A stretch of DNA of 64,000 bases from Acidobacteriota bacterium (lineage in GTDB: Bacteria > Acidobacteriota > UBA6911 > RPQK01 > JAJDTT01). Of the stretch, positions 1 to 64,000 are shown piece by piece (position 1 is the stretch's first letter; each line of letters begins with the position of its first letter). Both the position numbers and the translations under genes were made by a program. The stretch covers positions 1,152,001-1,216,000 of the forward strand of contig CBDCJH010000002.1 in assembly GCA_965217775.1 (NCBI GenBank). The letters run 5' to 3'. The notes under the pieces are model-generated. The model did not search any database. It saw only the letters and a program-made list of their open reading frames with translations, and was not told the DNA's origin.

Positions 1-112
1 AGGACCTCCGAGTGGAGATTCCAACAGAGCATGGGAAAGAGCATTGCGAGGATCTGCAGCCTACCGGTGAGAGACGTCAAGGTCCGGTTCATTCCTGTTT
101 CTTCCTTTCGCG

Positions 113-1618
113 TCAGTCCGAGGTGCGGGCCGGGAAGATCCGCGACAGCATCAGAGCCGATCCGAACGTGATCAGCGAGGAGACCGGGATCACCCACATC
201 CAGGCCAATCGGGGGAGGCCGAAGAGCCAGTGGCCCTGGGCCCAGACCAGACCCGCCGACATTCCCGCCAGCGCCGACACCATGACCGCCCGGCCGCTGG
301 CCGGAACCTTCAGGATGGCCAGAAACATCATGGCCCCCAGAGTGCCCACCAGGAAACTGCTGATGCGACCCGTCAGGTCGAAGAGGTTCCCCCGCTGATC
401 GTCGGGAATGGAATCCAGAAGGAAGCAGGTGAGTATGGCTACGACTCCCGCCGCCACGGTCACGGCGCGCGCCAGGATCATCTCGGCTCGGGGACCGGCA
501 ACCGTCCTGCGCAGGCGCCTGTAGTAGTCGGTGATGATCACGGACGAGATGGAGTTGATCCCCGAGTCCAGGCTCGACATGGCGGCGGAAAAGAGGGCGG
601 CCACCACCAGCCCGGCCAGGCCCCGGGGGAGGACGTGGCCGATGAAGTGGGGGAAGACGCTGTCCGTATCCGCGGGGAGATGGGTCCGGTAGTAGGAGTA
701 GAGAGCCATGCCGCACAGGCTCAGGAGGAGAGTGATGACGACGCTCGCCGTCAGGTTGCAGGCGAAGGAACGGCGGGCCGACACAGCCGAGTCGGTGCTG
801 AGATAGCGCTGGACGGCCACCTGGTCGCCGCCCGCGGTGCAGATCCACCAGAAGAGGGTCCAGGTGATCATTCCGAACCAGCTCAACCGGACCGTCGGAT
901 CGAGGCTGAAGAGGGGTTGAGGTTCCATCTCAGCCGCCGCCATTTCCTGGTACCAGGTGATCGGTCCGGTCCCGGCGTCGAAGGCGATGTAGCCGATGGT
1001 GAAGAGGGCGCCCCCCAGGAGGATGAAGAACTGGACCACGTCGGTCCAGATCACGGCCCGGATCCCGCCCAGGGTGGTATAGAGGGTGCCCACGGCCGCC
1101 ACCCCCAGAACCACCGTCGCGAAGGGCAGGCCGCTGATGGTGGCCAGGGCGCCGGCGGCGGTGAAGACGATGGTGCCCATCCACGCCAACCGGATCAGGA
1201 CAAAGATGGAAGCCCCGAAGAGGCGCGTCGGCAGGTCGTATTGCCGCTCCAGGCACTCGTAGGCCGAGGTGATCTTCAATTTCATCAGGAAGGGAACCAC
1301 CAGGTACCCCACCAGCACGAAGACCAGGGGATAGGAGAGGAGCTGCGAGTTCGCCCCCAGGCCGTGCTTGATGATCTCACCGGGGTGGGAGAGATAGGTG
1401 ATGGTGGAAACGATCGAAGCCAGCAGGCTTAGACCCACCGCGAACCAGGGCATGTTCCGCCCCGCCAGGAAGTATTCCTCGGTGTTGCGCTGGCGCCGGC
1501 TGAAATAGTAGCCGAGGAGGACCACGGCGGCCAGGTAAAAAAAGATCGCCGCGTAGTCGATCCCGTGAAGTCCCTCGAATCGGCTGGGTGGATCGCTCAG
1601 GGCCAGCAAGGTGCTCAT
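113..1618 (-). CDS. sodium:solute symporter (SSS family)
   Basis: 501 aa polytopic membrane protein with EYFLAGRNMPW, YTTLGGIRAVIWTDVVQ and AALFSAAMSSLDSGINS motifs typical of SSS transporters. Confidence 0.92.
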   Translation of the reverse strand: MSTLLALSDPPSRFEGLHGIDYAAIFFYLAAVVLLGYYFSRRQRNTEEYFLAGRNMPWFAVGLSLLASIVSTITYLSHPGEIIKHGLGANSQLLSYPLVFVLVGYLVVPFLMKLKITSAYECLERQYDLPTRLFGASIFVLIRLAWMGTIVFTAAGALATISGLPFATVVLGVAAVGTLYTTLGGIRAVIWTDVVQFFILLGGALFTIGYIAFDAGTGPITWYQEMAAAEMEPQPLFSLDPTVRLSWFGMITWTLFWWICTAGGDQVAVQRYLSTDSAVSARRSFACNLTASVVITLLLSLCGMALYSYYRTHLPADTDSVFPHFIGHVLPRGLAGLVVAALFSAAMSSLDSGINSISSVIITDYYRRLRRTVAGPRAEMILARAVTVAAGVVAILTCFLLDSIPDDQRGNLFDLTGRISSFLVGTLGAMMFLAILKVPASGRAVMVSALAGMSAGLVWAQGHWLFGLPRLAWMWVIPVSSLITFGSALMLSRIFPARTSD

Positions 1619-1655
1619 GGCCCGGTTCTCCGCTGAGAGCCGCGGTTGTCAGCCA

Positions 1656-2906
1656 TCAACCCGCCGTCCCGCCGTAGAGCCAGTCCCGGGTGACGATCTT
1701 GACCTTGGTGGCATGGGCGCCGTCCAGTCGTCCGGTTCCGTTTCCGTAGTCGTATCCGAAGACGACCTCGTCTCCAATGAAGGCGACCGTGGCGTAGGCG
1801 CAACGCAGAGGACCCGGCGCCCGGAAATAGCGCTTGCGGTCGCTCGGTTGCCGGTAGCCGGAACTCCGGGTCACCTTCGCCTCGTCCGGCGGAGGGACGT
1901 AGACCGTGTCGTCCAGCGACTCCAGGTTCCGGTGCAGCTTCCAGGTCCGGGCCTCGTCCCTGGAAACGGCGCACGACAGGCGGTGGCGCGAGAGGCCCAG
2001 TTCCACTTCCCGCGGCGAGGCCTGGTTCCAGACCAGCAGCAGGTCCCCGGTGGAGGGAATCCGCACCAGGGTGCAGGGCGCGTACGACGCGGCGACGCCC
2101 GTGGGTTGGGGAACGGACCACGAAACCCCCTGATCGGAGGAGAAGCTCTGGTAGAAGCGTCCCAGGGCCGTCCGTCCGTACATGAGGATGCGGCCGTCGC
2201 GGAGCTCCTCGACCACCGGTTCCTCGAAGTGGTGGGCGCCGCGCTGCATCTCCTCCAGGATCAGGACCGGTTCCGAGAGGCTGCGCTGCCAACTCCGACC
2301 ATCGTCGTCGGAGTAGACCGTCCAACTGTAGCAGAGGCCCTTTCCTCCCTGTTCAGACTCCCCGCCTGCGTACGGACTGACCCAGGCGAAGAGAGGCGCC
2401 AGAATGCGTCCCGAGCTCAGAACCCGCACGCTGCCGTTGCGGCAGACGGCGAATCGAGGTTCCAGGACGGTGGGCGTGGACCAACTCTTTCCACCGTCGT
2501 CGGACCGGCGAAAGAGGACGGTCCCGTCGCGGCCCGATCGAACGTAAGGCCCCCCGTAGACCAACCCCAGCGCACCCGAAGGCAGGCGAAACAGAGTGTG
2601 GTGGGCCGTGTTGCGTCCGGTGGGAATAGGGGCGCTGCCCTTTTCCTGCAGCGCCTCCGGCCCGGCCCACGATCTGCCGCCGTCGCTGGATGTCTGTCCC
2701 ACCAGGTGGCGGTCCTGACCGAAGAGGAGCCAGAGACGCCCGTCCTCCAGTTGGGCCAGGGTGGCTTCCTGGCTTCCGGCGCGAGAGGGTGCGATGGCGA
2801 TCCCTTCGAATCGGACCCCCGGACTCGGCTGAGAGTAAAGCTGCGCCCAAAGTCCTGCGGCGGTCCCGAGAGTCGACTTGAGGAACGTCCGGCGCGGTTC
2901 GTTCAT
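1656..2906 (-). CDS. sialidase-like (BNR/Asp-box) beta-propeller, Tat-exported
   Basis: RRTFLK twin-arginine signal; repeated Asp-boxes (SSDGGRSW, SDDGGKSW, SDDDGRSW, SSDQGVSW, SRDEARTW); start taken at MNEPRR. Confidence 0.82.
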   Translation of the reverse strand: MNEPRRTFLKSTLGTAAGLWAQLYSQPSPGVRFEGIAIAPSRAGSQEATLAQLEDGRLWLLFGQDRHLVGQTSSDGGRSWAGPEALQEKGSAPIPTGRNTAHHTLFRLPSGALGLVYGGPYVRSGRDGTVLFRRSDDGGKSWSTPTVLEPRFAVCRNGSVRVLSSGRILAPLFAWVSPYAGGESEQGGKGLCYSWTVYSDDDGRSWQRSLSEPVLILEEMQRGAHHFEEPVVEELRDGRILMYGRTALGRFYQSFSSDQGVSWSVPQPTGVAASYAPCTLVRIPSTGDLLLVWNQASPREVELGLSRHRLSCAVSRDEARTWKLHRNLESLDDTVYVPPPDEAKVTRSSGYRQPSDRKRYFRAPGPLRCAYATVAFIGDEVVFGYDYGNGTGRLDGAHATKVKIVTRDWLYGGTAG

Positions 2907-3328
2907 TTGTCCAGATCCTTCGGGCACATCACCAGTTCAAGTCGACCTGGGACTCTCACCACGGATGGTTTGATCTCCGTCTCCCCGAGACCCTGCGAGG
3001 CTCGCAAACGAATCCGTCCAGGTCAATATGGTCCTGCGTAGTCGGGGACATAACTATCAGCCGTGCCAAGCATAATCTGCTGACCTCGTTCAATCTGCCA
3101 ATCCCGGATGATTCCGGATCGCAAGGATGCAGGGAGGTCGACAAGGTCGCTTCTGACCACGGAACCTGCTCCCCGCAGATCGCTGAATCTTCGGTACCTT
3201 CACAAGTGGAGCGCCGGTTTGAACTGAGCTGTCCAGAGCAGTAGCTTGTTTACGACTTCCGGATGCTCTGACGGTCGTGCGTCCGAGCGCTCGAAAGCCC
3301 GATTCCGCGAGCTTCTGAGGAGAGGACG

Positions 3329-4468
3329 ATGAGAGAAATCCAACACCAGGAAACTTCTGAAGAAGCGTTTGTCGACAATCAGCGAGAAGAGGACGTAGAT
3401 GTCCTCGATGAAGCTGAAGAGGTTATTCCCTACACGAACAGTATCACGTCCTATGGCGCTGACTACCCGGTGGACTCCCTCGTAAAACGACTCGAGTCGG
3501 GCGACATCATTGTGCCGACATTTGACTGGGTTTCCGACGAAGACGCTGAAGTCGTAGGATTTCAACGCGAATATAAATGGCCGAAGCCGAAGGCAGACAA
3601 GTTCATAGAATCCCTCCTTCTGGGCCTGCCTGTTCCCGGTATTTTTCTGGTCAAGGAAGCGACGGGGCGCTTGCTGGTTCTGGATGGACACCAGCGGCTT
3701 CACACCCTCCACGCGTACTACAACGGCGTCATCAATGGAAAGGAATACCGTCTGCAAAATGTACAAAAGCGTTTCGTGGGATTGCGTTTCAGGGATCTGG
3801 ACACCGAGGACCGTCGTCGACTCGATGACAGCATCATTCACGCCACCGTCGTCAGGCAGGACGAGCCGACTCAGGACCAGAGCAGTATCTACATAATCTT
3901 CGAGCGTCTCAACACTGGAGGTGTCAACCTCCAGCCACAGGAGGTCCGTATGGCCCTCTACCACGGCGATCTGGTACGGGTGCTGAAGAGCCTCAACGAG
4001 GAAAAGTCATGGCGAAGACTGTACGGCAAGAAATCCAGACACCTGAAGGACATGGAGATGATCCTGCGATTCTTTGCTTTTTACTATCACGCCGATCGAT
4101 ATCACAGCCCGATGAAGGACTTCTTAAATCGTTGCATGGCCATGAATCGGAACCTTGAACGCCAGTCCGAGGCGGAACTGAGAGAAGTCTTCCGGAAAAC
4201 CATTTCAGTGCTGGACAGTGTCCTCGGGCACCGGGCGTTTCGACCCAAGAGGGCTGTGAACGCCGCCGTCGTGGACTCCTTGATGACGGGCGTTGCGCAA
4301 CGACTGCGACATGGTGAGATCAAGAACTCCAATCAATTTCAACACCAATACGAGTCGCTACTCTTAAATGAGGAGTACATCTCGGCGACCGAGAAAGGGA
4401 CTTCGCAAGAGGCTCGTGTCGAGGCGCGAATGAGGTTGGCGCGGGATGCCTTTGCGGATGTCACATGA
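3329..4468 (+). CDS. DUF262 (ParB/GmrS-like) domain protein
   Basis: FQREYKW, FIESLLLGLPVP, VLDGHQRL and IFERLNTGG motifs of DUF262; visibly lower GC than the flanking genes. Confidence 0.88.
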   Translation: MREIQHQETSEEAFVDNQREEDVDVLDEAEEVIPYTNSITSYGADYPVDSLVKRLESGDIIVPTFDWVSDEDAEVVGFQREYKWPKPKADKFIESLLLGLPVPGIFLVKEATGRLLVLDGHQRLHTLHAYYNGVINGKEYRLQNVQKRFVGLRFRDLDTEDRRRLDDSIIHATVVRQDEPTQDQSSIYIIFERLNTGGVNLQPQEVRMALYHGDLVRVLKSLNEEKSWRRLYGKKSRHLKDMEMILRFFAFYYHADRYHSPMKDFLNRCMAMNRNLERQSEAELREVFRKTISVLDSVLGHRAFRPKRAVNAAVVDSLMTGVAQRLRHGEIKNSNQFQHQYESLLLNEEYISATEKGTSQEARVEARMRLARDAFADVT

Positions 4469-4521
4469 CTCGTAGAGCGAAGGTTTCCAGCATGAAGCTG
4501 CGGCGCGTTGGTCGCATTGGC

Positions 4522-5829
4522 CTACCCTTCGTTGGCACGGAGGACGCGCAGAAAGTTCCCACTCAGGATCTTGACGATCTCCTCCTCCGAGTAACCCCGT
4601 TCCAATAGGCCGCCAACGAACTCCCGGTAGAGCCACGTATAGTCTTCCCGCCTGATGTCGGTGTCGGTTCCGATGCTCACGTGGTCGATTCCAACCAGCT
4701 TCACGATGTAGTCGATGTGGTCCAGTGTGCCTTCCACGCTGGCCCCTTGGGTGATGATTCCCGACCGGGGCCGGACTTTGTGGAGGGAAGACAGAGGCTC
4801 CAGATCCAAGGTCTGGAGTGCTTCCTGCGTCTCTGCCGGGTTGCGTATGGCCGCAGCCAGCCGGAAGGGGTCCGGATAGCGTTCCAACAGATAGTTGTTG
4901 ACCTTGGCCATCGTGATCCACGCTCCCGTCTTGCGGATCGGTTCCAGGTGTTTGGGGTCGTACATGGCGCCGACGGCGATCAATCCGCCCTTTTGGGCCA
5001 GTGCCTTGATCTGATCGTCGGTGAGGTTGCGAACCGCATCGACGACACCCCGGGCCCCCGAATGGGACGCGATGACCGGTTTCTTGGAGGCCTCGATGGC
5101 CTCTTCCATCGTCCGGTCCGAGGAATGGGACAAATCCACGAGGATCCCCAGGCGGTTGCACTCCCGCACTACCTCCAGACCGAAGTCGTTCAGTCCCAGA
5201 TCGTCGTCGTCCAGGATCCCGGAGCAGGCATCGGCCCAGGAGGCGGGGAACGCATGAGCGAGCTCCAGGCGCCTGAGGCCCAGCTTGTGGTAGACGCGAA
5301 GGGTGGCCAGGTCCTCGACCACGATGCCGCTGTCCACGCCCAGCATCAGGGAGAGCTTGCCTTCCGCACGGTGACGTTCCAAGTCATTCGCGGTGCGAGC
5401 CAGCTCCACCTGGGCATGAGCAGCGGCCGTCTCGTGGACAGCGTCTATTTCCCAAAGGAAACGCTTGACGGCGTCCGCGCCGGTAAAGACGCTGTGAGCT
5501 ATGACATACCCCGGCGGAGGGGAGGTGTACCAGTAGTTACTCAGGTCTCCCACCAAGAGCGCCTCGGTGACGGTCCCCACGCCCAAAACGGCCACGTCGA
5601 TCCCATCCGCCAGCAGGGCCGCCGGATCGAAGGGGGTCTCCGGCTCCTCGGGGAAGCGGAAGAATCGCGTCGTGACCGCGGGGTCGACGACCATGTGCCG
5701 TTTGAGGATTGCGCTGAGCGGATCCGCCTCCGGGGTTTCGGGAGCGGGACCGGCACAGGCCGCGCACAATAACAGGCCGGTTAGTGCGGCTCGAAAAGGG
5801 ATGGAAAACCGGCTTCCGTCTGTATGCAT
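4522..5829 (-). CDS. membrane dipeptidase (peptidase M19)-like lipoprotein
   Basis: Lipobox-like LCAAC; GLNDFGLEVVRECNRLGILVDLSH, IASHSG, RNLTDDQI, HIDYIVKLVGIDHVSIGTD and ILSGNFLRV motifs. Confidence 0.85.
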   Translation of the reverse strand: MHTDGSRFSIPFRAALTGLLLCAACAGPAPETPEADPLSAILKRHMVVDPAVTTRFFRFPEEPETPFDPAALLADGIDVAVLGVGTVTEALLVGDLSNYWYTSPPPGYVIAHSVFTGADAVKRFLWEIDAVHETAAAHAQVELARTANDLERHRAEGKLSLMLGVDSGIVVEDLATLRVYHKLGLRRLELAHAFPASWADACSGILDDDDLGLNDFGLEVVRECNRLGILVDLSHSSDRTMEEAIEASKKPVIASHSGARGVVDAVRNLTDDQIKALAQKGGLIAVGAMYDPKHLEPIRKTGAWITMAKVNNYLLERYPDPFRLAAAIRNPAETQEALQTLDLEPLSSLHKVRPRSGIITQGASVEGTLDHIDYIVKLVGIDHVSIGTDTDIRREDYTWLYREFVGGLLERGYSEEEIVKILSGNFLRVLRANEG

Positions 5830-5890
5830 GGGTAAGTCGTCTCCTTTGACTATTTATTGAGGGGGAGTGCGGCGCGGTCGTGGCATCGGC

Positions 5891-7198
5891 CTATCCCTCG
5901 TTGGCGCGGAGCACACGCAGGAAGTTTCCACCCAGGATCTTGGCGATCTCCTCCACCGAGTAACCTCGCTCCAGGAGGCCACCCGCGAACTGCCGGTAGA
6001 GCCAGGTGTAGTCTTCCCGCCTCATGTCGATGTCGGTCCCGATGCCGACATGGTCGATGCCAACCAGCTTCACGATGTGGTCGATGTGGTCCAGGGTGCC
6101 TTCCACGTTGGAGCCATGAGTGATGAGTCCCGAGTAGGGTTGGACCGTCAGGAGGGGACTCAGAGGAGGCAGGCCCAAGACCTCGAGAGCGTTCTGCTTC
6201 TCGGCCGGGTCGCGGATGGCCGCGGCCAAGCGGAAGGGATCCGGATATCGTTCCGCCAGGTAGTTGCCGATCCGGGCCTGAGCGGTCCAGGTGCCCACCG
6301 TCCGGATCGCTTCCAGGTGTTTGGGGTCGTAATAGGCGCCGACGGCGATCAATCCACCTTTTCGGGCCAGTGCCTGAATCAGATCGTCGGTCAGGTTTCG
6401 GACCGCATCGACCAGGGACCGGGCTCCCGAATGGGACGCGATGACCGGTTTCTCGGAGGCCTCGATGGCCTCTTGCATGGTCTGGTCCGAGGAATGGGAC
6501 AGATCCACCAGGATCCCCAGGCGATTGCACTCCCGCACCACCTCCAGACCGAAATCATTCAGTCCCAGGTCGTCGTCATCCAGGATTCCGGAGCAGGAAT
6601 CGGCCCAGGAGGCGGGGAACGCGTGAGCCATCTCCAAGCGGCGGAGTCCCAGCCTGCGGTAGACCCTAAGGGTGGCCAGGTCCTCGACCACGATTCCACT
6701 GTCCACGCCGAGCATGAGGGAGAGCTTGCCTTCCGCACGGAAGCGTTCCAGATCGTCCGCGGTGAGAGCCAGACCCACCTGGGGGTGGGCAGCGGCCGTC
6801 TCGTGGACGGCGTCCACTTCCCACAGGAAACGCTTGACGGCGTCGGCGCCAGTGAAGACACTTCGAGCCAGGACATGCCCCGGCTCGGGGGACGCGTAGA
6901 CGTAGGGTGTGAAGTCTCCCACGATGAGCGCCTCGGTGACCGTCCCGATGCCCAAGACGGCGACGTCGATCCCTTCCGCCAGCAGGGCCGCCGGATCGAA
7001 GGGGGTCTCCGGCTGCTTGGGGAAGCGGAAGAATCGCGTGGTGACCGCAGGGTCGACGACGATGTTCCGTTGGAGAATTTCGGTGACCGGGTCCGCCGCC
7101 GGGGCCTCGGGAGCGGGACCGGCGCAGGCTGCGCACAACAAAAGGCCGGCCAGCGCGGGCCCACGTGTGGTGGAAAACGGATTTGTACCTACAGGCAT
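5891..7198 (-). CDS. membrane dipeptidase (peptidase M19)-like lipoprotein, tandem paralog
   Basis: Same length (435 aa) and motifs as 4522-5829; colinear and highly similar. Confidence 0.85.
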   Translation of the reverse strand: MPVGTNPFSTTRGPALAGLLLCAACAGPAPEAPAADPVTEILQRNIVVDPAVTTRFFRFPKQPETPFDPAALLAEGIDVAVLGIGTVTEALIVGDFTPYVYASPEPGHVLARSVFTGADAVKRFLWEVDAVHETAAAHPQVGLALTADDLERFRAEGKLSLMLGVDSGIVVEDLATLRVYRRLGLRRLEMAHAFPASWADSCSGILDDDDLGLNDFGLEVVRECNRLGILVDLSHSSDQTMQEAIEASEKPVIASHSGARSLVDAVRNLTDDLIQALARKGGLIAVGAYYDPKHLEAIRTVGTWTAQARIGNYLAERYPDPFRLAAAIRDPAEKQNALEVLGLPPLSPLLTVQPYSGLITHGSNVEGTLDHIDHIVKLVGIDHVGIGTDIDMRREDYTWLYRQFAGGLLERGYSVEEIAKILGGNFLRVLRANEG

Positions 7199-7341
7199 GG
7201 ATGAGTCGCCTCCTTTCCTGGTCCGCCCGGAAGTGTAGCGGAAGATTTAAGGAAAGGCATGGCCCGTAACGGGGTCCGGTTGTGCTCGGAACCCGGCCAA
7301 TGCAGGCTCGGGTATTCTGTGGTGCGGGAGGATTAGGAAAG

Positions 7342-9075
7342 ATGCTTCACGTCGGATCGCTGGAGGAAGTTCGGTCCAGAAGTCCCCTGGTGGTGTCCAA
7401 GGGCCCGGTCCCCATCGTGATCTTCCACCACGATGGGGAGCTGCATGCCGTTGACAACCGCTGCCCGCACATGGGTTTTCCCCTGCATCGCGGCACCGTG
7501 GAGGACGGCATCCTCACCTGCTATTGGCACCATGCGCGCTTCGATCTGGTGAGCGGCTGCACCTTCAATCTGTTCGCCGACGATGTGGATTCCTACGGCG
7601 TAGAGGTCCGGGACGGGCAGGTCTTTCTGGACGTCACGCCGCCGCCGGTCGATCCGGTCCGGCGCTGGAGCCAGCGGCTCACGGAGGGGATGGAGCAGAA
7701 TCTCAGCCTGATCGTGGGCAAATCGGTGGTGGGACTGCACCACAGCGGTGTGTCCCACGACCAGGTCGCACGGCAGGGGGCTCTTTACGGAGTCCGTCAT
7801 CGCCGGGACTGGAGTTCGGGCCTCACCATCCTCAGCGCCATGGCCAACGTCTGCGACGGCCTCGCGGGAACCGAGCGGATCCCGCCCATGTACCACGGAC
7901 TGGTCCAAATCGCCCGGGACTGCTCCGGCCGGACTCCCAAGTTCGAAATTCAGCCCCTTAGAAATCAGGAGATCCCGGCGGGCCATCTCAAGCGCTGGTT
8001 CCGCTACTTCGTGGAGGTCAGGAGCACCGAGGGCGCCGAGCGCTGCCTCCTGACCGCCGTCCACAAAGGGATGTCGGACGCCCAGTTGACCGACTTGGTG
8101 GGTGCCGCGGCCACCGACCACGTCTACCTGGACGGCGGCCACGTCATCGACTTCGTGAACAAGGCCTTCGAGCTGCTGGACCGCATCGGCTGGGAACATG
8201 CCGGCCGGTTGCTGCCCGCCCTGATCCAGCCCCTGTGCCTGGCGGTTCGAAGCGAGGAGAGAAATCCGTGGCGGCACCCCATCGATCTGGTGCCCCTGCT
8301 GCGCCAGGCGGTGGCCCAAATCCCCGAAGCGCTGGAAGCGGGGCAGGGGAAGACCTGGACCAAGCCGAATAACTTCACTGAAGCTTTGTTCAGCGACGAT
8401 CCCCACACCCCCATCGAGGCGCTATTGGCGGCGTTGCGCGAGGGCGCCCAACCGGTGCAGTTGGCCCAAGCCGTGGCCTACTCCGCGGCGCTACGCATCG
8501 TCCGATTTCATGTCCAGAACGAGTTGGCCGACTGGGTCGCGGTCCTGCACACTTTCACCTACTCCAACGCCCTGCATCAGCTGCTCAAACGCAACCCGTC
8601 GCCCGATCTGACACGGGGCGTGTTTCACGGTGCCATGCGAGTCTATCTGGACCGTTTCTTCAATATCCCGCCGGCACGGCTGCCATCAAGCCGGGCCTCG
8701 TCCCCGGCGGAGCTGAACGGAGATTCGATTCGGGCTCGTCTCCTGACGCTCATGAACCACCAGCAGGAGACGGACCGGGCCGGACAGATAGTCTGGAGTT
8801 ACCTGGAGCGGGGCGGGTCCGAGGGTCCGCTCATCTCGGCCCTGACCGAGAGCCTGATGCGGGAGGACGCCAACTTCCACACGTTTCAGATGCTGGAGGC
8901 GGCCATTCGGCAATACACCGAGTCCGAGGACCCGGACGAGAAGCATCTGGTGATGGTCGGGGCGGCCCGCTACCTGGCGGCCCATGCTCCGACTCAGCGG
9001 GCCATGAACCAGACCCTCCGCGTCGCCATCCGCCTTCATCGAGGAGACCCGGTCTACGAACCGGAGACGGACTAG
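7342..9075 (+). CDS. Rieske [2Fe-2S] domain protein with long helical C-terminal region
   Basis: N-terminal CPH...CYWH Rieske ligands; AGGAAAG RBS before the ATG at 7342. Confidence 0.82.
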   Translation: MLHVGSLEEVRSRSPLVVSKGPVPIVIFHHDGELHAVDNRCPHMGFPLHRGTVEDGILTCYWHHARFDLVSGCTFNLFADDVDSYGVEVRDGQVFLDVTPPPVDPVRRWSQRLTEGMEQNLSLIVGKSVVGLHHSGVSHDQVARQGALYGVRHRRDWSSGLTILSAMANVCDGLAGTERIPPMYHGLVQIARDCSGRTPKFEIQPLRNQEIPAGHLKRWFRYFVEVRSTEGAERCLLTAVHKGMSDAQLTDLVGAAATDHVYLDGGHVIDFVNKAFELLDRIGWEHAGRLLPALIQPLCLAVRSEERNPWRHPIDLVPLLRQAVAQIPEALEAGQGKTWTKPNNFTEALFSDDPHTPIEALLAALREGAQPVQLAQAVAYSAALRIVRFHVQNELADWVAVLHTFTYSNALHQLLKRNPSPDLTRGVFHGAMRVYLDRFFNIPPARLPSSRASSPAELNGDSIRARLLTLMNHQQETDRAGQIVWSYLERGGSEGPLISALTESLMREDANFHTFQMLEAAIRQYTESEDPDEKHLVMVGAARYLAAHAPTQRAMNQTLRVAIRLHRGDPVYEPETD

Positions 9076-9098
9076 GAGCGACGACTTTCTTGTCGCCG
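9075..9098 (+). repeat. REP-like palindrome (GGAG type)
   Basis: GGAGCGACGACTTTCTTGTCGCCG; same family as the copies at 10659-10880. Confidence 0.75.
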
Positions 9099-9334
9099 GA
9101 TGGGAGTATCCATGTTGCAAGTGGTGGGTGCTAATCGGTGTTTCCATCCCGTGTCGTTAGTGCGTGATCTGTCCGGTCCAAGAGGCACAGGGTTAGGAGG
9201 AGCGTTCTTCCGCCGGAGGTGAGGCGGAGATCGAACTGGATCCGCCGGGCGCCGTGCAGGGGGCGATGAGTGGACCGATCAACTGGATCGAGGGGCCTGA
9301 GATCGTCGACGTCAGTCCTCCGGGAGGTCCGGAT

Positions 9335-9417
9335 ACGCCCTGGGGAGCGTCGGGTCAAGCCTCCGGCTCCTCCGCTTCGCTGCGCCCCTTCGGGTGACCC
9401 GACGCTCCCCAGGGCGT
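9335..9417. repeat. perfect 23-bp inverted repeat (hairpin)
   Basis: ACGCCCTGGGGAGCGTCGGGTCA (9335-9357) / TGACCCGACGCTCCCCAGGGCGT (9395-9417). Confidence 0.9.
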
Positions 9418-9530
9418 GAAGAGCTTTCATGGCCGTAAGCAAGCTTCCGGCCAGGCCTGACCGGAAGTTCTACAGACGTTCCTTGGGGGACCCGACACGT
9501 CCCCTCTCCTCCTCGGGTCGCTCCGTGGGC

Positions 9531-10478
9531 TCAGGAGACCACGCGGGGTGCGACGGGCAACCAGGTGCGGTCCTGCCGGACGAGGGTGTTGGCCAGGACG
9601 ATGAGCTTGCGCATGACGGCGACGAGGGCCACCTTGCCGGGCTTGCCGCGCTCTCTCAGCCTCCGGTACACCTCGGCCAAGTCGGGGTTCCAGCGCAGGG
9701 CGGACACCGCCGGCATGTACAGGAGCCGTCGCGCCCGCGCCCGTCCGCCGCGGATGAACGCCCGGCCCTGCCAAGCCCCCGACTCGCGCGGAACGGCGGC
9801 CAACCCGGCCAGACTGGCGGCGGCCTTGCCGCTGAGGGCGCCCAACTCGGGCATCTCGGCCAGCAGACCGGCGGCGGTGGTGGCCGCGATCCCCGGGATG
9901 GAGGTGAGGATCTCCAACTTGCGGGCCCGCGCCTCGTCGGCCGCGATCAGCGTCTGCATTTTGCGGTCGATGGTGCGCACGTGACGCTCGAACATGTTGA
10001 TCTGGGTCTGGTGCTGCTGTTTCAACACGGGTTCGCGGAGCTGTTGGCGGCGGTTGAGCGTGGCCGTGCGCTGGCGCATCAGCCCGTCCCGGACCATCTG
10101 CAGTTCCTGGAGCCGGCGTTGCGTTTTCGACGGCGCCGGGGTCCGGCGCGGATCCAGGCTGGCGGCCAACTGGGCCAGTTTCCGAGCGTCTACGGCGTCG
10201 GTCTTGGCACGGCTCCCGGTCGCCTCGGCGAAGCGCCGCGCCTGCCAGGGGTTCACCTTCGCCAGCGGCAGCTTCGCTTTGGACAGCGCTTCCTCGAGGT
10301 CCCGGTGGTAGGGGCCGGTGGCCTCGTAGACGACGCACTCGACCGGAGTTCCGATCCAATCGATCAGCGCCCGGAAGCCGGCCGGGTCATTGTCGAACTG
10401 GGCGGAATGGCCGTCGGCCAGCCGGTGCGCGTCCAGGTGCGCTTTCGAGATGTCGATGCCTACGGTATGCTGTTTCAT
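9531..10478 (-). CDS. IS110 family transposase/recombinase
   Basis: VGIDISK, YEATG and AKTDAVDA (DEDD RuvC-like) motifs; C-terminal SIPGI...RESG...GGRARARRLLY. Confidence 0.95.
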   Translation of the reverse strand: MKQHTVGIDISKAHLDAHRLADGHSAQFDNDPAGFRALIDWIGTPVECVVYEATGPYHRDLEEALSKAKLPLAKVNPWQARRFAEATGSRAKTDAVDARKLAQLAASLDPRRTPAPSKTQRRLQELQMVRDGLMRQRTATLNRRQQLREPVLKQQHQTQINMFERHVRTIDRKMQTLIAADEARARKLEILTSIPGIAATTAAGLLAEMPELGALSGKAAASLAGLAAVPRESGAWQGRAFIRGGRARARRLLYMPAVSALRWNPDLAEVYRRLRERGKPGKVALVAVMRKLIVLANTLVRQDRTWLPVAPRVVS

Positions 10479-10484
10479 CTTTCC

Positions 10485-10612
10485 TGTCTCCTGTGCTTGT
10501 CATTCGGGCCATGATGCCCTTGTATCCATTCAGGACATCGGGAAAGACGGTGGCCGACCTCACTCCACATCCGGATCTGACGGTCAGCGGCGACACGGTC
10601 CAGCCACCGCCG
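10485..10612 (-). ncRNA. putative IS110 bridge RNA (left-end encoded); boundaries approximate
   Basis: On the minus strand it carries target guides GTCGCCGCT and TGGAG and donor guides ATGGATAC and GACAAG, in bridge-RNA order, matching the target and the element junction. Confidence 0.72.
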
Positions 10613-10658
10613 TCCGGGTCGCTCATGAGCGACCCGGACGGCCCTATTTAAACAGACA

Positions 10659-10880
10659 AGCGGCGGCTTTCTTGCCGCCGACCAGGGGGGTTAGGGGGGA
10701 CGGAGTCCCCACTCTACACTTTCCGGCCTCTACACTTTGCGGCCACCGAATCGCATAGCAACACAGAAGACCAGGCGACAAGAAAGTCGCCTGTCCCAAT
10801 GGGCGGCAAGAAAGCCGCCCCTCCTAATGGGCGGCAAGAAAGCCGCCCCTCCTAATGGGCGACAAGAAAGTCGCCCCTCC
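10659..10880. repeat. REP cluster (GGCG[G/A]CAAGAAAG[C/T]CGCC palindromes)
   Basis: One copy at 10659-10680 and four tandem copies of about 28-bp period at 10774-10880, in the opposite orientation. Confidence 0.85.
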
Positions 10881-12094
10881 TAATGCGGACCCCGGTTGTG
10901 CCACCAGCGCAACTCCAGGCCCCGCTCGTTGACGGCGACCACGTCGGGCCACTCATCCCCGTCCATGTCCGCCACGATCACGGTGGCGCCCAGAATCCAA
11001 TGCTCCTTCAGCGGGTGCTTCTTCCAGGGCGCCGTGGGATCTCCGGAATTCTCGAACCAGGCAACCTGCCCCTTCTGGCCGAACCCGGTGGCCACCACGT
11101 CCAGGTCGCCGTCCTTGTCCAGATCGTGGGGGACACCCTCGAAGCCGTACCAGAAACCTTCCTGGATGTTGTGCATGCGCCAGCGGTGGCCCCGTCCGGG
11201 TTCGCCAGTGTTCTCGTACCAGACCAGATAGTGGCGGTCGGGAGCATCTCTCCCCAGCAGCCCACCCGCCATGATCAGGTCCAGGTCGCCGTCCCGGTCG
11301 AGGTCGACGGGCGTCCCATGCATGGGAAGGTGGCGGAGGCTGATGACGTGCCGCCTCCAGGGACCGGCGGCCGGATTACCGCTGTTCTCGTACCAGAGAA
11401 CCATGCCGGCCACCCGGGCCGAACCTACGAGATCCATGAGCCCGTCCCCGTTGAAGTCTCCTGCCCGGATCATCCGCGTCTCGAACCGGCCTTCGTCCAC
11501 GACATGGGTGGGCCATTCCTCGTGCTGCCACGGACCGGGATTCCGATACCAGGTGAACTTGTTCCCGAGCCGCCAACTGGAAGCGGCCACATCCGGGCGG
11601 CCGTCCCCGTCCAGATCGGCCACGTCCACGTCGTAGGCCCCCATGAGGCCGCCGCTGGTGATGGAGTGTCTTTTCCACGATTTGGTCTGCGCCGGATTTC
11701 CCGGGTTCTCGAACCAGAAGACGTCGCCGTAGAAATTGTCGATCCCGACCAGATCGATACGCCCGTCCTGGTTGATGTCCGCCAGCCGGTGCCGTTCGTA
11801 ACGGCCTTGCCAGTCTTCGCTGGCGATGGAATGGCGCCGGAACTTGCCGGATCCGTCGTTCTCGTACCAGTAGAAGGCGTTGTGGATGCGGGATCCCTTG
11901 GTCCCGCAATCGGAACTGGTGAGATCCAGGTCGCCGTCACCGTCCAGGTCGGCCGCGGCCACGGCGTAGGCGTAGGTGTAGTCGTTGGAGATGAGGTGTT
12001 CCTCGAACTTCAGGTCACGGGCCTGAAGCAGCAGGCTCGCAGTGACGAGTCCGAGGCAGATTCCGTAGGTGTTTCGATACTTGGACCAATTCAT
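10880..12094 (-). CDS. secreted FG-GAP/VCBS repeat protein
   Basis: Repeated DLDGDGDLD / DFNGDGLMD motifs followed by WYEN; signal peptide; GGGAGG RBS. Confidence 0.9.
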   Translation of the reverse strand: MNWSKYRNTYGICLGLVTASLLLQARDLKFEEHLISNDYTYAYAVAAADLDGDGDLDLTSSDCGTKGSRIHNAFYWYENDGSGKFRRHSIASEDWQGRYERHRLADINQDGRIDLVGIDNFYGDVFWFENPGNPAQTKSWKRHSITSGGLMGAYDVDVADLDGDGRPDVAASSWRLGNKFTWYRNPGPWQHEEWPTHVVDEGRFETRMIRAGDFNGDGLMDLVGSARVAGMVLWYENSGNPAAGPWRRHVISLRHLPMHGTPVDLDRDGDLDLIMAGGLLGRDAPDRHYLVWYENTGEPGRGHRWRMHNIQEGFWYGFEGVPHDLDKDGDLDVVATGFGQKGQVAWFENSGDPTAPWKKHPLKEHWILGATVIVADMDGDEWPDVVAVNERGLELRWWHNRGPH

Positions 12095-12284
12095 GACGCC
12101 TCCCAGTTTTCCAGAGACCATAGCTTGCCCACTTTGCCGGTATCAAGGACCCGGCGCCATTGGTTCCGGTCTCCACAGGTGTCGATAGACTGAAGTGGTG
12201 ATCAAGTTTTTCGAGAAACAATGAAACTTTCGCCGGGCTTCGGGGTTTTCATTAGGACGATGGGATCGAAATCGCCAGTGCGTT

Positions 12285-12827
12285 ATGACCGACACCAGCG
12301 CTTTTGAAGCGTTCGTTTGCAAGCACCAGGACCGGGTCTTCGGCATCGCCGTGCGGTTGCTGGGGGATCAGGCCGAGGCCGAGGACGTTTCCCAGACCGT
12401 CTTCCTGAAGGCGTTCGAACGTTTCGAACGGTTGGGGAGCAACCCTTCGGCAGGAGGCTGGCTGAGAACGGTGACCACGAACCTGTGCCTGAACCACCTG
12501 TCCCGTTATCGGGCGCGCTGGCGTCTGTTCAGCCAGCGATCGCCCGATGCAGCCGGAGCCGGACGGAGCTACGAAGAGCGTCTGGTTGTGCCCGGGTCCC
12601 AGTCGGCGGACCTGGAACGCGCCGGCGAGCATGCGCGGTTGGAGCAGGGAATTCGTGGGTTGCCGCCTCATCAACGTGTGCCGCTTGTGCTGTTTCATTT
12701 CGAAGATAAGAGTTATAGAGAGATCGCCGGAATCCTGGGTGTCACCCTGGCCAAGGTCAAGACCGACATCCACCGGGGCCGCCAGGCTCTCCGGCGCTTG
12801 ATGGAGATGAACGATGAACGGCAATGA
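12285..12827 (+). CDS. ECF RNA polymerase sigma factor
   Basis: AEDVSQTVFLKAF and WLRTVTTNLCLN (region 2); SYREIAGILGVTLAKVKTDIHRGR (region 4). Confidence 0.93.
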   Translation: MTDTSAFEAFVCKHQDRVFGIAVRLLGDQAEAEDVSQTVFLKAFERFERLGSNPSAGGWLRTVTTNLCLNHLSRYRARWRLFSQRSPDAAGAGRSYEERLVVPGSQSADLERAGEHARLEQGIRGLPPHQRVPLVLFHFEDKSYREIAGILGVTLAKVKTDIHRGRQALRRLMEMNDERQ

Positions 12828-13266
12828 TCCGGAGTCCATGATTCATCGAAGACTGTCCCAACTCCCGCCGCCGCGTGCGCCGAGAACACTCGTTCCCCGG
12901 GTGATGGCTCGGGTTCGAACGCGGCGTCAGAGTCCTTGGTATGCGCAGCCTTGGATCGCTTGGCCGCGGGTTTGGCAAGTGGTGTCGGTGACGCTGCTCC
13001 TGGGCCTTTGCAGTATGGCTTGGCACGTCGTCGAAGGCGCACGTGGCCTTTTCGATTTCTCCTGGGCCACGAGGGTAGAGACGAGCATCATTGCCGTCAC
13101 CGACACGATTTCGGCGCTGGCGGAAAGTGGGCGGATCCTGCGTCGTGTGATTCTGGAACCGGTTGCCGGACATCTCATGATCGTGATCGTGGTCGTGTGC
13201 ATGGCGAGCGCGTTGCTCGGTGCGGCACTGGCCCGTTTGCTCCAGGAAAGGGAGGCTGGACGATGA
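12814..13266 (+). CDS. membrane protein, putative anti-sigma factor
   Basis: Overlaps the sigma stop; N-terminal LPPPRAPRTLVPRVMAR followed by two hydrophobic segments. Confidence 0.6.
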   Translation: MNGNDPESMIHRRLSQLPPPRAPRTLVPRVMARVRTRRQSPWYAQPWIAWPRVWQVVSVTLLLGLCSMAWHVVEGARGLFDFSWATRVETSIIAVTDTISALAESGRILRRVILEPVAGHLMIVIVVVCMASALLGAALARLLQEREAGR

Positions 13267-14744
13267 AGTTCGCTTGGGCATTTTCGGGATTGTTGGTCGT
13301 GGCGCTGGGTCTCTCCGCGGGTTGTGGCCTCGATTCGAGCGGGCCTGACGCGCCTCCGGTTCCAGGGATTCTGGAAGTCGGCAGCGATGACGGTGAAGTG
13401 GTGAAGATCGGCGGGAACTACGTTCTCCCAAAAGATCAAGAGGTCGAAAGGCTCGTCGTCATCTCGGGTCTGGCTCGAATCGAGGGGACGGTCAAGGACG
13501 AAATGGTGGTGATCGCCGGCGGAGCGACGCTTGCCGGCAGCGCCCGCGTCCAGGGCAATGTCGTGGTCTTGGGAGGAACGGTCGAAGTCGAGGAGGGAGC
13601 CACCGTACAAAGAGATCTGGTGGTGCTTGGAGGTGGGTTGGAGGTTCCCCCCGGCTTCGAACCGGGCGGAGAACAGGTATCGATCGGGACAATTCCTACA
13701 GGAGGGATGCTGGCCGAAGTGATTCCCTGGTTCACCCAAGGGCTGTTTCTGGGCCGGCCTATCGTGCCGAGTCTAACCTGGATCTGGGCTGTCGTGGCCG
13801 TTCTGGCACTCTTGTATCTGCTGATCAACTTTATCTTCTCCGGTCCCGTGCACGCTTGCGCTCAAGCTCTCGCCGACAAGCCGCTGAGCGTGGGTCTGGT
13901 GGGCATGTTGGTGGTGGTCTTGATTGCTCCCCTGTCTTTGATGCTGGTGGTGTCCGTTATCGGGCTGGTGCTGATTCCGTTCTTCTGGGTCATGCTCCTG
14001 GTCGCCGGACTCGTGGGGAGTGTGGGTGTGGCCCGCTGGATCGGAACCCGTGTTCTGGCTGAGGAGTCTCCGGAAAACCGTGTCGATGCAGCGCGGTCGC
14101 TGCTGATCGGACTTGCCTTGATCACTCTGGTCTTCATGATTCCTGTCCTGGGTTTCGCCGCATGGTCCGTGTTGTGCGTACTGGCATTGGGCGCGGCGGC
14201 GACCGAAGCCTTTGCGGGTTTGAGGCGAGAAAATCCGGCCGCACCGTCCCCGGCCGCGCCATCGCCGCCGCCGGTACCGGCAGGAAGCGGACCAGCGGAT
14301 GACAAAGCTGTGGAATCCGCCGCACAAACGGCATCGCAAGACGAACGCGTTTCGGCGGACGACCTTTCCGCGTTTCAGAGAGCCACCTTTCTGGTTCGAC
14401 TGGGGGCTTTCCTGATTGATCTCGCCATGGTGGCCTTCTTGACGCACCTCCTGGAGATAGGAGGAGGAAAAACGTTTCTGCTTTTCTTGATCTATCGCAT
14501 CGCACACTGGAGTTGGCAGGGGACGACGGTCGGCGGCATCATCTGCCGTTTGCGCGTCGTGCGCACCGATGGAACCCCGATCCGCTTCACCGAGGCGGCG
14601 GTGCGGGGACTCAGCAGCATCCTTTCGACGTTGGTCGTGGGACTGGGATGGCTCTGGATTCTCTGGGATCCGGAGCGGCAGGCATGGCACGACAAGATCG
14701 CGGGAACCCTCGTGGTTCGAGTCCCGGCCGATTGGCCCCGGTGA
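13263..14744 (+). CDS. beta-helix (bactofilin-like) / multi-TM / RDD-domain protein
   Basis: Repeated VVIxG.A...G.V segments, several TM helices and a C-terminal RDD domain (RLGAFLID...RQAWHDKIAGTLVV); ATGA overlap with the upstream gene. Confidence 0.8.
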   Translation: MKFAWAFSGLLVVALGLSAGCGLDSSGPDAPPVPGILEVGSDDGEVVKIGGNYVLPKDQEVERLVVISGLARIEGTVKDEMVVIAGGATLAGSARVQGNVVVLGGTVEVEEGATVQRDLVVLGGGLEVPPGFEPGGEQVSIGTIPTGGMLAEVIPWFTQGLFLGRPIVPSLTWIWAVVAVLALLYLLINFIFSGPVHACAQALADKPLSVGLVGMLVVVLIAPLSLMLVVSVIGLVLIPFFWVMLLVAGLVGSVGVARWIGTRVLAEESPENRVDAARSLLIGLALITLVFMIPVLGFAAWSVLCVLALGAAATEAFAGLRRENPAAPSPAAPSPPPVPAGSGPADDKAVESAAQTASQDERVSADDLSAFQRATFLVRLGAFLIDLAMVAFLTHLLEIGGGKTFLLFLIYRIAHWSWQGTTVGGIICRLRVVRTDGTPIRFTEAAVRGLSSILSTLVVGLGWLWILWDPERQAWHDKIAGTLVVRVPADWPR

Positions 14745-14768
14745 CAACCGAAGTGACGAGCGAAAAAG

Positions 14769-14804
14769 TGTCCGAATTCGGACAGTTTGTCCCGATTTCG
14801 GACA
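14769..14804. repeat. tandem TGTCCG-N4/5-CGGACA palindromes (cluster 1)
   Basis: TGTCCGAATTCGGACA and TGTCCCGATTTCGGACA. Confidence 0.8.
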
Positions 14805-14924
14805 CCTGGGACCGACTCGATATACCGTCACGGATTCCGCTGCCCATGGACCTCTGTTACCCGGAAGGGCCACCCGGATTCGCGGATGATCTATCGTAGT
14901 CGGTTTAGAGGTAACAAATCTGCC

Positions 14925-15194
14925 ATGACCTCAACCATCGACAGAGCTGGCCGTATCGTGATTCCCAAGGCGATTCGAGACGCGGCGCGGCTGGAACCGG
15001 GTACCAGAGTCAGATTTCGGGTCGTTTCCGGACGGGTTCAGATTGAACCGGTGCCACTTGAAGTCACGCTTGAGCAGCGCGGTTCACTTGTCGTCGCCGT
15101 TCCGGGCCCGGACCAGCCGGCCTTGAAGGCCTCCACGGTGAAGCGCACGATGGATTTGGTTCATGATCGCGGAGCCGCGAAGGGTGCTTCCTGA
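14925..15194 (+). CDS. AbrB/MazE/SpoVT-family antitoxin
   Basis: MTSTIDRAGRIVIPKAIRDAARLEPGTRVRF is a classic AbrB N-terminus. Confidence 0.88.
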   Translation: MTSTIDRAGRIVIPKAIRDAARLEPGTRVRFRVVSGRVQIEPVPLEVTLEQRGSLVVAVPGPDQPALKASTVKRTMDLVHDRGAAKGAS

Positions 15195-15272
15195 TTGAGT
15201 CGGTGTCTCTGCGACACCAGTCGTCTCGTCTCAGTGTTGTGCCGCCCGCGTCATTCCCGCCACTACGAAGAC
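15195..15272 (+). pseudogene. truncated PIN-domain (VapC-like) toxin N-terminus
   Basis: Starts immediately after the antitoxin stop; MSRCLCDTSRLV matches the PIN xxxDTS start, then runs into the antisense strand of creD. Confidence 0.5.
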
Positions 15273-16627
15273 CCGGATGATTCAGGAGGCCGAGATCCTG
15301 CCGTGTACCAGTCCACGCGCCGCGTGGCGTACATGATCGCCGCGAGGATGACGAAGAGGCCGAGCGATCCGATGAGAAGAGCATAGTCCTCGTTCATGAG
15401 GAGGATGTAGAGGTAGGCGTAGAGCAGGGCGACGCCGGCGGCGAGAAGCGAGGCAAGCCGTTTACGGTGCAGTACCGCCGCCGAGTACGCCCCCACCAGG
15501 GCGATGATCGATATGCTCGCCATGGCATATGCGAGAGGGAACCCGATGTGCTCGGACAGTGAGAGCTCCAGCAGGTAGAAGAGACAGAGCGCGCCTCCGA
15601 GCATGAGGTATTGGATCGGATGGACGCGAACGCCGACCAGAACTTCAATCAGCCAGACGACGGCGAAGGGGAGAAGGATGAAGAGGAACGCGTACTTTAC
15701 GCTCCGCTCCGCCATCCGATAGTGGTCCACTGGATGGACCAGCTCGACACCGAAGCGTGAGCTGTCGATGGCTTCGCTCATCTTGGCCTCGGCCGTCCAC
15801 GCCTGCGGGTAGTTTCGGCCGAGAAACGGGATCGACCACTTGGCTTGGAAGGCAGTGGCCGACACGGAGCGCTCGGCCGGGAGCCAGTTGCCTTGGAAGC
15901 TGGGATGGGCGTAGTCCGACTGGAGCTCGGCGACGGTTTCCTGCCCGAAGGGAGTGAAGTAGAGACCGAGGCTGCCATTCAGAGAGAGCGGGAAAGAGAA
16001 TTTGAACCTCTCTGATGTGTCCGCCACGGCAACGACTGCGTGGATACCCGCAATCCCGTCCAGGAAGGCTCCGGTTCCCGGAAGAAATGACGCCGGCTGG
16101 CCGTTCCACGACACGGCCGTCTCTTCCTGGATTGCCCGCGCGTCGGATATTCCGACTGCCAGATAGGCTCGCTCCCAGTTGACCGCCGCAGGTTCGACAC
16201 CCAGCTCCGCGAAGCTGGGACGTGCAAACTCGCCTTCGACCGTGAGGCCGAGCCGATAGACCGGGACTGAGAAAATCCCCCGAGAGCGGGTCTCGCTGTC
16301 GATGGAGCCGCGAGTGTGGAGCCGCTCCGGCAGGAAGCTGGCGTTCCGGACCTCGGTGCGGGTGACTTCCTGGCCGCCTGTCGCGAACTCGGTCCAACGA
16401 TGGGTGTAGGGAACGACCAAGGCCGGCCCAGTGATGATCTGGGTGTTTCCCCACTTTGACGAAACCTCCGCCACTGCCTCTTGACGACGCTCTTGGCGCT
16501 CGGAAACCAATTCCGCAATCAGCGCGATCGGAATCTGGAGCAGTAGCGCCAGGAACCCGACCCACAAGAGACGCAGCATCTGAGAACTGCGAAGCGAGGA
16601 TGTCAACCGTTCGATCGAATCTTGCAT
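15263..16627 (-). CDS. creD: cell envelope integrity inner membrane protein CreD
   Basis: GPALVVPY, RSRGIFSVPVY, HPSFQGNWLP, ERSVKYAFLFI, VHPIQYLMLG, LSLSEHIGF and EDYALLIGS motifs. Confidence 0.93.
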   Translation of the reverse strand: MQDSIERLTSSLRSSQMLRLLWVGFLALLLQIPIALIAELVSERQERRQEAVAEVSSKWGNTQIITGPALVVPYTHRWTEFATGGQEVTRTEVRNASFLPERLHTRGSIDSETRSRGIFSVPVYRLGLTVEGEFARPSFAELGVEPAAVNWERAYLAVGISDARAIQEETAVSWNGQPASFLPGTGAFLDGIAGIHAVVAVADTSERFKFSFPLSLNGSLGLYFTPFGQETVAELQSDYAHPSFQGNWLPAERSVSATAFQAKWSIPFLGRNYPQAWTAEAKMSEAIDSSRFGVELVHPVDHYRMAERSVKYAFLFILLPFAVVWLIEVLVGVRVHPIQYLMLGGALCLFYLLELSLSEHIGFPLAYAMASISIIALVGAYSAAVLHRKRLASLLAAGVALLYAYLYILLMNEDYALLIGSLGLFVILAAIMYATRRVDWYTAGSRPPESSGSS

Positions 16628-16742
16628 TGAGTGCGCTCCATAAGCTTAGGGAGGATTCCGAAAAATAGCAGGAAAACGGGCTCCTTGTAACCGTTCCGCT
16701 CTTCGCAGGAGACGGAAAGACCTCCGGTCCCGCTCGCTGAAC

Positions 16743-17049
16743 TGTCCGATTTCGGACAGTCTGTCCCGAAATCGGACAGTTGCAACGGATTTTTCATGGA
16801 GTCACGCGCTGACGCACACGTGGTTTCGGGGAGGGCACCCACAAGGGGCGGAAGAGGGCACCCACAAGGGGCGCCCCTACGTGTCGCACGCGCTCGCCTG
16901 GAATCACGGACGATCGGTGATGATATTTTCATAGCACCCCGGCGAGAACTTTGCGTCAGGTGCCCTTGCCGGGTCTGAGAAAAGCCGGACGGACTGTCCG
17001 AAAACGGACAAACTGTTCGAAATTGGGATGAACTGTCCGAAATCGGACA
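16743..17049. repeat. TGTCCG-N4/5-CGGACA palindrome clusters 2 and 3
   Basis: Copies at 16743, 16762, 16995, 17014 (degenerate) and 17034; 19-20 bp period within each cluster. Confidence 0.8.
16832..16881 (-). repeat. GTAG-type REP (partly duplicated)
   Basis: Minus strand GTAGGGGCGCCCCTTGTGGGTGCCCT; related copies at 45703-45728, about 51119-51144 and about 59474-59499. Confidence 0.75.
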
Positions 17050-17065
17050 CTGGAGGAGAATTTCC

Positions 17066-18688
17066 ATGAGGCCATTCACGAATCGACTCGTTTCGGTAGC
17101 AGCGGCGCTGTTGGTTGGCACCGCCGGCTACACCTGTGCAGCGGGCTCGGAGAGTTCCCTGAAGCCGTCGCCGGACGCCGCCCTCTACGCTTACGGTTAC
17201 CATCAGCGCCCCTACCCGCTGGAACCGGGCCCTCATCTCTTCGTGGATTGGCGCTACGTGAATCCAGGGCACGTGAGTTACACCTACCGGGGAAAGCGGA
17301 TTCAGCGGGACCGGCCCGAGGAGTACGGTCCGGAGATCAACTCCCAGATCGAAGTCCATCCCCGCGACGTCCCCAGCGGGGTCCGGATCGAGGTGCAGCC
17401 GGCGGGCAAGCTGGGGCCTGTGATCCGGAACGACCGCCCGTGGGAGTTCTTCACGCCCTACGTCACCTTGATCCACCACGAAGGTAAGTACCTTCTTTTC
17501 TACAACACCACGACCTACCGGCTCGGCCGGAGCTCGGAAGGCTACATGGTCTGCTACGCCGAGTCCGAGGACGGATTGAACTACCGCAAACCGCCGCTGG
17601 GACAGGTGGAGTTCCAGGGCAGCCGCGAGAACAACCTCGTCCTGGGGCCGGGAGTCTGCAGATACGGGATTCACGGTCCCGCCATCTTCGTGGACCCCAG
17701 CGCCGAGCCGGCCGAGCGCTTCAAGGCCATCTACCAGGCCGCCGTCGACCAGGAGACCGTCGAAAGGCTGAAGGGCGTCCGCCCCGAGTCGGTGACGCCG
17801 GCCTCGAAGGACGGAACGGCTCTCATGGGGGCGGTCTCTCCGGATGGAATCCGGTGGCGGGAGCTGGAAGAGCCGCTCATGGGGCACGTCAGCGACACCG
17901 GGACCACGGCCTACTGGGACCAGCGCCTGGGCCGCTACGTGGGTTACTTCCGGATGGGGTTCTGGGGACGGCGCATGATCGGCCGGGCCGAGACCACCGA
18001 TTTCCGGCGCTGGCCCCGTCCCGAGATGGTGCTGGCCCCCAATCCTTCGGAGGCGGCCTGGGTTGACTACTACACCAACGGAAAAGCGCTCTACCCGGGC
18101 ACCAGCACCATGCACCTCATGTTTCCCATGATCTATCACCGGAACCTGGACACCAGCACGGTCCGGGTGGCCGCCAGCCTGGCGGGGAGGATCTGGAACT
18201 TCCTGCCCGGGGGGCCGGTCCTGGAGCCCGGTCCGGAGGGATCGTTCGATGCCGGTTGCCTCTTTCCAGGGGCCGGGCTGGCCGAGATCCCGGGAGACCG
18301 GGTCATCCTGCCCTACATCGGTTTCGCCGTTCCCCACAAGTTTCCCCGCCTCAGCCCGCTGGGGGAGGTCGCCTTCGCCGTCTGGCCCAAGCAGCGCCTG
18401 AGCGCCCTGGTGGCGGACGAGGTGGGGTCCTTCGTCACCAATCCCCTCTCCAGCCAGGGCAAGACCCTCTGGCTCAACTTCGACGCGGGCCGGAACGGTT
18501 CGGTTCAAGTGGAGGTGGTGGGCGTCGAGGGCAGAACCCTGGCCGAGTGCGATACCCTGTCTGGTGACCGGCTGTCGCAGCAGGTGACCTGGAAGGGCCG
18601 GCCGGATCTGGGAATCGATGCGGGTGAGTCCTTTCGCCTGCGGTTCCGGCTGCGCGGCGCCAAGCTCTTCGCCTTCGAGATGCGTTGA
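17066..18688 (+). CDS. secreted beta-propeller glycoside-hydrolase-like protein
   Basis: Signal/lipoprotein N-terminus; YAESEDGLNYRKP, SPDGIRW and FRLRGAKLFAF C-terminus; similar to 37088-38839. Confidence 0.6.
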   Translation: MRPFTNRLVSVAAALLVGTAGYTCAAGSESSLKPSPDAALYAYGYHQRPYPLEPGPHLFVDWRYVNPGHVSYTYRGKRIQRDRPEEYGPEINSQIEVHPRDVPSGVRIEVQPAGKLGPVIRNDRPWEFFTPYVTLIHHEGKYLLFYNTTTYRLGRSSEGYMVCYAESEDGLNYRKPPLGQVEFQGSRENNLVLGPGVCRYGIHGPAIFVDPSAEPAERFKAIYQAAVDQETVERLKGVRPESVTPASKDGTALMGAVSPDGIRWRELEEPLMGHVSDTGTTAYWDQRLGRYVGYFRMGFWGRRMIGRAETTDFRRWPRPEMVLAPNPSEAAWVDYYTNGKALYPGTSTMHLMFPMIYHRNLDTSTVRVAASLAGRIWNFLPGGPVLEPGPEGSFDAGCLFPGAGLAEIPGDRVILPYIGFAVPHKFPRLSPLGEVAFAVWPKQRLSALVADEVGSFVTNPLSSQGKTLWLNFDAGRNGSVQVEVVGVEGRTLAECDTLSGDRLSQQVTWKGRPDLGIDAGESFRLRFRLRGAKLFAFEMR

Positions 18689-18726
18689 GACCGGCGGTTG
18701 TTCGGAAGTTCTGGAGGTTGAGTTCC

Positions 18727-21489
18727 ATGAAGAAACTGGCCGTATTGATCTCTCTGGTCCTGGTCTGGCCCGGCGTTGCCTTCCCCGCGAAGAGCACCGA
18801 CGGCTCCATGGGGTCGCAGATCGACATCCCGTTCGAGAAGTTCGTCCTGCCCAACGGCCTCACCCTGATCGTCCACGAGGACCACAAGGCGCCCATCGTG
18901 GGCGTCAACGTCTGGTACCACGTGGGGTCCAAGAACGAGAAACCGGGGCGCACGGGATTCGCCCACCTCTTCGAGCACCTGATGTTCAACGGGACGGAAC
19001 ACTGGCCCGGCGAGTTCTTCGAGCCCTTGGAGGAGGTCGGCGCCACCGGAATGAACGGCACCACCAACGCCGATCGCACCAACTACTTCGAGAACGTCCC
19101 CAAGAACGCCCTGGACCTGGCCCTGTGGCTGGAGTCGGATCGGATGGGCCACATGCAGGGGGCCATTTCCAAGGAGAAGCTGGACGAGCAGCGCGGCGTT
19201 GTCCAGAACGAGAAGCGCCAGGGGGAGAATCAACCGTACGGCCGGACCTGGACTCTTCTGACCGAGAACACTTATCCGGCCGGCCATCCCTACTCCTGGT
19301 CCACCATCGGCTCCATGGAGGATCTGGACGCCGCCGAGCTGGACGACGTCAAGGAGTGGTTCAAGACCTATTACGGCGCCGCCAACGCGGTGCTGTCCAT
19401 CGCCGGCGACGTCGACGCCCAGGAGGTGAAGAAGAGGGTCGAGCACTATTTCGGAGACATCCCCTCCGGTCCGCCGGTGGACAAACAGGAAGCCTGGATC
19501 GCCAAGATGACGGGGACCCACCGCCAGCAGATGCAGGACCGTGTCCCCCAGGCCCGGATCTACCGGGTCTGGAACGTGCCCCAGTGGGGTACCCGGGAAG
19601 TGGCGATTTTGGGCCTGGCGGGCCGGATCCTGGGGCGGGGCAAGACCTCGCGGCTCTACAAGCGGCTGGTCTACAAGGACCAGATCGCCACGGACGTGTC
19701 GGCTTACGTCTACTCACGCGAACTCGGCGGCCAATTCCAAATGATCTCCACGGCCCACCCGTCCAAGACGCTGGGTGAGGTGGAGCGGGCCCTGGCCGAA
19801 GAGGTGGAGAAATTTATTCAGGAAGGTCCCACCCAGTCGGAGCTCGATCTGGTCAGAACTCAGATATTTGCCGGTTTCGTGCGGGGCTTGGAGCGGGTCG
19901 GCGGGTTTGGAGGCAAGTCCGACACCCTGGCGGCCAACGAGGTCTACGGCGGTTCCCCCGATACCTACAAGAAATATTTCCGGTACCTGGAGGAGGCGAC
20001 TCCGGAGGACCTCCGCGAAGCGGCTCGCGAGTGGCTGTCCGACGGGGATTTCATCCTGGAAGTGCACCCGTTCCCCGAGTACTCGACAGCCGATTCGGGG
20101 GCGGATCGGGACCGGTTGCCGGACGTGGGCGAGCCGCCGCCCGCCGAATTTCCCCGCCTTCGGAAGGCGACCCTGTCCAGCGGTCTGAAGGTGATCCTGG
20201 CCGAGCGCCACGCAGTGCCCATCATCAACTTCCGGTTGCTCATGGATGCCGGATATGCCGCCGATCTGGGCGGACTGGCGGGGACGGCCAACCTGACGGC
20301 GGACATGATGGACGAGGGGACCTCGACTCGCAGCGCACTTGAGATCAGCGAGGAAGCGGCCCGTCTCGGGGCCGGCATCGGCAGCAACGCGTCTCTCGAC
20401 GATTCGACGGTCACGCTGTCCGCGCTCAAGTCGAACCTCGCCGAGTCGCTGGACCTCTATGGCGACGTGGTCTTGAACCCCTCTTTCCCGGGGAAGGAGC
20501 TGGAGCGGCTCCGGCGCCAGCTTCTGGCCCGGATTCAACGGGAGAAGGTCAGCCCGGTCAGCATGGCCTTGCGGGTGATGCCCAAGCTCATCTACGGGGC
20601 GGACCATGCCTACGCGAACCCACTGACCGGGTCCGGAACCGAAGAGACGGCCAAGGCCATCACCCGGGACCAGCTCGCGGATTTCCACGCCACCTGGTAC
20701 CGGCCCAACAACGCCACCCTGATCGTGGTGGGGGATACGACCTTGGCTGAGATCGAACCTCAGTTGGAGCGGGTCTTCAAGGCCTGGCAGAGCGGACCGG
20801 TTCCGGAGAAGCAGGTCGGGCGAGTAGACCACCACTCCCGGTCCCAGGTCTACCTCATGGATCGGCCCGGGTCTCAGCAATCGCTGATTTTTGCGGGGCA
20901 CGTGGCGCCGCCCACCAACAATCCGGACGAGATCGCCCTGATCACCATGAACCGGATCATCGGCGGCAGCTTCACCTCCCGCATCAACATGAACCTGCGG
21001 GAAGAAAAGCACTGGTCCTACGGGGCCCGGACCCTCCTGCTGGGGGCCAAGGGGCAGAGGCCCTTCATCGTCTATGCTCCGGTTCAGACGGACAAGACCA
21101 AGGAATCGGCGGCGGAGATCGACCGCGAGCTCAGGGAATATCGGGGAGATCGGCCGGCGACGGCGGAGGAGTTGGACCGGGCCAAGAAGGCCCAGACGCT
21201 CAGCCTGCCTGGACGGTGGGAGACCTCGGGTGCAGTGGGAGGAACCATCGCCGAGATCGTCCGCTTCGGGCTGGCCGACGACTACTACCGGACCTTTCCC
21301 GGTAAAGTTAGAGCGTTGGACATCCCGGCTATCCAGGCCTCCGCCAACGAGGTAATTCGCCCCGACCAGTTGGTGTGGGTCATCGTCGGCGACCTCTCGA
21401 AGATCGAAGAGGGGGTCCGCGAGCTCAATCTTGGGGAACTGAAACGGCTCGATCAGGACGGAAACGTGATCAACCCTGCCGCGCAGTAA
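18727..21489 (+). CDS. M16 family (pitrilysin-like) zinc protease
   Basis: GFAHLFEHLMF (HxxEH) and NGTTNADRTNYFE; duplicated M16 architecture; signal peptide. Confidence 0.93.
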   Translation: MKKLAVLISLVLVWPGVAFPAKSTDGSMGSQIDIPFEKFVLPNGLTLIVHEDHKAPIVGVNVWYHVGSKNEKPGRTGFAHLFEHLMFNGTEHWPGEFFEPLEEVGATGMNGTTNADRTNYFENVPKNALDLALWLESDRMGHMQGAISKEKLDEQRGVVQNEKRQGENQPYGRTWTLLTENTYPAGHPYSWSTIGSMEDLDAAELDDVKEWFKTYYGAANAVLSIAGDVDAQEVKKRVEHYFGDIPSGPPVDKQEAWIAKMTGTHRQQMQDRVPQARIYRVWNVPQWGTREVAILGLAGRILGRGKTSRLYKRLVYKDQIATDVSAYVYSRELGGQFQMISTAHPSKTLGEVERALAEEVEKFIQEGPTQSELDLVRTQIFAGFVRGLERVGGFGGKSDTLAANEVYGGSPDTYKKYFRYLEEATPEDLREAAREWLSDGDFILEVHPFPEYSTADSGADRDRLPDVGEPPPAEFPRLRKATLSSGLKVILAERHAVPIINFRLLMDAGYAADLGGLAGTANLTADMMDEGTSTRSALEISEEAARLGAGIGSNASLDDSTVTLSALKSNLAESLDLYGDVVLNPSFPGKELERLRRQLLARIQREKVSPVSMALRVMPKLIYGADHAYANPLTGSGTEETAKAITRDQLADFHATWYRPNNATLIVVGDTTLAEIEPQLERVFKAWQSGPVPEKQVGRVDHHSRSQVYLMDRPGSQQSLIFAGHVAPPTNNPDEIALITMNRIIGGSFTSRINMNLREEKHWSYGARTLLLGAKGQRPFIVYAPVQTDKTKESAAEIDRELREYRGDRPATAEELDRAKKAQTLSLPGRWETSGAVGGTIAEIVRFGLADDYYRTFPGKVRALDIPAIQASANEVIRPDQLVWVIVGDLSKIEEGVRELNLGELKRLDQDGNVINPAAQ

Positions 21490-21528
21490 GACTGGCGGGC
21501 AGGATCAGGGCCGGTTCCGGGAGGACAC

Positions 21529-22230
21529 ATGAAGATAGGAATTCTGCCGGTAATACTCCTCATCTGCGCCGGATGCAGCGAGCTTGGTGAGATGCAGACG
21601 ACCGGAGCGCGGATCAATACCTTCGACGCCGGCCGGGAGAGCTGGCAGATCTACGACTACACCGGCGGAAGCGGAAACCAGAACGTCTTCTACCTGACCA
21701 GTTGGGAAAAGACGGGCGGAGTCGGAAATTCCGGGTACGTCTGGGCCGATGACTCCCGCTGGCGGATCGACACTCCTGAGGATCCTCACTCGATCCTGCC
21801 TCTGATCCTCTATCACCGGTGGATTGCCGAGGACCTCGAGGAAGGGGCGAGTACAACTCCGCGGCCCACGGGATTTCGGGAGGAGGAAGCCCTCGACCTT
21901 CGGGGAGCCCGGGTGTCGGTCCACCTCCGCGGTGACGATCTGGATCTAAAGGGCGCCGAATGCTACTTCTGGGTCCACTCCGGCGGCACCCGGTGGCACT
22001 ACACGGGCCGTCCGCTCAAGATCCACCACGGGAAATGGGGTCCGCCCGAGCATTTCGTCCTGGTGAACGACGAATCCCTGTGGCACCGGAGTTGGGCCCC
22101 CTCCAGAGCCTCCCTGGATGCGCTGCTCAAGAAAAGCGCCAGCTACGGCTTCTCCTTCGTAGGGTTCTCGGAGGAGGTGACCGGGAAGCTCTCCATGGAC
22201 CAGTTCGAGCTCCACTTGACGAGGCAGTAG
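21529..22230 (+). CDS. hypothetical lipoprotein
   Basis: GGAGG RBS; ICAGC lipobox-like motif; GC3-biased codon usage. Confidence 0.75.
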   Translation: MKIGILPVILLICAGCSELGEMQTTGARINTFDAGRESWQIYDYTGGSGNQNVFYLTSWEKTGGVGNSGYVWADDSRWRIDTPEDPHSILPLILYHRWIAEDLEEGASTTPRPTGFREEEALDLRGARVSVHLRGDDLDLKGAECYFWVHSGGTRWHYTGRPLKIHHGKWGPPEHFVLVNDESLWHRSWAPSRASLDALLKKSASYGFSFVGFSEEVTGKLSMDQFELHLTRQ

Positions 22231-22953
22231 CCACGACCTTCACTTTTCGAAGGGCTTTGGGGTGGGACGTTCCACATTGGCAACAATGGACCGAATCGAG
22301 AGTCCTGATGCGAGTGACTCCGGAGTTGCGTCGCGTGTTCCAGGTGACCACCAACGCGGGTATGTAACTTATTCGTCGGTGATCAGATCGGTCGGGGCCA
22401 GATCGATGCATCGGCTGGCCAAGCGGGGCGTGAGTTGGCGCGCGGTACACCGACCGGGACAGCCGATTCGGAGTCTGTATGTACCGATGGATTCCTGGGG
22501 CAGGTGCCGAGTTCCGGATCCGCAGAATAGGTTCCGATAATATACTTTATTGGACTCTACATCCTGCCTCTGACCCCCTATATTCTCCGTTGGCTGGGGC
22601 GCTTGTGAAGGTTCCCTGGGATGGATAGCCGACATTTCTCATGCCTGGCCTGTCCGGTTCTCGATTCCCCCCAGATTATTCATCATGCAAACATAAAATG
22701 GGAAAGCGTTCCCGCCATGTCGAGTCGGATCAGAGGGTTACGGGATACCCACATAAAAAGGTCGAGAGCCGCCGTGGGTGAAACGCTATCGTGGTTTTCG
22801 ACTCCGCCTTAATCTTTGGGTTCAGAGGGGTCCGAAACCCTCGCATTTCCAAGGTTTTCTCCCCTTCCAAGGGCGGCAAAAAGAGGCGGCGTGCCCGTCA
22901 TTTGTGGTATAGTTATGGTGTTACAAAAACAACCACAATAAACGGAGCACGCC

Positions 22954-24426
22954 ATGCCTGAGACGATACCGCAGATCCGGCCCTCATTCAACCGATCCCT
23001 CCGCCTCGAGACCCGCCCCGAGTTGCTCAGTGCGGACACGGGAGCCCTGGTGCAGCGGGAGCTGATGGATCGCAGCGGCCTCATCGACTGGTTGACCGGG
23101 CGGTTGCACGATCCGCGACACCCGAGTTCGATCCGCTATCCGCTGTCGGATCTGCTGCGGACTCGACTCCTGCTGCTGGGGCAGGGCTGGCGCGACCAGT
23201 CCGACGCCGACCGCCTGCGTCAGGATCCGAGCTTGCGGGTGGCGAGCCAGACCCGTCGGGGCACGGCGGCCTTGGAGGAGGGCCACGGGCTGGCGTCACA
23301 GCCGACCTTGTCCCGACTACTGGACACGCTCAGCCGGAAGGAGAACCTTCCGGTCCTGCACCAGGCGGTGACGGAGCTGGCGTGCCGTCGGATCGAGATG
23401 ATCGAAGGCCGGCGGCGAAAACGGGGGAAAAAGACCCCACGGAAGAAGAGACGGAAAAAGACGATGTACCTGGACGTGGACGGTCTCCCGGTGGAGGTCC
23501 ATGGGCATCCCCTGGGAAGCGAGTGGAACGGATACTATCGCCAGCGGATGGACCACGGGTTGGTGGCGAGTTGTGCCGAGACGGGGGACCTGATCGACGG
23601 GGAGATTTTTCCGGGAGCCAGCTACCTGGGGAAGAAGGCGCTGAAGTTGACGCTCCGGGTGGTGGACCGCTGTCGGGGGCGTCTGTGCGGCTCGATGATC
23701 GTGCGGATGGATGCGGGGTTCCCGGAGCCGGGGCTACTGAAGGGGCTGGAGTCGAGAAGCGTGCCCTATATCGCTCGAATCCGCAAGAATGAGGTCCTGA
23801 ACCGGATGGCGAAGCCCTACTTGACCCAACCGGCGGGGCGATCCCCGGATGCACCACCGAGGCTCTGGTTCCATGAGCTGACCTATCAGGCGGAGAGTTG
23901 GGATCGGGCGCGCCGGGTGGTGCTGGTGGTGCGGGAGCGACCGGGGGAGTTGTATCCGGATCATTTCTGGTTGCTGACGAGCCTGAGTCGGAAACGATAC
24001 GAGGCTCAGGAGTTGCTGGCGCAGTACCGCAAACGGGGGAAGGCGGAAGGCCACATGGGGGAGTTGATGGACGTGCTCGATCCGGCCTTGTCCTCCGCGA
24101 GCCGGCCCAAGACGCACTATCGGGGGAACCCGCTGAAGCCGGGAGCCAAGCCGGAAGCGACGACGGAGGCCGGAGTTCGACCCCACAACGAAGTCCGGTT
24201 CCTGCTGAATCTGCTGGGGTACGAGATCCTGCACCTGGGTCGGGTGCTGATGGAGCAGGCGACGCGTCGGGGCTGGAGTCTGCGTCGTTTTCGCGAGCGG
24301 GTGTTGCGAGTGGCATCTCGGGCGTTGCGTCAGGGGAGGCGATTGATTTTCGTCATCAGTCAAGGGGCGACGGACTGGAAGCGGTTGTGGCAGAGACTGG
24401 CGCGGGTGTCCTGGGCGCCGGGATAG
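22954..24426 (+). CDS. IS1380 family DDE transposase
   Basis: LSADTGALV, DADRLRQDP, LASQPTLSR, LDVDG, VRMDAGF and YRKRGKAE motifs. Confidence 0.93.
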   Translation: MPETIPQIRPSFNRSLRLETRPELLSADTGALVQRELMDRSGLIDWLTGRLHDPRHPSSIRYPLSDLLRTRLLLLGQGWRDQSDADRLRQDPSLRVASQTRRGTAALEEGHGLASQPTLSRLLDTLSRKENLPVLHQAVTELACRRIEMIEGRRRKRGKKTPRKKRRKKTMYLDVDGLPVEVHGHPLGSEWNGYYRQRMDHGLVASCAETGDLIDGEIFPGASYLGKKALKLTLRVVDRCRGRLCGSMIVRMDAGFPEPGLLKGLESRSVPYIARIRKNEVLNRMAKPYLTQPAGRSPDAPPRLWFHELTYQAESWDRARRVVLVVRERPGELYPDHFWLLTSLSRKRYEAQELLAQYRKRGKAEGHMGELMDVLDPALSSASRPKTHYRGNPLKPGAKPEATTEAGVRPHNEVRFLLNLLGYEILHLGRVLMEQATRRGWSLRRFRERVLRVASRALRQGRRLIFVISQGATDWKRLWQRLARVSWAPG

Positions 24427-24902
24427 TGGACGGAGGAGGCATCGGGCCCGTGGAAGGGACCGAAACGGTGGGAATTTCTCACCGGAAAGTCAACCTGTCG
24501 GCGGATGACGGTCCCCCTGGCCGGTAAACGGTTTATGACTGGTTCAATCGTCCTGTTTTTGAGCCGATTCAGTCGAATCGACAGAGGTTCGAGAGAAACC
24601 GGGCTCCGACCGCCAGAAAACGCCGGGTCGGAAGCCCTTATCAACATGTTCCATGAATAATCTGGGCTGATTCGGGTCGCAACACGCCGTGGCCACTGCC
24701 TCCCTCGGTTAGCCTCATCCGGTGAAAAATTCCGTGTTGTTGCTGCGTACCTCCTGCCCTCTGTGGGGACGTTCCACGGGGGACAGGAGGTCGAAGCCTC
24801 GACAGTGACCAAGAGTGTTTCCGACGGGTAGAGCGATAACGTCAGGGAGGCCCGCGCCTTGAAGATAGGCCCAGTGTTGAAAACTGCGATGGACTCAATT
24901 CC

Positions 24903-25070
24903 GTGTCTTGCTACTCGGAGCCTGTTTTGCGGAAGGTCCGGAGGGACTGGCAGGCGCCGGCGAATCGGGCGCTGATGACATCCGGCGGGGAGGAGTGGAT
25001 CAATCCGCGGAGCTTGGCCGAACTCCGGACCGAGACCCTGAAACGAGGTGACCTGGAGACGCCAGCGGGA
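24903..25070 (+). pseudogene. decayed paralog of the 32784/33629 family inside the IS1380 passenger
   Basis: Preceded by the same hairpin leader (about 24752-24790); EEWINPRSLAELRTETLKR resembles EASIARGSVREIRLEKMR. Confidence 0.4.
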
Positions 25071-25887
25071 TTCAGTCGGGTGTCGAACATCCACCGGGGG
25101 CCTCAGTCTTACAGCGGGGAGCGATCCAGCGAGATGCGAATGATGGCCGATCGGGTCGAGCGCCCCAACCGGGCGCTGGCTCGGGCGCGGAACCGAAAGG
25201 AGCGGGCCATCCAGCAGGCTCTCCGGCTGGCGGAGGGGTTGACGGGAGACCTGGTCCGCGTGGTGCGCGAGCCCCGGATTCAACCCGGGGCTCTCCCGGG
25301 CTGCCGGAGGTACCAAGTGGGCAAAACGGCACGGCTCGACCGACCTGCCGGCGGTCCCCGCCGACGTAGAGATGATGTCCGAAGGATACGCTTGTGCATG
25401 CTGAGCGGGCCGGTCGGGACGACCCATTGAGCCCCGCAAGGAGGCCCCCGGCGCGTCACGCCTCCGGATCGAGGGCACACTGAAGACAGCCCCATGAGGC
25501 CAGCGGGAGTTCCACCTGCTGGCCCGAGAGTATGTCTTGACCAGCCAGACGCGGCATTCGAAGGACGACTCCGCTCACCGGTCGGAGCGGACCCGGAAGC
25601 TCGGGCGCGCCATTGGGTCGAGCCGGTTGACGGACCAGGGAAGGCGTAGTGTGGACTGCGCCGTGCCCCGACGCGAGGTCCTCTTCCATCCTGGCCGAGA
25701 AATGTCTTCCCATCTCGCGCCAGCCACATGGGAAGAGAGTCGACGGTCAGTGTAGGAGTTGGGATTTCACCAAATATTCACCATATCGACCCTTATTTTA
25801 ATGATAATTTCACTGGATCCTTGCTATACTCGATTCAGAAAGTGCATTCGGTGTTTTGAGGGAAGTCTTCTAAAAGGAAGAGTGGCC

Positions 25888-26210
25888 TTGATTTTCGTCA
25901 TCAGTCAAGGGGCGACGGACTGGAAGCGGTTGTGGCAGAGACTGGCGCGGGTGTGCTGGGCGCCGGGATAGTGGACGGAGGAGGAATCGGGCCCGTGGAA
26001 GGGACCGAAACGGTGGGATTTTCTCACCGGAAAGTCAACCTGTCGGCGGGTGACGCCCCCCTGGCCGGTAAACGGTTTATGACTGGTTCAATCGTCCTGT
26101 TTTCGAGCCGATTCAGTCGAATCGGCAGAGGTTCAAGAGAAACCGGGCTGCGACCGCACGAAAACGCCGGGTTGGAAGCCCTTATCAACATGTCCCATGA
26201 ATAATCTGGG
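25888..26210 (+). repeat. second copy of the IS1380 3' end
   Basis: Near-identical to 24343-24666, including the transposase C-terminus and right TIR. Confidence 0.92.
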
Positions 26211-26256
26211 TTCCCAGACGTCATTAGGTATTAGGTCGCCAAAACAAGACGACTTC

Positions 26257-29200
26257 ATGGGAGGAGGAGCCCGCTTGAGAAGTCCACTACTCGGCTCATT
26301 CTCGGGTCCGTTTATTGCCTGGTGGCTGTTTTTCGTCCTGGCGCCACCGCAATCCGGCGGGCCCCCATCAAAGACCATTCTCCGGTCGGCGGACGACTCG
26401 ATCACCCGTCAGGCGCAGGAATCGGGGGAGATGATTCTGTACTTCCCGGATTACGTGGACGGCGAGGGATGGTCGGTGCAGTTGGTCCTCAGCAACGTCG
26501 ACCCGGAGGCCGCAGCCGAGGTCCGGGTGGATGTCTACGACCCCGAGGGCCAACCGATCCGGGATCTGTTCGATTCGGATTTGACGTTGGAGATTCCGGC
26601 GCTGGGCAGTCGCGTCTTGAGAAGCGCCGGTTCAGGAGCCATTCGGCGGGGTTGGATCCAGGTCCAGACCGATTCCGCTGCAGTTGGTGGACTGCTGACC
26701 TACCGGAACGCCCAAACGGGGATCGAAGTCGGCGTCAAGCCCGTCGATCTGGGACCCCAGTTCGCCTTGTTTGTGGAGGAATCCCCGACGGTCGGCGCCG
26801 GCGTCGCCGTCTTTAAGCCGGACGCCTCGCCCCGCCTTGAGCTACGTATCCGAGGCGAGGAGGGGAACGACCCCTTGGAGGGCGGGTTCGTCCCCTGGAG
26901 GGATTTCCACCAGGCGGCGCGCACGCTCCCGGAATGGTTCAGCGGCGAAGGGGTGGACACGGGGTTCTTGACCGACTTTCGCGGCCTGTTGTTCTTGGAG
27001 AGTGAAGACGAATCTCCGTTCGCCCCGCTGGGGCTACGGTTCGGGAAGGGAACGTCTTCGCTCTCGGCGGTGCCGGCGATCCGGACTCATGGTGAGGAAC
27101 CCAAAGAGACAAACCTGGTCTTCCCCGACTACGTGGACGGAGGGGGATGGTCGGTGCAACTGGTGCTCAGCAACGTCGATGCGGACACTGCGGCCGAGGT
27201 TCGGGTCGAAGTCCACGACTCGGACGGACAGCCGGTGCTGGATCTGTTCGAATCTAATCTGACGTTGGAGATTCCGGCGCTGGGCAGTCGAGTCTTGAGA
27301 AGCGCCGGAGCCGGAGCCATGCGGCGGGGCTGGATCCAGGTCGAGTCCGATTCCGCCTTAGTGAGCGGACTGTTGACGTACCGGCACGTCCAAACGGGGA
27401 TCGAAGTCAGTGTCGAGCCGGTCCAGTTGGGGAAGGAATTCGCTCTGTTCGTGGAGGAATCGGGAACCGTGGGGGCGGGACTGGCCCTCTTCAATCCGGA
27501 TGCAGAATCCAGGATCGAGCTGAGACTGCGCGACGAGGAGGGAAACGACCCGTTGGACGGGGTGTTCCTCCCCTGGAGAGACTTCCACCAGGCGGCGCGC
27601 ACGCTCCCGGAATGGTTCGACATCGAAGGAGTCGATACGGAGTTTCTGAGGGACTTTCGGGGCCTCCTGTTCCTGCGAGCGGAGGGCGAATCGGGGTTCG
27701 CTCCGCTGGGACTGCGGTTCGGGAAGGGCACCTCGTCGCTCTCGGCGGTGCCGGCGATCCGGCTCCCGGAAGGAGGAGGAATCGATGGCGGTCTCGCCCC
27801 GCCTCCGACGGTGACGCTGGCGGCTTCACCGACGTCGATCGATCGGGGCCAGAGCACGACGTTGACGTGGTCCTCCACGAGTGCGGAGAGCGCCGAAATC
27901 ACTCCGGACATCGGCGTGGTGCCGACTTCGGGCACGCGGAAGGTTTCGCCCAACGTCACCACGACCTACCGCATCACGGTGACGGGCGCGGACGGACAGA
28001 CGGCCACGGCGTCGGTGACGGTGGCCATTTCCGAGCGGGTGTTGCTGAGGGCGGTGTTCGATGCCATGGGCGGATCGGCGTGGACCCGTAGCGACAACTG
28101 GCTGACCGACGCCCCGCTGGGGGAATGGTACGGGGTCGAGGTCGATAGCCAGGGCCGGGTGATCGGACTGCGGATGGCCGAGTGGGTCGAAACTGAAGAT
28201 GGGAGACGAGTAAAAATCGGGAACAGATTGACGGGGTCGATCCCACCGGAACTGGGTTCGCTCTCCCACCTGAGAGTCCTGAACCTAAGTGAGAACCGAC
28301 TGACGGGGCCGATCCCGCCCGAACTCGGACAGCTCTCCAATCTGCAGAGGCTGGACCTCAGTGTGAATGCGTTGACGGGCCCGATCCCGCCGGAATTGGG
28401 GCGGCTGTCCAACCTGAGGGTCTTGGACCTCGGTAGGAACAATCTGGAAAGCCCGATCCGACCGGAGCTGGGAGCGCTCGCCCAACTGGAGTTCCTGCAT
28501 CTCGGTAGTAACGATCTGAGGGGCCCGATCCCCCCGGAACTTGGGCGCCTCTCCAACCTGAAGGTCTTGGATCTCGGTAGGGACCGACTGACGGGGCCGA
28601 TCCCGCCCGAACTCGGACAGCTCTCCAATCTGCAGAGGCTGGACCTCAGTGGGAACCGACTGACGGGGCCGATCCCGCCCGAACTCGGACAGCTCTCCAA
28701 TCTGCAGAGGCTGGACCTCAGTGGGAACCGACTGACGGGGCCGATCCCGCCGGAATTGGGGCGGCTGTCCAACCTGAGGGTCTTGGACCTCGGTTGGAAC
28801 AATCTGGAAAGCCCGATCCGACCGGAGCTGGGAGCACTCGCCCAACTGGAGTTCCTGGATCTCGGTAGTAACCTTCTGAGGGGCCCGATCCCGCCGGAAT
28901 TGGGGCGGCTGTCCAACCTGAGGGTCTTGGACCTCGGTGGGAACAATCTGAGGGGCCCGATCCGACCGGAGCTGGGGGTGCTCGCCCAACTGGAGTTCCT
29001 GGATCTCGGTCTGAACCTTCTGAGGGGCCCGATCCCGCCGGAATTGGGGCGGCTGTCCAACCTGAGGGTCTTGGACCTCGGTGGGAACGACAATCTGAGA
29101 GGCCCGATCCCACCGGAACTTGGGCGCCTCTCCAAATTGAAAATGCTGAATCTCAGCGGGGTCAATCGCTATCGCTATGAGGAAAACCGTCCGCCGTTGG

Positions 29201-30567
29201 ATTACTTGCCCTTGGCTGGCCTATCCGGGCTGACTTGGCTGGACCTCGGTCACAATCACACACCGGATTTGTCGTCGCTGGCGGGGTTGACCAAGCTGGC
29301 ATGGTTGAATCTCGAGTATAATGGCATACTGGATGTGTCGCCTCTGGCGGGCCTCCTTGAACTGGAATACCTGAACGGTGGACAAAACCGGATTGCAGAC
29401 ATATCCCCGTTTGCCGGGCTGACCAACCTGCGAGAAGCGGTCCTCTCCAGCAACGACATATCGAACCTTGAGCCTTTGACGGCAAACACGGGCTTGGGCG
29501 CCGGCAGCGTGGTTGACGTGAGAGCAAACCCCTTGAGCAGCATATCCATACGTGACTACGTCCCCGCGCTTCAGGGTAGGGGGGTCACGGTTCTCTTTGA
29601 CGACATTAAGTCTTTTTCTGATCCGGAAATATACAACGACAACGTTTTCGTCTTGCCCGTTGACGAGAACCTCGCTGCAGGCGGCTGGTCAGCGGTGGAT
29701 TGGACGAGACGGTTCTATGAGTATTTCAATGATGAATTCGATTTCCTGGTTTTTGTTTTAAACCTATACGCCGAGGAATTAGACGATCCTGCCAGCAACC
29801 TGAAAAGCTCCTTTATTCGTTCCCACAACGATGTACAAGGAATCGGCCTCCGGAACTCCTCAGATTATAGGTTTCCAGCGGCCCTCCAGGGCGTGGTCGT
29901 TCATGGGACTGTTTCTTTTTCAATTAATACCCAGTCCATCATATATCAGGGCCCGATGCTGCATGAGTTGATGCATCGGTGGGCGAATTTCATCACACCG
30001 AGTTCGGGTCAGGGATCCCACTGGGGATTCAGCAGCGCCGACGGAATCCTTGGCGGATTCGACATCGCCAAGTTAGTGGACCATGGCGACGGTCGTTATA
30101 CGGCAGGATACTTCTCGAGGAGGGGAGTGGCCGCCAACGACAAACCCTACAGCCCCATCGAATTGTATTTGGCGGGTCTCGTACCGCCGGAGGAGGTGCC
30201 CGACCTTTGGGTGGCCGAGGATGGGGAGTGGCTTCTCGGCGAAGGAGGCAACCACGTTACATCGGCCGATGGCGAAATGATATTCACCGCGAGTCAGATC
30301 AGAACCTATACGATCGATGACATCGTCAGGATGCATGGGTCACGTGTGCCCGACTCTTCTCACTCGCAACGTGAGTTTCGCGCGGCAACGATTCTTCTGG
30401 TCGATGATCACCACCCGGCGAAGCGCAGGATCTTGGATCAGCTGAGCGACGACGTTTCCTGGTTCAGCCAGGCGGCGTCCGACGACGACCGCGAGTACAA
30501 TTTCTATGAAGCAACCGGCGGCAGGGCTACGATTGACATGAACGATCTGCCGCGGTCTCAGAGGTAG
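26257..30567 (+). CDS. large surface protein: duplicated N-terminal domains, Ig-like domain, plant-type and internalin-type LRRs, C-terminal HEXXH metalloprotease-like domain
   Basis: Two ~220 aa FPDYVDG... repeats; WLTDAPLGEWYGV LRR cap; about 13 LxGPIPPELGxLxxLxxLDL repeats; MLHELMHRW; start uncertain (ORF is open back to 26197). Confidence 0.88.
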   Translation: MGGGARLRSPLLGSFSGPFIAWWLFFVLAPPQSGGPPSKTILRSADDSITRQAQESGEMILYFPDYVDGEGWSVQLVLSNVDPEAAAEVRVDVYDPEGQPIRDLFDSDLTLEIPALGSRVLRSAGSGAIRRGWIQVQTDSAAVGGLLTYRNAQTGIEVGVKPVDLGPQFALFVEESPTVGAGVAVFKPDASPRLELRIRGEEGNDPLEGGFVPWRDFHQAARTLPEWFSGEGVDTGFLTDFRGLLFLESEDESPFAPLGLRFGKGTSSLSAVPAIRTHGEEPKETNLVFPDYVDGGGWSVQLVLSNVDADTAAEVRVEVHDSDGQPVLDLFESNLTLEIPALGSRVLRSAGAGAMRRGWIQVESDSALVSGLLTYRHVQTGIEVSVEPVQLGKEFALFVEESGTVGAGLALFNPDAESRIELRLRDEEGNDPLDGVFLPWRDFHQAARTLPEWFDIEGVDTEFLRDFRGLLFLRAEGESGFAPLGLRFGKGTSSLSAVPAIRLPEGGGIDGGLAPPPTVTLAASPTSIDRGQSTTLTWSSTSAESAEITPDIGVVPTSGTRKVSPNVTTTYRITVTGADGQTATASVTVAISERVLLRAVFDAMGGSAWTRSDNWLTDAPLGEWYGVEVDSQGRVIGLRMAEWVETEDGRRVKIGNRLTGSIPPELGSLSHLRVLNLSENRLTGPIPPELGQLSNLQRLDLSVNALTGPIPPELGRLSNLRVLDLGRNNLESPIRPELGALAQLEFLHLGSNDLRGPIPPELGRLSNLKVLDLGRDRLTGPIPPELGQLSNLQRLDLSGNRLTGPIPPELGQLSNLQRLDLSGNRLTGPIPPELGRLSNLRVLDLGWNNLESPIRPELGALAQLEFLDLGSNLLRGPIPPELGRLSNLRVLDLGGNNLRGPIRPELGVLAQLEFLDLGLNLLRGPIPPELGRLSNLRVLDLGGNDNLRGPIPPELGRLSKLKMLNLSGVNRYRYEENRPPLDYLPLAGLSGLTWLDLGHNHTPDLSSLAGLTKLAWLNLEYNGILDVSPLAGLLELEYLNGGQNRIADISPFAGLTNLREAVLSSNDISNLEPLTANTGLGAGSVVDVRANPLSSISIRDYVPALQGRGVTVLFDDIKSFSDPEIYNDNVFVLPVDENLAAGGWSAVDWTRRFYEYFNDEFDFLVFVLNLYAEELDDPASNLKSSFIRSHNDVQGIGLRNSSDYRFPAALQGVVVHGTVSFSINTQSIIYQGPMLHELMHRWANFITPSSGQGSHWGFSSADGILGGFDIAKLVDHGDGRYTAGYFSRRGVAANDKPYSPIELYLAGLVPPEEVPDLWVAEDGEWLLGEGGNHVTSADGEMIFTASQIRTYTIDDIVRMHGSRVPDSSHSQREFRAATILLVDDHHPAKRRILDQLSDDVSWFSQAASDDDREYNFYEATGGRATIDMNDLPRSQR

Positions 30568-31222
30568 GAAGCGCGAGTGGAAGCGGCGAATCCGCCCGAG
30601 TTGCAAGAAGGATCGCTCGGTTCTTCGGGCGACGCGTCGATTCCGGGATCGGTAATCAGGCCGGGGTTGGAGAGGTTGACGAGCCGTGGAATCCCAGATC
30701 CGGAGGACTGGACACAATAAACAGAGGCAGATCGTCCGTCCAGAATACAAACTCCCTCGACTAGCGTCCGTTAACTGATTATTAACGGAAGTACTCCACC
30801 CTGCCACACTGGGTTCGGAGTAAAAACGCCGTAGCTGCTACCGACCTCGGTGAAACCAACCCGACGAAAAACATACGTCTTTTTCTAGCGACGACGATGC
30901 CAGTTCGGAAAATCTGGCGGGGAATACAATTGATCCTCTCCACAGATTACCCGTTTCCCAAAACAGTAGGGAGACAAACAATAGAGTCGCTGTGGATCTG
31001 AGCGATCTCTTTGGTCTTGGTGGGAGCCCAACCGGCAGGGAGAAGGGGCAGTTACCATCTTTGTATGCTGAAATCTTCGACAAACGAGACATATCACCAT
31101 CTTCAGCATCAGAGGGACGAAAATGCCAAAAAATGGGGCGAATTGGAGAGATCTCATGATCGACAACGAGAAGAGAAGGGGACAGTCACCTTCTCTGGCT
31201 CTGTGGGTGTTTGGCGCGCTCA

Positions 31223-31730
31223 GGCACCGGAGCTGGGCTCCGTCCGGGACCTCCCTGGACGAGCTGCTCAAGAACAGCGCCAGCTACGGTTTCTCCTTCG
31301 TGGGGTTCTCGGAGGAGGTGACGGGCAAGCTCTCCATGGACCAGTTCGAGCTCCATCTGGCGAGTCCGTAGCCGAGACCTTCGCTTTCCAAGAGGATTCA
31401 GATCCGAACGGTCATCGCATGCAATGACGGCCCGAATCATAGATCCTGATGCGAGCGGCCCTGGAATTGAATCGGGCGGTCCAGGTGACCACGAAGGCGG
31501 CTATGGGACTTGTTCGTCGGTAATCAGATCGGTCGGGACCAGGTCGATGCATCGGCTGGCCAATCCGGGCGTGACCTGGCGCGCGTCACTGTGCCCGGGA
31601 TGGCCGTTTCAGAGTCCGTTTGTACCGATGGATTACTGGGGACAGGAGCCGAGTTCCAGAACCTAAGAATAGGACCCGAAAATATACTTTATTGGGCTCT
31701 AAACCACGCCCCTGACTCCCTATATTCTCC
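31223..31730 (+). repeat. diverged duplicate of the 3' end of 21529-22230 plus its downstream region
   Basis: HRSWAPSGTSLDELLKNSASYGFSFVGFSEEVTGKLSMDQFELHL matches 22082-22230; the following ~350 bp align with about 22230-22590. Confidence 0.85.
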
Positions 31731-31842
31731 TTCGTCCGTGGCTCCCGATCTCCTCTTTTCCCCAACCCGGTGAGCCCATCCGGGCACCAAAATCACATTG
31801 ACCCCTGACGGGATCATCTCAAACCCGGAGGAGGTCGATGCC

Positions 31843-32595
31843 ATGAAACGACAGACGAACAAGAGTGGAGAAGGGCTCAGGAACGCCACGGCGGCGGGAC
31901 TTGTCCCCCTGTTGCTACTCGCGAGCGTGCCAAGCTGCGGCGGGTGGTCCGTGGATCCCATGCCCACTTGCAGTCCGTGGTGAAAGTCCCGCGAGCACCG
32001 AGACCGTTCCTGCGCCCGCCGGACAAGGCGCGATTCGGGTGCATACCGGGAGTATGTGCCCGAATCGCAACGCCGTCCGCCGGGATGCAGGGACGGTCGA
32101 ATGCCGTGATGACTTTTGCCACGGGCTGCTTGGCCCAAGGTCCAAGGCGTGAAGCCGGGTACCAAGACTGAGGTTCAACTGTATGAAGATAAAGCGCCCC
32201 AAGGAAGGCAGAAGTTCAAAGGTCGGTTCCTATCGGCTACGGACGACTCTGTCACCCTGGAACTCACCGAGCGCATCCACACGGATATGAGAATCCGCAC
32301 GTTGCAGAAATCGGATGTGCGCAAGGTGTTGACCTATCGCCCGTTCGTGAAGCGTTGGCCCGGATGGGCCGCCATTTTGGTTACCGCTGGTGCAGGTGCA
32401 CTGGTTCCCATCTGGGAACAAACGCGAGGAGATAATTTTCTCGCCACCCTCATTCTGTCCATCCCAATTTCTATCCCATTCTTCATCGGATCACGGATGG
32501 GAAGGATTTACGAAGTTCCACCAGAGAACAGGGACTTGCGGCAGTCGCCAGGTCCGGCCGCGATCAAGGCCGAGGAACCGAACGATTCCAAGTGA
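31843..32595 (+). pseudogene. membrane/lipoprotein gene interrupted by a MITE
   Basis: Removing the MITE plus one CTTG joins MKRQ...VDPMPT to WPKVQGVKPG... in frame. Confidence 0.8.
31971..32128. mobile_element. 158-bp MITE
   Basis: TIRs CAGTCCGTGGTGAAAGTC / (rc) CAGCCCGTGGCAAAAGTC (15/18); CTTG TSD at 31967-31970 and 32129-32132; internal hairpin. Confidence 0.85.
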
Positions 32596-32783
32596 TTCGG
32601 AACTCCAGACTCCGTGACCATTCCTGGCCTTCGTGAGCCCCTTCTCGAGTAGAAATCACATTTACTGATGCGGGCCTGCTGCCCTCTGTGGAGACGGTCC
32701 ACGGGGGGCAGGAGACCTATGGCTCGAGGGCGACCGCGAGCATCATCGACGGACGACTGAATCACTTCAAGGAGGTAGGCATC

Positions 32784-33377
32784 ATGGAAAGTCTCACCAG
32801 CAAGAGCAGCAGATGGCTCAGAAAAGTCACGTCGGCTGGATTTGTTCCGTTGCTGCTGGCGCAAGTCTTGATCGCTCTATTTTGTGTTCCCGAGACGCTG
32901 CAGTCCGGCACCGAGATTCGCCGTGAGATGACCATGGAGGAGCTTCGCGAGTTTCTGAGCGGAGAGGAACAACTCACGGTGTTGCTCTCGGAGGGGGGCG
33001 CCGTGAGGGGCAATGGAATCACAATTCTGGCCGACAGCATCCGTCTCGATCGCATTACGAGAGCCACGGATGGGAAACGGCATGCTATCGGTTCCGAAAC
33101 TTCGATCGCCATAGGGACAGTCAAAGAAATCCGTGTGGAGAAAATGCGGGGAAGCTTGCGGCATTCGGGTGCCGTCGGTCTTGGAATTCTCGGAGGCTGT
33201 TTTTCCCCGACGGCTCTCGGAGTTCGCGGCTGGTGGTTCGATTGGGAAGAGACGTGGCGGCGGCCAACGAGAACATGGATTGGCTTGGTGATTGGGACTA
33301 TGGGGGGGGCCTCTCTCGGCTACTGGTTGGGCAAACGTAAGGATCACGTGACCACGATTATCACGATCGTCGACTGA
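32784..33377 (+). CDS. hypothetical exported protein with C-terminal glycine-rich TM hairpin
   Basis: AGGAGG RBS; MESLTSKSSRWL leader; paralog of 33629-34192. Confidence 0.75.
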   Translation: MESLTSKSSRWLRKVTSAGFVPLLLAQVLIALFCVPETLQSGTEIRREMTMEELREFLSGEEQLTVLLSEGGAVRGNGITILADSIRLDRITRATDGKRHAIGSETSIAIGTVKEIRVEKMRGSLRHSGAVGLGILGGCFSPTALGVRGWWFDWEETWRRPTRTWIGLVIGTMGGASLGYWLGKRKDHVTTIITIVD

Positions 33378-33628
33378 TTGATAACGGCCACCCAAGGTCC
33401 GTTAACTGAAATTTACGGGCGTAGGTACTCTCCCCCGCCTGATTTGGAGATCCGGACACCGTGGCCGCTCACGGGCTGGTGAGCCCCTTCCAGCAAAAAA
33501 TCACATTCCCTGATGCATACCCCCTGCCCTCTGTGGAGACGGTCCACGGGGGGCAGGAGTGCGACGATTCGACGGTGACCGCGAGCGTTATTAACGGGTG
33601 GCTGAGTCACTTCAAGGAGGTAGGCATC

Positions 33629-34192
33629 ATGGAAAGTCTCACCAGCAAGAGCAGCAGATGGCTGAGTAAAACCACAGTAGCGGGGATGATTCCCTTGCTA
33701 ATGGCGCAAGTTCTGATCGCTCTGGCCTGGGTTCCTCAGACCCTGGAAGCCGGTCCGGAGATTCGCCGCGAGATGACCTGGGAGCAACTTCCCGCCTTCC
33801 TCGAAAGCGAGAAGAAGGTCACCGTCGTACTAACCGAGGGGGGAGCCGTCCGGAGCGAAGGGGTTGTGGCTTTGTCTGACAGTATTCATCTCGGTCACAT
33901 CGTAATGGCCACGAACTCGAAGCGATACCCTTGGGGCTCCGAAGCCTCTATCGCCAGAGGCTCTGTCAGAGAAATCCGTTTGGAGAAAATGCGGGACAAC
34001 TTGCGTCGGATTGGAGCCGTTGGGTTCGGAGCTGCCGGGTTCTTTTTTGGTCCAGGCTTGGTTGGGGCTCGAAAATGGGGTGGTCGAGTGCTGGAGGGCT
34101 GGCTCGTTGGTTCTGTGGGGGGCGCTGGTCTCGGCTACTGGTTAGGCATGCGTAAGGATCGCGAGACCACCATCATCACGATCGTCAACTGA
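33629..34192 (+). CDS. hypothetical exported protein with C-terminal glycine-rich TM hairpin (paralog)
   Basis: Same leader and RBS; shared GGAVR, EIRxEKMR and LGYWLGxRKDxxTTIITIV. Confidence 0.75.
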   Translation: MESLTSKSSRWLSKTTVAGMIPLLMAQVLIALAWVPQTLEAGPEIRREMTWEQLPAFLESEKKVTVVLTEGGAVRSEGVVALSDSIHLGHIVMATNSKRYPWGSEASIARGSVREIRLEKMRDNLRRIGAVGFGAAGFFFGPGLVGARKWGGRVLEGWLVGSVGGAGLGYWLGMRKDRETTIITIVN

Positions 34193-34349
34193 TTTCCCCC
34201 CTCTCTCCAGCGGACCCATAGCACTGATGCAGGAAACGTGTTCGGCAGTTATGTCATCTGTTCAGCGGCGGTAGGATTGGACGGATGTACCGCCGGTTAT
34301 CGGATGAGTGGCAAGCCAGTTGCCGGTTCCCGCTCCCTTTCCGAACGAC

Positions 34350-34433
34350 TGGTCCACGATCGGTCCAAGCGAAGCAGATACGCCATTGCCGGTTGATGCG
34401 AAGCGAATGTTGTCCCCTGCAGTCACCGGACAA
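34350..34433 (-). pseudogene. higB: HigB (RelE-like) toxin internal fragment
   Basis: Translates to LSGDCRGQHSLRINRQWRICFAWTDRGP; abuts the GAGAAGGGAACAGTCACC motif. Confidence 0.7.
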
Positions 34434-34490
34434 TCAGAGGAGAAGGGAACAGTCACCTTCTCTCTTATGCCCCCTGCTCTGCTGGAGCGG

Positions 34491-34778
34491 CTATACTTCA
34501 ACGCCGAGCCGTCCGGGTCGCTCCGAGTACGACTCGCGAATAACGATGTGTACATCGCGCCCCAGAGCCGTCAGGAGGCGCAGAAGCCGTTCCATGGAGT
34601 ACTCTCGGAAGCTGCCCCGCAGCAGGCGCGACACATCGGGTTGAGACAGCCCGAGCAGCTTTGCTGCGTCGACCTGCTTGAGACGGCGCTCTCGAATGAT
34701 CTTGTCGATCTGCGTGACCAGTTCGGCCTTGAGCAGATGCGCGTCGGCAACCGGGAGTCCCAGGTCAGCGAATATGTT
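34491..34778 (-). pseudogene. XRE-family HTH antitoxin/regulator lacking its N-terminus
   Basis: NIFADLGLPVADAHLLKAELVTQI...LKQVDAAKLLGLSQPDVSRLLRG...YSMERLLRLLTALGRDV; cut at the tnpB element TIR; absent from the ORF track. Confidence 0.8.
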
Positions 34779-34779
34779 T

Positions 34780-36023
34780 GGGGCTTATATACCTAAGTGC
34801 CCTTGGCATACAGTTCTGGCACCACGCTTTCCCCAACGAGATACGTTCCGGTGCCCAGGGCAAGAACCCCAGCCCTGAGAATGTTCAGGGCGGCATTGTG
34901 GTCCCTGTCCATTCCAAGTCCGCAGGCCCTGCACCGGAAGGTTTCGCTCCGCCCTGGATCGTGGCGGGCGCCGCACCGGTGGCAGTCCTGCGATGTATAT
35001 GCGGGATTCACTTCTACGAACTTCCGACCGGCCCATTCTGCCTTGTACTGGAGTTGATTCCGCAGAAGCCCCCATGATTGCGTCATTATTTCTCGATTCA
35101 GCCCCTTCTTCTTCGAGCCCTTCGTTGCCATCCCTTGGATGTTCAGCTTCTCCACAGCGATCAGACCGTGCTCACGAATGATCCTGCTGGAGAGACGATG
35201 GCAGGCATTACGGTTTCGGACCGATTCCCGGTGACGGAGCCGAGATAGCTGTACGATCCGCTTCCGTCTGGTCTTGGAAATCTTCTTGCACCTGGAGACC
35301 TTTCTCTGCTGCTTTCGGATCCCCGCCCAGTCCCGTCGATTCCGTTCGATCCTCTCACCCGTGGACAGCACCGCTCGCTTGCGGACTCCCAGGTCGATCC
35401 CCACCGAAGACTCGCATTTCGGTAGCGGCGGCTTCTCCACCTCGTACGTCAGGTCCACATACACCCGGTTCGGCTTGCGGACAATCCGCAACGCTTTCAA
35501 TGGGCATCCGTCCGGCAACGGCCGGGACGGAAATATCCGGATCGTCGGGAAGCCCTTGGGCCGGATGGCGTAGCCCCGAGCGCGCTTCTTCACCAGGGTC
35601 GCTTTGGGGTCGACCACGTCGATGGTCTCCATCCTCGCAATGGGCCGGAATCGAGGATACCCCGGCTTCTCCCCCGCCTTGCAGCGACGGAAGAACGCCT
35701 TGAAGGCCCGGTCCAACCGCATCAACATCCCACGCTCCGCTTTGACCGCCACCGACCCAAGCCCCTCCGGATCGTCCTTCCTCTGGGAGGTCAACCCCTT
35801 CATCTGATCGTACAGGGTCACGCCACGTTGCTCGGATTCCCAGGCCGTTCTGCGTTCCTCCAGTGCAGCGTTGTACAGCCGATTCAGGATGGACCTCACC
35901 CGGTCCAACCGCCGGATTCCACCCTTGGACAGCTTGGCTCTGCACTGGATAGTTGCGTGGCCTTTCATGGTCGGAATTGTAACCCATCAGCCTGAATTCT
36001 CGGCACTTACGTATATAATCCCC
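34780..36023 (-). mobile_element. TIR-bounded element carrying only tnpB
   Basis: GGGGCTTATATACCTAAGTGCC (34780-34801) and rc of 36002-36023 GGGGATTATATACGTAAGTGCC (20/22 identical). Confidence 0.8.
34793..35968 (-). CDS. tnpB: RNA-guided endonuclease TnpB
   Basis: LYNAALEER and KPGYPRF; RuvC residues GIDLG / IAVEKL / DRDHNAALNI; zinc finger CHRC...CRAC; YKAEWAG and VNPAYTSQ. Confidence 0.95.
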   Translation of the reverse strand: MKGHATIQCRAKLSKGGIRRLDRVRSILNRLYNAALEERRTAWESEQRGVTLYDQMKGLTSQRKDDPEGLGSVAVKAERGMLMRLDRAFKAFFRRCKAGEKPGYPRFRPIARMETIDVVDPKATLVKKRARGYAIRPKGFPTIRIFPSRPLPDGCPLKALRIVRKPNRVYVDLTYEVEKPPLPKCESSVGIDLGVRKRAVLSTGERIERNRRDWAGIRKQQRKVSRCKKISKTRRKRIVQLSRLRHRESVRNRNACHRLSSRIIREHGLIAVEKLNIQGMATKGSKKKGLNREIMTQSWGLLRNQLQYKAEWAGRKFVEVNPAYTSQDCHRCGARHDPGRSETFRCRACGLGMDRDHNAALNILRAGVLALGTGTYLVGESVVPELYAKGT

Positions 36024-36561
36024 AATCCATTCAACAGGTTTCGGCAGGTCCGCGACGATGTCTTATTAAGGTGGTTCCGCCATATCCACGCAACCTGATT
36101 CTTGACATGCAGGCTGCCAGTGGGGCCTGTTGCCGCTTGAGCGGAACGCGCCAAGCCCTCCCGACATCTTTTCCCACCCGCCGGCAAGTAACCGCTGAAG
36201 ACCACCGAGGGGTTGGTCCAAGCGGAGACCGGCGCTTGGACCTGAACACTTCGACGCGGCGTTCCTCATCCAGATCGAGCGACAGGCCCTGAAGGCGGAC
36301 CTCACCGGCAAGATCACTGCGTTCGTCTTCAAGGACGACAAGGAGGAACTCGACGTGACGGAGCGTCGGGGAGAAGGAGACACGGGGAGAAGGGGACAGG
36401 TATCTTCTCTCTCCACGATGACCCGAAAGCCGTGATGCCTTGCGTTCGCTGCAAATTCCCGCCCGCTAACGCCCCATTGGATTCTGACGTTGAACCGCAC
36501 TTGTTGGGCGGATGTGAAGGCTGATTGTCCCCTGCGTCGGTATTCGTTCGATGCTGGCCCT

Positions 36562-36864
36562 CTACCTGAGAACGGCGTCAAGTGGTTGAATATCCGAGAC
36601 GTCGATCGATGCGCCTGCCTGGGCAAGATCGTAGCTCATCTGCATATTCATCCAGTAATGCGGCGTTGTCTTGAAGGCTTTCGCCAGTCGGAATGCAGTA
36701 TCCGGTGTTACCGACGTCTGGCCTCTTACGATGCGTTCTATACGCGTGCGTGGCACGCCCAGTTTCTTTGCCAAGGCCCCGGCGCTCATCTCGAGCGGCT
36801 TAAGGTACAGCTCGTCCAAAACTTCACCAGGATGCATCGGCACAAGGATATCAGCCATTTCCAT
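36562..36864 (-). CDS. higA: HigA family antitoxin
   Basis: MHPGEVLDELYLKPL...LAKKLGVPRTRI...VTPDTAFRLAKAFKTTPHYWMNMQMSYDL. Confidence 0.92.
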   Translation of the reverse strand: MEMADILVPMHPGEVLDELYLKPLEMSAGALAKKLGVPRTRIERIVRGQTSVTPDTAFRLAKAFKTTPHYWMNMQMSYDLAQAGASIDVSDIQPLDAVLR

Positions 36865-36870
36865 CGGTCC

Positions 36871-36966
36871 TCAGTGGTAGTCCACAATCTCGACTTCATC
36901 CGGTCCACGATCGGTCCAAACGAAGCAGATACGCCATTGCTGGTTGATGCGAACCGAATGTTGTCC
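36871..36966 (-). pseudogene. higB: HigB toxin C-terminal remnant
   Basis: GQHSVRINQQWRICFVWTDRGPDEVEIVDYH* directly upstream of higA; 5' part replaced by a REP cluster. Confidence 0.85.
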
Positions 36967-36967
36967 G

Positions 36968-37086
36968 GAATCGGGGGTTACAAACCCCCGCTCCCAGGAG
37001 ATGGAACTGCAGGGGCGATTTCTAATCGCCCGCTCTTCTCCGGTGAATCGTTACTCTGGAGTTCGGCGGTTGGAAACCGCCGCTCC
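36968..37086 (-). repeat. cluster of three GGAG-type REP-like hairpins
   Basis: CGGGGGTTACAAACCCCCGCTCC, GGGCGATTTCTAATCGCCCGCTC and CGGCGGTTGGAAACCGCCGCTCC. Confidence 0.7.
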
Positions 37087-37087
37087 G

Positions 37088-38839
37088 TCATTTCTTGTTG
37101 CGGATCGATTCCTGCATCCGCTTGCCGAAGTCTTCGCGGCCCCCGGCCGGGTTGGACTGGTGACGGGGATGCGGGGGAACTCCGGCCGCCGGCTCGTTGG
37201 AGTCGCGGCCCCAGTGATCGGATCGGTGAGTGATCACATCCAGCCAGCGGGTGTTGGCCTGGCGCCGAGCCAGGTCGCCGTCGGGGTCGGGCAGGGTGTA
37301 GGTGTAGGAATAGAGTTTGGCCCGGGTGAGATAGAGCTTGAGACAGACGCCGCCGTACTGCTCGACGCTCAGGTCGTAGGTAGACCGGCCACTCTTCCAG
37401 GTCAGCTTCTGGGCGGTTCCGTTGGACGTCAACGGAACTGAGTCGGCCCGCGTGAAGTCTTCGATCGGTTCTCCGTAGGGCGTGACCAGTTCGGCTTCGA
37501 TGGAGCCTCCCTGGGCATCGGCATTCAGGAGGATCTCATAGGCCGGACCCCACGGTTTGGTCATCACCCATCCCTCTTCCTCCCCGGCGTCCAGCGAAAT
37601 CCAGTGGTCCTCGGGCATGCGCGCCACCATCAGGACCGCCACGTTCCGGGTCCCTTGGGAGAGGTCGTAGGAGAGCCAGTCCCACCAGGTGTGGTTCAGG
37701 CGGCTGGCCGTGTAGTAGATCCAGGTCTCTCCGTCCCGCACCAGGGGGTTCTCGGCCGGATAGAGCATGCCGCCGTCCTGGGCGCCCGGCTTGCCCACCG
37801 GAACCACGGGCGAGCGGTCGTCGGGCCGGTTCCAGGTCCTCCCGTCGCGGCTGTAGGCCAGGGAGATCTCCAACTGGCCCACCTTGCCCCTGGGGTAATC
37901 GGGGGGCTTGTGGTAGGCGCCGTAGGTGGGGGCGAAGGGATGGACGTAGTAGGGGTTGATGATGCCCAGGAAGAAGTTCTCGTAGCGGAAGACCGGCATG
38001 TCGTAGATGTTGTACAGCTCCGGGGGGTCGAGGTCGTCGCCCGCGACCAGCACCCGCCCCTTGTCCTCCCAGTTCACCAGGTCGTAGCTCTCGTACTGGG
38101 AGATGTCCCGCGGGGCGTTGGGCACCCGGCGGGTCATCAGAACGTATTTGCGCCGGTCCGGATCGTAGAAGAGGGTGCAGTTGTCGTCGCTGATGCCCCT
38201 CAGGACCGGATTGACGTGACGCGGCCGTTCCCAGTGCAGTCCGTCGTGGGAGTAGGCCAGATTCAGAGCCGAGTGGTGCCGGGCCCAGAGGGACTCTTCG
38301 CCGAAGGTGTTGAAGATCATCTTGTAACGGCGGGCGGCGATGTCGCTGGGGTCCTTGATGATGGAGTAGACGAACTGGCGCTTGAAGTCGATGACCAGGT
38401 TGTGCTCGCGTGAGCCGTTCACCTCCACCAGGCCCAGTTTCGGTTTTTCCCAGTGGAGGCCGTCCCGGCTGACGGCGTAGGCTACACCCCGCGGACCGTC
38501 GCCCGTATTCCCCTTCCAGCGCATGAGCGTGTACCACATCTTGAAGATCCGCTCTTCCTGGTCGTACATCACCGAGACGTAGTTGAGCATGTCCCGGTCC
38601 GTCTCCCAGGGGGCGTCCAGGCGCAGCACCGGGTCCTGGTGCTTGACCGCCTGGTTCACCTTGCGGCGAAGGTTGTGGTGCTCCAACAGGGGTTCGTCGT
38701 CGATGAGGAGAAACTTGTAGCGGGCGAACTGCCGGTCCGGGCTCGCAGCCGTTTCAGCGGCAGTCGTGTTTCCGCAGAGGAACGCCGCCGAGACCAGAAT
38801 CGGGAGCACACCGCGACGGATTCGGAAGATTGGGAGCAT
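37088..38839 (-). CDS. secreted beta-propeller glycoside-hydrolase-like protein
   Basis: Signal peptide; FKMWY, YAVSRDGLHWEKP, YSHDGLHW and LAYSRDGRTW repeats. Confidence 0.62.
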   Translation of the reverse strand: MLPIFRIRRGVLPILVSAAFLCGNTTAAETAASPDRQFARYKFLLIDDEPLLEHHNLRRKVNQAVKHQDPVLRLDAPWETDRDMLNYVSVMYDQEERIFKMWYTLMRWKGNTGDGPRGVAYAVSRDGLHWEKPKLGLVEVNGSREHNLVIDFKRQFVYSIIKDPSDIAARRYKMIFNTFGEESLWARHHSALNLAYSHDGLHWERPRHVNPVLRGISDDNCTLFYDPDRRKYVLMTRRVPNAPRDISQYESYDLVNWEDKGRVLVAGDDLDPPELYNIYDMPVFRYENFFLGIINPYYVHPFAPTYGAYHKPPDYPRGKVGQLEISLAYSRDGRTWNRPDDRSPVVPVGKPGAQDGGMLYPAENPLVRDGETWIYYTASRLNHTWWDWLSYDLSQGTRNVAVLMVARMPEDHWISLDAGEEEGWVMTKPWGPAYEILLNADAQGGSIEAELVTPYGEPIEDFTRADSVPLTSNGTAQKLTWKSGRSTYDLSVEQYGGVCLKLYLTRAKLYSYTYTLPDPDGDLARRQANTRWLDVITHRSDHWGRDSNEPAAGVPPHPRHQSNPAGGREDFGKRMQESIRNKK

Positions 38840-38881
38840 GGAGAGGTTCTCCTTTGTTCTCTTTGGAAATGAAGATTCGAG

Positions 38882-41800
38882 TCAGAAATAGAACTTCAAG
38901 GCCAACTGGATCTGCCGGGCAGCCAGCGTCCGGGCCAGGACGCCGAAGCCGGCGGTCCCGTAGAGTAGAGTCTGCTGTCTCGCGTTGACCACGAAGTTGG
39001 GGCGGTTGGTGGCGTTGAAGGCCTCCACTCTGGCCTCCAACCGTTGAGTCTCGGCCAGACGGAAGGTCCGGCGCAGCGAGATATCCAGGTTGAAGAGGCC
39101 GGGGGCCTCGACGACGCCCCGGCCGGAGTTCCCATATTGGAACGGCTGCGGCAGAGCGAAGGCAGTCGTGTCGAACCAGCGGGCGGGAGTCCGCTCGTGG
39201 AGAGGCAGATTGGCGTCCCGGATCCGGTCCGGCCACTGGGACGCTTCCGATCCGGTGTCCAAGGGGTCGCCGGGCAGAGACACCGTGCGCCAGCCACCCT
39301 CCTGGAAATTGGAGATGGCCCGGATGGACCATCCTCCGAGCAGCCGTGAAGCCAAGCCGCTCTGCAGTAGCGGCCGGTTGGGGCCGAAGGGCAGATCGAA
39401 CCCCCCGGAGAGCATCAAGCGCACCGGAATATGGAAGTCCGCCACTCCCCGGGTTGCCTCAAGAGGCAGGTTGCGGGACCGGTAGATTCGGCGGGAGGTG
39501 TAACCCGTGGTTCCCCCTCCGGTCTGAATCAGACGGGACCAGCTCAATGAGGCCAGCAGGTAGAGGCCATCGTTGCCCGCGGCCTTTTCCACTTGAAAAT
39601 GCATGCCCTGATACCAGGAATCGGCGTTCGCAAACGGAAAATGAACCGCTTGAAGGTGAGGCCAGGGCCGCCGAAGCTGCCGGTCGCCGGTCCCCGGAGC
39701 CGCGTCGTTCCAGGAGACCGTCTCCAGAAGATCGGTCGATCGGGAACCGTGGTAGCCGGTGTCCAGCAGCCAGTGGGGGGTGAACTCGTGTTGGAGGCTG
39801 AGGCCCCAGGAATGGGTCCGGGGCAAGGGCAGGGGAGTCTGGAATCCGTAGTGGTCGGGAATGGCCGCGCCCCGACCTTCGTCAGGAAATGGGTCCACCA
39901 GGCGCAGTGAAGGGGTCTCAAGAGGGCTGTTGAATATGAGCCGCTCGGCTCCGGGGCGGGGATTGCGGCTCAAGCGGAGGACCATGTTCAGATCCGGCTC
40001 GTTGGCATGAAGACCGTATCCGGTGCGCAGGACCGTCTTTTCCGCCAGGCGGAGCGACATGCCCAGGCGCGGCAATATACCGTCCAGAGGGTTCCATCGG
40101 ATCAGGGGATAGTTGGGTTGGAAGCGGCCCGTTTCCCACGGTTTCAGGTCCAGGTCGAGCAACGTGGGGACCGTCTGCCCGGTCGCGGGATCCAGGTTCG
40201 ACATGAAGCCCCGCTTGTCCCTCCACGGCAGCCGCAGCTCATAGCGCAGGCCCAGATTCAGGGTCAACCGGGGGCCGGCCTTCCAGGTGTCCTGGAGATA
40301 GAGGTAGTAGCTGTCCTGGTGGAACCGGCCCCGGGAACCCTCGCCCCCCAGCCGGCTCTGGGACAGGTAACCGAGAAGAAAATCGGCGAAACCGTTGCCC
40401 GTATACCGGTCGAAGAAGTTGAAGCGGCTGCGACGGGACGTCACGTACAGGTTGTAGTGCCGGCGGAAGTGGATGCCGGTCTTCAGGGCGTGGTCTCCTT
40501 CCACCAGGGTCAGATCCTTCTTTCCTTGCCAGTTGCCCAGGCTGCTGGGGCCGAGAAAAGAGTAGTCGCCGATTCTGGTGTAGCCTTGGATCTGGACGAT
40601 CGGAACTCCGACCCGATCCACTTCGCTGAGGAGAAGTTCCGGAATTCCCAGATCGAGCTGCACCGCACGGGGGGACACGACGGAATCGTAGGGCCGGCGG
40701 AACCAATGGAGGCTGGCCGTGGATTGAGCCCTCGGGCTCAGGCTTCGGGTGTAGGAGAGGGACTGCCCCAACGTGGCCAGGGGATGGCGCGTGGAGAAGG
40801 CGCTGATGGGCTGGGTCGAGGTCCAGTCGGTGGAGTCCCAGACGAAGCGGCCGGCCCAACGGCTCACTTCCGATTGTCTCAGATCGATGCGGGCGATGAC
40901 CTGCGGATTGTCCAGGGGACTGTGGGAGTCGGGACTGGTGTAGTTCAGCGCTGATGGAGTGTTGGGTGCGGGCCAAAATCGGAGGAGTTTCAAGGAGACG
41001 GGATCCAGCCGCTGCGGCGGGATGCGGTTCTCGGGGAAAAAGTCGCCCGTCAGGGGGTCGCGGATGGGAGCGGCAAATTGGCCCGCCTTCTGCTCCGGAG
41101 TCGGGACCACGCCGGTGAGAGGCTTGGTCTCGCGGATCGACCGCATTTGGTAGGAGATGAAGAACCAGGCCCGGTCCCGTCCATTCAGCAGGCCGGGCAG
41201 ATAAAGGGGGCCTCCCAGGGTGGCCCCCAGTTGGTTGCGCTTGAACTCCGCCTTCCGCTGCTCGAAGAAGTTGCGCGCGTCCAGATTGTCGTTCCGGTGA
41301 AACCAGAACCAGCCGCCGTGGAATTCATTGGTGCCGCTCTTGGTGACCGCCACGATCTGACCCCCGGGGCGGATGCCGTACTCGGCGGAATAGAGGCCGG
41401 TCTTGACGTCGAATTCTCTGAGGGCGTCGGTGCTGGCGTGGAACGAGGGAGTTCCGTCCCCGTGCGTGAAGAGGGTGCCGTCGATGAAGGTCAGGTTGTC
41501 CTTGCGCCGCATGCCCAGCACCTTGACGCTGCGGCCGCGGCTCTCGTGGCTGGGGGCGGCACCCGCGGCGAGGCTGACCAATTGGCCCAGGTCCCGGGTG
41601 TTGACCGGCATGCTCTCCAGCTTTTCCTGATCGATCAATTGACCCCGGTCCTCCCGGCCGGTCCCCGCCAGCACCGTGTCGCTACGGGTCGAGTGCCGGG
41701 TTCCGGGATCTCCCGGGAACAGGTGAAAATTCTCCTCCCGGATCTGTTCCACAAGGAGAGCAATGTGGGTCCGGACCTGGGTTCCGTGACCGGGCAGCGA

Positions 41801-42097
41801 CGCCGTGATTTCGTATCGGCCCGGGGGCAGACCGCTTCTCCGGTAGTTGCCGTTGGCGTTGGTCAGCAGCGGGAAGATCTCATTGGTGTCGACCCGATGG
41901 ATCTCCACCTCGACCCCGGGCGCCGCTTCGCCGCTCTCCTTGCGGACATGGCCCACGAGGGTCCCGGCGCCGATCTGGGCCAGCGGCTCGGCGGGACTCC
42001 AGAACAGGAAGACAGCCAGGAGGACCGAGATCCGGAGATGCCGTCCTTGCCGACGGGAGAACATCTTTTTACACGGGATACGGTGTGGGGACCACAT
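38882..42097 (-). CDS. TonB-dependent receptor (Oar-like, carboxypeptidase-regulatory N-domain)
   Basis: TKSGTNEFHG, FKRNQLGATLGGP, QDTWKAGPRLTLNLGLRYE and C-terminal RQIQLALKFYF; start uncertain. Confidence 0.92.
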   Translation of the reverse strand: MWSPHRIPCKKMFSRRQGRHLRISVLLAVFLFWSPAEPLAQIGAGTLVGHVRKESGEAAPGVEVEIHRVDTNEIFPLLTNANGNYRRSGLPPGRYEITASLPGHGTQVRTHIALLVEQIREENFHLFPGDPGTRHSTRSDTVLAGTGREDRGQLIDQEKLESMPVNTRDLGQLVSLAAGAAPSHESRGRSVKVLGMRRKDNLTFIDGTLFTHGDGTPSFHASTDALREFDVKTGLYSAEYGIRPGGQIVAVTKSGTNEFHGGWFWFHRNDNLDARNFFEQRKAEFKRNQLGATLGGPLYLPGLLNGRDRAWFFISYQMRSIRETKPLTGVVPTPEQKAGQFAAPIRDPLTGDFFPENRIPPQRLDPVSLKLLRFWPAPNTPSALNYTSPDSHSPLDNPQVIARIDLRQSEVSRWAGRFVWDSTDWTSTQPISAFSTRHPLATLGQSLSYTRSLSPRAQSTASLHWFRRPYDSVVSPRAVQLDLGIPELLLSEVDRVGVPIVQIQGYTRIGDYSFLGPSSLGNWQGKKDLTLVEGDHALKTGIHFRRHYNLYVTSRRSRFNFFDRYTGNGFADFLLGYLSQSRLGGEGSRGRFHQDSYYLYLQDTWKAGPRLTLNLGLRYELRLPWRDKRGFMSNLDPATGQTVPTLLDLDLKPWETGRFQPNYPLIRWNPLDGILPRLGMSLRLAEKTVLRTGYGLHANEPDLNMVLRLSRNPRPGAERLIFNSPLETPSLRLVDPFPDEGRGAAIPDHYGFQTPLPLPRTHSWGLSLQHEFTPHWLLDTGYHGSRSTDLLETVSWNDAAPGTGDRQLRRPWPHLQAVHFPFANADSWYQGMHFQVEKAAGNDGLYLLASLSWSRLIQTGGGTTGYTSRRIYRSRNLPLEATRGVADFHIPVRLMLSGGFDLPFGPNRPLLQSGLASRLLGGWSIRAISNFQEGGWRTVSLPGDPLDTGSEASQWPDRIRDANLPLHERTPARWFDTTAFALPQPFQYGNSGRGVVEAPGLFNLDISLRRTFRLAETQRLEARVEAFNATNRPNFVVNARQQTLLYGTAGFGVLARTLAARQIQLALKFYF

Positions 42098-42221
42098 TGG
42101 GGGAATTATCCATCGGCCGCGGCATTTGCCCGGCCCGGCGCGCCACGGGACGACAGCGCTCGAAAACCGGGGGTCAGTCTACCACGCAGGGGGTGCCGTC
42201 TCGGCTCGGAACGGTCACTGT

Positions 42222-43595
42222 TCAAACAAAAAGATGATCCAGGATGAGATCGCGGACACCCGCGGCGGGAATCTCGCCTCGGGGCACGAGACCCGGTTCC
42301 GTACTCAGGAACACGGGGCCCAGGTCGGGGTCCTCCGCCGGTCTTCCGTGGGAACCCTTGACCAGATCGGCGTCCAAGGGAACGACGTCCATGAGATATC
42401 GGAATCCCAGCACCTTCTGCATCAGGCGCAGGCCCACACGCAGGGCCGGAATCCGGATCGCCGGATCCACGAAAAGTTCGGCGGGATCGTATCCCGGCTT
42501 CCGGTGGATGTCCACGGTGCGGGCGAAATCGGGAGCCACCGAGTCGTCCAGCCAATAGTAATAGGAGAACCACTTGTCAGCCCGGCTGACGGCGACCAGA
42601 TCCCCTGAACGGGGATGATCGAGTCCCAGCTCCCGCTGATCCCGGCGGTCCAGGACCCGCTCGATGCCCGGAATCTTTTCCAACAGCGTTCGGACTTGCG
42701 ACCGGTGGGACGGGTCCCGGACATAGACGTGGGCGATCTGGTGATCCGAGACGGCGAAGGCGGGACTGGCGCCCGGGTCCAGGATCTCCAGGCCCAGCTC
42801 CGGCCGGACTCGAATCCAGCCGGCCTCCCGCAAGGCCCGGTTGATGTGGATGGCGCCGTTCACCGCGGTGATCCCATACTCGGAGAGCACGATGACCCGA
42901 GTGTCCCGTTTGCGGAAGTAGTCCAGCAATTGGCCGCATACGGTGTCGATCTCCCGGATGTCCCGCCCGATTTCAGGATGTCCGGGACCCAGCCGTTGCA
43001 GGTTGTAGTCCAAGTGCGGCAGGTAGATGAGGGTCAGGGTCGGCCGGTGCCAATCCCAGATGCGCCGCCCCGCCCGGGCGATCCATTGGCTGGAGGCGAT
43101 GCCGGCGCGGGGACCCCAGAAGTCGAAGAAGGGAAAGGGTCCGATATCCAGCTCCAGGCGCTCGGCCAGGCCGGCGGGGTGGGAGTAGATGGCCGGGATT
43201 TTCCGGCCGTCGGCCGGATACATGGGACGCGGCGTCACGCTCAGGTCGGCGCTGCTGTACATGTTGTGCCACCAGAAGAGCTTGGCGCAGGTGACCCGGG
43301 GGTCGCGCCGGCGGGCGGTTTCCCAGACGTTCTCTCCCGAGACCAGGTGGTTGGACTGCCGCCAGAACCAGATCTGGGCCAGATCGCGAAAGTACCAGCC
43401 GTTTCCCACGACGCCGTGGCCGGAGGGGGGCAGTCCGGTCAGGAAGGTGCTCTGGACGGTGGAGGTGACGGCCGGAGTCACCGTGCGCAGGGGCCGGACT
43501 GCCCCGCTGTCCGCCAGGGCGTTCAAGTTTGGGGTGTCGGGACCCAGGAGGGCAGGGGTGAGACCGACGACGTTGATGACCGCGGTGTGGTGCAC
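42222..43595 (-). CDS. eboF: alkaline phosphatase/nucleotide pyrophosphatase family protein (EboF-like)
   Basis: AVINVVGLTP, PAVTSTVQSTFLTG, HGVVGNGWY, YLPHLDY and DIHRKPGYDP; context with eboA/eboB. Confidence 0.82.
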   Translation of the reverse strand: MHHTAVINVVGLTPALLGPDTPNLNALADSGAVRPLRTVTPAVTSTVQSTFLTGLPPSGHGVVGNGWYFRDLAQIWFWRQSNHLVSGENVWETARRRDPRVTCAKLFWWHNMYSSADLSVTPRPMYPADGRKIPAIYSHPAGLAERLELDIGPFPFFDFWGPRAGIASSQWIARAGRRIWDWHRPTLTLIYLPHLDYNLQRLGPGHPEIGRDIREIDTVCGQLLDYFRKRDTRVIVLSEYGITAVNGAIHINRALREAGWIRVRPELGLEILDPGASPAFAVSDHQIAHVYVRDPSHRSQVRTLLEKIPGIERVLDRRDQRELGLDHPRSGDLVAVSRADKWFSYYYWLDDSVAPDFARTVDIHRKPGYDPAELFVDPAIRIPALRVGLRLMQKVLGFRYLMDVVPLDADLVKGSHGRPAEDPDLGPVFLSTEPGLVPRGEIPAAGVRDLILDHLFV

Positions 43596-43601
43596 GGGGA
43601 G

Positions 43602-44489
43602 CTAGGATTCGACGACCGGGTTCTGGCCGCCGCGCAGGACGGTGCTTCCTCCGTAGAACTCGGTCTGGTCGATGCTGGGGCGCGCGTCGATGCCGGCCAG
43701 GTCGAGACGCTGACTCTGGGAGAAGAAGTGGGCGGGGTTGTCCCAGACGATGGTGCGGATGGTCTGGAGTGTGATCCCGCTCTCCAGCATCAGGTCGGTG
43801 GTCTTGGGGACCTTCAGGGGATCGCTGATGCCCCAGTCCGCGGCGCTGTTGATGAGGATCCGCTCGCTTCCGTATTCCTTCACCAGCTTCACCATCCGGA
43901 CCTCGTCCATTTTGGTGTGGGGGTAGATGGTGTGGCCGGCCCAGCATCCGGTGTCCAGGACCAGGGGAAGGGTCTCCTCCGTGTTGTGATCGATGAGAGC
44001 CCTTTCCTCCGGGAAGCCGACGCTGCGGATCAGATCCAACGAGCGGATGGTGCCCCGCTTCTTGTCCCGGTGAGGCGTATGCACCAGCACGGGCAGGTCC
44101 ATCTCCATGGCCAGTTCCAGTTGGCGGGCGAAAATGCGCTCTTCCGCGTCCGTCTGATCGTCGTAGCCGATCTCTCCCACTGCGACGACGCCGTCCTTCT
44201 GCAGGTAGCGGGGAAGCAGCGAGATCACTTCCTCAGCCAGCTTGGGGTTGTTGGCCTCCTTGGGGTTCAGGCCGATGGTGCAGAAATGGCGGATGCCGAA
44301 TTGGGAGGCCCGGAAACGCTCCCAGCCCAGCAGGCTGTTGAAGTAGTCGATGAACGATCCGACGTTGGTCCGGGGCTGCCCCAGCCAGAAGGAGGGCTCG
44401 ACGATGACCAGGATCCCGTTTTGGGCCATTGACGCGTAATCGTCGGTGGTCCGGGAGGTCATGTGAATGTGAGGATCGAAGATCTTCAT
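43602..44489 (-). CDS. eboB: TatD-family hydrolase (EboB-like)
   Basis: FDPHIHMTSRTTDDY, GWERFRASQFGIRH, VGEIGYDD, HTPHRDKK and SAADWGISDPL. Confidence 0.88.
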   Translation of the reverse strand: MKIFDPHIHMTSRTTDDYASMAQNGILVIVEPSFWLGQPRTNVGSFIDYFNSLLGWERFRASQFGIRHFCTIGLNPKEANNPKLAEEVISLLPRYLQKDGVVAVGEIGYDDQTDAEERIFARQLELAMEMDLPVLVHTPHRDKKRGTIRSLDLIRSVGFPEERALIDHNTEETLPLVLDTGCWAGHTIYPHTKMDEVRMVKLVKEYGSERILINSAADWGISDPLKVPKTTDLMLESGITLQTIRTIVWDNPAHFFSQSQRLDLAGIDARPSIDQTEFYGGSTVLRGGQNPVVES

Positions 44490-44498
44490 AGTTGAAAT

Positions 44499-45374
44499 TT
44501 ATTGGACCATCTTGGCCAACGAGGCGTCAATAGCGGCCAGGATGCGGTCCTCGGTTTCGATGTCCCGGCGCCGTTCCAGCTCCAGGCGGCTTCGTTCGTC
44601 GCGGACGTAACCCAGGGACCGGGCCGCCCAGTAGCGGTGACGGGAATTGCCCTGCTGTAGATAGGGATAGATGCGCCCCATTCGCTCGCGACTGATTCGG
44701 GGCGCCACCACCCACCAGATGTCGGGCGGCACGTCCCGTCCGGCGGCCTCCCGTTCGCTGGCGTAATCGTCGGCCATCCGGGAGAGTTCCGGATTGAAGC
44801 GGGACTCCAGTCCCAGGATGCGCTCAATTCGTATTCCATTGAACAGGCTCTTGAGCACCATCTGGTTGAAGTTCAGTTCCGGGAAGTGGGCCGCCGGGTA
44901 GGGGTTCTCGCAGGCGATGGCTTCCAGCAGAGGAACGATATTGGTCCGGCAGGCGTCGATGGCCGCGTCCAGAAAACGTCCGCGGCCGGGGAGTAGATTC
45001 AATCCCCGGAGCCAACTCTGCTGCTCCCGGCTGTCGCCTTGCCGATAGCACTCCAGAACTGCCTCGGAATATTCGTCGGTAGGTAGATGAGCGACCTTCA
45101 GCAGCAGGATGACACGGCCCAGTTCGTCCAGGCCCCAGTGATCGACGGGAAGGTCCGGGCGCAGGGAATTCCAGCGGCGGGTCTCACGCGGGTCCAGGGC
45201 CAGGGCCTTCTTTCCCAACCAAAAGGAGGCTCCCGCGTAGTTGCCCAACAGCCGGTTCAAATCGACGGGTTCTTCAGTGCTCCGGCACGCCGTCTCGAAC
45301 CAGCTCCGGCCGCGGCTGGAGGCGCGGGCCCTGAGAATCTCAGTCAGAAAATCGATCATGGCCTGTGGGTCCAA
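44499..45374 (-). CDS. eboA: EboA domain protein
   Basis: WGLDELGRV, YRQGDSREQ, DACRTNI...NPYPAAHF...FNQMVLKSLF and YASEREAAGRDVP. Confidence 0.85.
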   Translation of the reverse strand: MDPQAMIDFLTEILRARASSRGRSWFETACRSTEEPVDLNRLLGNYAGASFWLGKKALALDPRETRRWNSLRPDLPVDHWGLDELGRVILLLKVAHLPTDEYSEAVLECYRQGDSREQQSWLRGLNLLPGRGRFLDAAIDACRTNIVPLLEAIACENPYPAAHFPELNFNQMVLKSLFNGIRIERILGLESRFNPELSRMADDYASEREAAGRDVPPDIWWVVAPRISRERMGRIYPYLQQGNSRHRYWAARSLGYVRDERSRLELERRRDIETEDRILAAIDASLAKMVQ

Positions 45375-45702
45375 GAAACTTCCCGGCCAGCGCGCGCCCA
45401 GTGTAATCTTGCGAGAAAAGGGGTATCTGGAAGCGGCGGCACTTCAGTCACCGATTCCGTGCCGATATTGAAGAGGGGGACAAGCATGTCCCCCCTCCCA
45501 GGGTGCCCCCAGGTTTTCTCAGAAGGAATTGTAGTATTTGGCTCAGAAATCGGAAATATCCGGCGCCACCGGTCATTTGCTACTCGCTGAGGTCAGGCTG
45601 TTCCACGTATCCCAACCCGGCATAGCCGGAACCAAAAATACTTCACCGCAGCGGCGCCTTACCAGGCGCCGACCCTTCGTCTGGCTCCGCTTTGGACCGA
45701 AG

Positions 45703-45728
45703 AGGGCGCCCACAAGGGGCACCCCTAC
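45703..45728 (-). repeat. GTAG-type REP
   Basis: Minus strand GTAGGGGTGCCCCTTGTGGGCGCCCT. Confidence 0.75.
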
Positions 45729-45766
45729 CGAATATTCTTGGTCAAGTTGCACAAGACGGACCTGAA

Positions 45767-45946
45767 TCAGGTAAAGAGCTTGGCGGCGATAGCGAGGGTG
45801 ATGGTGATGTTGATACCTAACATGACCTCCAGCCGCAGGAGCCGACGGTCCGGAGAGGCGACTTCCTGAGCGGCGGCTTTGGCCTTGGCTTCGCTGGCCC
45901 CGGCTTCGATCAAGGCATCGTAGGTGTCGGACAGCATGAGTGCCAT
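45767..45946 (-). CDS. small (59 aa) coiled-coil protein with C-terminal TM helix (CCDC90/DUF1640-like)
   Basis: AGGAG RBS; MALMLSDTYDALIEAGASEAKAKAAAQEVA...LRLEVMLGINITITLAIAAKLFT; below the ORF-track cut-off. Confidence 0.7.
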   Translation of the reverse strand: MALMLSDTYDALIEAGASEAKAKAAAQEVASPDRRLLRLEVMLGINITITLAIAAKLFT

Positions 45947-46145
45947 CAGCTTTTCTCCTTCCTGCAGGTAGCTGCCATGTCCAACAACGTAATGATACCA
46001 AACCAGTCTGCAAGTAGCCGATCACGGGGTTCCTGGCTCCGTTTCTCCGTTAGCTTCAACAGTGGTGAAGATCTCCCCACGGGTCCGGTGGATGACCATT
46101 TTTTTGTAGCGCCAAGAATACGGCGACGAACCACGGTCCCATTTC

Positions 46146-48029
46146 TTGCCATGTGTTTACCGCCTGTTGCATCATGCTCAGACTGTGCTGGCGCGTCGAG
46201 GCTTCCTCAGGCTCGGGTTTTTGCTGGTGGGACTTCTCCTGCTTCTCTCCGCTGAGGGGCGGAGTGAGGAGTTCCGGCGCCTCGACCAGGAGCAGATTCC
46301 CCCCGAATTTGCCACGCTGGAAGAGTGGATGGCGAGGGCGCACGAACTCCGGACCCGGATCATGGTCAGTGCGGGTCTGGAACCGCTGCCCGCCAGGATG
46401 CCTTTGGATCCAAGGCTTTCCGCGCCTGTGACGCGGGACGGCTATACGGTCCAGAACGTCAGCCTGGAAACGCTCCCCGGGTTCTACCTGACCGGGAACC
46501 TCTACCGTCCCCTGGGAATCGATCCCCCCTATCCGGCCGTTCTCTGTCCTCATGGCCATTGGAAGAACGGACGGCTCGAGAACGGCGAGCGGTCCTCGGT
46601 CCCCGGCCGCTCAATCAATCTGGCCCGGCGCGGCGCCGTGGTGTTCACCTACTCCATGATCGGTTACGAGGAGAACAAGGACCTCATCCCCCATCGGTTC
46701 GACGAGCCCCGCTACCAGCTCTGGGGTTTCGGTCCGCTGGGCCTTCAGCTCTGGAACAGCCTCCGGGCCTTGGACTTTCTCATCTCCAGGACCGACGTGG
46801 ACCCCGGCCGGATCGGAATGACCGGAGCCTCGGGCGGCGGCACCCAGACTTTCCTGCTGATGGCGGTGGATCCCAGAATCGCGGTGGCGGCGCCGGTGAA
46901 CATGATCTCGGCCCACTACCAGGGGGGATGCATCTGCGAGAACGCTCCCCTCTTGCGCCTGGATTCCATCAATACGGAGATCGGGGCCATGATGGCGCCC
47001 CGGCCGTTGATGCTGGTCTCCACCAGCGGCGATTGGACCTCCAAGACTCCGGACGTGGAGTTTCCGGCCATCCGCTCCGTCTACCGCCTCTTCGGCGCGG
47101 AGGAACGGGTCGCCAATGCCCATTTCGACTACCCGCACAACTACAACCGGGACAGCCGGGAGGCGGTCTATGGATGGTTCGGGAAATGGCTGTGGGGTCA
47201 GGAACGGCCAGATGAAGAGCCGTTCCAGGTGGAGCCGACGGATGCACTGAAAGCCGTCCTTCCGGCGCCGCCGCTGCCTTTGGAAGAGCTCTTCTCCAAC
47301 TTCGCCGCCCGGGCCCGGGGACAGATCGAGATTCATAAACCGCGAGACTGGGAAGGAATCTTTCGCTACCGGGAGGTCTTTGGCCCCGTCTTGCGGCATT
47401 CCCTTGCGGTGCCTCCGTCACCAGGCTCCGTCGAGATGGAGATGCTGCTGCCCGATCCCCATCACCGCGCCGGCCAGTCCGTGCTCGTGGTGCATCCGCG
47501 AGAGCAAGAGGAACGGGCCCGGGCATTGGCGCGCCGATACCGGGATGAGGGACGCTTGGCGTTCCGGATCAGCCCCTATCCCCAGGTCGAGTCGCTGACT
47601 CCTCCCGAAGACGTCAATCACTGGACGACCTACAACCCGACTCCGGCGTCGCGGCGGATTGACCAGGTCCGGCGGGCCTGCCGCGAGATCCTGGACCGGG
47701 GAGACGTGACCGGACTGGACTTGGTGGGGCTGGGAGAGGCGGGGGCGTGGGCCCTGCTCGGCGCCGTCACGGGTCCCTCTGTCGGGAGCGTCACGGTCGA
47801 ATTGAAAGAGTTTTCGGTCGACACGGATCAGGCCTTTCTGGAACGCCTCAACGTGCCCCTGCTGCGGCGGGCTGGAGACCTGAGGACGGCGGCAGTTCTA
47901 TTGGCCCCCGGGCAACTGACGCTCCACGAGCTCGACGAGGGCCCACTGAAGCTCTGGTTCCAGGAGGTCTACGGGGTGGCCGGCGCGGCCGGCATGCTCG
48001 AGTTCCGGAGCGCACCCATCGGCGAGTAG
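46146..48029 (+). CDS. alpha/beta hydrolase (acetylxylan-esterase-like)
   Basis: LTGNLYRP, PAVLCPHGH, RIGMTGASGGGTQT nucleophile elbow, GGCICEN and HNYN; start uncertain. Confidence 0.85.
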   Translation: MPCVYRLLHHAQTVLARRGFLRLGFLLVGLLLLLSAEGRSEEFRRLDQEQIPPEFATLEEWMARAHELRTRIMVSAGLEPLPARMPLDPRLSAPVTRDGYTVQNVSLETLPGFYLTGNLYRPLGIDPPYPAVLCPHGHWKNGRLENGERSSVPGRSINLARRGAVVFTYSMIGYEENKDLIPHRFDEPRYQLWGFGPLGLQLWNSLRALDFLISRTDVDPGRIGMTGASGGGTQTFLLMAVDPRIAVAAPVNMISAHYQGGCICENAPLLRLDSINTEIGAMMAPRPLMLVSTSGDWTSKTPDVEFPAIRSVYRLFGAEERVANAHFDYPHNYNRDSREAVYGWFGKWLWGQERPDEEPFQVEPTDALKAVLPAPPLPLEELFSNFAARARGQIEIHKPRDWEGIFRYREVFGPVLRHSLAVPPSPGSVEMEMLLPDPHHRAGQSVLVVHPREQEERARALARRYRDEGRLAFRISPYPQVESLTPPEDVNHWTTYNPTPASRRIDQVRRACREILDRGDVTGLDLVGLGEAGAWALLGAVTGPSVGSVTVELKEFSVDTDQAFLERLNVPLLRRAGDLRTAAVLLAPGQLTLHELDEGPLKLWFQEVYGVAGAAGMLEFRSAPIGE

Positions 48030-48085
48030 CGGGTCGGGACCCGATTTTTTCCTGATTCGGCGGTTGAAGAAAATCAAGGAGAGCC

Positions 48086-49435
48086 ATGACCGACCCATCT
48101 CATGCGGAACAGACGCAAACAGCGCCCCGGGGATTCCGGCCCGTCCTGCGAAAGCTGGGTCCCGGGCTCATCATCTCCGGGTCCATCGTGGGTTCGGGAG
48201 AGCTCATCGCCACCACCACCCTCGGCGCCGAGGTCGGCTTCGTCGCCCTCTGGCTCATCATCCTGAGCTGCGGCATCAAGGTCGTGGTCCAGGAGGAGCT
48301 GGGACGGTACGTGGTGTCCTCCGGAGAGACCGCCCTGCAGGGGCTGAACCGGGTCCCGGGACCCCGGTGGCGGGTATCGTGGGTGGTCTGGTGCTGGTGG
48401 ATCATGACCCTGGGAGTCGTCGTCCAGGGGGGCGGCATCGTCGGGGGGGTCGGTCAGGTCTTCCACCTCTTTCTGCCTCAGATCAGCGGGACCGCATGGG
48501 CCATGGTCGCCGCGGTCACGGTGATGGCGCTTCTGTTCCGGGGGCACTACGGCAGGGTGGAGAAGATCTGTGTGGGGATGGTGGTCAGCTTCACCTTCGT
48601 GACCATCGCCTGCGCCGTCCTGCTGGGGTGGACCCCTTTCTCCCCCACTGCTGAAGATTTCCTCTCCGGCCTGCGGTTTGGCCTTCCCGAGGGAGGGATC
48701 GCCGTTGCTTTCGCCGCCTTCGGAATCACCGGAGTGGGGGCGACGGAGTTGATCATGTATCCCTACTGGTGCCTGGAGAAAGGCTACTCGCGCTTCGTGG
48801 GCCCCCGGGAAGAGGGCGCCGCTTGGGAAGGACGGGCGCGAGGCTGGATACGGGTCATGCAGGCGGATGTGCTCATGGCCATGGTGGTCTACACAACGGC
48901 TACGGTGGCCTTCTACATTCTGGGTGCGGCGGTCCTTCACGGGATGGGGACGGTCCCGGCCGGCTACGGAATGGTCTCCACCCTGTCGAACATGTACACC
49001 TCCACCCTGGGACAGGGGGCCTTCTACCTCTTTCTGGTGGGGGCCTTCTTCGTGCTCTACTCGACTCTCTTCGCCGGCGTCGCCAGCAGTTCCCGGGTCA
49101 TCACGGACTTCCTGCATTTGGTGGGAGTGGTCCGGATCGAGGGCGAGAGCCAGCTCCTGTTCTGGAGGCGGGTGGTGATCGTGGTGGTCCCGACGCTCTA
49201 CGTCGTACTCTACGCATGGGTGGCGCAGCCGGTCTTCATGGTCATCATCGGCGGGATCTTCCAGGCGTGCATGCTCCCCGTCATCAGTTTCTCGGCCATC
49301 TACCTCCGCTATCGCCACACCGACCGGGCGATCCGGCCGAATCTCGCGGTCGACGTGCTGCTCTGGGCCTGCTCCACCGTCATGCTCCTCTTTGCCGTCT
49401 ACTACGTGGCCAAGAGGCTCGGGTTCGGCGCCTGA
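48086..49435 (+). CDS. Nramp/MntH-like membrane transporter
   Basis: LGPGLIISGSIVGSGELI, GITGVGATEL and YPYWCLEKGY; about 11 TM segments. Confidence 0.85.
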   Translation: MTDPSHAEQTQTAPRGFRPVLRKLGPGLIISGSIVGSGELIATTTLGAEVGFVALWLIILSCGIKVVVQEELGRYVVSSGETALQGLNRVPGPRWRVSWVVWCWWIMTLGVVVQGGGIVGGVGQVFHLFLPQISGTAWAMVAAVTVMALLFRGHYGRVEKICVGMVVSFTFVTIACAVLLGWTPFSPTAEDFLSGLRFGLPEGGIAVAFAAFGITGVGATELIMYPYWCLEKGYSRFVGPREEGAAWEGRARGWIRVMQADVLMAMVVYTTATVAFYILGAAVLHGMGTVPAGYGMVSTLSNMYTSTLGQGAFYLFLVGAFFVLYSTLFAGVASSSRVITDFLHLVGVVRIEGESQLLFWRRVVIVVVPTLYVVLYAWVAQPVFMVIIGGIFQACMLPVISFSAIYLRYRHTDRAIRPNLAVDVLLWACSTVMLLFAVYYVAKRLGFGA

Positions 49436-49457
49436 CGGTCCGTCACATGGGTTGTCC

Positions 49458-49612
49458 CTACGGCACCGGTTTCCTGAAGATGACGATGTGCTGGTGGGGC
49501 AGGAGGTCCAGCGTCTCGACCCTGACCAGGGGATGCGCTGAGATCTGGCGCCAGACCTGATCCTGGTTCATCTTGTGCAGCCGGACGATGGGAACCGCCG
49601 GATCTTCCGCCC
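49458..49612 (-). pseudogene. 3' fragment of the class I SAM methyltransferase (variant A)
   Basis: AEDPAVPIVRLHKMNQDQVWRQISAHPL...IFRKPVP*; homologous to the C-terminus of 59509-60231; ends at the junction motif. Confidence 0.88.
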
Positions 49613-49928
49613 TGCGGGAAAAAGGGGACAGTCTATTTTTCCGATTCCCGGAACGGGAACGGGTCCAACACATTGAGCTAGCCGCGAAGCGAATCTAGGG
49701 CATTCCCGAGTTCCGTTTCTACGCGATTGCGGATGGGATCAAGCAGCTCTTGCATGGCCGAGCCGCCGGGATTGGACCGCGTCGTCGCGATCCTCGTTCA
49801 AACCTGCTTCCCCTGTTCTCCTGAACCGTCAGAAAAATGAGAAAAGTCCAGAGTCTATTGGGTGGTTCCCGTGATTTGGGTCGTTCGGTGCCGCAGGGGC
49901 AGAATCGACGGTCGGCGATCAGGCGAGT

Positions 49929-50864
49929 CTACGTGACGAAGGCGTGCGAGCGCTGCTCCCGCAAGGAAAACAGCAATCCGCCCATTTGGGGGATGGGGTG
50001 TCGGCGACGACGGTATCGACCTTGCCGCCGATATGTTTCCAGTAGCTGCGCCACCTTCTCTGCCGGCCCGACGGCCAATCCATCCGTCAGAAATCGAAAA
50101 CGCCGGCGAAAAGCTCCGGCACGGGTGAATCCACGTCGCTGGTCCTGATGGAGGATCCACCGGGGGATCGCGGCCTGGTTGTCCCGGGTGGGGACGGCTC
50201 CTCGATAGTGCAAGCGAGCCCGGTAACTGCTGTACACGTCCGTTCCGGGATCCGAGGGGAATAGTTCCTCCAGTGGAATCAGATCTTGATCCTCGCCGGT
50301 GAGCCTCCAGCGGGCCGAACCCCACTTCCACTGCTCGGGTCGTTTGACCAGTCCGGCTCGGATGGCATTGAGTTCCACGTAGAGGATGGCGTCCTGGACG
50401 GCTTCGCTTCCCAAGAGTTCCGGGTTCTTGAAACGATCACTCCAAAAATGGCCTCGCCGTGCAAACTTCAGGTTGAACTACCGAGCATATAGCCCGTTCA
50501 AGTTCTGCATCAGTTTCGACACGTCAAATAGACGCTGGTTGAAAGCCTCCCATTGGGCGGCGGTCCAACCGGCGGTCTTCTCCTCTGCCTGTCGTCCATA
50601 AAGTTTGTCGGCGCTCTCCATCAACTCCTCGCGGGACAAGGGCCGAGGTTTCTCAAAATGGACGATAAAGTGGAAATGATTGCCCATGATCTGGAAAGCG
50701 GCCAAACGACACCGGTAGGCATTGACGTAGAACAACATCATGTCCAGGAATTTGTGCCGGGCTTGGCGGTCTTCAAAGGGGAACCAATCGGGCCGGCCGG
50801 CGACTCGATTGGTGAGGTAATAGAAGGCGGCTTCTGTGCTTTTGTGTCGTGCGGTTCGGGCCAT
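49929..50864 (-). pseudogene. HUH Y1 (RAYT-like) transposase copy 1, with an internal amber stop
   Basis: Colinear with copies 2 and 3 (936 nt); YYLTNR, MGNHFH and YVELNAIRAGLV; TAG at 50478-50480 replaces Trp. Confidence 0.9.
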
Positions 50865-50997
50865 GGCCACGGTCCTCAGTGAATCGAATCGGACTCGGTC
50901 TCGGAGGGGAGTCGGTGCGTACCCCTGATGACAACAACGATTCAAAACTGAGAAAGGCGAAAAACGAACGTCCCAAAAAACAGACTGTCCCCTTCCC

Positions 50998-51040
50998 GCA
51001 CGCACGTCCCCTTCTCACGCACGTCCCCTTCTCGCACGAA
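50998..51040. repeat. short tandem repeat CACGCACGTCCCCTTCT next to the junction motif
   Basis: About 2.5 copies of a 17-bp unit directly adjacent to AGACTGTCCCCTTC. Confidence 0.75.
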
Positions 51041-51152
51041 GGAGGGCACCCATGACGGTCCGTGACAAGAGTCGCCGCGGATTTGGACGAGCGTTGGTTC
51101 GCGGCCGACGGCAAGGGATGGCGACCACAAGGGTCGCCCCTGCGGGGGTTGT

Positions 51153-51423
51153 CTACCCGGTCGGCTTCTGGAAGATGACGATGTGCTGCCGGGGCAGGAG
51201 GTCGAGCGTCTCCACCCAGACCAGCGGATGCGCTGAGATCTCGCGCCGGACCTGGTCCAGGCTCATCTTGTGGAGCCGGAGGATGGGAACCGTCGGGTCC
51301 TCGGCCCGGTACTCCACCAGGACCAGGCGCCCACCCGGCTTCAGCGCCCGGTGAATTCCCCGGATCATCTCCCAGGGATGAGAGAGTTCGTGGTAGACAT
51401 CCACCAGGAGGGCGAGGTCCACG
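51153..51423 (-). pseudogene. 3' fragment of the SAM methyltransferase (variant B) with downstream REP
   Basis: About 51080-51423 duplicates about 59435-59779. Confidence 0.9.
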
Positions 51424-51752
51424 AAAAAAAGGGACCAAAAAAAGGGACAGTCTATTTTTCTCGTTCTTCCCATGGCCGGGTCCAGAACCTTAAGATTCAG
51501 CACCGCCTCGGCCGGGTCCAACTTGAGCAGTTCAGCTTTCCGTTGTTGCTGGGGCCGTCTATCGTCGCTGAGTCGCTCGGCTTTGTCCTCGAACGCCTTG
51601 AGACGCTCTTCAGCCAGCGGTTTCAGGGTCTGCTCAACGATCAGATCCACCAGCTCCTGGGGCGTGAAAAAGCTGCCGCAGTCCTTGCGGGCATAGGGAT
51701 TGGGACGAATGGAGATCTTGCCGTCACCTTTACGGATCGGTTCCTGCTCTAG

Positions 51753-53823
51753 CCCGAGTTTACCGTATTGGAGATCAGGATAAAGATAAGTTGTTTTTTT
51801 GCAAAGAGATAGGGCAGGTGTCCCGTATGACCTACGGAGCCGAACCAAGGGGTCGGATGGCGTGTTTTTCGAGTCCCAGGACTTCGTACATCGTGCGCTG
51901 TTCGTCCGTCATCTGCGAGAGCGTCGTCCGGAGTTCGGGCTCGCCGCCCTCCTCCCGCGCTGGATACAGCACGTCGACCTCGCGGATCCCGCTGAGCGCG
52001 TCCAGCAGCGCGGGGATCGAATCCTGCACGCCGTGGCGGCTCAGTTCCCGCTGCAGCAGGCCGCACAGCATCAGCGCCAGCACGCAGCAGAACACATGCA
52101 CCGCGATCTTCTGGTCCGTCCAGTGGTATTGTGGCCGAATGGCGATGCAGTTGCTGTCCTTGAGCTGCCGGAAGGCGCTCTCGACATGATGTTGCGCGCG
52201 GTAGCCGCGCACCAGCTCGGCATCGCTCCAGCCCGCCTGGTCGGTGAACAGCAGGGTCTTGCCCAGTAACCTGCGCTGAAGCTGCTCCCAGGCGCGCCGC
52301 TGGAAGCGATAATTCACCTTCGGCAAGCCGTCCACCTCACGCACCTGAACGGCGAACAGGTCCCGCATGTGCCGGGCCCGCAGCCAGCCGTCGACCTTCT
52401 TGCGCGTGCCGGCCAGGCTCGGCTTGCGTCCCCCCCGGATCTTGCCCTCGCGCCAGCGCCACAACTGCCACTGCAGGGCGCGCAGGTGCTGGCGCCGCTT
52501 AGCGATCTCGCGCAGCAGCGTCCGACATTGGGCGTCGAACAGCGCTTGGTTCCAAGTCACCAGCACCGTGCGCTGGACGCCGAACACTTTGGACTCGGTG
52601 CGGTAGGAGCGCACGCCGGCCAGCCCGTCGGCCTCCAGCGAGCGCATCTGGTCCGCAGGCACGGCCAGCAGGTGCGGATGCTGGGTGGGGACCAGCGAGC
52701 CGATGAAGTGGAACGGGCTGCGCTCGACCCAGTCCAAGTTCGGGCGCGAGTTGTTGCCCTTGTCGAAGACCAGGGTGACCGTCTCGGTCCCGGCGGCGAT
52801 CTCCCGGTAGCGCCGGGCCAAGTCGGCGGCGAGGCTTTGGAACGTTGGCGCGTCGGGGCGGTTGCCGGGATAGGTGCGATGCAGCAGGGGCAGGCGGAAG
52901 TCGGCCGTGACCAGCAGGGCCACGCCGATGATGCGCAACGACCTGCGGCCCTCCTTGCTGTGACCGCGCTGAGCCAGTTGGGAGCGCTGGTTGAAGGAAT
53001 TGATGTAGGTAAAGAAGTTAGTGGCGTCAAACAGCACTTGGCCCAGGTCGAGGCGGAACTCGCGGGTCATGGCGGCAACGATGTCGCGTTCAATGGCGGG
53101 GAGGGCGGGGACGGGGACGCGGTGCATATGGTCCCAGAAGCGCTGGCTGGTGAGCTGGTTGGAGCGCAGGGGGAGCAGGCGGCGCAGGGCGGTGGAGTTG
53201 AACCAACGGGCGAGGCTGGCCTTGGAGCCGGGGGCGAGGCAGCGGTTGAGGACGGCGGCGAGCAAGTAGGTGCCGACGGAGGGACCGGAGCCGCGCTTGG
53301 GGAGATGGCGGTCGATGTGCTCGACCAACTGCAAGCGGCGGGCGAGGGTAAGCAGGGCGGCCGAGGCCCCGAATTCGCGCACGACCGCCTGGAGCGGCTG
53401 GGCGGGGGCGGGGGCGGCGCGGAGCTTCTCGATGATCTTGTCGGCGCGACCGAGATAGGTCTGGGAGACGATCTTGGGTTTGCCGTCGACGCGCTTGCAG
53501 ACGCGAGCGTAGTAGTAGGGGCGGCCCCGGATGATCTTCTTGACGAGGCTGGCCATATATTTAGGTCATACAATAGCGTATGGATCCGACCGGTGTCAAG
53601 CGATATATCCGTAAAAACTTCATTGATATATGGAATAAGAGTTCTGGAGAAGACCTGACAAATCCCACCATATGTTAGGTCATACAAAAATCAATGGGAC
53701 GAGAGCAAGGGCCTCGGCCGGGCTGGGTGATAAACCCTTCCTTATCAATAACTTGAATCTGAATCGTCGGTCTGCCCACGCGCTAGGGCAATGCTATGCT
53801 GGTGCGAACACGGTAAAGTCGAG
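51753..53823 (-). mobile_element. IS1634-family insertion sequence
   Basis: TIRs CCCGAGTTTACCGTATT / (rc) CTCGACTTTACCGTGTT; CTAG TSD at 51749-51752 and 53824-53827. Confidence 0.9.
51832..53556 (-). CDS. IS1634 family DDE transposase
   Basis: MASLVKKIIRGRPYYY...RVDGKP; LFDATN, RGHSKEGR, VFDKGNNS, VESAFRQLK and RPQYHWTDQKI motifs. Confidence 0.9.
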   Translation of the reverse strand: MASLVKKIIRGRPYYYARVCKRVDGKPKIVSQTYLGRADKIIEKLRAAPAPAQPLQAVVREFGASAALLTLARRLQLVEHIDRHLPKRGSGPSVGTYLLAAVLNRCLAPGSKASLARWFNSTALRRLLPLRSNQLTSQRFWDHMHRVPVPALPAIERDIVAAMTREFRLDLGQVLFDATNFFTYINSFNQRSQLAQRGHSKEGRRSLRIIGVALLVTADFRLPLLHRTYPGNRPDAPTFQSLAADLARRYREIAAGTETVTLVFDKGNNSRPNLDWVERSPFHFIGSLVPTQHPHLLAVPADQMRSLEADGLAGVRSYRTESKVFGVQRTVLVTWNQALFDAQCRTLLREIAKRRQHLRALQWQLWRWREGKIRGGRKPSLAGTRKKVDGWLRARHMRDLFAVQVREVDGLPKVNYRFQRRAWEQLQRRLLGKTLLFTDQAGWSDAELVRGYRAQHHVESAFRQLKDSNCIAIRPQYHWTDQKIAVHVFCCVLALMLCGLLQRELSRHGVQDSIPALLDALSGIREVDVLYPAREEGGEPELRTTLSQMTDEQRTMYEVLGLEKHAIRPLGSAP

Positions 53824-54544
53824 CTAGGAGCCTCTCGTAAATCGATCCGAGTTGTTGCACCGACATGTCGCGGAAGTTGACGAAGTGCCTTCGCCCCTCC
53901 CTTCCCTGGGCATGGCTGAGGGCATGGATGATGGGAGCGATGGTAGCGTCGGGGAGGCGAGCCTGTTCCAGCAGCGGCGAGGCACCAGCCGCAAATAGCC
54001 CCCCGTTGTAGGGGGGCAGTCCAAGGGACGGATCGCCCTGGTCGATGATTCTAAAGAGATTGACCAAGCGGTCGTAGTAGGTGGTGACGACGGTCGAAAA
54101 GACGTCCAGGGACCCCATCCTGCGAGCGATGTCGTCCCGGACATGCTTGCGCAATCCGTAGTCATCGTAACGCTCGTCGTTGACCGGTAACAGATTCCGG
54201 TCCTCAGCATAGAGGACAAAGAGCAACCGATAGAGGAAGATCAAGGCTGCGTGGCGAACCTGGGGCAGGTCCTTGCCCGTGGCATTGGCCATCGCCTCCA
54301 CGAGGTGGGGAAAGGCGCTCTCGAAGACGACCCCAGACAGATCTTGGGCAACCTGCTCCTCATAGCGTTTCCCCTCCACCAAGGCGTGTTCCAGGAACGT
54401 GCCGGTTGCACCTTCCCGGAGGGTGAACGAAAAAAAGGGACCGAAAAAAAGGGACAGTCTATTTTTCTCGTTTCTTCGTGAACATCACGAAGCCAGGCGG
54501 CGAATCTGACATCACTGCAAAAAAAGCGGGTACCATTACGGACT

Positions 54545-55567
54545 GTGGCGGACACGTTACGGTTCGGTCCAGACACCATGAATGCACCGTGGGGGCTGGA
54601 CTCCAGGCTGAAGCTTGTTGTGTTGGCATGCGACTTTTTCAAGGCCGAAAAAATCGCAGCACACCATGCGGCCATTGGTAAGGAACTGCCGAAGCAGGGA
54701 AGTCCGACACCGCTTGCCGTAGCCGACTTTCTCCATTACCTGCAAGTCAAGAAGGCGTTCCCAAAGGCGCCGAATCCCTTGCATGTAGCGCTAATCCTGG
54801 AGCGGATGGTCTCCGCGGGAGTTCTCGTCCACGCGGGGAGCGGCACGGCATTCGCGGGACTCCAGAACCACTACATCTACTTCCTGACAGCGCACGAAGC
54901 ACGACGGGGTCTGTTCCGATTGGTGCCCGTGCTTGGCCCAGAGTACCTCTATAGACTATGTGAGCCAAGCTTGGTCCATATCACGGGAACCAGAGCGGGC
55001 GCTGTGGTCGCCGGAACCGGCCTCGTCGTCGACACGCGCCACGTCCTTACCTGTCGCCATGTCGTATCCGACATGACGGTGGATCCGCGGCAGACGTTTC
55101 AGGGGAGGGAATACGTGGTCGACCCCGGCTCGATCCACCGACACGCCGAGGTTGACGTGGCGGTCGTCCGCGTGTGGGGGGCGCCGTTGTCTCCGCTGAA
55201 CGGAGCCCTCATGCAAGCTCCCATTGTAGCAAAGACCGTTTATACGCTTGGCTACCCGAAGCTTCCCGGCCTCCGAGATGCGTCCGTGACGATGCAGCCG
55301 GGAGCAGTGACGAACGAATCGGTCACTTCATTGGCGGGGGAGACGCTGTTCCTCTACTCGGCTATTTCCAGACCAGGGAACAGCGGCGGACCAGTCGTGT
55401 CCGAGGACGGCTACGTGGTGGGCCTCTCTATCGTGGATGCCACTGGCCAGTACCGGACCAACGAGGCATTCTCACCGCACTATGCAGGCATCCCCGCGCA
55501 GGTCGTCGTCCAGGCGGTGAAGGATCTCGGTTTGGGCATCGAATTGCCGTTCGAGCCCTACGAGTGA
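54545..55567 (+). CDS. trypsin-like serine protease with N-terminal extension
   Basis: Catalytic triad LTCRHV / DVAV / GNSGGP; no signal peptide; start may be at 54578. Confidence 0.87.
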   Translation: MADTLRFGPDTMNAPWGLDSRLKLVVLACDFFKAEKIAAHHAAIGKELPKQGSPTPLAVADFLHYLQVKKAFPKAPNPLHVALILERMVSAGVLVHAGSGTAFAGLQNHYIYFLTAHEARRGLFRLVPVLGPEYLYRLCEPSLVHITGTRAGAVVAGTGLVVDTRHVLTCRHVVSDMTVDPRQTFQGREYVVDPGSIHRHAEVDVAVVRVWGAPLSPLNGALMQAPIVAKTVYTLGYPKLPGLRDASVTMQPGAVTNESVTSLAGETLFLYSAISRPGNSGGPVVSEDGYVVGLSIVDATGQYRTNEAFSPHYAGIPAQVVVQAVKDLGLGIELPFEPYE

Positions 55568-55824
55568 CGCACTCAGCAGGTCTCCTGGCTCAGCGTAGGC
55601 CCCTCCGCTTCGATGTTAGCGAAAAAGGGACCGAAAAAAAGGGACAGTCTATTTTTCACGTTTCTTCAGTTTCATTCAGAGACGGGAAGTGTGCTGGTTT
55701 TCGTGAGGTTCCTTCGCCTTTCCTGGTTCTGAGTCGTTGTTGTCATCAGAGGCAGACGTGAGAGGTGAGAGGTGCGAACCCGAACCGACTCCCTCGCGAG
55801 TCCGATTCACCGAGGACCGTGCCC

Positions 55825-56760
55825 ATGCCCCGAACCGCGCGACACAAGAGCAAGGAAGCCGCCTTCTATCACCTCACCAATCGAGTCACCGGCTGGACCG
55901 ATTGGTTCCCATTCGAAGACCGGCGAGCCCGTCGCAAACTCCTGGACATGATGTTGTTCTACGTCAGTGTCTACCGGTGTCGTTTGGCCGCGTTTCAGAT
56001 CATGGGCAATCACTTCCACTTCGTCGTCCATTTTGAGAAGCCTCGCTCCTTGTCCCGCAAGGAGTTGATGGAGAGCGCCGACAAGCTTTATGGGCGAAAG
56101 GCAGAGAAGAAAACCGCCGATTGGACCGTCGCCCAATGGAAGGCTTTCAACCAGCGTCTCTTTGACGTGTCGAAACTGATGGCGAATGTGGATGGGATCT
56201 ATGCCCGGTGGTACAACCGCCAGTTTCGACGGCGAGGGCATTTTTGGAGTGAACGTTTCAAGAACCCGGAACTATTGGGAACCGAAGCGGTCCAAGACGC
56301 CATTTTTTACGTGGAACTCAACGCCGTCCGGGCCGGACTGGTCAAGCGGCCCGAGCAGTGGAAGTGGGGCTCAGCCCGCTGGAGACTGTTCGGCAAAGAT
56401 CAAGACCTGATTCCACTGGAGGAACTGTTTCCCTCGGATCCCGGAACGGACCTGTACAGCAGTTACCGGGCTCGTTTGTATTATCGGGGGGCCGTCCCGA
56501 CCCGACCCAACCAGGCTGCGATCCCCCAGTGGATCCTCCATCAGGAGCAGCGACGTGGATTTACCCGTGCCGGAGCCTTTCGCCGGCGTTTGCGGTTTCT
56601 GACGGACGGGTTGGCCGTCGGTCCGGCCGAGAAGGTGGCGCAATTGCTGGAGACGTATCGGCAACAAGGTCGATATCGGCGTCGCCGACACCCCATTCCC
56701 CAACTGGGCGGAGTGATGTTTTCCCTGCGGGAGCAACGCTCGCACGCCTTCCTATCGTAG
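55825..56760 (+). CDS. HUH Y1 (RAYT-like) transposase copy 2
   Basis: YHLTNR, MGNHFH (HUH), RGHFWSERFK and YVELNAVRAGLV..PEQWKWGS; long C-terminal extension (RFLTDGLAVG). Confidence 0.9.
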   Translation: MPRTARHKSKEAAFYHLTNRVTGWTDWFPFEDRRARRKLLDMMLFYVSVYRCRLAAFQIMGNHFHFVVHFEKPRSLSRKELMESADKLYGRKAEKKTADWTVAQWKAFNQRLFDVSKLMANVDGIYARWYNRQFRRRGHFWSERFKNPELLGTEAVQDAIFYVELNAVRAGLVKRPEQWKWGSARWRLFGKDQDLIPLEELFPSDPGTDLYSSYRARLYYRGAVPTRPNQAAIPQWILHQEQRRGFTRAGAFRRRLRFLTDGLAVGPAEKVAQLLETYRQQGRYRRRRHPIPQLGGVMFSLREQRSHAFLS

Positions 56761-56989
56761 ACTCGCCTGATCTCCGTTTGTCGATTCTGCCACCGCGGCA
56801 CCGACTGACCGAGATCACGGGAAACGCCCAATAGACTGAATTGTCCTGTTGAATGCGTGGAAAGTCCTTCGGACTTCCATCCATTTGCCAGAGGTTCACC
56901 GTTCTGCTTCCTGCTTCCGGGTGGGATTCTCAAGACTCGCGACACGCAACACAGAGCCGGAAAAAGGGGACAGTCTATTTTCTTTTCCC

Positions 56990-57458
56990 CACCGCAACGG
57001 GGTTTTCTCCTCAACGGCGATCCGGCGGGCCGGACGCTGTTTACCTATCGATCTGCCGACTTGGTTCGCTGGAGCCAGGCGCCGGCGTTGTCCTTCGCCC
57101 GCTACGGCTATCGATCGGCTCCCGTGAGCCGGGTGGAGGAGGCCCATACCTCCAATGGGAACTGGGACCGCGGCAATGTCCTCGTTTCCACCTACCTCCA
57201 GTGGCACGGAGGTCCCGACTTGAAATCCACCACCATGGACGTCGGGCTTCTGGTCAGCAACGACGGCCTCCATTTTCGAGAGCCTGTCCCCGATTTTTCC
57301 TGGATCCCCCGGGGCGCTCCAGGGACCTGGGAAGGGGGAGGCACCTGGGGCGTATCGTTCCTCAACGTGGACAACGAGACGCGCATCTACTATGGCGGCA
57401 CCAACAGCCTGGCGGCACTCGCGACCGGGGGCGTCGGGTTGGCGACGATCAAACGCGG
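56990..57458 (+). pseudogene. captured internal fragment of a beta-propeller hydrolase gene
   Basis: Open frame with SADLVRW, LLVSNDGLHFREP and ETRIYYGG; no own start or stop; bounded by motifs. Confidence 0.72.
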
Positions 57459-57460
57459 TT

Positions 57461-57530
57461 GGAAGGTGGCGTACGGTTGGAAGGTGGCGTAGGAAGGTGG
57501 CGTAGGAAGGTGGCGTAGGAAGGTGGCGTA
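57461..57530. repeat. GGAAGGTGGCGTA tandem repeat x5
   Basis: Copies at 57461, 57479, 57492, 57505 and 57518, followed by TTCAAGACTGTCCCTTTCTG. Confidence 0.92.
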
Positions 57531-57561
57531 TTCAAGACTGTCCCTTTCTGTTCTCGGAGGC

Positions 57562-57935
57562 CCGTCATCAGTTTCTCGGCCATCTACCTCCGCTACCGCC
57601 ACACCGACCGGGCGATCCGGCCGAGTCTAGCGGTCGACGTGCTGCTCTGGGCCTGCTCCACCGTCATGCTCCTCTTTGCCGTCTACTACGTGGCCAAGAG
57701 GCTCGGGTTCGGCGCCTGACGGCCCGTCACATGGGTTGTCCCTACGGCACCGGTTTCCTGAAGATGACGATGTGCTGGTGGGGCAGGAGGTCCAGCGTCT
57801 CGACCCTGACCAGGGGATGCGCTGAGATCTGGCGCCAGACCTGATCCTGGTTCATCTTGTGCAGCCGGACGATGGGAACCGCCGGATCTTCCGCCCGGTA
57901 CTCCACCAGGACCAGCCGCCCGCCCGGTTTCAGGG
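57562..57935. repeat. duplicate of the Nramp 3' end plus methyltransferase variant A 3' end
   Basis: Near-identical to about 49278-49612 with a few substitutions; extends about 40 bp further into the methyltransferase. Confidence 0.92.
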
Positions 57936-58150
57936 CGCAAAAAAAGGGACCAAAAAAAGGGACAGTCTATTTTTCTCGTTTCTTCAGTTTCATTCAGCGT
58001 TTCTTCAGTTTCATTCAGAGACGGGAAGTGTGCTGGTTTTCGTGAGGTTCTTTCGCCTTTCCTGGTTCTGAGTCGTTGTTGTCATCAGAGGTGAGAGGTG
58101 CGAACCCGAACCGACTCCCTCGCGAGTCCGATTCACCGAGGACCGTGCCC

Positions 58151-59086
58151 ATGCCCCGAACCGCGCGACACAAGAGCAAGGAAGCCGCCTTCTATCACCT
58201 CACCAATCGTGTCACCGGCTGGACCGATTGGTTCCCCTTCGAAGACCCGCGAGCCCGTCGCAAACTCCTGAACCTGATGTTGTTCTACGTTAGTGTCTAC
58301 CGGTGTCGTCTGGCCGCATTTCAGATCATGGGCAATCATTTCCACCTCGTCGTCCATTTTGAGAAGCCTCGCTGCTTGTGCCGCAAGGAGTTGGAGGAGA
58401 GCGCCCGCAAGCTTTATGGGCGAAAAACCGATGTGGAAACCGGCGGTTGGACCGACGACCAGTGGGAGGCTTTCAACCAGCGTCTGTTTGACGTGTCGAA
58501 ACTGATGGCGAATGTGGATGGGATCTATGCCCGGTGGTACAACCGCCAGTTTCGACGGCGAGGGCATTTTTGGAGTGAACGTTTCAAGAACCCGGAACTA
58601 TTGGGAACCGAAGCGGTCCAAGACGCCATTCTTTACGTGGAACTCAACGCCGTCCGGGCCGGACTGGTCAAGCGGCCCGAGCAGTGGAAGTGGGGCTCAG
58701 CCCGCTGGAGACTGTTCGGCAAAGATCAAGACCTGATTCCACTGGAGGAACTGTTTCCCTCGGATCCCGGAACGGACCTGTACAGCAGTTACCGGGCTCG
58801 TTTGTATTATCGGGGGGCCGTCCCGACCCGGCCCAACCAGGCTGCGATCCCCCGGTGGATCCTCCATCAGGAGCAGCGACGTGGATTTACCCGTGCCGGA
58901 GCCTTTCGCCGGCGTTTGCGGTTTCTGACGGACGGGTTGGCCGTCGGGCCGGCAGAGAAGGTGGCGCAATTGCTGGAGACGTATCGGCAACAAGGTCGAT
59001 ATCGGCGTCGCCGACACCCCATTCCCCAACTGGGCGGAGTGATGTTTTCCCTGCGGGAGCAACGCTCGCACGCCTTCCTATCGTAG
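58151..59086 (+). CDS. HUH Y1 (RAYT-like) transposase copy 3
   Basis: Near-identical to copy 2, including leader and trailer; differences cluster in the N-terminal half. Confidence 0.9.
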   Translation: MPRTARHKSKEAAFYHLTNRVTGWTDWFPFEDPRARRKLLNLMLFYVSVYRCRLAAFQIMGNHFHLVVHFEKPRCLCRKELEESARKLYGRKTDVETGGWTDDQWEAFNQRLFDVSKLMANVDGIYARWYNRQFRRRGHFWSERFKNPELLGTEAVQDAILYVELNAVRAGLVKRPEQWKWGSARWRLFGKDQDLIPLEELFPSDPGTDLYSSYRARLYYRGAVPTRPNQAAIPRWILHQEQRRGFTRAGAFRRRLRFLTDGLAVGPAEKVAQLLETYRQQGRYRRRRHPIPQLGGVMFSLREQRSHAFLS

Positions 59087-59356
59087 ACTCGCCTGATCTC
59101 CGTCCGTCGATTCTGCCACCGCGGCACCGACTGACCGAGATCACGGGAAACGCCCAATAGACTGCATTGTCCTGTTGAATGTGTGGAAAGTCCTTCGGAC
59201 TTCCATCCATTTGCCAGAGGTTCACCGTTCTGCTTCCTGCTTCCGGGTGGGATTCTCAAGACTCGCGACACGCAACACAGAGCCGGAAAAAGGGGACAGT
59301 CTATTTTCCCCGCTCATTCATATCTGAAGGCATCTCAGGATTGAGCGCGGACGGTT

Positions 59357-59395
59357 GGAAGGTGGCGTTGGAAGGTGGCGTTGGAAGGTGGCGTT
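59357..59395. repeat. GGAAGGTGGCGTT tandem repeat x3
   Basis: Followed by TTCAAGACTGTCCCTTTCTG, as at 57531. Confidence 0.9.
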
Positions 59396-59508
59396 TTCAA
59401 GACTGTCCCTTTCTGTTTGCGTGTTTGCGTGACTGAATTGGACGGGCGTTGGATCGCAGCCGACGGTAAGGGACGGCGACCACAAGGGCCGCCCGTACGG
59501 GAGGTGTC

Positions 59509-60231
59509 CTACCCGGTCGGCTTCTGGAAGATGACGATGTGCTGGCGGGGCAGGAGGTCGAGCGTCTCCACCCAGACCAGCGGATGCGCCGAGATCTCGC
59601 GCCGGACCTGGTCCTGGCTCATCTTGTGGAGCCGAAGGATGGGAACCGCCGGGTCCTCGGCCCGGTACTCTACCAGGACCAGGCGCCCACCCGGCTTCAG
59701 CGACCGGTGAATTCCCCGGATCATCTCCCAGGGATGAGAGAACTCGTGGTAGACGTCCACCAGGAGGGCGAGGTCCACGCTCTCGGGAGAGAGACCAGGG
59801 TCCTGGATGGTCCCTCGGATGGGTTTCACATTGCCGATTTTTCTCTGGGCGGAGCGGCGGCGGATGATCTGGAGCATCTCGTCCTGAATGTCTACCGCCA
59901 GCACCCGCCCCCCGGATCCCACCCGCTTGGCCAAACGAAAAGAAAAGTAGCCGGATCCGGCCCCGATGTCGGCGATGGTCATTCCCGTCAAGGTTCCCAG
60001 AGCGTCCAACAGCGCCTCAGGGTCCTCTTCAACCTCCCGTTCGGGGCGTTCCAGCCAGGAGGCGCCCTGGTGTCCCATGACGCGGGAGATCTCACGGCCC
60101 AGGTAGAACTTGCCGGTTCCGTGGGGATCCGTGCTGGTCCGGTGCTCGTAGCGAGGCGGTTCCGCACCGGAAATGCCCTGAAGCAGCAACGGAAGGATGC
60201 AGGCAAGGAGCGGAAATGGAGTCGATCTCAT
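59509..60231 (-). CDS. class I SAM-dependent methyltransferase (signal peptide)
   Basis: IADIGAGSGYF motif I, LAVDIQ, VDVYHEFSHP and LKPGGRLVLVEY; start at MRSTPFPLL. Confidence 0.9.
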   Translation of the reverse strand: MRSTPFPLLACILPLLLQGISGAEPPRYEHRTSTDPHGTGKFYLGREISRVMGHQGASWLERPEREVEEDPEALLDALGTLTGMTIADIGAGSGYFSFRLAKRVGSGGRVLAVDIQDEMLQIIRRRSAQRKIGNVKPIRGTIQDPGLSPESVDLALLVDVYHEFSHPWEMIRGIHRSLKPGGRLVLVEYRAEDPAVPILRLHKMSQDQVRREISAHPLVWVETLDLLPRQHIVIFQKPTG

Positions 60232-60426
60232 GGCAAGCCATTTTATCAGCAGACGGGATGCCAGGAGGTTGAACAGAGTTGGGAATTGGCCGTAGAGGGG
60301 CTGTTCGATAGTCCGGCGTCCGGTTGATTTGGCCAGGCCCCTGCGGTATAAAATTCCCAATACGGCCGGTAAAAGGCAGGCTCGGAACGGGAGCCGCGAG
60401 CGGTTTTTCGAATCGGGAGGAATTCC

Positions 60427-61803
60427 ATGCTGAGACTCGACGCCGACAAGCCCGTATCCTTCTGCGACGGTTTCAACCGGCGCGACTTCTTCCACGTCGG
60501 GGCGCTGTCCGGTTTGGGACTCAGTCTGGTCGATGTCTTCGGCCTGAAGGCCCTGGGGTCCGTCGATGCCGAGAAGGACCCCATGAACTGCATCTTCCTC
60601 TTCCTGGTCGGCGGTCCCAGCCAGTTGGACACCTGGGACATGAAGCCGGATGCGCCCGCCGAGATCCGGGGTCCGTTCAAACCCATTCCCACCAACGTGG
60701 ACGGGATCCGGATCAGCGAGATCTTCCCGCGGATGGCGGGGCACGCCGACAAGTTTTCACTGGTTCGGAGCCTCTACCACGATGCGGCTGCGGTGCATGA
60801 CACGGGACATCAGATGATGCAGACCGGCCGCCTTTTCCAGGCCGGCGTGGAGCACCCGCACGCCGGCTGCGTCATCAACAAGCTCCGGGGCCCGCGTGGG
60901 GCCCTGCCGGCCCACGTCCTGATCCCCCGTCCCATCGGCAAGACCGGTGGCAACATGCCCCACGGCCAGGACGCCGGGTACCTGGGCCGGGGGCTCGACC
61001 CCTTTGTCCTCAACAGCGACCCGTCGCTGCCCGATTTCAAGGTGCGGGACCTCCTGCCTCCCGACTACATCTCCGCAAGTCGTCTGAACCGGCGCCGTAA
61101 CCTGAGAGAGATCGTGGACGGGGTGGTGGGCAATTTCGAGAACAGTGACGACGCCCGGCTGCTGGATTCCAGTTTCCATCAGGCCTATACCCTGATTTCC
61201 TCGTCAAGCGCCCGGGAGGCGTTCGACATCAACCTGGAAGACAATGCGGTCCGAGACCGTTACGGCCGCAACAAGTTCGGACAAAGCTGCCTGCTGGCCC
61301 GGCGGCTGGTGGAGCGGGGCGTTCGGTTCGTGACGGTCAACATGTTCGAGACCGTCTTCAACGAGATCACGTGGGATATCCACGGATCGGCCCCCTTCAG
61401 CCCCATCAGTTGCTACTCGGATCTGGTCGGTCCCATGTTCGACAATGGTTTCTCGTCCCTGGTGGAGGACCTGCAGGACCGCGGGATGTTGGAGAACACG
61501 CTGATCGTGGCCATGGGCGAGTTCGGCCGCACTCCCAAGATCAATCCGGCCGGCGGCCGCGATCACTGGCCCGGTTGCTGGTCCACGGTTTTCGCCGGCG
61601 GAGGCATCCAGGGCGGACGGGTCGTGGGCGAGTCGGATGAGATCGGAGCCCTGCCCAAGGATCGTCCGGTGACCCCGTCAGAGGTCGTGGCCACCGTCTA
61701 TCACCTGCTCGGCGTGGACCTGGAGACGGAGCTGGACGGGCCCGGCGGACGGCCCGTGCCCATCGTCGATTACAACGTCGAGCCCATCTACGAGTTGATC
61801 TGA
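60427..61803 (+). CDS. DUF1501 domain protein
   Basis: RRDFF Tat-like motif; GGPSQLDTWDMKP, FGQSCLLARRLVERGV, MGEFGRTPKIN and GGRDHWP. Confidence 0.92.
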   Translation: MLRLDADKPVSFCDGFNRRDFFHVGALSGLGLSLVDVFGLKALGSVDAEKDPMNCIFLFLVGGPSQLDTWDMKPDAPAEIRGPFKPIPTNVDGIRISEIFPRMAGHADKFSLVRSLYHDAAAVHDTGHQMMQTGRLFQAGVEHPHAGCVINKLRGPRGALPAHVLIPRPIGKTGGNMPHGQDAGYLGRGLDPFVLNSDPSLPDFKVRDLLPPDYISASRLNRRRNLREIVDGVVGNFENSDDARLLDSSFHQAYTLISSSSAREAFDINLEDNAVRDRYGRNKFGQSCLLARRLVERGVRFVTVNMFETVFNEITWDIHGSAPFSPISCYSDLVGPMFDNGFSSLVEDLQDRGMLENTLIVAMGEFGRTPKINPAGGRDHWPGCWSTVFAGGGIQGGRVVGESDEIGALPKDRPVTPSEVVATVYHLLGVDLETELDGPGGRPVPIVDYNVEPIYELI

Positions 61804-61807
61804 GGTC

Positions 61808-63964
61808 GTGACCAAGCGGTCGCCATTCCTCCCGCTGTTTCTCCTGTCCTTTGCCGTCTTGCAGGCGGCTCCGGATTCCCCCAGCTTCCGGAACGACGTC
61901 CTGCCGATCCTGAGCAAGGCGGGCTGCAATTCGGGACCCTGTCACGGCGCCCTGGCGGGGAAGAACGGGTTCCGGCTCTCGCTTCGCGGATACGATCCGG
62001 TCACCGATTACTTTTCCCTCACCCGGGAGGCGCTCGGCCGCAGATTGGTCAAGATGGCGCCCGCCCGGAGCCTGATCCTCTTGAAGCCGACCCTGACCCT
62101 TCCCCACGGAGGAGGAAAACGCTTCGAGGTCGATTCTCCCGAATACCGGGTGATCGCGGACTGGATCGCGGCGGGCGCGCCGGCTCCGAATCCCGAAGAT
62201 CCGGTGATCGAGACCATTGAGGTGAATCCCGACAAGATTCTGCTGCAGAAACCCGGGGACACGGTTCAGATCTCGGTGCAGGCCCGATTCTCGGACGGGA
62301 CTTCCCGGGAGGTGACGCGCCAGACCAAGTTCAGTTCCACCAATGAGGGCGTCGTGGCCGTGGGCGATCGGGGTCTGGCCACCGCCAAGGGCCACGGAGA
62401 GGGCGCGGTCTCCGTCTGGTACTCCAGCAAGGTGGCCTTCTCCCGCGTGACGGTGCCTCATGAACGCCAACTGGGCCCGGAAGTCTTCGGGCAGGCTCCC
62501 CGCAACAACAGGGTGGACGACCTGGTTCTGGCCAAACTCCGCGAGCTGCGGATTCCTCCCTCCCCGCCGTGCGACGACAACACCTTCATCCGAAGGGTCT
62601 ATCTGGACACGATCGGGGTGTTGCCGAGCCGGCAGGATCTGAGCCGGTTTCTTGCGGATACGAGCAGTGACCGGCGGGCGCGGCTGATCGATGTGGTCCT
62701 GGAGCGGCCCGAGTACGTGGATTACTGGACCTACAAGTGGTCCGACCTGCTCCTGGTCTCCAGCCGCAAGCTGGAACCGGCCGCCATGTGGTCCTACTAC
62801 GACTGGATCCGGAACGGGGTAGCCGAGAACCGTCCTTGGGACCGGTTCATCGAAGATCTGGTCACCGCCACCGGAAGCAATCTGGAGAACGGGGCCGTCA
62901 ACTACTGGCTGATCCACCAGCAACCCCAGGAGATCACGGAGAACCTGAGCCAGGCGTTTCTGGGGATCTCCCTGACCTGTGCCCGCTGTCACAATCACCC
63001 CTTGGAGAAGTGGACCCAGGATCAGTACTACGGGATGGCCAACCTGGTCTCCCGCGTTCGTCTCAAGAACGGTCAGGCCGCAGGCGAATTCACGCTGGTC
63101 CCGCGGCCGGTGGGAGAGGTCAACCATCCCCGCCTGGGACGGCCCATGCCGCCGCAGCCTCTGGACGGCGAGTCCCTGGGGCTGGACGATCCGGCCGATC
63201 GGCGGCGCCACCTGGCGCGCTGGTTGGTGGGCAGCGAACACTTCGCCCGAAGCTTGGTCAATCGGGTCTGGGCCCATTTCTTCGGGCGGGGCATCGTGGA
63301 CCCGGAGGACGATCTCAGGGCCACCAACCCGGCGTCCAACGAGGCTCTCCTGTCGGCTCTGACCCGGGATTTCATGGACAACGGCCACGACGTCAAGCGT
63401 CTGATCCGAACCATTCTGAACTCGGCCACCTATCAACTCTCCTCCCAGGCCAATCCGGCCAATGGAAACGACGAAGAGTACTTCTCCCACCATCGGAGCC
63501 GGCGGTTGCCGGCCGAGGTGGTGCTCGACGCCATCTCCCAGGTCACGGAAATCCCCGAGGAGTTCAAGGGCTATCCCCTCGGGACCCGGGCACTCCAGTT
63601 GCCCGAAACCCAGGTCGAGTCCTACTTCCTCGACTCCTTCGGGCGTCCGCCGCGGCTGTCCTCCGGAGCCGATGAACGCAAGGGCGATGCCAACGTGGCT
63701 CAGGTCCTCCACCTGATCAACGGAGGGACGCTGAACCGGAAGCTGAGGGCGGAAGCAGGCGCCGTCGATCGGTTTCTGGATCTGGAGCTTCCGGCTCCGG
63801 AACTGGTGGAGCAGGTCTATGAGACGGCCCTGTCGCGGCGGCCGAGCCGGCCTGAAGTCGCCCGGCTGGTCGCGGCCCTGGATCTGGAGCAGGCCAGCCG
63901 TGAGGGCATCGAGGACCTGTTCTGGGCCGTCCTGACCAGCAAGGAATTTCTGTTCACTCACTGA
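61808..63964 (+). CDS. DUF1549/DUF1553 protein with Ig-like domain
   Basis: PSFRNDVLPILSKAGCNSGPCHG, FIRRVYLD, CARCHNHP, VNRVWAHFFGRG and EFLFTH. Confidence 0.92.
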   Translation: MTKRSPFLPLFLLSFAVLQAAPDSPSFRNDVLPILSKAGCNSGPCHGALAGKNGFRLSLRGYDPVTDYFSLTREALGRRLVKMAPARSLILLKPTLTLPHGGGKRFEVDSPEYRVIADWIAAGAPAPNPEDPVIETIEVNPDKILLQKPGDTVQISVQARFSDGTSREVTRQTKFSSTNEGVVAVGDRGLATAKGHGEGAVSVWYSSKVAFSRVTVPHERQLGPEVFGQAPRNNRVDDLVLAKLRELRIPPSPPCDDNTFIRRVYLDTIGVLPSRQDLSRFLADTSSDRRARLIDVVLERPEYVDYWTYKWSDLLLVSSRKLEPAAMWSYYDWIRNGVAENRPWDRFIEDLVTATGSNLENGAVNYWLIHQQPQEITENLSQAFLGISLTCARCHNHPLEKWTQDQYYGMANLVSRVRLKNGQAAGEFTLVPRPVGEVNHPRLGRPMPPQPLDGESLGLDDPADRRRHLARWLVGSEHFARSLVNRVWAHFFGRGIVDPEDDLRATNPASNEALLSALTRDFMDNGHDVKRLIRTILNSATYQLSSQANPANGNDEEYFSHHRSRRLPAEVVLDAISQVTEIPEEFKGYPLGTRALQLPETQVESYFLDSFGRPPRLSSGADERKGDANVAQVLHLINGGTLNRKLRAEAGAVDRFLDLELPAPELVEQVYETALSRRPSRPEVARLVAALDLEQASREGIEDLFWAVLTSKEFLFTH

Positions 63965-64000
63965 TCCACCGCGGGGCGGAATTTGTACATGGGCGTCCTT

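What the first reader, a model, noticed from the sequence alone, without database searches (positions are those of the whole stretch)
9105..10660. IS110 with a readable bridge RNA programmed to target the local REP
Seen (minus strand): the rebuilt target is GCCGCCG-CT-CCCA and the predicted circle junction is ATGGATA-CT-TGTC. The left-end non-coding region carries, in order, GTCGCCGCT (10586-10594; 8/9 to the left target plus core) and TGGAG (10563-10567; pairs with core plus right target). These are followed by ATGGATAC (10522-10529; left donor) and GACAAG (10496-10501; right donor). Known: IS110 bridge RNAs have target- and donor-binding loops around a dinucleotide core, and IS621 uses a CT core and REP targets. 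Inference: a natural bridge recombinase with specificity for this genome's GGAG-type REPs.
Basis: partly seen in the sequence, partly recalled or inferred. Interest (0 to 1): 0.7.

Follow-up and report, generated by a model that had tools for sequence, protein, structure and literature searches.

The report
IS110 element with REP-targeting bridge RNA
This is an intact jumping gene of the IS110 family whose own small guide RNA is written to match both its ends and a repeated hairpin sequence of the host genome, a natural but ordinary example of the recently described bridge-RNA recombinases.

Summary
Window 9105-10660 (minus strand) is a 1554-bp IS110-group insertion sequence flanked by CT cores. 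It sits just 3' of a REP hairpin. All four motifs are at the stated coordinates. Contigs from 4 of 4 public runs carry the empty site of this locus and skip exactly 1554 bp with a 2-nt overlap.

The 182-nt left end folds, in a 15-sequence consensus, into a 5' stem-loop plus two internal loops. These loops hold the target guides (GUCGCCGCU / GGAG) and the donor guides (AUGGAUAC / GACAAG), as in IS621.

The guides covary with the DNA. Eight left-target guides across 28 loci match their own flanks 7/7 in 24 loci. Right-donor guides track three left-end variants. In a 40-44% identical alphaproteobacterial relative, the target I predicted from its loop was then found in its flanks.

The protein is an IS110 RNA-guided transposase (NF033542 5.7e-61; IS621 structure 4.5e-31).

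RNA expression and recombination activity are not shown.

Extras: the target loop behaves as a swappable cassette, and two left-end stubs end exactly at the guide-coding DNA.

The parts
9105..10658 (-). The insertion sequence proper: 1554 bp counting one copy of the CT core (9105-10660 with both cores).
   Evidence: Shared ends of four genomic copies. Empty-site contigs skip exactly 9105-10658 with a 2-nt overlap in 4 of 4 runs.
10659..10660 (-). Left CT core dinucleotide.
   Evidence: REP-array homology to the flank stops at 10659.
9105..9106 (-). Right CT core dinucleotide.
10661..10680 (-). REP hairpin (GGCGGC-AAGAAA-GCCGCC plus G). Its 3' arm, 10661-10667, is the left target GCCGCCG.
   Evidence: One search lists the stem at 10680..10661. 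Searches show it is one of about 200 such hairpin-plus-target sites.
9101..9104 (-). Right target CCCA. Only 9104-9103 (CC) pair with the right target guide.
9075..9099 (-). Next REP hairpin of the array, downstream of the insertion.
   Evidence: read directly from the sequence.
10479..10642 (-). Predicted bridge RNA, about 160 nt, from the 5' stem-loop to just before the start codon. The exact 5' and 3' ends are not determined.
   Evidence: Fold z = -5.99. Consensus structure. Pair counts: 97% of cells paired, 14 pairs with changes on both sides against 4.9 in shuffles, 0 of 500 shuffles as high.
10609..10642 (-). 5' stem-loop: 15-bp stem with a CAUG loop.
   Evidence: Compensatory changes in relatives and in both stubs.
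10549..10608 (-). Target-binding loop module: outer stems GGUGGC..GGACC / GGUC..GCCACC enclosing the guides.
   Evidence: helices 3 and 4.
10586..10594 (-). Left target guide GUCGCCGCU. It has the same sense as left target plus core; 8/9 to this copy's target and 9/9 to copy L002's target.
10563..10566 (-). Right target guide GGAG, complementary to CT-CC. The U at 10562 is the candidate handshake base for donor A7.
   Evidence: Handshake rule from PMC11208158.
10489..10535 (-). Donor-binding loop module: outer stem UCCUG/CAGGA and inner stem GGGC/GCCC.
   Evidence: helices 6 and 7; G-C to A-U compensation in 4 sequences.
10522..10529 (-). Left donor guide AUGGAUAC, equal to the right-end terminus ATGGATA plus C.
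10496..10501 (-). Right donor guide GACAAG, complementary to CT-TGTC at the left-end terminus. The C at 10495 is the candidate handshake base for target G7.
   Evidence: It covaries in the Foliamicus relatives.
9531..10478 (-). Recombinase gene, 315 aa. Candidate catalytic residues D9, E52, D94, D97 and S233.
9105..9530 (-). Right end, 426 nt. The last roughly 80 nt are shared with the short-ended Acidobacteriota relative L045 (the other short ends align over less). About 345 nt are an accreted non-coding insert.
9107..9113 (-). Left donor ATGGATA (terminus of the right end).
   Evidence: conserved in all relatives examined.
9115..9120 (-). -35-like hexamer TTGCAA. After circularisation it would lie 17 nt upstream of TTAAAT (10646-10651).
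   Evidence: Read by eye. The hexamer is conserved at the same place as TTGCAA, TTGCAT or TTGACA in relatives. No promoter is found in the integrated state.
9333..9419 (-). Long hairpin inside the right-end insert: about a 22-bp stem capped by a three-way junction. Role unknown.
   Evidence: -66.4 kcal/mol, z = -5.79. One search gives only sub-threshold miRNA-like hits.

Best explanation
Window 9105-10660 (minus strand) is an intact IS110-group insertion sequence that works like IS621.

**Inferred life cycle (from IS621).**
1. On excision as a circle, the right and left ends join at the CT core.
2. This puts a -35-like hexamer of the right end 17 nt upstream of a -10-like hexamer of the left end.
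3. A bridge RNA of about 160 nt is then transcribed from the left end.

**Inferred recognition (from the sequences here).** The RNA has a 5' stem-loop and two internal loops.
[quoted passage not shown] - In the donor loop, AUGGAUAC pairs with the right-end terminus and GACAAG with the left-end terminus.
- The 315-aa DEDD/serine recombinase, presumably as a tetramer as solved for IS621, would exchange strands after the T of each core. The circle is thereby inserted next to REP hairpins without target duplication beyond the shared core.

**Shown here:** the boundaries, the target, the architecture, the guide-DNA covariation and the protein family.

**Inferred from IS621:** transcription, RNA binding, catalysis and the circle.
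For: **Protein.**
- PF01548 4.7e-23 and PF02371 1.4e-18.
- NF033542 'IS110 family RNA-guided transposase' 5.7e-61, 206.5 bits against a cutoff of 140.
- ISCro4 (9t56) 6.6e-35 and IS621 (8wt6) 4.5e-31 over residues 3-299.
- The GID, YEATG, DAVD and ESG motifs are present.

**Boundaries.**
- Four copies at 98-100% identity share the same ends.
- The empty site is present in 4 of 4 runs.

**RNA structure.**
- Fold z = -5.99, 0 of 200 shuffles as stable.
- The consensus of 15 sequences gives a 5' stem-loop plus two internal-loop modules: 34 pairs, 14 with changes on both sides.
- 97% of cells are paired. 0 of 500 shuffles reach the observed values, and slid controls give 34-52%.

**Target guides (28 loci, 8 distinct left target guides).**
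- 24 loci match their own left flank 7/7.
- W, L034 and L050 match 6/7 and L049 matches 5/7.
- Single-base covariation occurs (ACCGACG, GACGCCG, CACGCCG, GCCCTCG).
- Own mean is 6.71 against a cross-group mean of 4.47. 16 of 40320 permutations reach the observed total.
- The right target guide is complementary for 4-8 contiguous nt in 23 of 25 loci.

**Donor guides.** The right donor guide follows three left-end variants: CTTGTC, CTTGTA and CTTATCTG.

**Second element family in the same genome.** It has the same ends but a different loop, and it sits in a different repeat: CT-CCCT against AGGGAG 6/6, and GUAUGC 6 contiguous.

**Alphaproteobacterial relatives.** The loop predicted the target TTCGTGT-CT-CACG before I read the flanks. 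Of 12 loci examined (out of 41), 8 match 7/7 on the left and 12 of 12 match CACGGC on the right.

**Handshake positions.** They fit the IS621 rule: U opposite donor A7 and C opposite target G7.

**REP sites.** The three 11-mers occur 60-152 times each against 13-21 expected by composition. 199 of 296 sites lie behind a hairpin arm.
Against: - **No strand-specific RNA evidence.** Contigs from RNA libraries cover the ORF and the left end. They cannot show strand, ends or even transcription.
- **No circle junction seen.** The junction 13-mer is absent from the assembly. No such joint is among the rows shown, and 23 rows were not shown.
- **No promoter in the integrated copy**. The junction promoter was read by eye only.
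- **Guide mismatches.** This copy's left target guide has one mismatch to its own target. In the most prolific variants the guide base opposite core T is G, not U, and the left donor guide has A or G there.
- **A degenerate guide variant.** Two loci (L039, L042) carry a GCAG right target guide that does not match their flanks.
- **Fold disagreement.** The single-sequence fold differs from the consensus at the donor loop.
- **No curated RNA family.** Rfam 15 has no match on this strand of the left end.
Confidence: 0.9

Rival explanations
1. The element is a genuine IS110 with a readable bridge RNA, but site choice is set jointly by RNA pairing and by the REP stem-loop itself as a structural gate, as reported for ISPpu10. 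On this view the guides alone do not explain the REP preference.
For: - The left target is the 3' arm of a hairpin in W, the three other copies, most Acidobacteriota relatives and the Foliamicus relatives.
- 199 of 296 perfect sites lie behind a hairpin arm.
- The ISPpu10 preprint abstract reports such a dual-match logic (abstract and outline only).
Against: - L031, L047 and L048 sit in a different repeat. There the target is not the arm of the adjacent hairpin, yet it matches the guide 7/7.
- About a third of perfect 11-mers have no hairpin, and I have no occupancy data to compare the two classes. Only 4 sites plus 1 stub are occupied.
- This explanation adds to the main one rather than replacing it.
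Confidence: 0.3
2. The copies in this genome are recent but now silent relics. The bridge RNA can be read, but the element no longer moves here.
For: - Only 4 of about 296 perfect sites are occupied.
- Two of the four copies carry a nested ISKra4-family element in the right end.
- One remnant stub is present.
- No circle junction was seen.
Against: - All four recombinase ORFs are open and 99-100% identical at protein level.
- The left ends are identical within each guide type.
- This very locus is polymorphic for the insertion in 4 of 4 runs.
- The composite carrying the nested IS stands at two different loci, so it moved after the nesting.
Confidence: 0.12
3. The left-end matches to target and ends are DNA-level features, namely protein-binding subterminal repeats or captured target sequence, and not RNA guides.
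For: None specific. The matches were first seen as DNA strings only.
Against: - The four strings fall in the two internal loops of a covariation-supported RNA fold.
- They have the strand asymmetry defined for IS621: left guides in sense, right guides in antisense.
- They covary base by base with DNA.
- The recombinase is homologous to the structurally solved RNA-guided enzymes.
Confidence: 0.03

Closest known systems
IS621 of E. coli and its bridge RNA (Durrant et al. 2024, PMC11208160; Hiraizumi et al. 2024, PMC11208158; passages read)
   Same: - DEDD plus Tnp recombinase (E 4.5e-31 to 8wt6).
- CT core and no inverted repeats.
- Left-end RNA with a 5' stem-loop, then a target loop and a donor loop.
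- 9-nt left target guide in sense and 4-nt right target guide in antisense.
- Donor guides that match the element's own termini.
- Handshake positions.
- A -35 element in the right end.
- Insertion beside REP-type palindromes. That IS621 uses REPs is my recollection; in the paper I saw only the cited reference.
   Different: - Different host phylum: the closest relatives are Acidobacteriota MAGs.
- Different target (GYCGCCG-CT-CC here; ATCAGGC-CT-AC for IS621) and a different donor left half.
- The right end is 426 nt, longer than the left end, because of an accreted insert.
- Several natural guide variants have G rather than U opposite core T.
- No experimental data exist for this element.
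ISCro4 transposase (PDB 9t56)
   Same: Best solved-structure match: 6.6e-35 over residues 3-299.
   Different: Only the sequence match was examined. I read nothing about its RNA or target.
ISPpu10 and ISPpu9 of Pseudomonas putida (bioRxiv 10.64898/2026.03.19.712850, abstract and outline; PMC12288879, abstract and outline)
   Same: - IS110 elements inserted in REP or intergenic stem-loop repeats.
- ISPpu10 has a target stem-loop 5' of the paired site.
- ISPpu9 carries an extra non-coding module downstream of the transposase gene, with further copies elsewhere in the genome. This resembles the 345-nt right-end insert here, whose fragments recur elsewhere.
   Different: - No sequence relation was tested.
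- No internal copy of the donor end delimits the right-end insert here, so modular circles are not indicated (one search found only two ATGGATAC sites per element).
IS1111 subgroup of the IS110 family
   Same: Same protein family. Here too the right end is longer than the left end.
   Different: The bridge RNA is in the left end, not the right end. No long subterminal inverted repeats were seen. The element is therefore not a member of this subgroup.

Membership tests
IS110 family, IS110 group (IS621-type bridge recombinase element) | Recombinase with a RuvC-like DEDD domain (PF01548) followed by a Tnp domain (PF02371). | tested here: met
   (4.7e-23 and 1.4e-18, both above their cutoffs). (NF033542, 206.5 bits against a cutoff of 140). 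(IS621 4.5e-31).
IS110 family, IS110 group (IS621-type bridge recombinase element) | Catalytic D, E, D, D and a serine in the Tnp domain (IS621 D11, E60, D102, D105, S241). | tested here: met
   The GIDIS, YEATG, KTDAVDA and PRESG motifs place D9, E52, D94, D97 and S233. They are aligned to the same motifs of ISCro4. The residues were assigned by motif context, not by a residue-by-residue alignment to IS621.
IS110 family, IS110 group (IS621-type bridge recombinase element) | CT core at both ends, no terminal inverted repeats, no target duplication beyond the core. | tested here: met
   (a 1554-bp skip with a 2-nt overlap).
IS110 family, IS110 group (IS621-type bridge recombinase element) | Structured non-coding RNA gene in the left end: a 5' stem-loop and two stem-loops with internal loops. 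| tested here: met
   in silico only. The single-sequence fold differs at the donor loop.
IS110 family, IS110 group (IS621-type bridge recombinase element) | The first loop pairs with the target: left guide in sense with left target plus core, right guide antisense to core plus right target. The loop covaries with targets. | tested here: met
   24 of 28 loci match 7/7, and 16 of 40320 permutations reach the observed total.
IS110 family, IS110 group (IS621-type bridge recombinase element) | The second loop pairs with the element's own joined ends and covaries with them. | tested here: met
   The left donor is constant, and three right-donor variants are each matched.
IS110 family, IS110 group (IS621-type bridge recombinase element) | Promoter rebuilt across the right-left junction of the circle. 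| tested here: inconclusive
   TTGCAA-17 nt-TTAAAT was read by eye. The -35-like hexamer is conserved in relatives. The joined sequence was not scanned with a tool, and one search finds no promoter in the integrated state.
IS110 family, IS110 group (IS621-type bridge recombinase element) | Circular intermediate; RNA expressed and bound by the recombinase; RNA-dependent recombination. | not testable with these tools
   One search used contigs only. No circle joint is among the rows shown. RNA-library contigs cover the left end but prove nothing about strand or ends.
IS1111 group | Bridge (seek) RNA in the right end and long subterminal inverted repeats. | tested here: not met
   The guides and the covarying fold are in the left end. 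Most of the right end is a variable insert that is absent from some relatives.
REP (repetitive extragenic palindrome) as target | A short palindromic unit repeated many times, mostly between genes. | tested here: met
   296 perfect 11-mer sites, 199 of them behind a complementary arm. The insertion lies between the 3' ends of two convergent ORFs. The intergenic location of the other sites was not tallied.

The most novel reading that the evidence does not exclude
Two things go beyond a routine new member.

**(a) The guide-coding DNA may be a substrate of the element's own machinery.** The DNA that encodes the left target guide is, by construction, a perfect left half-target plus core. Two independent left-end stubs, one in this genome and one in a related MAG, end exactly at that CT (within 2 nt). 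One of them is fused directly to the REP right flank that a normal excision would restore. This would be a built-in route to self-deletion.

**(b) The 34-nt target-loop core may evolve as a cassette.** It is 62% identical between copies of this genome that are 99% identical elsewhere. It is 97% identical to a copy in another MAG whose gene is only 89% identical. The loop is therefore either exchanged between lineages or kept apart while the rest of the element is homogenised.
Probability: 0.4. Interest if true: 0.55.

Novelty: new member of a known kind. Interest (0 to 1): 0.4.

Why it matters
The element adds a well-bounded natural bridge recombinase from an uncultured lineage. The closest relatives are Acidobacteriota MAGs. 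No paper in the searched library holds 'bridge RNA', 'IS110' and 'Acidobacteri' together.

It comes with an unusually clean natural data set: one donor loop combined with at least ten different target loops, each sitting in its matching repeat across several genomes.

That set could serve three uses:
- Benchmarking guide-prediction rules.
- Asking which guide positions tolerate mismatches in nature, namely positions 1-2 of the left target and the base opposite core T.
- Testing whether guide-coding DNA acts as a pseudo-target.

As a discovery of kind it is not surprising. IS110 bridge RNAs and their REP preference are established.

Tried and rejected
- **Rfam.** The evalue-mode scan of 8500-11500 gave four sub-threshold hits. 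These were Collinsella-1 on the plus strand over the REPs, two miRNA families on the right-end hairpin, and a lncRNA. None explains the left end.
- **Promoter scan.** The scan of the integrated copy found none.
- **Circle junction.** It was not found in the assembly (0 hits) nor among the joints shown. Those are contigs, 23 further rows were not shown, and absence there proves nothing.
- **RNA-library contigs.** X7 record 23 (9296-10514) and X9 record 30 (10506-10640) cover the ORF and the left end at about 93-97% identity. They cannot show transcription, strand or ends. I do not count them as evidence of expression.
- **Other joints.** Joints such as 9098->10686 are REP-to-REP similarity, not structure.
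- **A wrong boundary.** I first took the apparent boundary seen in L095 as the left end of the alphaproteobacterial element. The real junction lies 58 nt further upstream.
- **L046/L097.** They first looked like the second family by their upstream 230 nt. The guide pair reported for L046 comes from a bridge region at 1760-1941 of that locus.
- **L050.** The row is mis-framed by 3 nt because I used fixed coordinates. Its values there (3/7 and 2) are artefacts. One search gives 6/7, and the sequence gives 8/8 for the right donor.
- **Rows dropped.** L043 was dropped because its left end is interrupted. 41 alphaproteobacterial loci, L097 and L098 were not in the 28-locus count. Only 12 of the 41 alphaproteobacterial loci were examined.
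- **Literature.** One search was too loose to be useful. One search found two reviews only.
Full report
**What is there**

On the minus strand, window 10478-9531 is a 315-aa ORF.
- It carries PF01548 (DEDD_Tnp_IS110, 4.7e-23) and PF02371 (Transposase_20, 1.4e-18).
- It passes NCBIfam NF033542 'IS110 family RNA-guided transposase' (5.7e-61, 206.5 bits, cutoff 140).
- It matches the solved ISCro4 (9t56, 6.6e-35) and IS621 (8wt6, 4.5e-31) recombinases over residues 3-299.
- The motifs that hold the IS621 catalytic residues (D11, E60, D102, D105, S241; PMC11208158, passages) are present. They place D9, E52, D94, D97 and S233.

**Boundaries**

The window's genome (6.43 Mb, 62% G+C) holds four copies at 98-100% identity.
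- All four begin ...CG-CT|TGTCTGTTTAAAT and end ...CAACATGGATA-CT|CC. They differ outside these points.
- Ten of the 21 long BLAST rows are REP arrays that match the left flank and stop at window 10659, just after the CT.
- Contigs from 4 of 4 public runs join 9104 to 10659. They skip 1554 bp with two letters that fit either side. One 188-nt contig covers unique flank 9000-9104 and 10659-10713.

The element is therefore 1554 bp (9105-10658) with a CT core on each side. The locus is polymorphic in nature.

The insertion lies between the 3' ends of two convergent ORFs. One is a Rieske-type protein ending at 9075. The other is an unassigned repeat-rich protein ending at 10880. It sits inside a REP array.

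**The motifs**

In IS621 terms (PMC11208160, passages) they read as follows.

| Motif | Window | Role | Match |
|---|---|---|---|
| GUCGCCGCU | 10594-10586 | left target guide | sense of left target plus core; 8/9 here, 9/9 for copy L002 |
| GGAG | 10566-10563 | right target guide | antisense of CT-CC |
| AUGGAUAC | 10529-10522 | left donor guide | sense of the right-end terminus plus C |
| GACAAG | 10501-10496 | right donor guide | antisense of CT-TGTC at the left-end terminus |

All 4 loci with this guide have CT-CCC.

**Fold**

The 182-nt left end folds at -88.8 kcal/mol, z = -5.99. That single fold puts the left donor guide in a hairpin loop.

An alignment of 15 distinct left ends from four lineages gives a different consensus.
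- A 5' stem-loop.
- A target module, with outer stems enclosing both target guides.
- A donor module: outer stem UCCUG/CAGGA and inner stem GGGC/GCCC, with the two donor guides on the two sides of the internal loop.

Of the 34 pairs, 14 keep pairing through changes on both sides.
- 97.0% of cells pair, against 90.7% in shuffles.
- 0 of 500 shuffles reach the observed double changes or covariation score.
- Sliding the partners drops pairing to 34-52%.

The alignment was not fitted to the structure. The sequences are related, so the shuffle count is not a probability.

**Guide-DNA covariation**

The search for related loci returned 68 loci:
- Acidobacteriota MAGs (85-94% protein identity).
- Candidatus Foliamicus MAGs (65-68%).
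- One alphaproteobacterial MAG (40-44%).

Over 28 loci with a readable left junction and loop there are 8 distinct left target guides.
- 24 loci match their own 7-nt left target 7/7.
- W, L034 and L050 match 6/7, and L049 matches 5/7.
- repeats this by coordinates. It shows L050 as 3/7 only because my fixed frame is 3 nt off for that locus.

The changes are base-specific:

| Guide | Flank | Loci |
|---|---|---|
| ACCGACGCG | ACCGACG | L031, L047, L048 |
| GACGCCGCU | GACGCCG | L045 |
| CACGCCGCU | CACGCCG | L046 |
| GCCCUCGCU | GCCCTCG (Foliamicus REP arm) | L051-L055 |

Further results:
- The own-pair mean is 6.71 against 4.47 for cross pairs. 16 of 40320 guide-target permutations reach the observed total.
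- The right target guide is complementary to core plus right flank for 4-8 contiguous nt in 23 of 25 loci. L039 and L042, with a GCAG variant, reach only 2.
- The right donor guide follows the left-end terminus through three variants: GACAAG with CTTGTC, UACAAG with CTTGTA, and CAGAUAAG with CTTATCTG.
- The base after the right target guide is U in all 15 aligned sequences, opposite donor A7. The base after the right donor guide is C in 14 of 15, opposite target G7. This fits the handshake rule of PMC11208158.

**Two further tests**

*A second IS110 lineage in the same genome.*
- Four copies; 57% protein and 66% DNA identity.
- It has the same termini and the same donor guides, with a 510-nt left end.
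- It sits in a different repeat...CGGTATG-CT-CCCT..., whose 12-mer occurs 105 times.
- Its target loop reads GUAUGC (6 contiguous, one register off the W alignment) and AGGGAG (6/6 to CT-CCCT).

*The alphaproteobacterial relatives.* I read TTCGTGT-CT and CGUGAG from the loop (output) before locating the ends. The flanks then showed ...TTCGTGT-CT|TGTC and ATGGATA-CT|CACGGC.
- Left match: 7/7 in 8 of the 12 loci examined, 6/7 in 2, 5/7 in 1 and 4/7 in 1.
- Right match: 12 of 12. These were 12 of 41 such loci.

**REP targeting**

The three 11-mers (left target, core, CC) occur 84, 60 and 152 times. Base composition predicts 21, 13 and 13. 199 of the 296 sites have the complementary arm within 22 nt upstream.

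The left target is the 3' arm of the hairpin. The Foliamicus relatives do the same with their own, different REP. A target stem-loop as a second specificity layer is reported for ISPpu10 (abstract). It may apply here and was not tested.

**Promoter and expression**
- No sigma-70-like site exists in the integrated copy.
- Read by eye, TTGCAA (9120-9115) would lie 17 nt upstream of TTAAAT (10651-10646) once the ends are joined. A transcript would then start near the 5' stem-loop.
- The hexamer is TTGCAA, TTGCAT or TTGACA at the same place in relatives.
- This follows the IS621 model and remains an inference.

**Things beside the finding**

*Target-loop cassette.*

| Comparison | 34-nt loop core | Rest of left end | ORF |
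|---|---|---|---|
| W vs L003 (same genome) | 21/34 | 146/148 | 99.3% |
| W vs L040 (another MAG) | 33/34 | 137/148 | 88.6% |

*Left-end stubs.*
- A stub in this genome (contig C2, near 5,910,886-5,910,983) has a REP, the CT, left-end nt 1-75 ending in the guide-coding GTCGCCG-CT, and then directly a REP right flank CCCGTT....
- A stub in another MAG (L105 1501-1577) ends at the same CT, within 2 nt, and is followed by unrelated DNA.
- Both carry compensatory changes in the 5' stem.
- Two other left-end fragments in G001 do not end there. One breaks at about nt 30, and one is a diverged loop-bearing fragment.
- So 2 of the 4 left-end-only fragments seen end at the guide template.
- The simplest reading is recombinase action on the guide template as a half-target. 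A preprint describes half-match recombination for IS621 (abstract). Slippage cannot be excluded for the second stub.

*Other items.*
- Copies L003 and L004 carry a 1.85-kb ISKra4-family element in the right end, with a 9-bp duplication. They stand at different loci, so the composite moved.
- The right end is 426 nt here but 312, 349, 80 and 64 nt in relatives. In five of the six intact-ORF Foliamicus copies the ORF runs to 13 nt from the terminus.
- The extra 345 nt hold a hairpin with a 22-bp stem (z = -5.79). Diverged fragments of it recur elsewhere in the genome. This recalls the ssr9 module of ISPpu9 (abstract).

**Verdict**

This is a new member of a known kind. Its value is as a clean natural data set, not as a surprise.

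Noticed in passing
Own genome contig C2, about 5,910,886-5,910,983 (minus strand; locus L009), and L105:1501-1577: Two solo left-end stubs of 75-77 nt end exactly at the DNA that encodes the left target guide. The first is fused directly to a REP right flank. Both carry compensatory changes in the 5' stem-loop. Two other left-end fragments in G001 do not end there.
   Followed up: partly
Window 10563-10596, compared with L003, L004, L032 and L040: The 34-nt core of the target loop is 62% identical between same-genome copies that are 99% identical elsewhere. It is 97% identical to a copy in another MAG whose gene is 89% identical. The loop looks like a cassette.
   Followed up: partly
L003 and L004 (own genome C2 about 2,676,783-2,678,631 and 4,663,685-4,665,529; L099): A 1.85-kb ISKra4-family element is nested in the right end of two of the four copies. 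It has inverted ends and a 9-bp duplication, and its frame is broken in the L004 copy. The two carriers are at different loci, so the composite transposed as a unit.
   Followed up: partly
Window 9186-9530, hairpin at 9333-9419: The right end carries about 345 nt that are absent from some relatives. It includes a hairpin with a 22-bp stem capped by a three-way junction (z = -5.79). Diverged fragments of this insert occur at five other places in the genome, away from any IS110 gene.
   Followed up: partly
Own genome C2 3,135,316; 5,760,330; 1,656,751; 6,039,725 (L005-L008): A second IS110 lineage (57% protein identity, four copies) has the same termini and donor loop but a 510-nt left end. In two copies a 72-nt tandem duplication starts at the terminus. 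All four sit in one MITE-like repeat whose 12-mer target occurs 105 times.
   Followed up: partly
Own genome C2 4,367,328-4,368,218: A third, single IS110-family gene (42% identity). It was not examined.
   Followed up: no
L043 / L107 / L110 (G002 C1 1,171,625-1,172,999): In a related MAG one copy has about 1.2 kb inserted into the target loop at left-end nt 83/84.
   Followed up: no
L003 right flank, compared with own genome C2 about 2,675,349: About 1.3 kb from copy L003 lies a paralogous empty copy of its insertion site. The right flank of L003 differs from it by a short string that resembles a second left junction, possibly a trace of an earlier tandem copy.
   Followed up: no
Window 10661-10860 and genome-wide: A composite repeat is present: a G-rich/C-rich hairpin (GGGGACTCCGTCCCC...) followed by the REP hairpin. 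It recurs at 85-93% identity at many loci and hosts three of the four insertions.
   Followed up: no
Runs X7 and X9: Contigs of RNA libraries labelled sponge metagenome hold copies of the element at about 93-97% identity, and also the empty site. This says nothing firm about expression.
   Followed up: partly

What the first reader, a model, noticed from the sequence alone, without database searches (positions are those of the whole stretch)
34780..36023. Intact TnpB packaged between 22-bp terminal inverted repeats with no transposase
Seen: a 1,244-bp unit holds only tnpB (RuvC D/E/D and zinc finger intact). It is bounded by GGGGCTTATATACCTAAGTGCC and GGGGATTATATACGTAAGTGCC (20/22). The tnpB stop codon lies inside one repeat, and the adjacent XRE gene is cut exactly there. 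Known: IS200/IS605 and IS607, the usual TnpB hosts, lack TIRs, and omegaRNA derives from the element's 3' end with the guide from flanking DNA. Inference: TnpB has been adopted by a DDE-type non-autonomous element; from memory the GGnnaTTAT ends resemble IS1595-family TIRs. The omegaRNA would have to end in the TIR, with a guide starting near AACATATTCGCTGACC. No TSD is visible.
Basis: partly seen in the sequence, partly recalled or inferred. Interest (0 to 1): 0.82.

Follow-up and report, generated by a model that had tools for sequence, protein, structure and literature searches.

The report
tnpB riding an IS1595-type transposon shell
A small mobile element carries only an RNA-guided nuclease gene (tnpB) and its guide RNA inside the inverted-repeat ends of a cut-and-paste transposon whose transposase is encoded elsewhere in the same genome, and its insertion sites carry a one-sided sequence footprint that suggests the nuclease helps decide which insertions survive.

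Summary
Window 34780-36023 is a 1,244-bp unit with 20/22 terminal inverted repeats (TIRs). It holds only an intact tnpB, whose stop codon lies in the right-end TIR.

- The genome holds 12 copies of this family plus diverged subfamilies.
- 22 of 26 copies examined, here and in sister genomes, have 8-bp AT-rich target-site duplications (TSDs).
- Empty orthologous sites exist for 2 of 2 copies tested.
- The window copy lacks a TSD because 375 bp of a Gp49-toxin/HTH_37-antitoxin pair was lost beside it.
- The same genome holds 1,762-bp IS1595-family insertion sequences. Their TIR is 21/22 identical, they make 8-bp TSDs, and they carry no tnpB.

New findings here:
- A covariation-supported omegaRNA occupies the last ~135 nt. 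Its pseudoknot uses the last 6 nt of the TIR.
- The two left/right TIR differences create the stop codon and one pseudoknot pair.
- The left flank shows a directional GG|A motif (21/22). The transposase-bearing IS shows it at only 9/34 half-sites. This looks like a TAM footprint.

DDE-associated TnpBs, and solo TnpBs mobilised in trans, were published in 2023. IS1595 is not named in the texts I could read. An earlier scan note (e1-3060668) describes a similar element in another genome, without a partner.

The parts
34780..36023 (-). Whole 1,244-bp non-autonomous element (tnpB orientation = minus strand)
   Evidence: In the own genome, 11 full-length matches at 93-100% identity end exactly at these bases. 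A 12th copy is interrupted by a 158-bp insert.
36002..36023 (-). Left-end TIR (GGGGATTATATACGTAAGTGCC read inward)
   Evidence: It is 21/22 identical to the TIR of the 1,762-bp IS1595-family IS of the same genome.
34780..34801 (+). Right-end TIR (GGGGCTTATATACCTAAGTGCC read inward). It differs from the left TIR at positions 5 and 14.
   Evidence: Position 14 (34793) supplies the G of the TAG stop. Position 5 (34784) supplies G184 of the pseudoknot.
34793..35968 (-). tnpB, 391 aa plus TAG stop, RuvC D-E-D and zinc-finger cysteines conserved
34780..34914 (-). Predicted omegaRNA scaffold (about 135 nt), overlapping the tnpB 3' end and ending at the last base of the element
   Evidence: Alignment A1 of 15 family members. 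39 pairs in 7 helices are 97.3% paired, against 36-48% when partners are slid. 15 pairs change on both sides, against 2 in each slid control, and 0/500 shuffles reach the covariation score. The single-sequence fold has z = -2.99. Model R1 finds it at 16 places in the genome.
34865..34870 (-). Pseudoknot arm 1: loop GGGGUU of the helix formed by 34872-34877 with 34856-34861
   Evidence: Helix 4. It pairs with 34780-34785. The pairs covary (GGGAAUU with AAUUCCC) in L037 and L113.
34780..34785 (-). Pseudoknot arm 2: the last 6 nt of the element (AGCCCC), which are also the outermost TIR bases
   Evidence: helix 4: 6 pairs, 2 with changes on both sides, 94.4% of cells paired.
34760..34779 (-). Predicted guide segment of the omegaRNA (right flank, AAACATATTCGCTGACCTGG); inferred, not shown
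   Evidence: Position directly after the scaffold end. Established TnpB biology, where the guide comes from DNA flanking the right end (passages in PMC10691335).
34488..34779 (-). 5'-truncated HTH_37 (XRE/HigA-like) antitoxin gene: 95 of 114 codons left, plus stop
   Evidence: Pfam HTH_37 at 4e-25. Intact orthologue in G010 locus L175, 1876-2220.
36024..36062 (-). Remnant (about 12 codons) of the 5' end of a Gp49/HigB-like toxin gene, abutting the left TIR
   Evidence: The orthologue in G010 (L175 2207-2575, 122 aa) matches Pfam Gp49 at 6e-21. 375 bp present in G010 are missing here.

Best explanation
The unit is a non-autonomous insertion sequence of the IS1595 family. It is a cut-and-paste (DDE-type) transposon shell whose transposase gene has been replaced by tnpB and its omegaRNA.

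Shown:
- It is multi-copy, ends at 22-bp TIRs and makes 8-bp AT-rich target duplications.
- The same genome holds transposase-bearing IS1595-family IS with near-identical TIRs and the same duplication length, and these carry no tnpB.
- tnpB is intact in most copies.
- A conserved, covarying RNA structure fills the last ~135 nt and uses the outer 12 nt of the right TIR as scaffold, through helix 7 and the pseudoknot.

Inferred:
- The IS1595 transposase moves the element in trans.
- The omegaRNA reads out of the right TIR into the flank. Its guide is the duplicated 8-mer plus downstream DNA, or begins a few bases into the 8-mer.
- TnpB-omegaRNA cuts alleles of the same locus that lack the element when a TAM lies at the left flank/8-mer border (about 5'-GG|A). 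Recombinational repair from a filled copy then restores or spreads the insertion.
- Insertions that land without the TAM are lost. This would explain the one-sided GG|A footprint.

The window copy lost its left duplication, most of a toxin gene and the start of its antitoxin gene through an adjacent 375-bp deletion. That is the kind of rearrangement expected of a DDE element.
For: Copies and ends:
- The own genome gives 18 DNA matches, and all 11 full-length ones end exactly at the TIRs.

TSDs:
- 22 of 26 copies have a TSD of at least 7/8, and 19 of them are perfect.
- L113 was mis-paired by that script. Read by eye it has a perfect 8-mer.
- Empty sites with one copy of the 8-mer were found for 2 of 2 copies tested, in 1 and 3 sister genomes.

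Partner:
- 9 PF12762 matches in the own genome.
- Four intact 1,762-bp IS plus one degraded copy carry the TIR GGGGATTATATACGAAAGTGCC and 8-bp TSDs.
- The transposase matches NCBIfam IS1595 at 177 bits (cut-off 75) and Pfam DDE_Tnp_IS1595 at 1.8e-38.
- All 6 genomes with this tnpB clade also have IS1595 transposases. 2 of 3 genus members without the clade have them too.

No alternative transposase:
- Only 3 weak Y1 matches and 1 serine recombinase are in the genome, none within 15 kb of a copy.

TnpB:
- Catalytic and zinc-finger residues are invariant.
- 12 copies in the genome have open frames without stops.

TAM-like footprint:
- At the left flank, -1 is G in 21/22, -2 is G in 15/22 and TSD position 1 is A in 21/22.
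- The mirror motif at the right side occurs in only 5/22 (hand count).
- Transposase-bearing IS show it at 9/34 half-sites, 5/17 and 4/17 when oriented by the transposase gene.
- Fisher p = 2e-7 and 1e-6.
- The footprint also holds in subfamilies whose outer TIRs are symmetric: 6 of 6.

Deletion:
- A contig from an RNA library shows the ancestral form, with 372 letters in place of the element.

Literature:
- IS1595-family elements make AT-rich 8-bp repeats (PMC12561309, passages).
- DDE-linked TnpBs with inverted ends, and solo TnpBs with the same ends, are reported (PMC10691335, passages).
Against: - No transposition, cleavage or RNA end was measured.
- The RNA data are assembled contigs only, and these cannot show strand, ends or level.
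- No sigma-70-like promoter was found on the tnpB strand, and Rfam has no match.
- The TAM is inferred from 22 insertion sites in one genus. An unknown directional preference of the transpososome on these particular ends is not excluded.
- DDE excision leaves a double-strand break by itself, so the benefit of TnpB to such an element is debated (review PMC13565253, passage).
- Which of the several IS1595-type transposases in the genome acts on the element is not known.
- The 15 sequences used for covariation are relatives, so the counts overstate the number of independent events.
Confidence: 0.8

Rival explanations
1. Passive cargo. The element is an IS1595-type shell moved in trans, but tnpB/omegaRNA is only a passenger that does not affect the element's fate. 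The GG|A bias would come from the transposase acting on these ends, or from some other selection.
For: IS1595-type IS in this genome carry other passengers. Examples are a 110-aa Mrr_cat/NA-iREase1-like ORF in the 1,762-bp IS and a 4,449-bp version with extra ORFs. DDE excision already leaves a break, so TnpB may add little (review passage).
Against: The transposase-bearing IS with the same outer TIR show no directional bias (5/17 and 4/17). The right TIR has been re-coded to serve the stop codon and the pseudoknot, and the pseudoknot covaries with the TIR end. TnpB is kept intact in 12 copies.
Confidence: 0.15
2. An ordinary IS200/IS605 (IS1341-type) or IS607 element moved by a Y1 or serine TnpA, with the inverted repeats being incidental.
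For: TnpB is closest in sequence to IS200/IS605-type TnpBs: NCBIfam IS200_TnpB gives 165 bits, below its cut-off of 425, and the best natural PDB hit is ISDra2 TnpB. A 28%-identical relative sits next to a Y1 TnpA (L052).
Against: Those families have no TIRs and make no TSDs (review passages). Here both are present in 22 of 26 copies. No Y1 or serine recombinase gene lies near any copy.
Confidence: 0.02
3. A domesticated TnpB (for example a TldR-like RNA-guided regulator) that is no longer part of a mobile element.
For: Exapted TnpBs exist (PMC10691335, passages).
Against: The catalytic residues are intact. There are 12 near-identical copies at different loci with TSDs. The element is present in only some genomes of one genus (6 of 9).
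Confidence: 0.02

Closest known systems
DDE-transposase-associated TnpB branches (DDE-1 to DDE-6) of Altae-Tran et al. 2023, PNAS (PMC10691335; passages read)
   Same: Prokaryotic TnpB sits inside inverted terminal repeats of DDE transposons. The TnpB 3' end lies close to the transposon end. Some solo TnpBs are flanked by ends nearly identical to those of transposase-bearing elements, which implies mobilisation in trans.
   Different: The DDE families named in the texts I could read are IS630 (PNAS main text) and ISL2, IS630 and IS1031 (review PMC13565253). IS1595 has 0 occurrences in both. Here the partner IS carries no tnpB at all.
Fanzor1 element of Spodoptera frugiperda ascovirus 1a and Fanzor2* elements (Yoon et al. 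2023, PMC10711439; passages read)
   Same: A non-autonomous TIR/TSD transposon that encodes only the RNA-guided nuclease. TIR bases form part of the guide-RNA scaffold, and the RNA reads out across the transposon end.
   Different: Those elements are eukaryotic or viral, the TSD is described as folded into the scaffold, and Fanzor1 RNAs lack the pseudoknot. Here the host is bacterial, the 8-bp TSD is variable in sequence, and a TnpB-type pseudoknot is kept and built from the TIR tip.
IS1341-group elements of IS200/IS605 (tnpB only)
   Same: Small multi-copy elements that encode only TnpB and depend on a transposase in trans. The omegaRNA overlaps the tnpB 3' end.
   Different: They have no TIRs and no TSDs. 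Their ends are hairpins cut by a Y1 transposase, and the target motif equals the TAM (review passage).
IS1595 family with passenger genes (Siguier, Gagnevin and Chandler 2009; cited in PMC12561309; content recalled, paper not read)
   Same: TIRs beginning GG, 8-bp AT-rich duplications, and some members carry passenger genes. The end motif ggnnatTAT of the ISNwi1 subgroup, as I recall it, fits GGGGATTAT.
   Different: Those elements keep their own transposase. This one has none, and its passenger is tnpB plus an RNA that shares bases with the TIR.
Earlier scan note e1-3060668 (another genome)
   Same: A tnpB-only element with 24-bp TIRs and an 8-bp duplication, compared with the same DDE branches.
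   Different: That copy was decaying and no partner transposase was found. Here the copies are intact and the partner was identified. Protein-word look-up found no sequence likeness to earlier windows.

Membership tests
IS1595 family (as a non-autonomous derivative) | Encodes a DDE transposase with the IS1595 catalytic domain | tested here: not met
   The element's only family-matching ORF is tnpB. The transposase is encoded by separate IS in the same genome.
IS1595 family (as a non-autonomous derivative) | Terminal inverted repeats shared with transposase-bearing members | tested here: met
   21/22 identity between the left TIR and the TIR of the 1,762-bp IS. Likeness extends about 26 nt inward.
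IS1595 family (as a non-autonomous derivative) | 8-bp, AT-rich target-site duplication | tested here: met
   22 of 26 tnpB copies. 17 transposase-bearing copies have perfect 8-bp TSDs among 37 loci examined. Empty sites found. Literature value for an IS1595-family IS in PMC12561309.
IS1595 family, ISNwi1 subgroup | End consensus of the subgroup as listed by ISfinder | not testable with these tools
   The consensus is recalled, not retrieved. A search for it found 0 papers, and ISfinder is not on hand.
IS200/IS605 (IS1341 group) | No TIRs, no TSDs, subterminal hairpins, Y1 TnpA in cis or trans | tested here: not met
   TIRs and TSDs are present. There are only 3 weak Y1 matches, none near a copy.
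IS607 | Serine recombinase TnpA, no TIRs or TSDs | tested here: not met
   The genome has one Resolvase-domain gene, more than 160 kb from the nearest copy. TIRs and TSDs are present.
TnpB / OMEGA RNA-guided nucleases | RuvC D-E-D triad and zinc-finger cysteines | tested here: met
   D192, E273, D354/D356, C329, C332 and C349 are invariant. NCBIfam guided_TnpB gives 215 bits against a cut-off of 100. ISDra2 TnpB aligns over residues 26-375.
TnpB / OMEGA RNA-guided nucleases | Structured omegaRNA at the 3' end of tnpB that ends at the element boundary, with a pseudoknot | tested here: met
   Covariation counts. Genome-wide matches occur only at element right ends. Expression and RNA ends are not shown.
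TnpB / OMEGA RNA-guided nucleases | TAM-dependent, guide-dependent DNA cleavage | not testable with these tools
   Only an indirect footprint is available: GG|A at the left flank in 21/22 against 9/34 in controls.
DDE-associated TnpB branches of Altae-Tran et al. 2023 | Placement of the protein within one of the named branches DDE-1 to DDE-6 | not testable with these tools
   Branch alignments and lists are in supplements, which are closed. The main text gives no sequences.

The most novel reading that the evidence does not exclude
This is a bacterial RNA-guided homing drive grafted onto a DDE cut-and-paste insertion sequence of the IS1595 family.
- The transposase scatters copies into WWWNNWWW sites in either orientation.
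- Only insertions that place a 5'-GG|A TAM next to the left end can be copied by TnpB-omegaRNA into empty alleles, so only they persist. TnpB activity is therefore readable directly from the genome as a one-sided footprint.
- The right TIR has been re-coded at two positions so that the same 22 nt serve as transposase binding site, tnpB stop codon and omegaRNA pseudoknot.
Probability: 0.5. Interest if true: 0.75.

Novelty: new variant of a known kind. Interest (0 to 1): 0.62.

Why it matters
TnpB is the ancestor of Cas12 and a compact genome-editing nuclease. Its natural role has been worked out for IS200/IS605 and IS607, which excise without scars. Whether and how it helps DDE cut-and-paste elements in bacteria is an open point: the 2026 review calls the association rare and its benefit uncertain.

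This family offers a clean natural test case:
- an identified transposase partner that carries no tnpB;
- many intact copies, with empty sites in sister genomes;
- an RNA whose pseudoknot is built from the transposase's own binding site;
- a predicted G-rich TAM that differs from the transposase's own target preference.

Because the TAM and the target preference differ, the contribution of TnpB can be separated from that of the transposase. That is not possible in IS605, where the two motifs coincide. The family also parallels what Fanzors did in eukaryotes.

Tried and rejected
- Rfam scan of the element: one sub-threshold match (COG3860 RNA, 16.8 bits against 42.5, E 0.69). It is irrelevant.
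- Sigma-70 promoter and terminator scan: nothing on the tnpB strand. This says little for Acidobacteriota.
- RNA evidence: 8 runs on record as RNA hold part of the stretch. Four were laid, and all are assembled contigs.
  - Contigs cover most of tnpB and stop at 34777-34779 with loose ends that match other copies' flanks.
  - One 177-nt contig spans 34633-34809 but has only 30 letters inside the element, below the 31-letter rule.
  - None of this shows strand, ends or expression, so I do not use it as evidence for the omegaRNA.
- My first automatic orientation of relatives' copies was wrong and was redone. In one search the script paired the wrong ends for L113, which I read by eye.
- Search for TIR-bounded relatives among more distant TnpBs:
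  - Of 32 genome loci examined, only the Acidobacteriota clade and one SAR202 locus (L048) had convincing TIRs.
  - Of 80 metagenome loci, 64 with near-full-length matches were examined. 5 had an inverted repeat of 14 or more matches, and only L187 (21/22) was convincing. No exact flanking repeat was found there.
- Ancestry of the protein (IS605-type or IS607-type) was not resolved. One 28%-identical relative has a Y1 TnpA next to it, and no tree was built.
- Literature for the ISNwi1 end consensus: not found, and one id was not held.
- tRNA scan of the repeat-rich flank: none found.
Full report
**What is there**

Window 34780-36023 is a 1,244-bp unit bounded by GGGGCTTATATACCTAAGTGCC (34780-34801) and the reverse complement of GGGGATTATATACGTAAGTGCC (36002-36023). 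The two arms agree at 20 of 22 positions. They are the only two matches in the window, and 100 shuffles gave none. The repeat finder extends the pair to 24 nt.

The unit holds one ORF with a family match, tnpB, on the minus strand at 34793-35968 (391 aa).
- It matches Pfam OrfB_IS605 and Cas12f1-like_TNB.
- It matches NCBIfam guided_TnpB at 215 bits against a cut-off of 100. It stays below the cut-offs of the IS200-type model (165 against 425) and the IS607-type model (126 against 350).
- D192, E273, D354/D356 and the zinc-finger cysteines are invariant in an alignment with five relatives.
- ISDra2 TnpB is the best natural solved relative (E 2e-32).
- The TAG stop (34793-34795) lies inside the right TIR.

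**It is a mobile, multi-copy element with target duplications**

The window's genome (6.43 Mb, 2 contigs) gives 18 DNA matches.
- 11 are full length at 93-100% identity and end exactly at the TIRs.
- A 12th copy is interrupted by 158 bp.
- There is one 85%-identical subfamily copy and several remnants.

I examined 26 copies, 13 from this genome and 13 from sister genomes. 22 have a TSD of at least 7/8, and 19 of those are perfect. One further copy (L113) was mis-paired by my script and has a perfect 8-mer when read by eye.

I looked for orthologous sites for two copies. Sister genomes have the empty site with a single copy of the 8-mer, in one genome for the first copy and three genomes for the second.

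**The partner transposase**

- The genome has 9 matches to the IS1595 DDE domain.
- A fuzzy search for the TIR found it not only at the tnpB copies but also bounding four intact 1,762-bp elements and one degraded one. Their TIR, GGGGATTATATACGAAAGTGCC, is 21/22 identical to the tnpB element's left TIR, and they have 8-bp TSDs.
- Their 335-aa ORF matches NCBIfam 'IS1595 family transposase' (177 bits, cut-off 75) and Pfam DDE_Tnp_IS1595.
- They also carry a 110-aa Mrr_cat/NA-iREase1-like ORF but no tnpB and no match to the omegaRNA model.
- Other transposase types do not offer an alternative. There are three weak Y1 matches and one serine recombinase gene in the genome, none near a copy.
- All six genomes that hold this tnpB clade also hold IS1595 transposases. 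Two of three genus members without the clade hold them as well. So the tnpB element is never seen without a potential helper, while the helper occurs without it.

**Distribution**

Record titles of related loci name Acidobacteriota MAGs. With E below 1e-60, the clade was found in 6 of 9 genomes of one genus, including the window's own, and in 0 of 52 other relatives searched. Its subfamilies are 72-87% identical at protein level. They have different inner TIR sequences but share the outer GGGG(A/C)TTATA and the 8-bp TSD.

The next relative, a SAR202 protein at 45% identity, sits between different, perfect 17-bp TIRs with a 7-bp repeat.

Among 64 more distant metagenomic relatives examined (26-38% identity), only one had convincing TIRs. 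One 28%-identical relative sits next to a Y1 TnpA. TIR shells are therefore the exception around this part of the TnpB tree.

**The omegaRNA and its overlap with the TIR**

I aligned the last 175 nt of 15 family members.
- The consensus fold plus a hand-added pseudoknot gives 39 pairs in 7 helices.
- 97.3% of cells are paired, against 36-48% when the partners are slid by 1-3 columns.
- 15 pairs change on both sides, against 2 in every slid control.
- 0 of 500 shuffles reach the covariation score.
- The sequences are relatives, so these counts overstate the number of independent events. The slid controls keep relatedness, however.

Two helices use TIR bases.
- Helix 7 pairs UGUAUG, just 5' of the TIR, with the TIR's UAUAUA.
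- The pseudoknot pairs the loop GGGGUU (34865-34870) with the last six bases of the element (34780-34785).
- In the subfamily whose TIR tip is AATTCCC, the loop reads GGGAATT. That is a two-pair compensatory change.

The scaffold therefore ends at the last base of the element, and the guide would begin at AAACATATTCGC. Alternatively it begins a few bases further on, if the first bases of the 8-mer are read as part of the TAM and scaffold. Yoon et al. describe this for the flanking nucleotide of IS607 TnpBs and for the TSDs of Fanzors (PMC10711439, passages).

The two positions at which the right TIR differs from the left both have a visible reason.
- Position 14 (34793) supplies the G of the TAG stop. 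With the left-end base the codon would read TAC, and the frame would run out of the element.
- Position 5 (34784) supplies the G that pairs with U in the pseudoknot.

A covariance model built from the structure finds 16 places in the genome. These are 13 copies and 3 remnants, one of which is a 466-bp internally deleted derivative that keeps both TIRs and the RNA.

**A one-sided footprint at the insertion sites**

I reconstructed the 22 sites in tnpB orientation.
- The base before the 8-mer on the left-end side is G in 21.
- The base before that is G in 15.
- The first base of the 8-mer is A in 21.
- The mirror-image motif on the right side occurs in 5 of 22 (hand count).

As a control I used 17 transposase-bearing IS1595-type copies with perfect TSDs, out of 37 loci examined.
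- They show a symmetric WWWNNWWW preference.
- They show the G|A motif at 9 of 34 half-sites: 5/17 and 4/17 when oriented by the transposase gene.
- The difference from the tnpB elements is large (Fisher p = 2e-7).

The bias also holds in subfamilies whose outer TIRs are symmetric (6 of 6). The small left/right TIR difference is therefore an unlikely cause.

The simplest reading is that GG|A is, or contains, the TAM. An empty allele reads flank-GG|8-mer-flank, which is TAM plus guide match. The filled allele reads ...CCCC|8-mer at the right junction and is protected. Insertions that land without the motif, or in the other orientation, cannot be copied into empty alleles and are lost. This step is inference. 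No cleavage or homing was measured.

**Why the window copy has no TSD**

In sister genome G010 the two flanks of the element are separated by 375 bp. That segment holds most of a 122-aa Gp49/HigB-like toxin gene and the first 19 codons of the 114-aa HTH_37 antitoxin. A contig from an RNA library shows the same ancestral arrangement, with 372 letters in place of the element.

In the ancestral sequence the right flank reads gcgg|AAACATAT, a site that fits the footprint. The copy therefore most likely inserted there and then lost its left duplication and 367 further bases. An adjacent deletion of this kind is typical of DDE elements; that statement rests on established knowledge and was not tested here.

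**What is known**

- IS200/IS605 and IS607 have no TIRs and make no TSDs (review PMC13565253, passages).
- Altae-Tran et al. 2023 (PMC10691335, passages) report six DDE-associated TnpB branches with inverted terminal repeats. They note solo TnpBs within ends nearly identical to those of transposase-bearing elements and infer mobilisation in trans.
- The review lists ISL2, IS630 and IS1031 as the DDE families involved and calls such associations rare in prokaryotes.
- IS1595 occurs 0 times in both main texts.
- A full-text search for TnpB together with IS1595 gave 9 papers, none on this subject by title or abstract.
- Yoon et al. describe a viral non-autonomous TIR/TSD element that encodes only a Fanzor1 and whose RNA scaffold includes TIR bases. 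That is the nearest architectural parallel.

**Verdict**

The kind is known since 2023: TnpB in a DDE shell, mobilised in trans.

Four things appear new here:
- the IS1595-family partner, which itself carries no tnpB;
- the demonstration that the TIR tip doubles as the omegaRNA pseudoknot, with covariation;
- the re-coding of the right TIR;
- the directional GG|A footprint, which separates the nuclease's motif from the transposase's target preference.

I rate it a new variant of a known kind, of moderate to good interest.

Noticed in passing
window 37011-37086: A stretch of about 76 nt matches 100 or more places in each of five sister genomes at 77-100% identity. In G008 it forms tandem runs with an 80-bp period. 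It is not a tRNA. Probably a MITE or REP-like repeat.
   Followed up: no
window 34437-36873 and G006:C1:233432-237165: The toxin-antitoxin modules around the element are ordered differently in G010 (window 36554-36873 lies directly before window 34437-34779). In G006 they recur three times with a 697-bp period. This looks like a cassette-like, rearranging region.
   Followed up: no
G000:C2:4647309-4648714 (L012/L015): One tnpB copy is 1,406 bp long because of a 158-bp insert. The two halves of the match overlap by 4 nt (query 2-221 and 218-1244). Size and 4-bp duplication fit the 158-bp MITE family described in earlier scan notes e1-3093536 and e1-4371208. The sequences were not compared.
   Followed up: partly
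G000:C2:4150407-4150872: A 466-bp internally deleted derivative keeps both TIRs and a full-scoring omegaRNA (143 bits) but only a tnpB remnant. Its flanks match those of a full-length copy in G010 (L042), so the deletion happened in place.
   Followed up: partly
L048:2881-4262 (SAR202 MAG contig) and L187 (metagenome contig): Two other tnpB-only units have unrelated TIRs. L048 has a perfect 17-bp TIR, GAGACGATTTCACAAAT, with a 7-bp flanking repeat. L187 has a 21/22 TIR, GGTAGAGTCTCAGTTTGAAATC, with no exact flanking repeat. Their transposase families are unknown.
   Followed up: no
G000:C2:445385-447146 (L021:909-1241, minus strand): Downstream of its transposase, the 1,762-bp IS1595-family IS carries a 110-aa ORF with weak matches to NA-iREase1 (1.4e-7) and Mrr_cat (2.3e-4). 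This is a restriction-endonuclease-like passenger.
   Followed up: partly
G000:C2:321834-326282: A 4,449-bp unit is bounded by related TIRs (GGGGATTACTAACAATAGTGCC) with flanks GTTATTTT and AATATTTT. It holds the C-terminal part of an IS1595-type transposase and several other long ORFs. The ORFs were not scanned against family libraries.
   Followed up: no

Follow-up and report, generated by a model that had tools for sequence, protein, structure and literature searches.

The window, a stretch of DNA 64,000 nucleotides long, contains two modules that each consist of a long left repeat, a leader, a 311-residue Y1 open reading frame (ORF), a 222-bp trailer, an inner repeat co-oriented with the left repeat, and an inverted right repeat. 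The original prediction of two modules that share one architecture, each with an HUH Y1 transposase, is borne out: both carry every part, and the protein matches the Pfam family Y1_Tnp above its cut-off (30.5 bits against 23). The features of the site are as follows, with repeats read from the sequence unless another basis is given.

49277..49612, no strand: 3' end of a permease-like gene and a dead 146-bp methyltransferase 3' scrap, ending at a repeat (core 49625); 98.8% identical to 57561-57896, 87% to the intact gene
49929..50864, minus: third transposase, reversed, with one internal TAG and its own left repeat (core 50983-50991); 85% amino acid identity
51080..51423, no strand: another methyltransferase 3' scrap and its intergenic DNA, of a different allele and ending exactly at the long left repeat; 93.6% identical to 59435-59779, groups with congener G006
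51424..51469, plus: long left repeat (core 51444), from repeat comparison
51470..54427, minus: internal scrap (~880 bp) of a restriction-modification gene, from domain matches, split by an IS1634 element (51749-53827)
54430..54477, plus: long left repeat (core 54451), repeat family D3
54545..55567, plus: complete gene for a trypsin-like peptidase, with a long left repeat on either side (Trypsin_2, E 2.8e-20)
55622..55667, plus: left repeat of module 1, with a partial copy that stops at GGGAC
55825..56760, plus: Y1/HUH transposase 1 (H63-F64-H65, Y162; Pfam Y1_Tnp)
56927..56937, plus: broken right repeat (TTCTCAAGACT), ~170 nt past the transposase stop
56960..56991, plus: module 1 inner co-oriented repeat (core 56967-56975)
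56992..57455, plus: 464 bp from the interior of a putative carbohydrate-active (beta-propeller-like) gene; 97% amino acid identity to P0001, 98% nucleotide identity in a longer X5 contig
57456..57530, plus: stutter repeats of 18 nt and 13 nt (tandem repeat check)
57531..57552, minus: module 1 right (inverted) repeat (core 57536-57544)
57561..57938, no strand: duplicated permease 3' end and methyltransferase scrap, where the tandem duplicate starts; 98.8% identical to 49277-49612
57939..57985, plus: module 2 left repeat (core 57959)
58151..59086, plus: Y1/HUH transposase 2 (Pfam Y1_Tnp, ORF comparison)
59253..59263, plus: module 2 broken right repeat, the same as in module 1
59286..59312, plus: module 2 inner co-oriented repeat (core 59293-59301)
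59313..59395, plus: 40-bp piece and 13-nt stutter repeats; no match elsewhere, fold not significant
59396..59417, minus: module 2 right (inverted) repeat (core 59401-59409)
59435..60231, minus: intergenic DNA and intact methyltransferase gene, whose 3' part is the G006-like allele and not that of the sister genome

The near-identical scaffold that had been predicted is found in the trailers, which agree at 218 of 222 bp, and largely in the transposase ORFs, which are 96% identical (901/936) with 30 of their 35 differences confined to the first 336 nt. The modules do not, however, count as independent, and are one local tandem duplicate. The 5' 330 nt of transposase 1 are nearly identical to copies at other sites. 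While the modules themselves are real, long left repeats also lie at 51424 and 54430, outside the extent that they had been given. Misassembly, raised beforehand as a possible source of the pattern, is unlikely because the segments 56953-57508, 54448-55651 and 53798-54461 show no differences in Logan contigs of the sequencing runs X1 and X2, which could be the genome's own sample; none of the listed contigs spans the whole stretch. The trypsin-like gene is likewise exact in these contigs, and its block is present in 0 of 8 congeners and nowhere else in the 9 genomes. In the restriction-modification scrap, MmeI_hel falls just under the cut-off (E 1.6e-5) and N6_Mtase is weak (E 0.05), the IS1634 match is above the cut-off, and no second copy of the scrap was found elsewhere in the genome.

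The repeats belong to a dispersed family with the consensus (G/A)GGGACAG-TC and ~150 copies per genome. In the genome, GGGACAGTC occurs 255 times against 55 expected and AGGGGACAGTC 113 times against 2.7 expected; co-oriented arrays occur genome-wide, and left and right repeats diverge past the core. The proposed link between motif and transposase clade holds: for 50 of 53 transposase copies the closest repeat upstream is the GGGACAGTC motif, which in a sister genus, where the proteins are 50-54% identical, becomes GGGACAGAC. The cognate repeat is without a GTAG/GGAG foot and folds no better than shuffles. Broken repeats stop most often at GGGAC|AGTC. Specifically, partial copies end at GGGAC in 12 of 20 cases in this genome and 9 of 19 in congeners, a 5' tally that counts four copies of the same origin from this window, and 3' partial copies begin one base later (|GTC) in 6 of 9. 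The GGGAC end is the point at which the right repeat is broken in both modules, whereas at C2:1808112, L029 and L034 a whole right repeat stands in that position, 165-175 nt after the stop. Most junctions lie ~20-30 nt outside the repeat core and not at GGGAC|AGTC. Tandem stutters are found beside 38 of 142 repeats as against 33 of 5000 random sites, an enrichment of ~40-fold.

The genome holds 11 full transposase copies, and the set compared comprises 53 across 8 congeneric genomes; flanks were taken for 42 of ~60 same-genus matches, with near-full or partial matches left aside (six from G001, two from G004, one from G005, two from G007 and those from G008). Intact 936-nt ORFs are retained in 52 of the 53, with a median dN/dS of 0.27, and 41 are framed by inverted GGGACAGTC repeats (repeat > gene < repeat); among more distant copies, 9 of 19 match a looser repeat pattern on both sides. 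The nearest neighbour lies in the same genome for 44 of 53, so that the copies cluster by genome, and mosaicism is observed between them. The protein has ~97 residues between HuH and Y and a Y---NA motif; a profile search gave no C-terminal HTH at E 0.1, the NCBIfam RAYT profile NF047646 scores 47.6, below its cut-off of 80, and the best hit of a PDB sequence search was TnpA-REP 4ER8 at E 0.38.

Several known systems share parts of this organization. HUH chemistry is used by IS200/IS605, IS91/ISCR and Helitron elements, of which IS91/ISCR and Helitron carry adjacent DNA; to our knowledge, all three groups have unlike ends and no long flank duplication, whereas the ends here are inverted copies of one motif. 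Integrons carry arrays of co-oriented sites with accessory genes, as does this site, and no tyrosine recombinase was found in the stretch examined. Homology-facilitated illegitimate recombination in natural transformation is anchored by homology at one end; here, in contrast, the end joined without homology would lie at a repeat that is linked to the transposase. The closest description is that of TIRtrons and their TIRYT enzymes, named in 2013, in which a RAYT-like Y1 gene is bordered on both sides by terminal inverted repeats, these repeats carry a GGGGWSAS motif and are dispersed as a family that includes dimers and clusters, and Acidobacteria examples are given (PMC3733652). All of these traits recur in the present unit: a Y1 protein with HUH and tyrosine, inverted-repeat flanks, the GGGGWSAS motif, and dimers and clusters (PMC3733652). 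The unit thus fits the TIRtron/TIRYT definition and does not form a new class, so that the distinct HUH element of the original prediction is not supported. The available part of that description holds no mechanism, cargo, flank duplicates or shared sites (PMC3733652). The genome here, by contrast, has 11 copies and ~150 repeats, and its left and right repeats differ past the core.

Within the TnpA-Y1 scheme, as far as its accessible text goes, subclass 2.3 has an insertion between HuH and Y, with a median distance of 110 aa, a length of 325 aa, several copies per genome and no REP-like flanks (10.1101/279083). The present protein resembles it in distance (~97 aa), length (311 aa), copy number (more than 5 diverged copies per genome) and absence of REPs, and differs in its repeat flanks and in having Y---NA and not Y---NP. 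In the same text, GGGG[AT][CG]A[CG] repeats are tied to subclass 2.1, with a HuH-Y distance of 58-67 aa and a C-terminal HTH (a DnaA_C-like domain), whereas the protein here has no HTH and the ~97-aa distance (10.1101/279083). REPtrons and TnpA-REP are similar, in the portions of the papers available, in their HUH enzyme, repeat dimers with variable linkers, local amplification (PMC3333891; RAYT groups PMC5581495) and the proposed sequestering of flanking genes or fragments (PMC3333891). They contrast with the present family, which has no GTAG foot, weak hairpins and a multi-copy gene that inserts as a unit. As such, the unit, with 11 copies moving as a unit and no GTAG/GGAG hairpin REPs, falls outside the RAYT/REPtron description, in which the gene is near-single-copy and stays immobile as a unit.

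The inner repeat, on which the predicted fixed slot depends, is present in only 4 of the 53 copies, all at one orthologous site, and a slot as a trait of the family is therefore rejected, in agreement with the refuting condition that the original prediction had set for itself. The slot can instead be described, by analogy with a REP dimer (BIME), as two inverted repeats joined by a linker that varies and measures ~20 nt in G002/G003 and in run X5, a different ~20 nt in G007, and ~85 and ~540 nt here. The ~470-bp hydrolase fragment that had been read in it is indeed a gene piece, an internal 464 bp (56992-57455) that covers about residues 377-531 of its source gene; its naming as a hydrolase goes back to weak matches to beta-1,2-mannobiose phosphorylase (E 0.0027, below cut-off, and E 3e-4), and neither the cargo gene nor any of 50 relatives is assigned to a Pfam family. 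The intact source gene that was sought has been found: in the P0001 cluster, 3 of the 4 members continue through a G002-type repeat pair directly into it. In other assemblies, a cargo-like gene thus adjoins the same repeat pair, a link based on protein translations, as a metagenome scan for the DNA of the source locus gave two distant matches; the 464-bp cargo is 97% identical to this gene. Neither this genome nor the 8 congeners hold a close copy of the cargo, and of 9 genomes one contained the G002-type linker pattern. Our guess is that the repeat pair of P0001 may lie at this same site. The short slot piece, predicted to be a ~45-bp hairpin, folds at z -0.62 alone and at z -2.35 only together with the constant repeat tail, and the hairpin reading was rejected; the 40-bp piece and the tandem unit, which is 13 nt and not 12 nt, have no source in the genome or the fetched loci.

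The orthologous site is empty and repeat-free in five of eight congeners, G002 and G003 carry a transposase there, and G007 holds a 7.4-kb block between the same outer and inner repeats, without a transposase; because of these three states, exchange at this site is real. It belongs to the repeat-marked chromosomal site and not to a slot inside the mobile unit. The G007 block encodes defence-type genes (PDDEXK_4, DUF4268, DUF5131 and TcmP), and the cargo in G007 also includes a pair that we take to be IS3-like. The predicted capture or exchange of DNA thereby stands insofar as foreign DNA is joined at repeats and a source gene exists, while nothing specific to a Helitron-like mode was found. 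Elsewhere, at C2:3908314, the unit is present in G000 and in G006, reversed in one relative to the other; in both, the left repeat adjoins a scrap of the gene on the right side, and the other 7 genomes are empty; both orientations occur at 4 of 12 shared sites.

Direct flank duplicates of 87-264 bp, most of which abut repeats, accompany 17 of the 53 copies, and 36 are without a duplicate of at least 80 bp. In the 12 pairs away from this site, non-independent where they lie at shared sites, third codon positions account for 63 of the 91 differences, a share to be set against 76% in intact orthologues and 30% in dead scraps; G003 L017 (7/3/2), which runs counter to the pattern and whose frame is doubtful, is omitted from this count, which with it becomes 65/103. 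The duplicates mostly differ as two species' alleles do. The intact gene does not always lie on the right; in 3 flank pairs it lies on the left side alone. At the present site, the 3' end of the intact methyltransferase gene has 6 of 177 differences to G006 and 17 of 176 to the sister genome G007; the oldest scrap, in 49277..49612, forms one clade with those of the other genomes (four in all, support 99/92) and has 54% third-position differences, which plain duplication and decay also fit. The flank duplicates, the sites shared in both orientations and the breaks at GGGAC|AGTC are new.

The reading that we favour, with moderate confidence, is a TIRtron that was duplicated in tandem at an intergenic site of repeated DNA gain and loss at repeats, likely through nicking of single-stranded DNA and one-ended, homology-anchored joining. 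Specifically, the enzyme would nick single-stranded DNA at or near the repeat. There the chromosome would receive one end of the incoming DNA, while the other end would be joined by homologous recombination in a flanking gene. After each round, a scrap of the flanking gene's previous allele, possibly displaced by that of a donor, would remain next to a repeat, and any DNA situated between repeat and anchor would have been carried in. The inner repeat pair would have entered the old right repeat once, in an ancestor shared by four genomes; its linker has since taken at least four forms, one copied from a gene lying next to the repeat pair. There is a precedent in E. coli, where TnpA-REP, in the available parts of the work on it, cuts at C|T both close to its repeat and at a distance from it, and recombines BIMEs; a role in sequestering neighbouring genes has been proposed for it (PMC3333891). 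Arrival from other species does not predict the clustering by genome (44/53) unless gene conversion follows.

An ordinary IS-like TIRtron, with decayed long target duplications, an enzyme that only spreads repeats and cargo reshuffled by host recombination among them, is rather unlikely, if still to be reckoned with. It accommodates the oldest scrap by a single ancestral event, copies homogenised within genomes, ordinary IS elements in the same cargo (IS1634 here, the IS3-like pair in G007) and the ~150 repeats per genome as recombination substrates; it does not account for the third-position bias in flank pairs, the foreign allele beside the right repeat, the reuse of sites in both orientations, the stutters enriched at repeats, or junctions to sequences without homology such as the cargo and the trypsin gene. 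Integron-like cassettes, in which the HUH enzyme would excise segments between co-oriented repeats as single-stranded circles and reinsert them elsewhere, the transposase gene being one cassette, seem improbable. Four near-identical co-oriented long repeats do delimit a scrap of a gene, an entire gene and the transposase, other genes lie between the same repeats in G007, co-oriented arrays extend genome-wide, and the broken right repeat resembles a strand-transfer insertion at GGGAC|AGTC. Many blocks, however, are dead scraps and not genes, empty sites have no repeat at all, the trypsin block is absent elsewhere in the 9 genomes, and repeat halves stay together while both flanks change, where a crossover within the repeat would reassort them; the listed contigs, from which absence is not demonstrable, show no joint that closes a repeat-bounded block into a circle. 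The distinct, Helitron-like element with a dedicated internal slot of the original prediction is very improbable: the linker does take at least four forms at this site, one of them a 464-bp gene piece, but the inner repeat is missing from 49 of 53 copies, the remaining 4 share one site, and the two modules are a duplicate.

Beyond the favoured reading of this site, it is a tentative and on balance doubtful possibility that TIRYT enzymes are single-strand integrases that turn a few intergenic sites into lasting docking points for the DNA of related species, with defence genes and their own gene as passengers, through a reaction that ends at the repeat on one side and is anchored by homology, with a cut at GGGAC|AGTC; this would be an HUH-based parallel to integrons in gene acquisition. 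For TIRtrons, no mechanism, cargo capture or cut site was found in the literature covered, outside which most subscription papers lie. Were the enzyme to join single-stranded foreign DNA at a motif of 9 bases, this would explain the retention of 'domesticated' HUH genes, add a route of defence-gene acquisition and provide a small single-strand integration tool. The slot itself, as a local feature, matters less. The site and its relatives offer predictable genomic products (stutters, flank scraps and exchanged blocks), a defined substrate in the repeat, a candidate cut point and, in GGGACAGAC of the sister genus, a control repeat.

The window is G000:C2:1152001-1216000, and the genome that contains it (6.43 Mb, two contigs) carries two modules that share one architecture, as originally predicted and with small corrections only. 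Each module runs from a left repeat through a Y1/HUH transposase gene, a trailer, an inner repeat and a linker to an inverted right repeat.

55621-57550, module 1
55825-56760, Y1/HUH transposase ORF 1, 311 aa (Pfam Y1_Tnp above cut-off, NCBIfam RAYT below cut-off)
57938-59415, module 2
58151-59086, Y1/HUH transposase ORF 2, 311 aa (Pfam Y1_Tnp above cut-off, NCBIfam RAYT below cut-off)
51424 and 54430, further long left repeats upstream of the modules, the same repeat as in the modules

The two ORFs agree at 901 of 936 nt, the trailers at 218 of 222. The inter-module DNA (57561-57896) is 98.8% identical to 49277-49612, which marks the second module as part of a local tandem duplicate beginning just outside a right repeat. 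Specifically for transposase 1, the first 330 nt differ at 5 positions from copies at other sites versus 29 from transposase 2, a pattern that points to gene conversion. The extra left repeats bound blocks that hold a restriction-modification scrap (a dead gene fragment) split by IS1634, plus a whole trypsin-like gene; the IS1634 element itself (51749-53827) has a 99% copy at C2:64027-66105. As a check for misassembly, public contigs of sequencing runs X1 and X2 were compared and match three of the stretches exactly, junctions included. A dispersed 60-150-bp repeat with ~20 genome copies lies at 49698-49850 and recurs within the trailer of many transposase copies, resulting in two trailer types.

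The genome encodes 11 full transposase copies (85-100% identical to the query), and copies occur in all eight congeneric genomes searched. The flanks of 53 full copies were surveyed, comprising these 11 and 42 fetched ones: 41 carry an inward-pointing repeat on both sides, and in 8 no repeat can be recognised on at least one side. An inner co-oriented repeat is found in just four, namely the two window modules and, at the orthologous site, the G002 and G003 copies, so that the cargo slot proposed in the original prediction does not hold as a feature of the family. The ORF is intact in 52 of the 53 copies (dN/dS ~0.27), and 44 have their nearest relative within their own genome. The sister genus has GGGACAGAC as its repeat, so repeat and transposase protein vary together. 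Additionally, a divergent transposase subclade (79-80%; loci L026, L027, L044, L091 and L092) is represented by near-identical copies in both G002 and G003; G023, a genome of another family, has two 80%-identical copies, suggesting horizontal spread. Repeats of the GGGACAGTCAC variant form co-oriented arrays, 5-9 repeats in each, with a tail that is locally uniform within each array; these arrays lie mostly distant from any full transposase copy (C2:1523860-1527333, 1813705-1822792, 2110357-2122570 and 4417725-4425804).

The modules occupy the junction between a permease-like and a methyltransferase gene. This junction is empty and repeat-free in five congeners (G001, G004, G005, G006, G008), and empty in public contigs of run X7 too; it is filled in G002, G003, the sister genome G007 and the window genome. 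Trees of two upstream genes place the four filled genomes in one clade, and the methyltransferase scraps on their left side likewise form a clade, so the site was founded once. In G007, the outer, inner and right repeats are the same and the transposase is replaced by 7.4 kb of nuclease, DUF5131 and TcmP genes. The linker, from inner to right repeat, takes at least four forms among genomes and public contigs. A broken right repeat lies immediately upstream of the inner repeat, at the spacing where some other copies carry a whole right repeat, which makes it likely that an inner-repeat/linker piece was inserted into an old right end. The intact methyltransferase allele in the window is G006-like, although the sister genome is G007.

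The linker of module 1 contains a 464-bp gene piece (56992-57455), and the search for its intact source gene led to protein P0001, to which this cargo is 97% identical over residues ~377-531. The cargo enzyme gives weak GH130-like matches and its family is uncertain. No close copy was found in the window genome or its eight congeners; a 1340-nt contig of another study contains the cargo at 98% identity, flanked on both sides by other DNA. In three of four P0001-cluster members, the predicted protein reads from a transposase fragment through a G002-type inner repeat, linker and right repeat into the gene. In a relative, the source gene was thus presumably the immediate outer neighbour of a right repeat of this type, and the cargo would most simply be a local copy from a neighbour gene since lost. 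P0001 also bears a short in-frame insertion (residues 626-674) with matches at dozens of places in G006 and at some in the window genome and G007; it is probably a miniature repeat element in its own right.

Twelve insertion sites are common to 2-4 genomes on both flanks, with both orientations at four of them. Direct duplicates of 87-264 bp flank 17 of the 53 copies. In 12 duplicate pairs away from the window site, 63 of 91 differences fall at third codon positions (65 of 103 with one unclear-frame pair included; four pairs at the window site are omitted), which suggests two functional alleles from different lineages. The corresponding controls at the window site are 76% for intact orthologues, 30% for scrap versus scrap and 54% for scrap versus own intact gene; because of this last value, the origin of the oldest scrap there is ambiguous. 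At C2:3908314, the units of the window genome and G006 stand in opposite orientations, each with a scrap of the right-side gene at its left repeat; the site is empty in seven genomes. At C2:5251515 the scrap resembles a contig C1 copy more closely than it does its neighbour. A 93% second copy of this chromosomal locus, without transposase, lies at G000:C1 ~40,600-48,000 (L078) and represents an allele on a plasmid or, alternatively, DNA from another strain in the bin (contamination 7.5%); the orthologous L075 (G005:C1:3144000-3163000) has ~11 kb of extra DNA between repeat and truncated transposase, with a flank scrap. Stutter duplications adjoin 38 of 142 repeats; for random sites the figure is 33 of 5000. 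The end point of partial repeat copies is GGGAC in 12 of 20 cases in the window genome and 9 of 19 in congeners, breaks before GGG being invisible to the search.

We lean cautiously towards a model of enzyme-driven, repeat-ended integration anchored by homology, all enzymatic steps of which are inferred. The enzyme would likely nick single-stranded DNA at the repeat or close to it, whereupon the free 3' end could slip or switch template, producing stutters and local copies, the cargo among them; a new partner would be attached to the protein-linked end. DNA coming in would pair with the flanking gene at one side, end at the repeat at the other and be integrated with its passengers, leaving behind a scrap of the old flanking-gene allele. 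That passive reshuffling produced these arrangements seems doubtful, and integron-like cassettes are less probable still; a dedicated slot, its inner repeat being confined to one orthologous site, is very improbable.

The element class is already known: in the available portion of their description, TIRtrons (a Y1 transposase gene between terminal inverted repeats) match the window element, and their repeats share the motif GGGGWSAS and form dispersed families including dimers and clusters (PMC3733652). The spacing in the window protein resembles subclass 2.3 more than 2.1 in what is available of the TnpA-Y1 scheme of Quentin et al. The literature searched contained no mechanism for TIRtrons; for E. 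coli TnpA-REP, the part of the report available describes chemistry comparable to the proposed model, and its authors proposed flanking-gene capture (PMC3333891). GTAG-footed REP-like palindromes, which belong to another family, lie in TIRtron intergenic sites at 51080-51160 and 59470-59510 and likewise adjoin transposase copies at C2:410116, 1809044, 2873633 and 5114845; it may be that both prefer the same convergent-gene junctions. Two further Y1_Tnp matches (C2:5635604 and C2:4665981), unrelated to this transposase clade, are candidate enzymes of the GTAG REP family.
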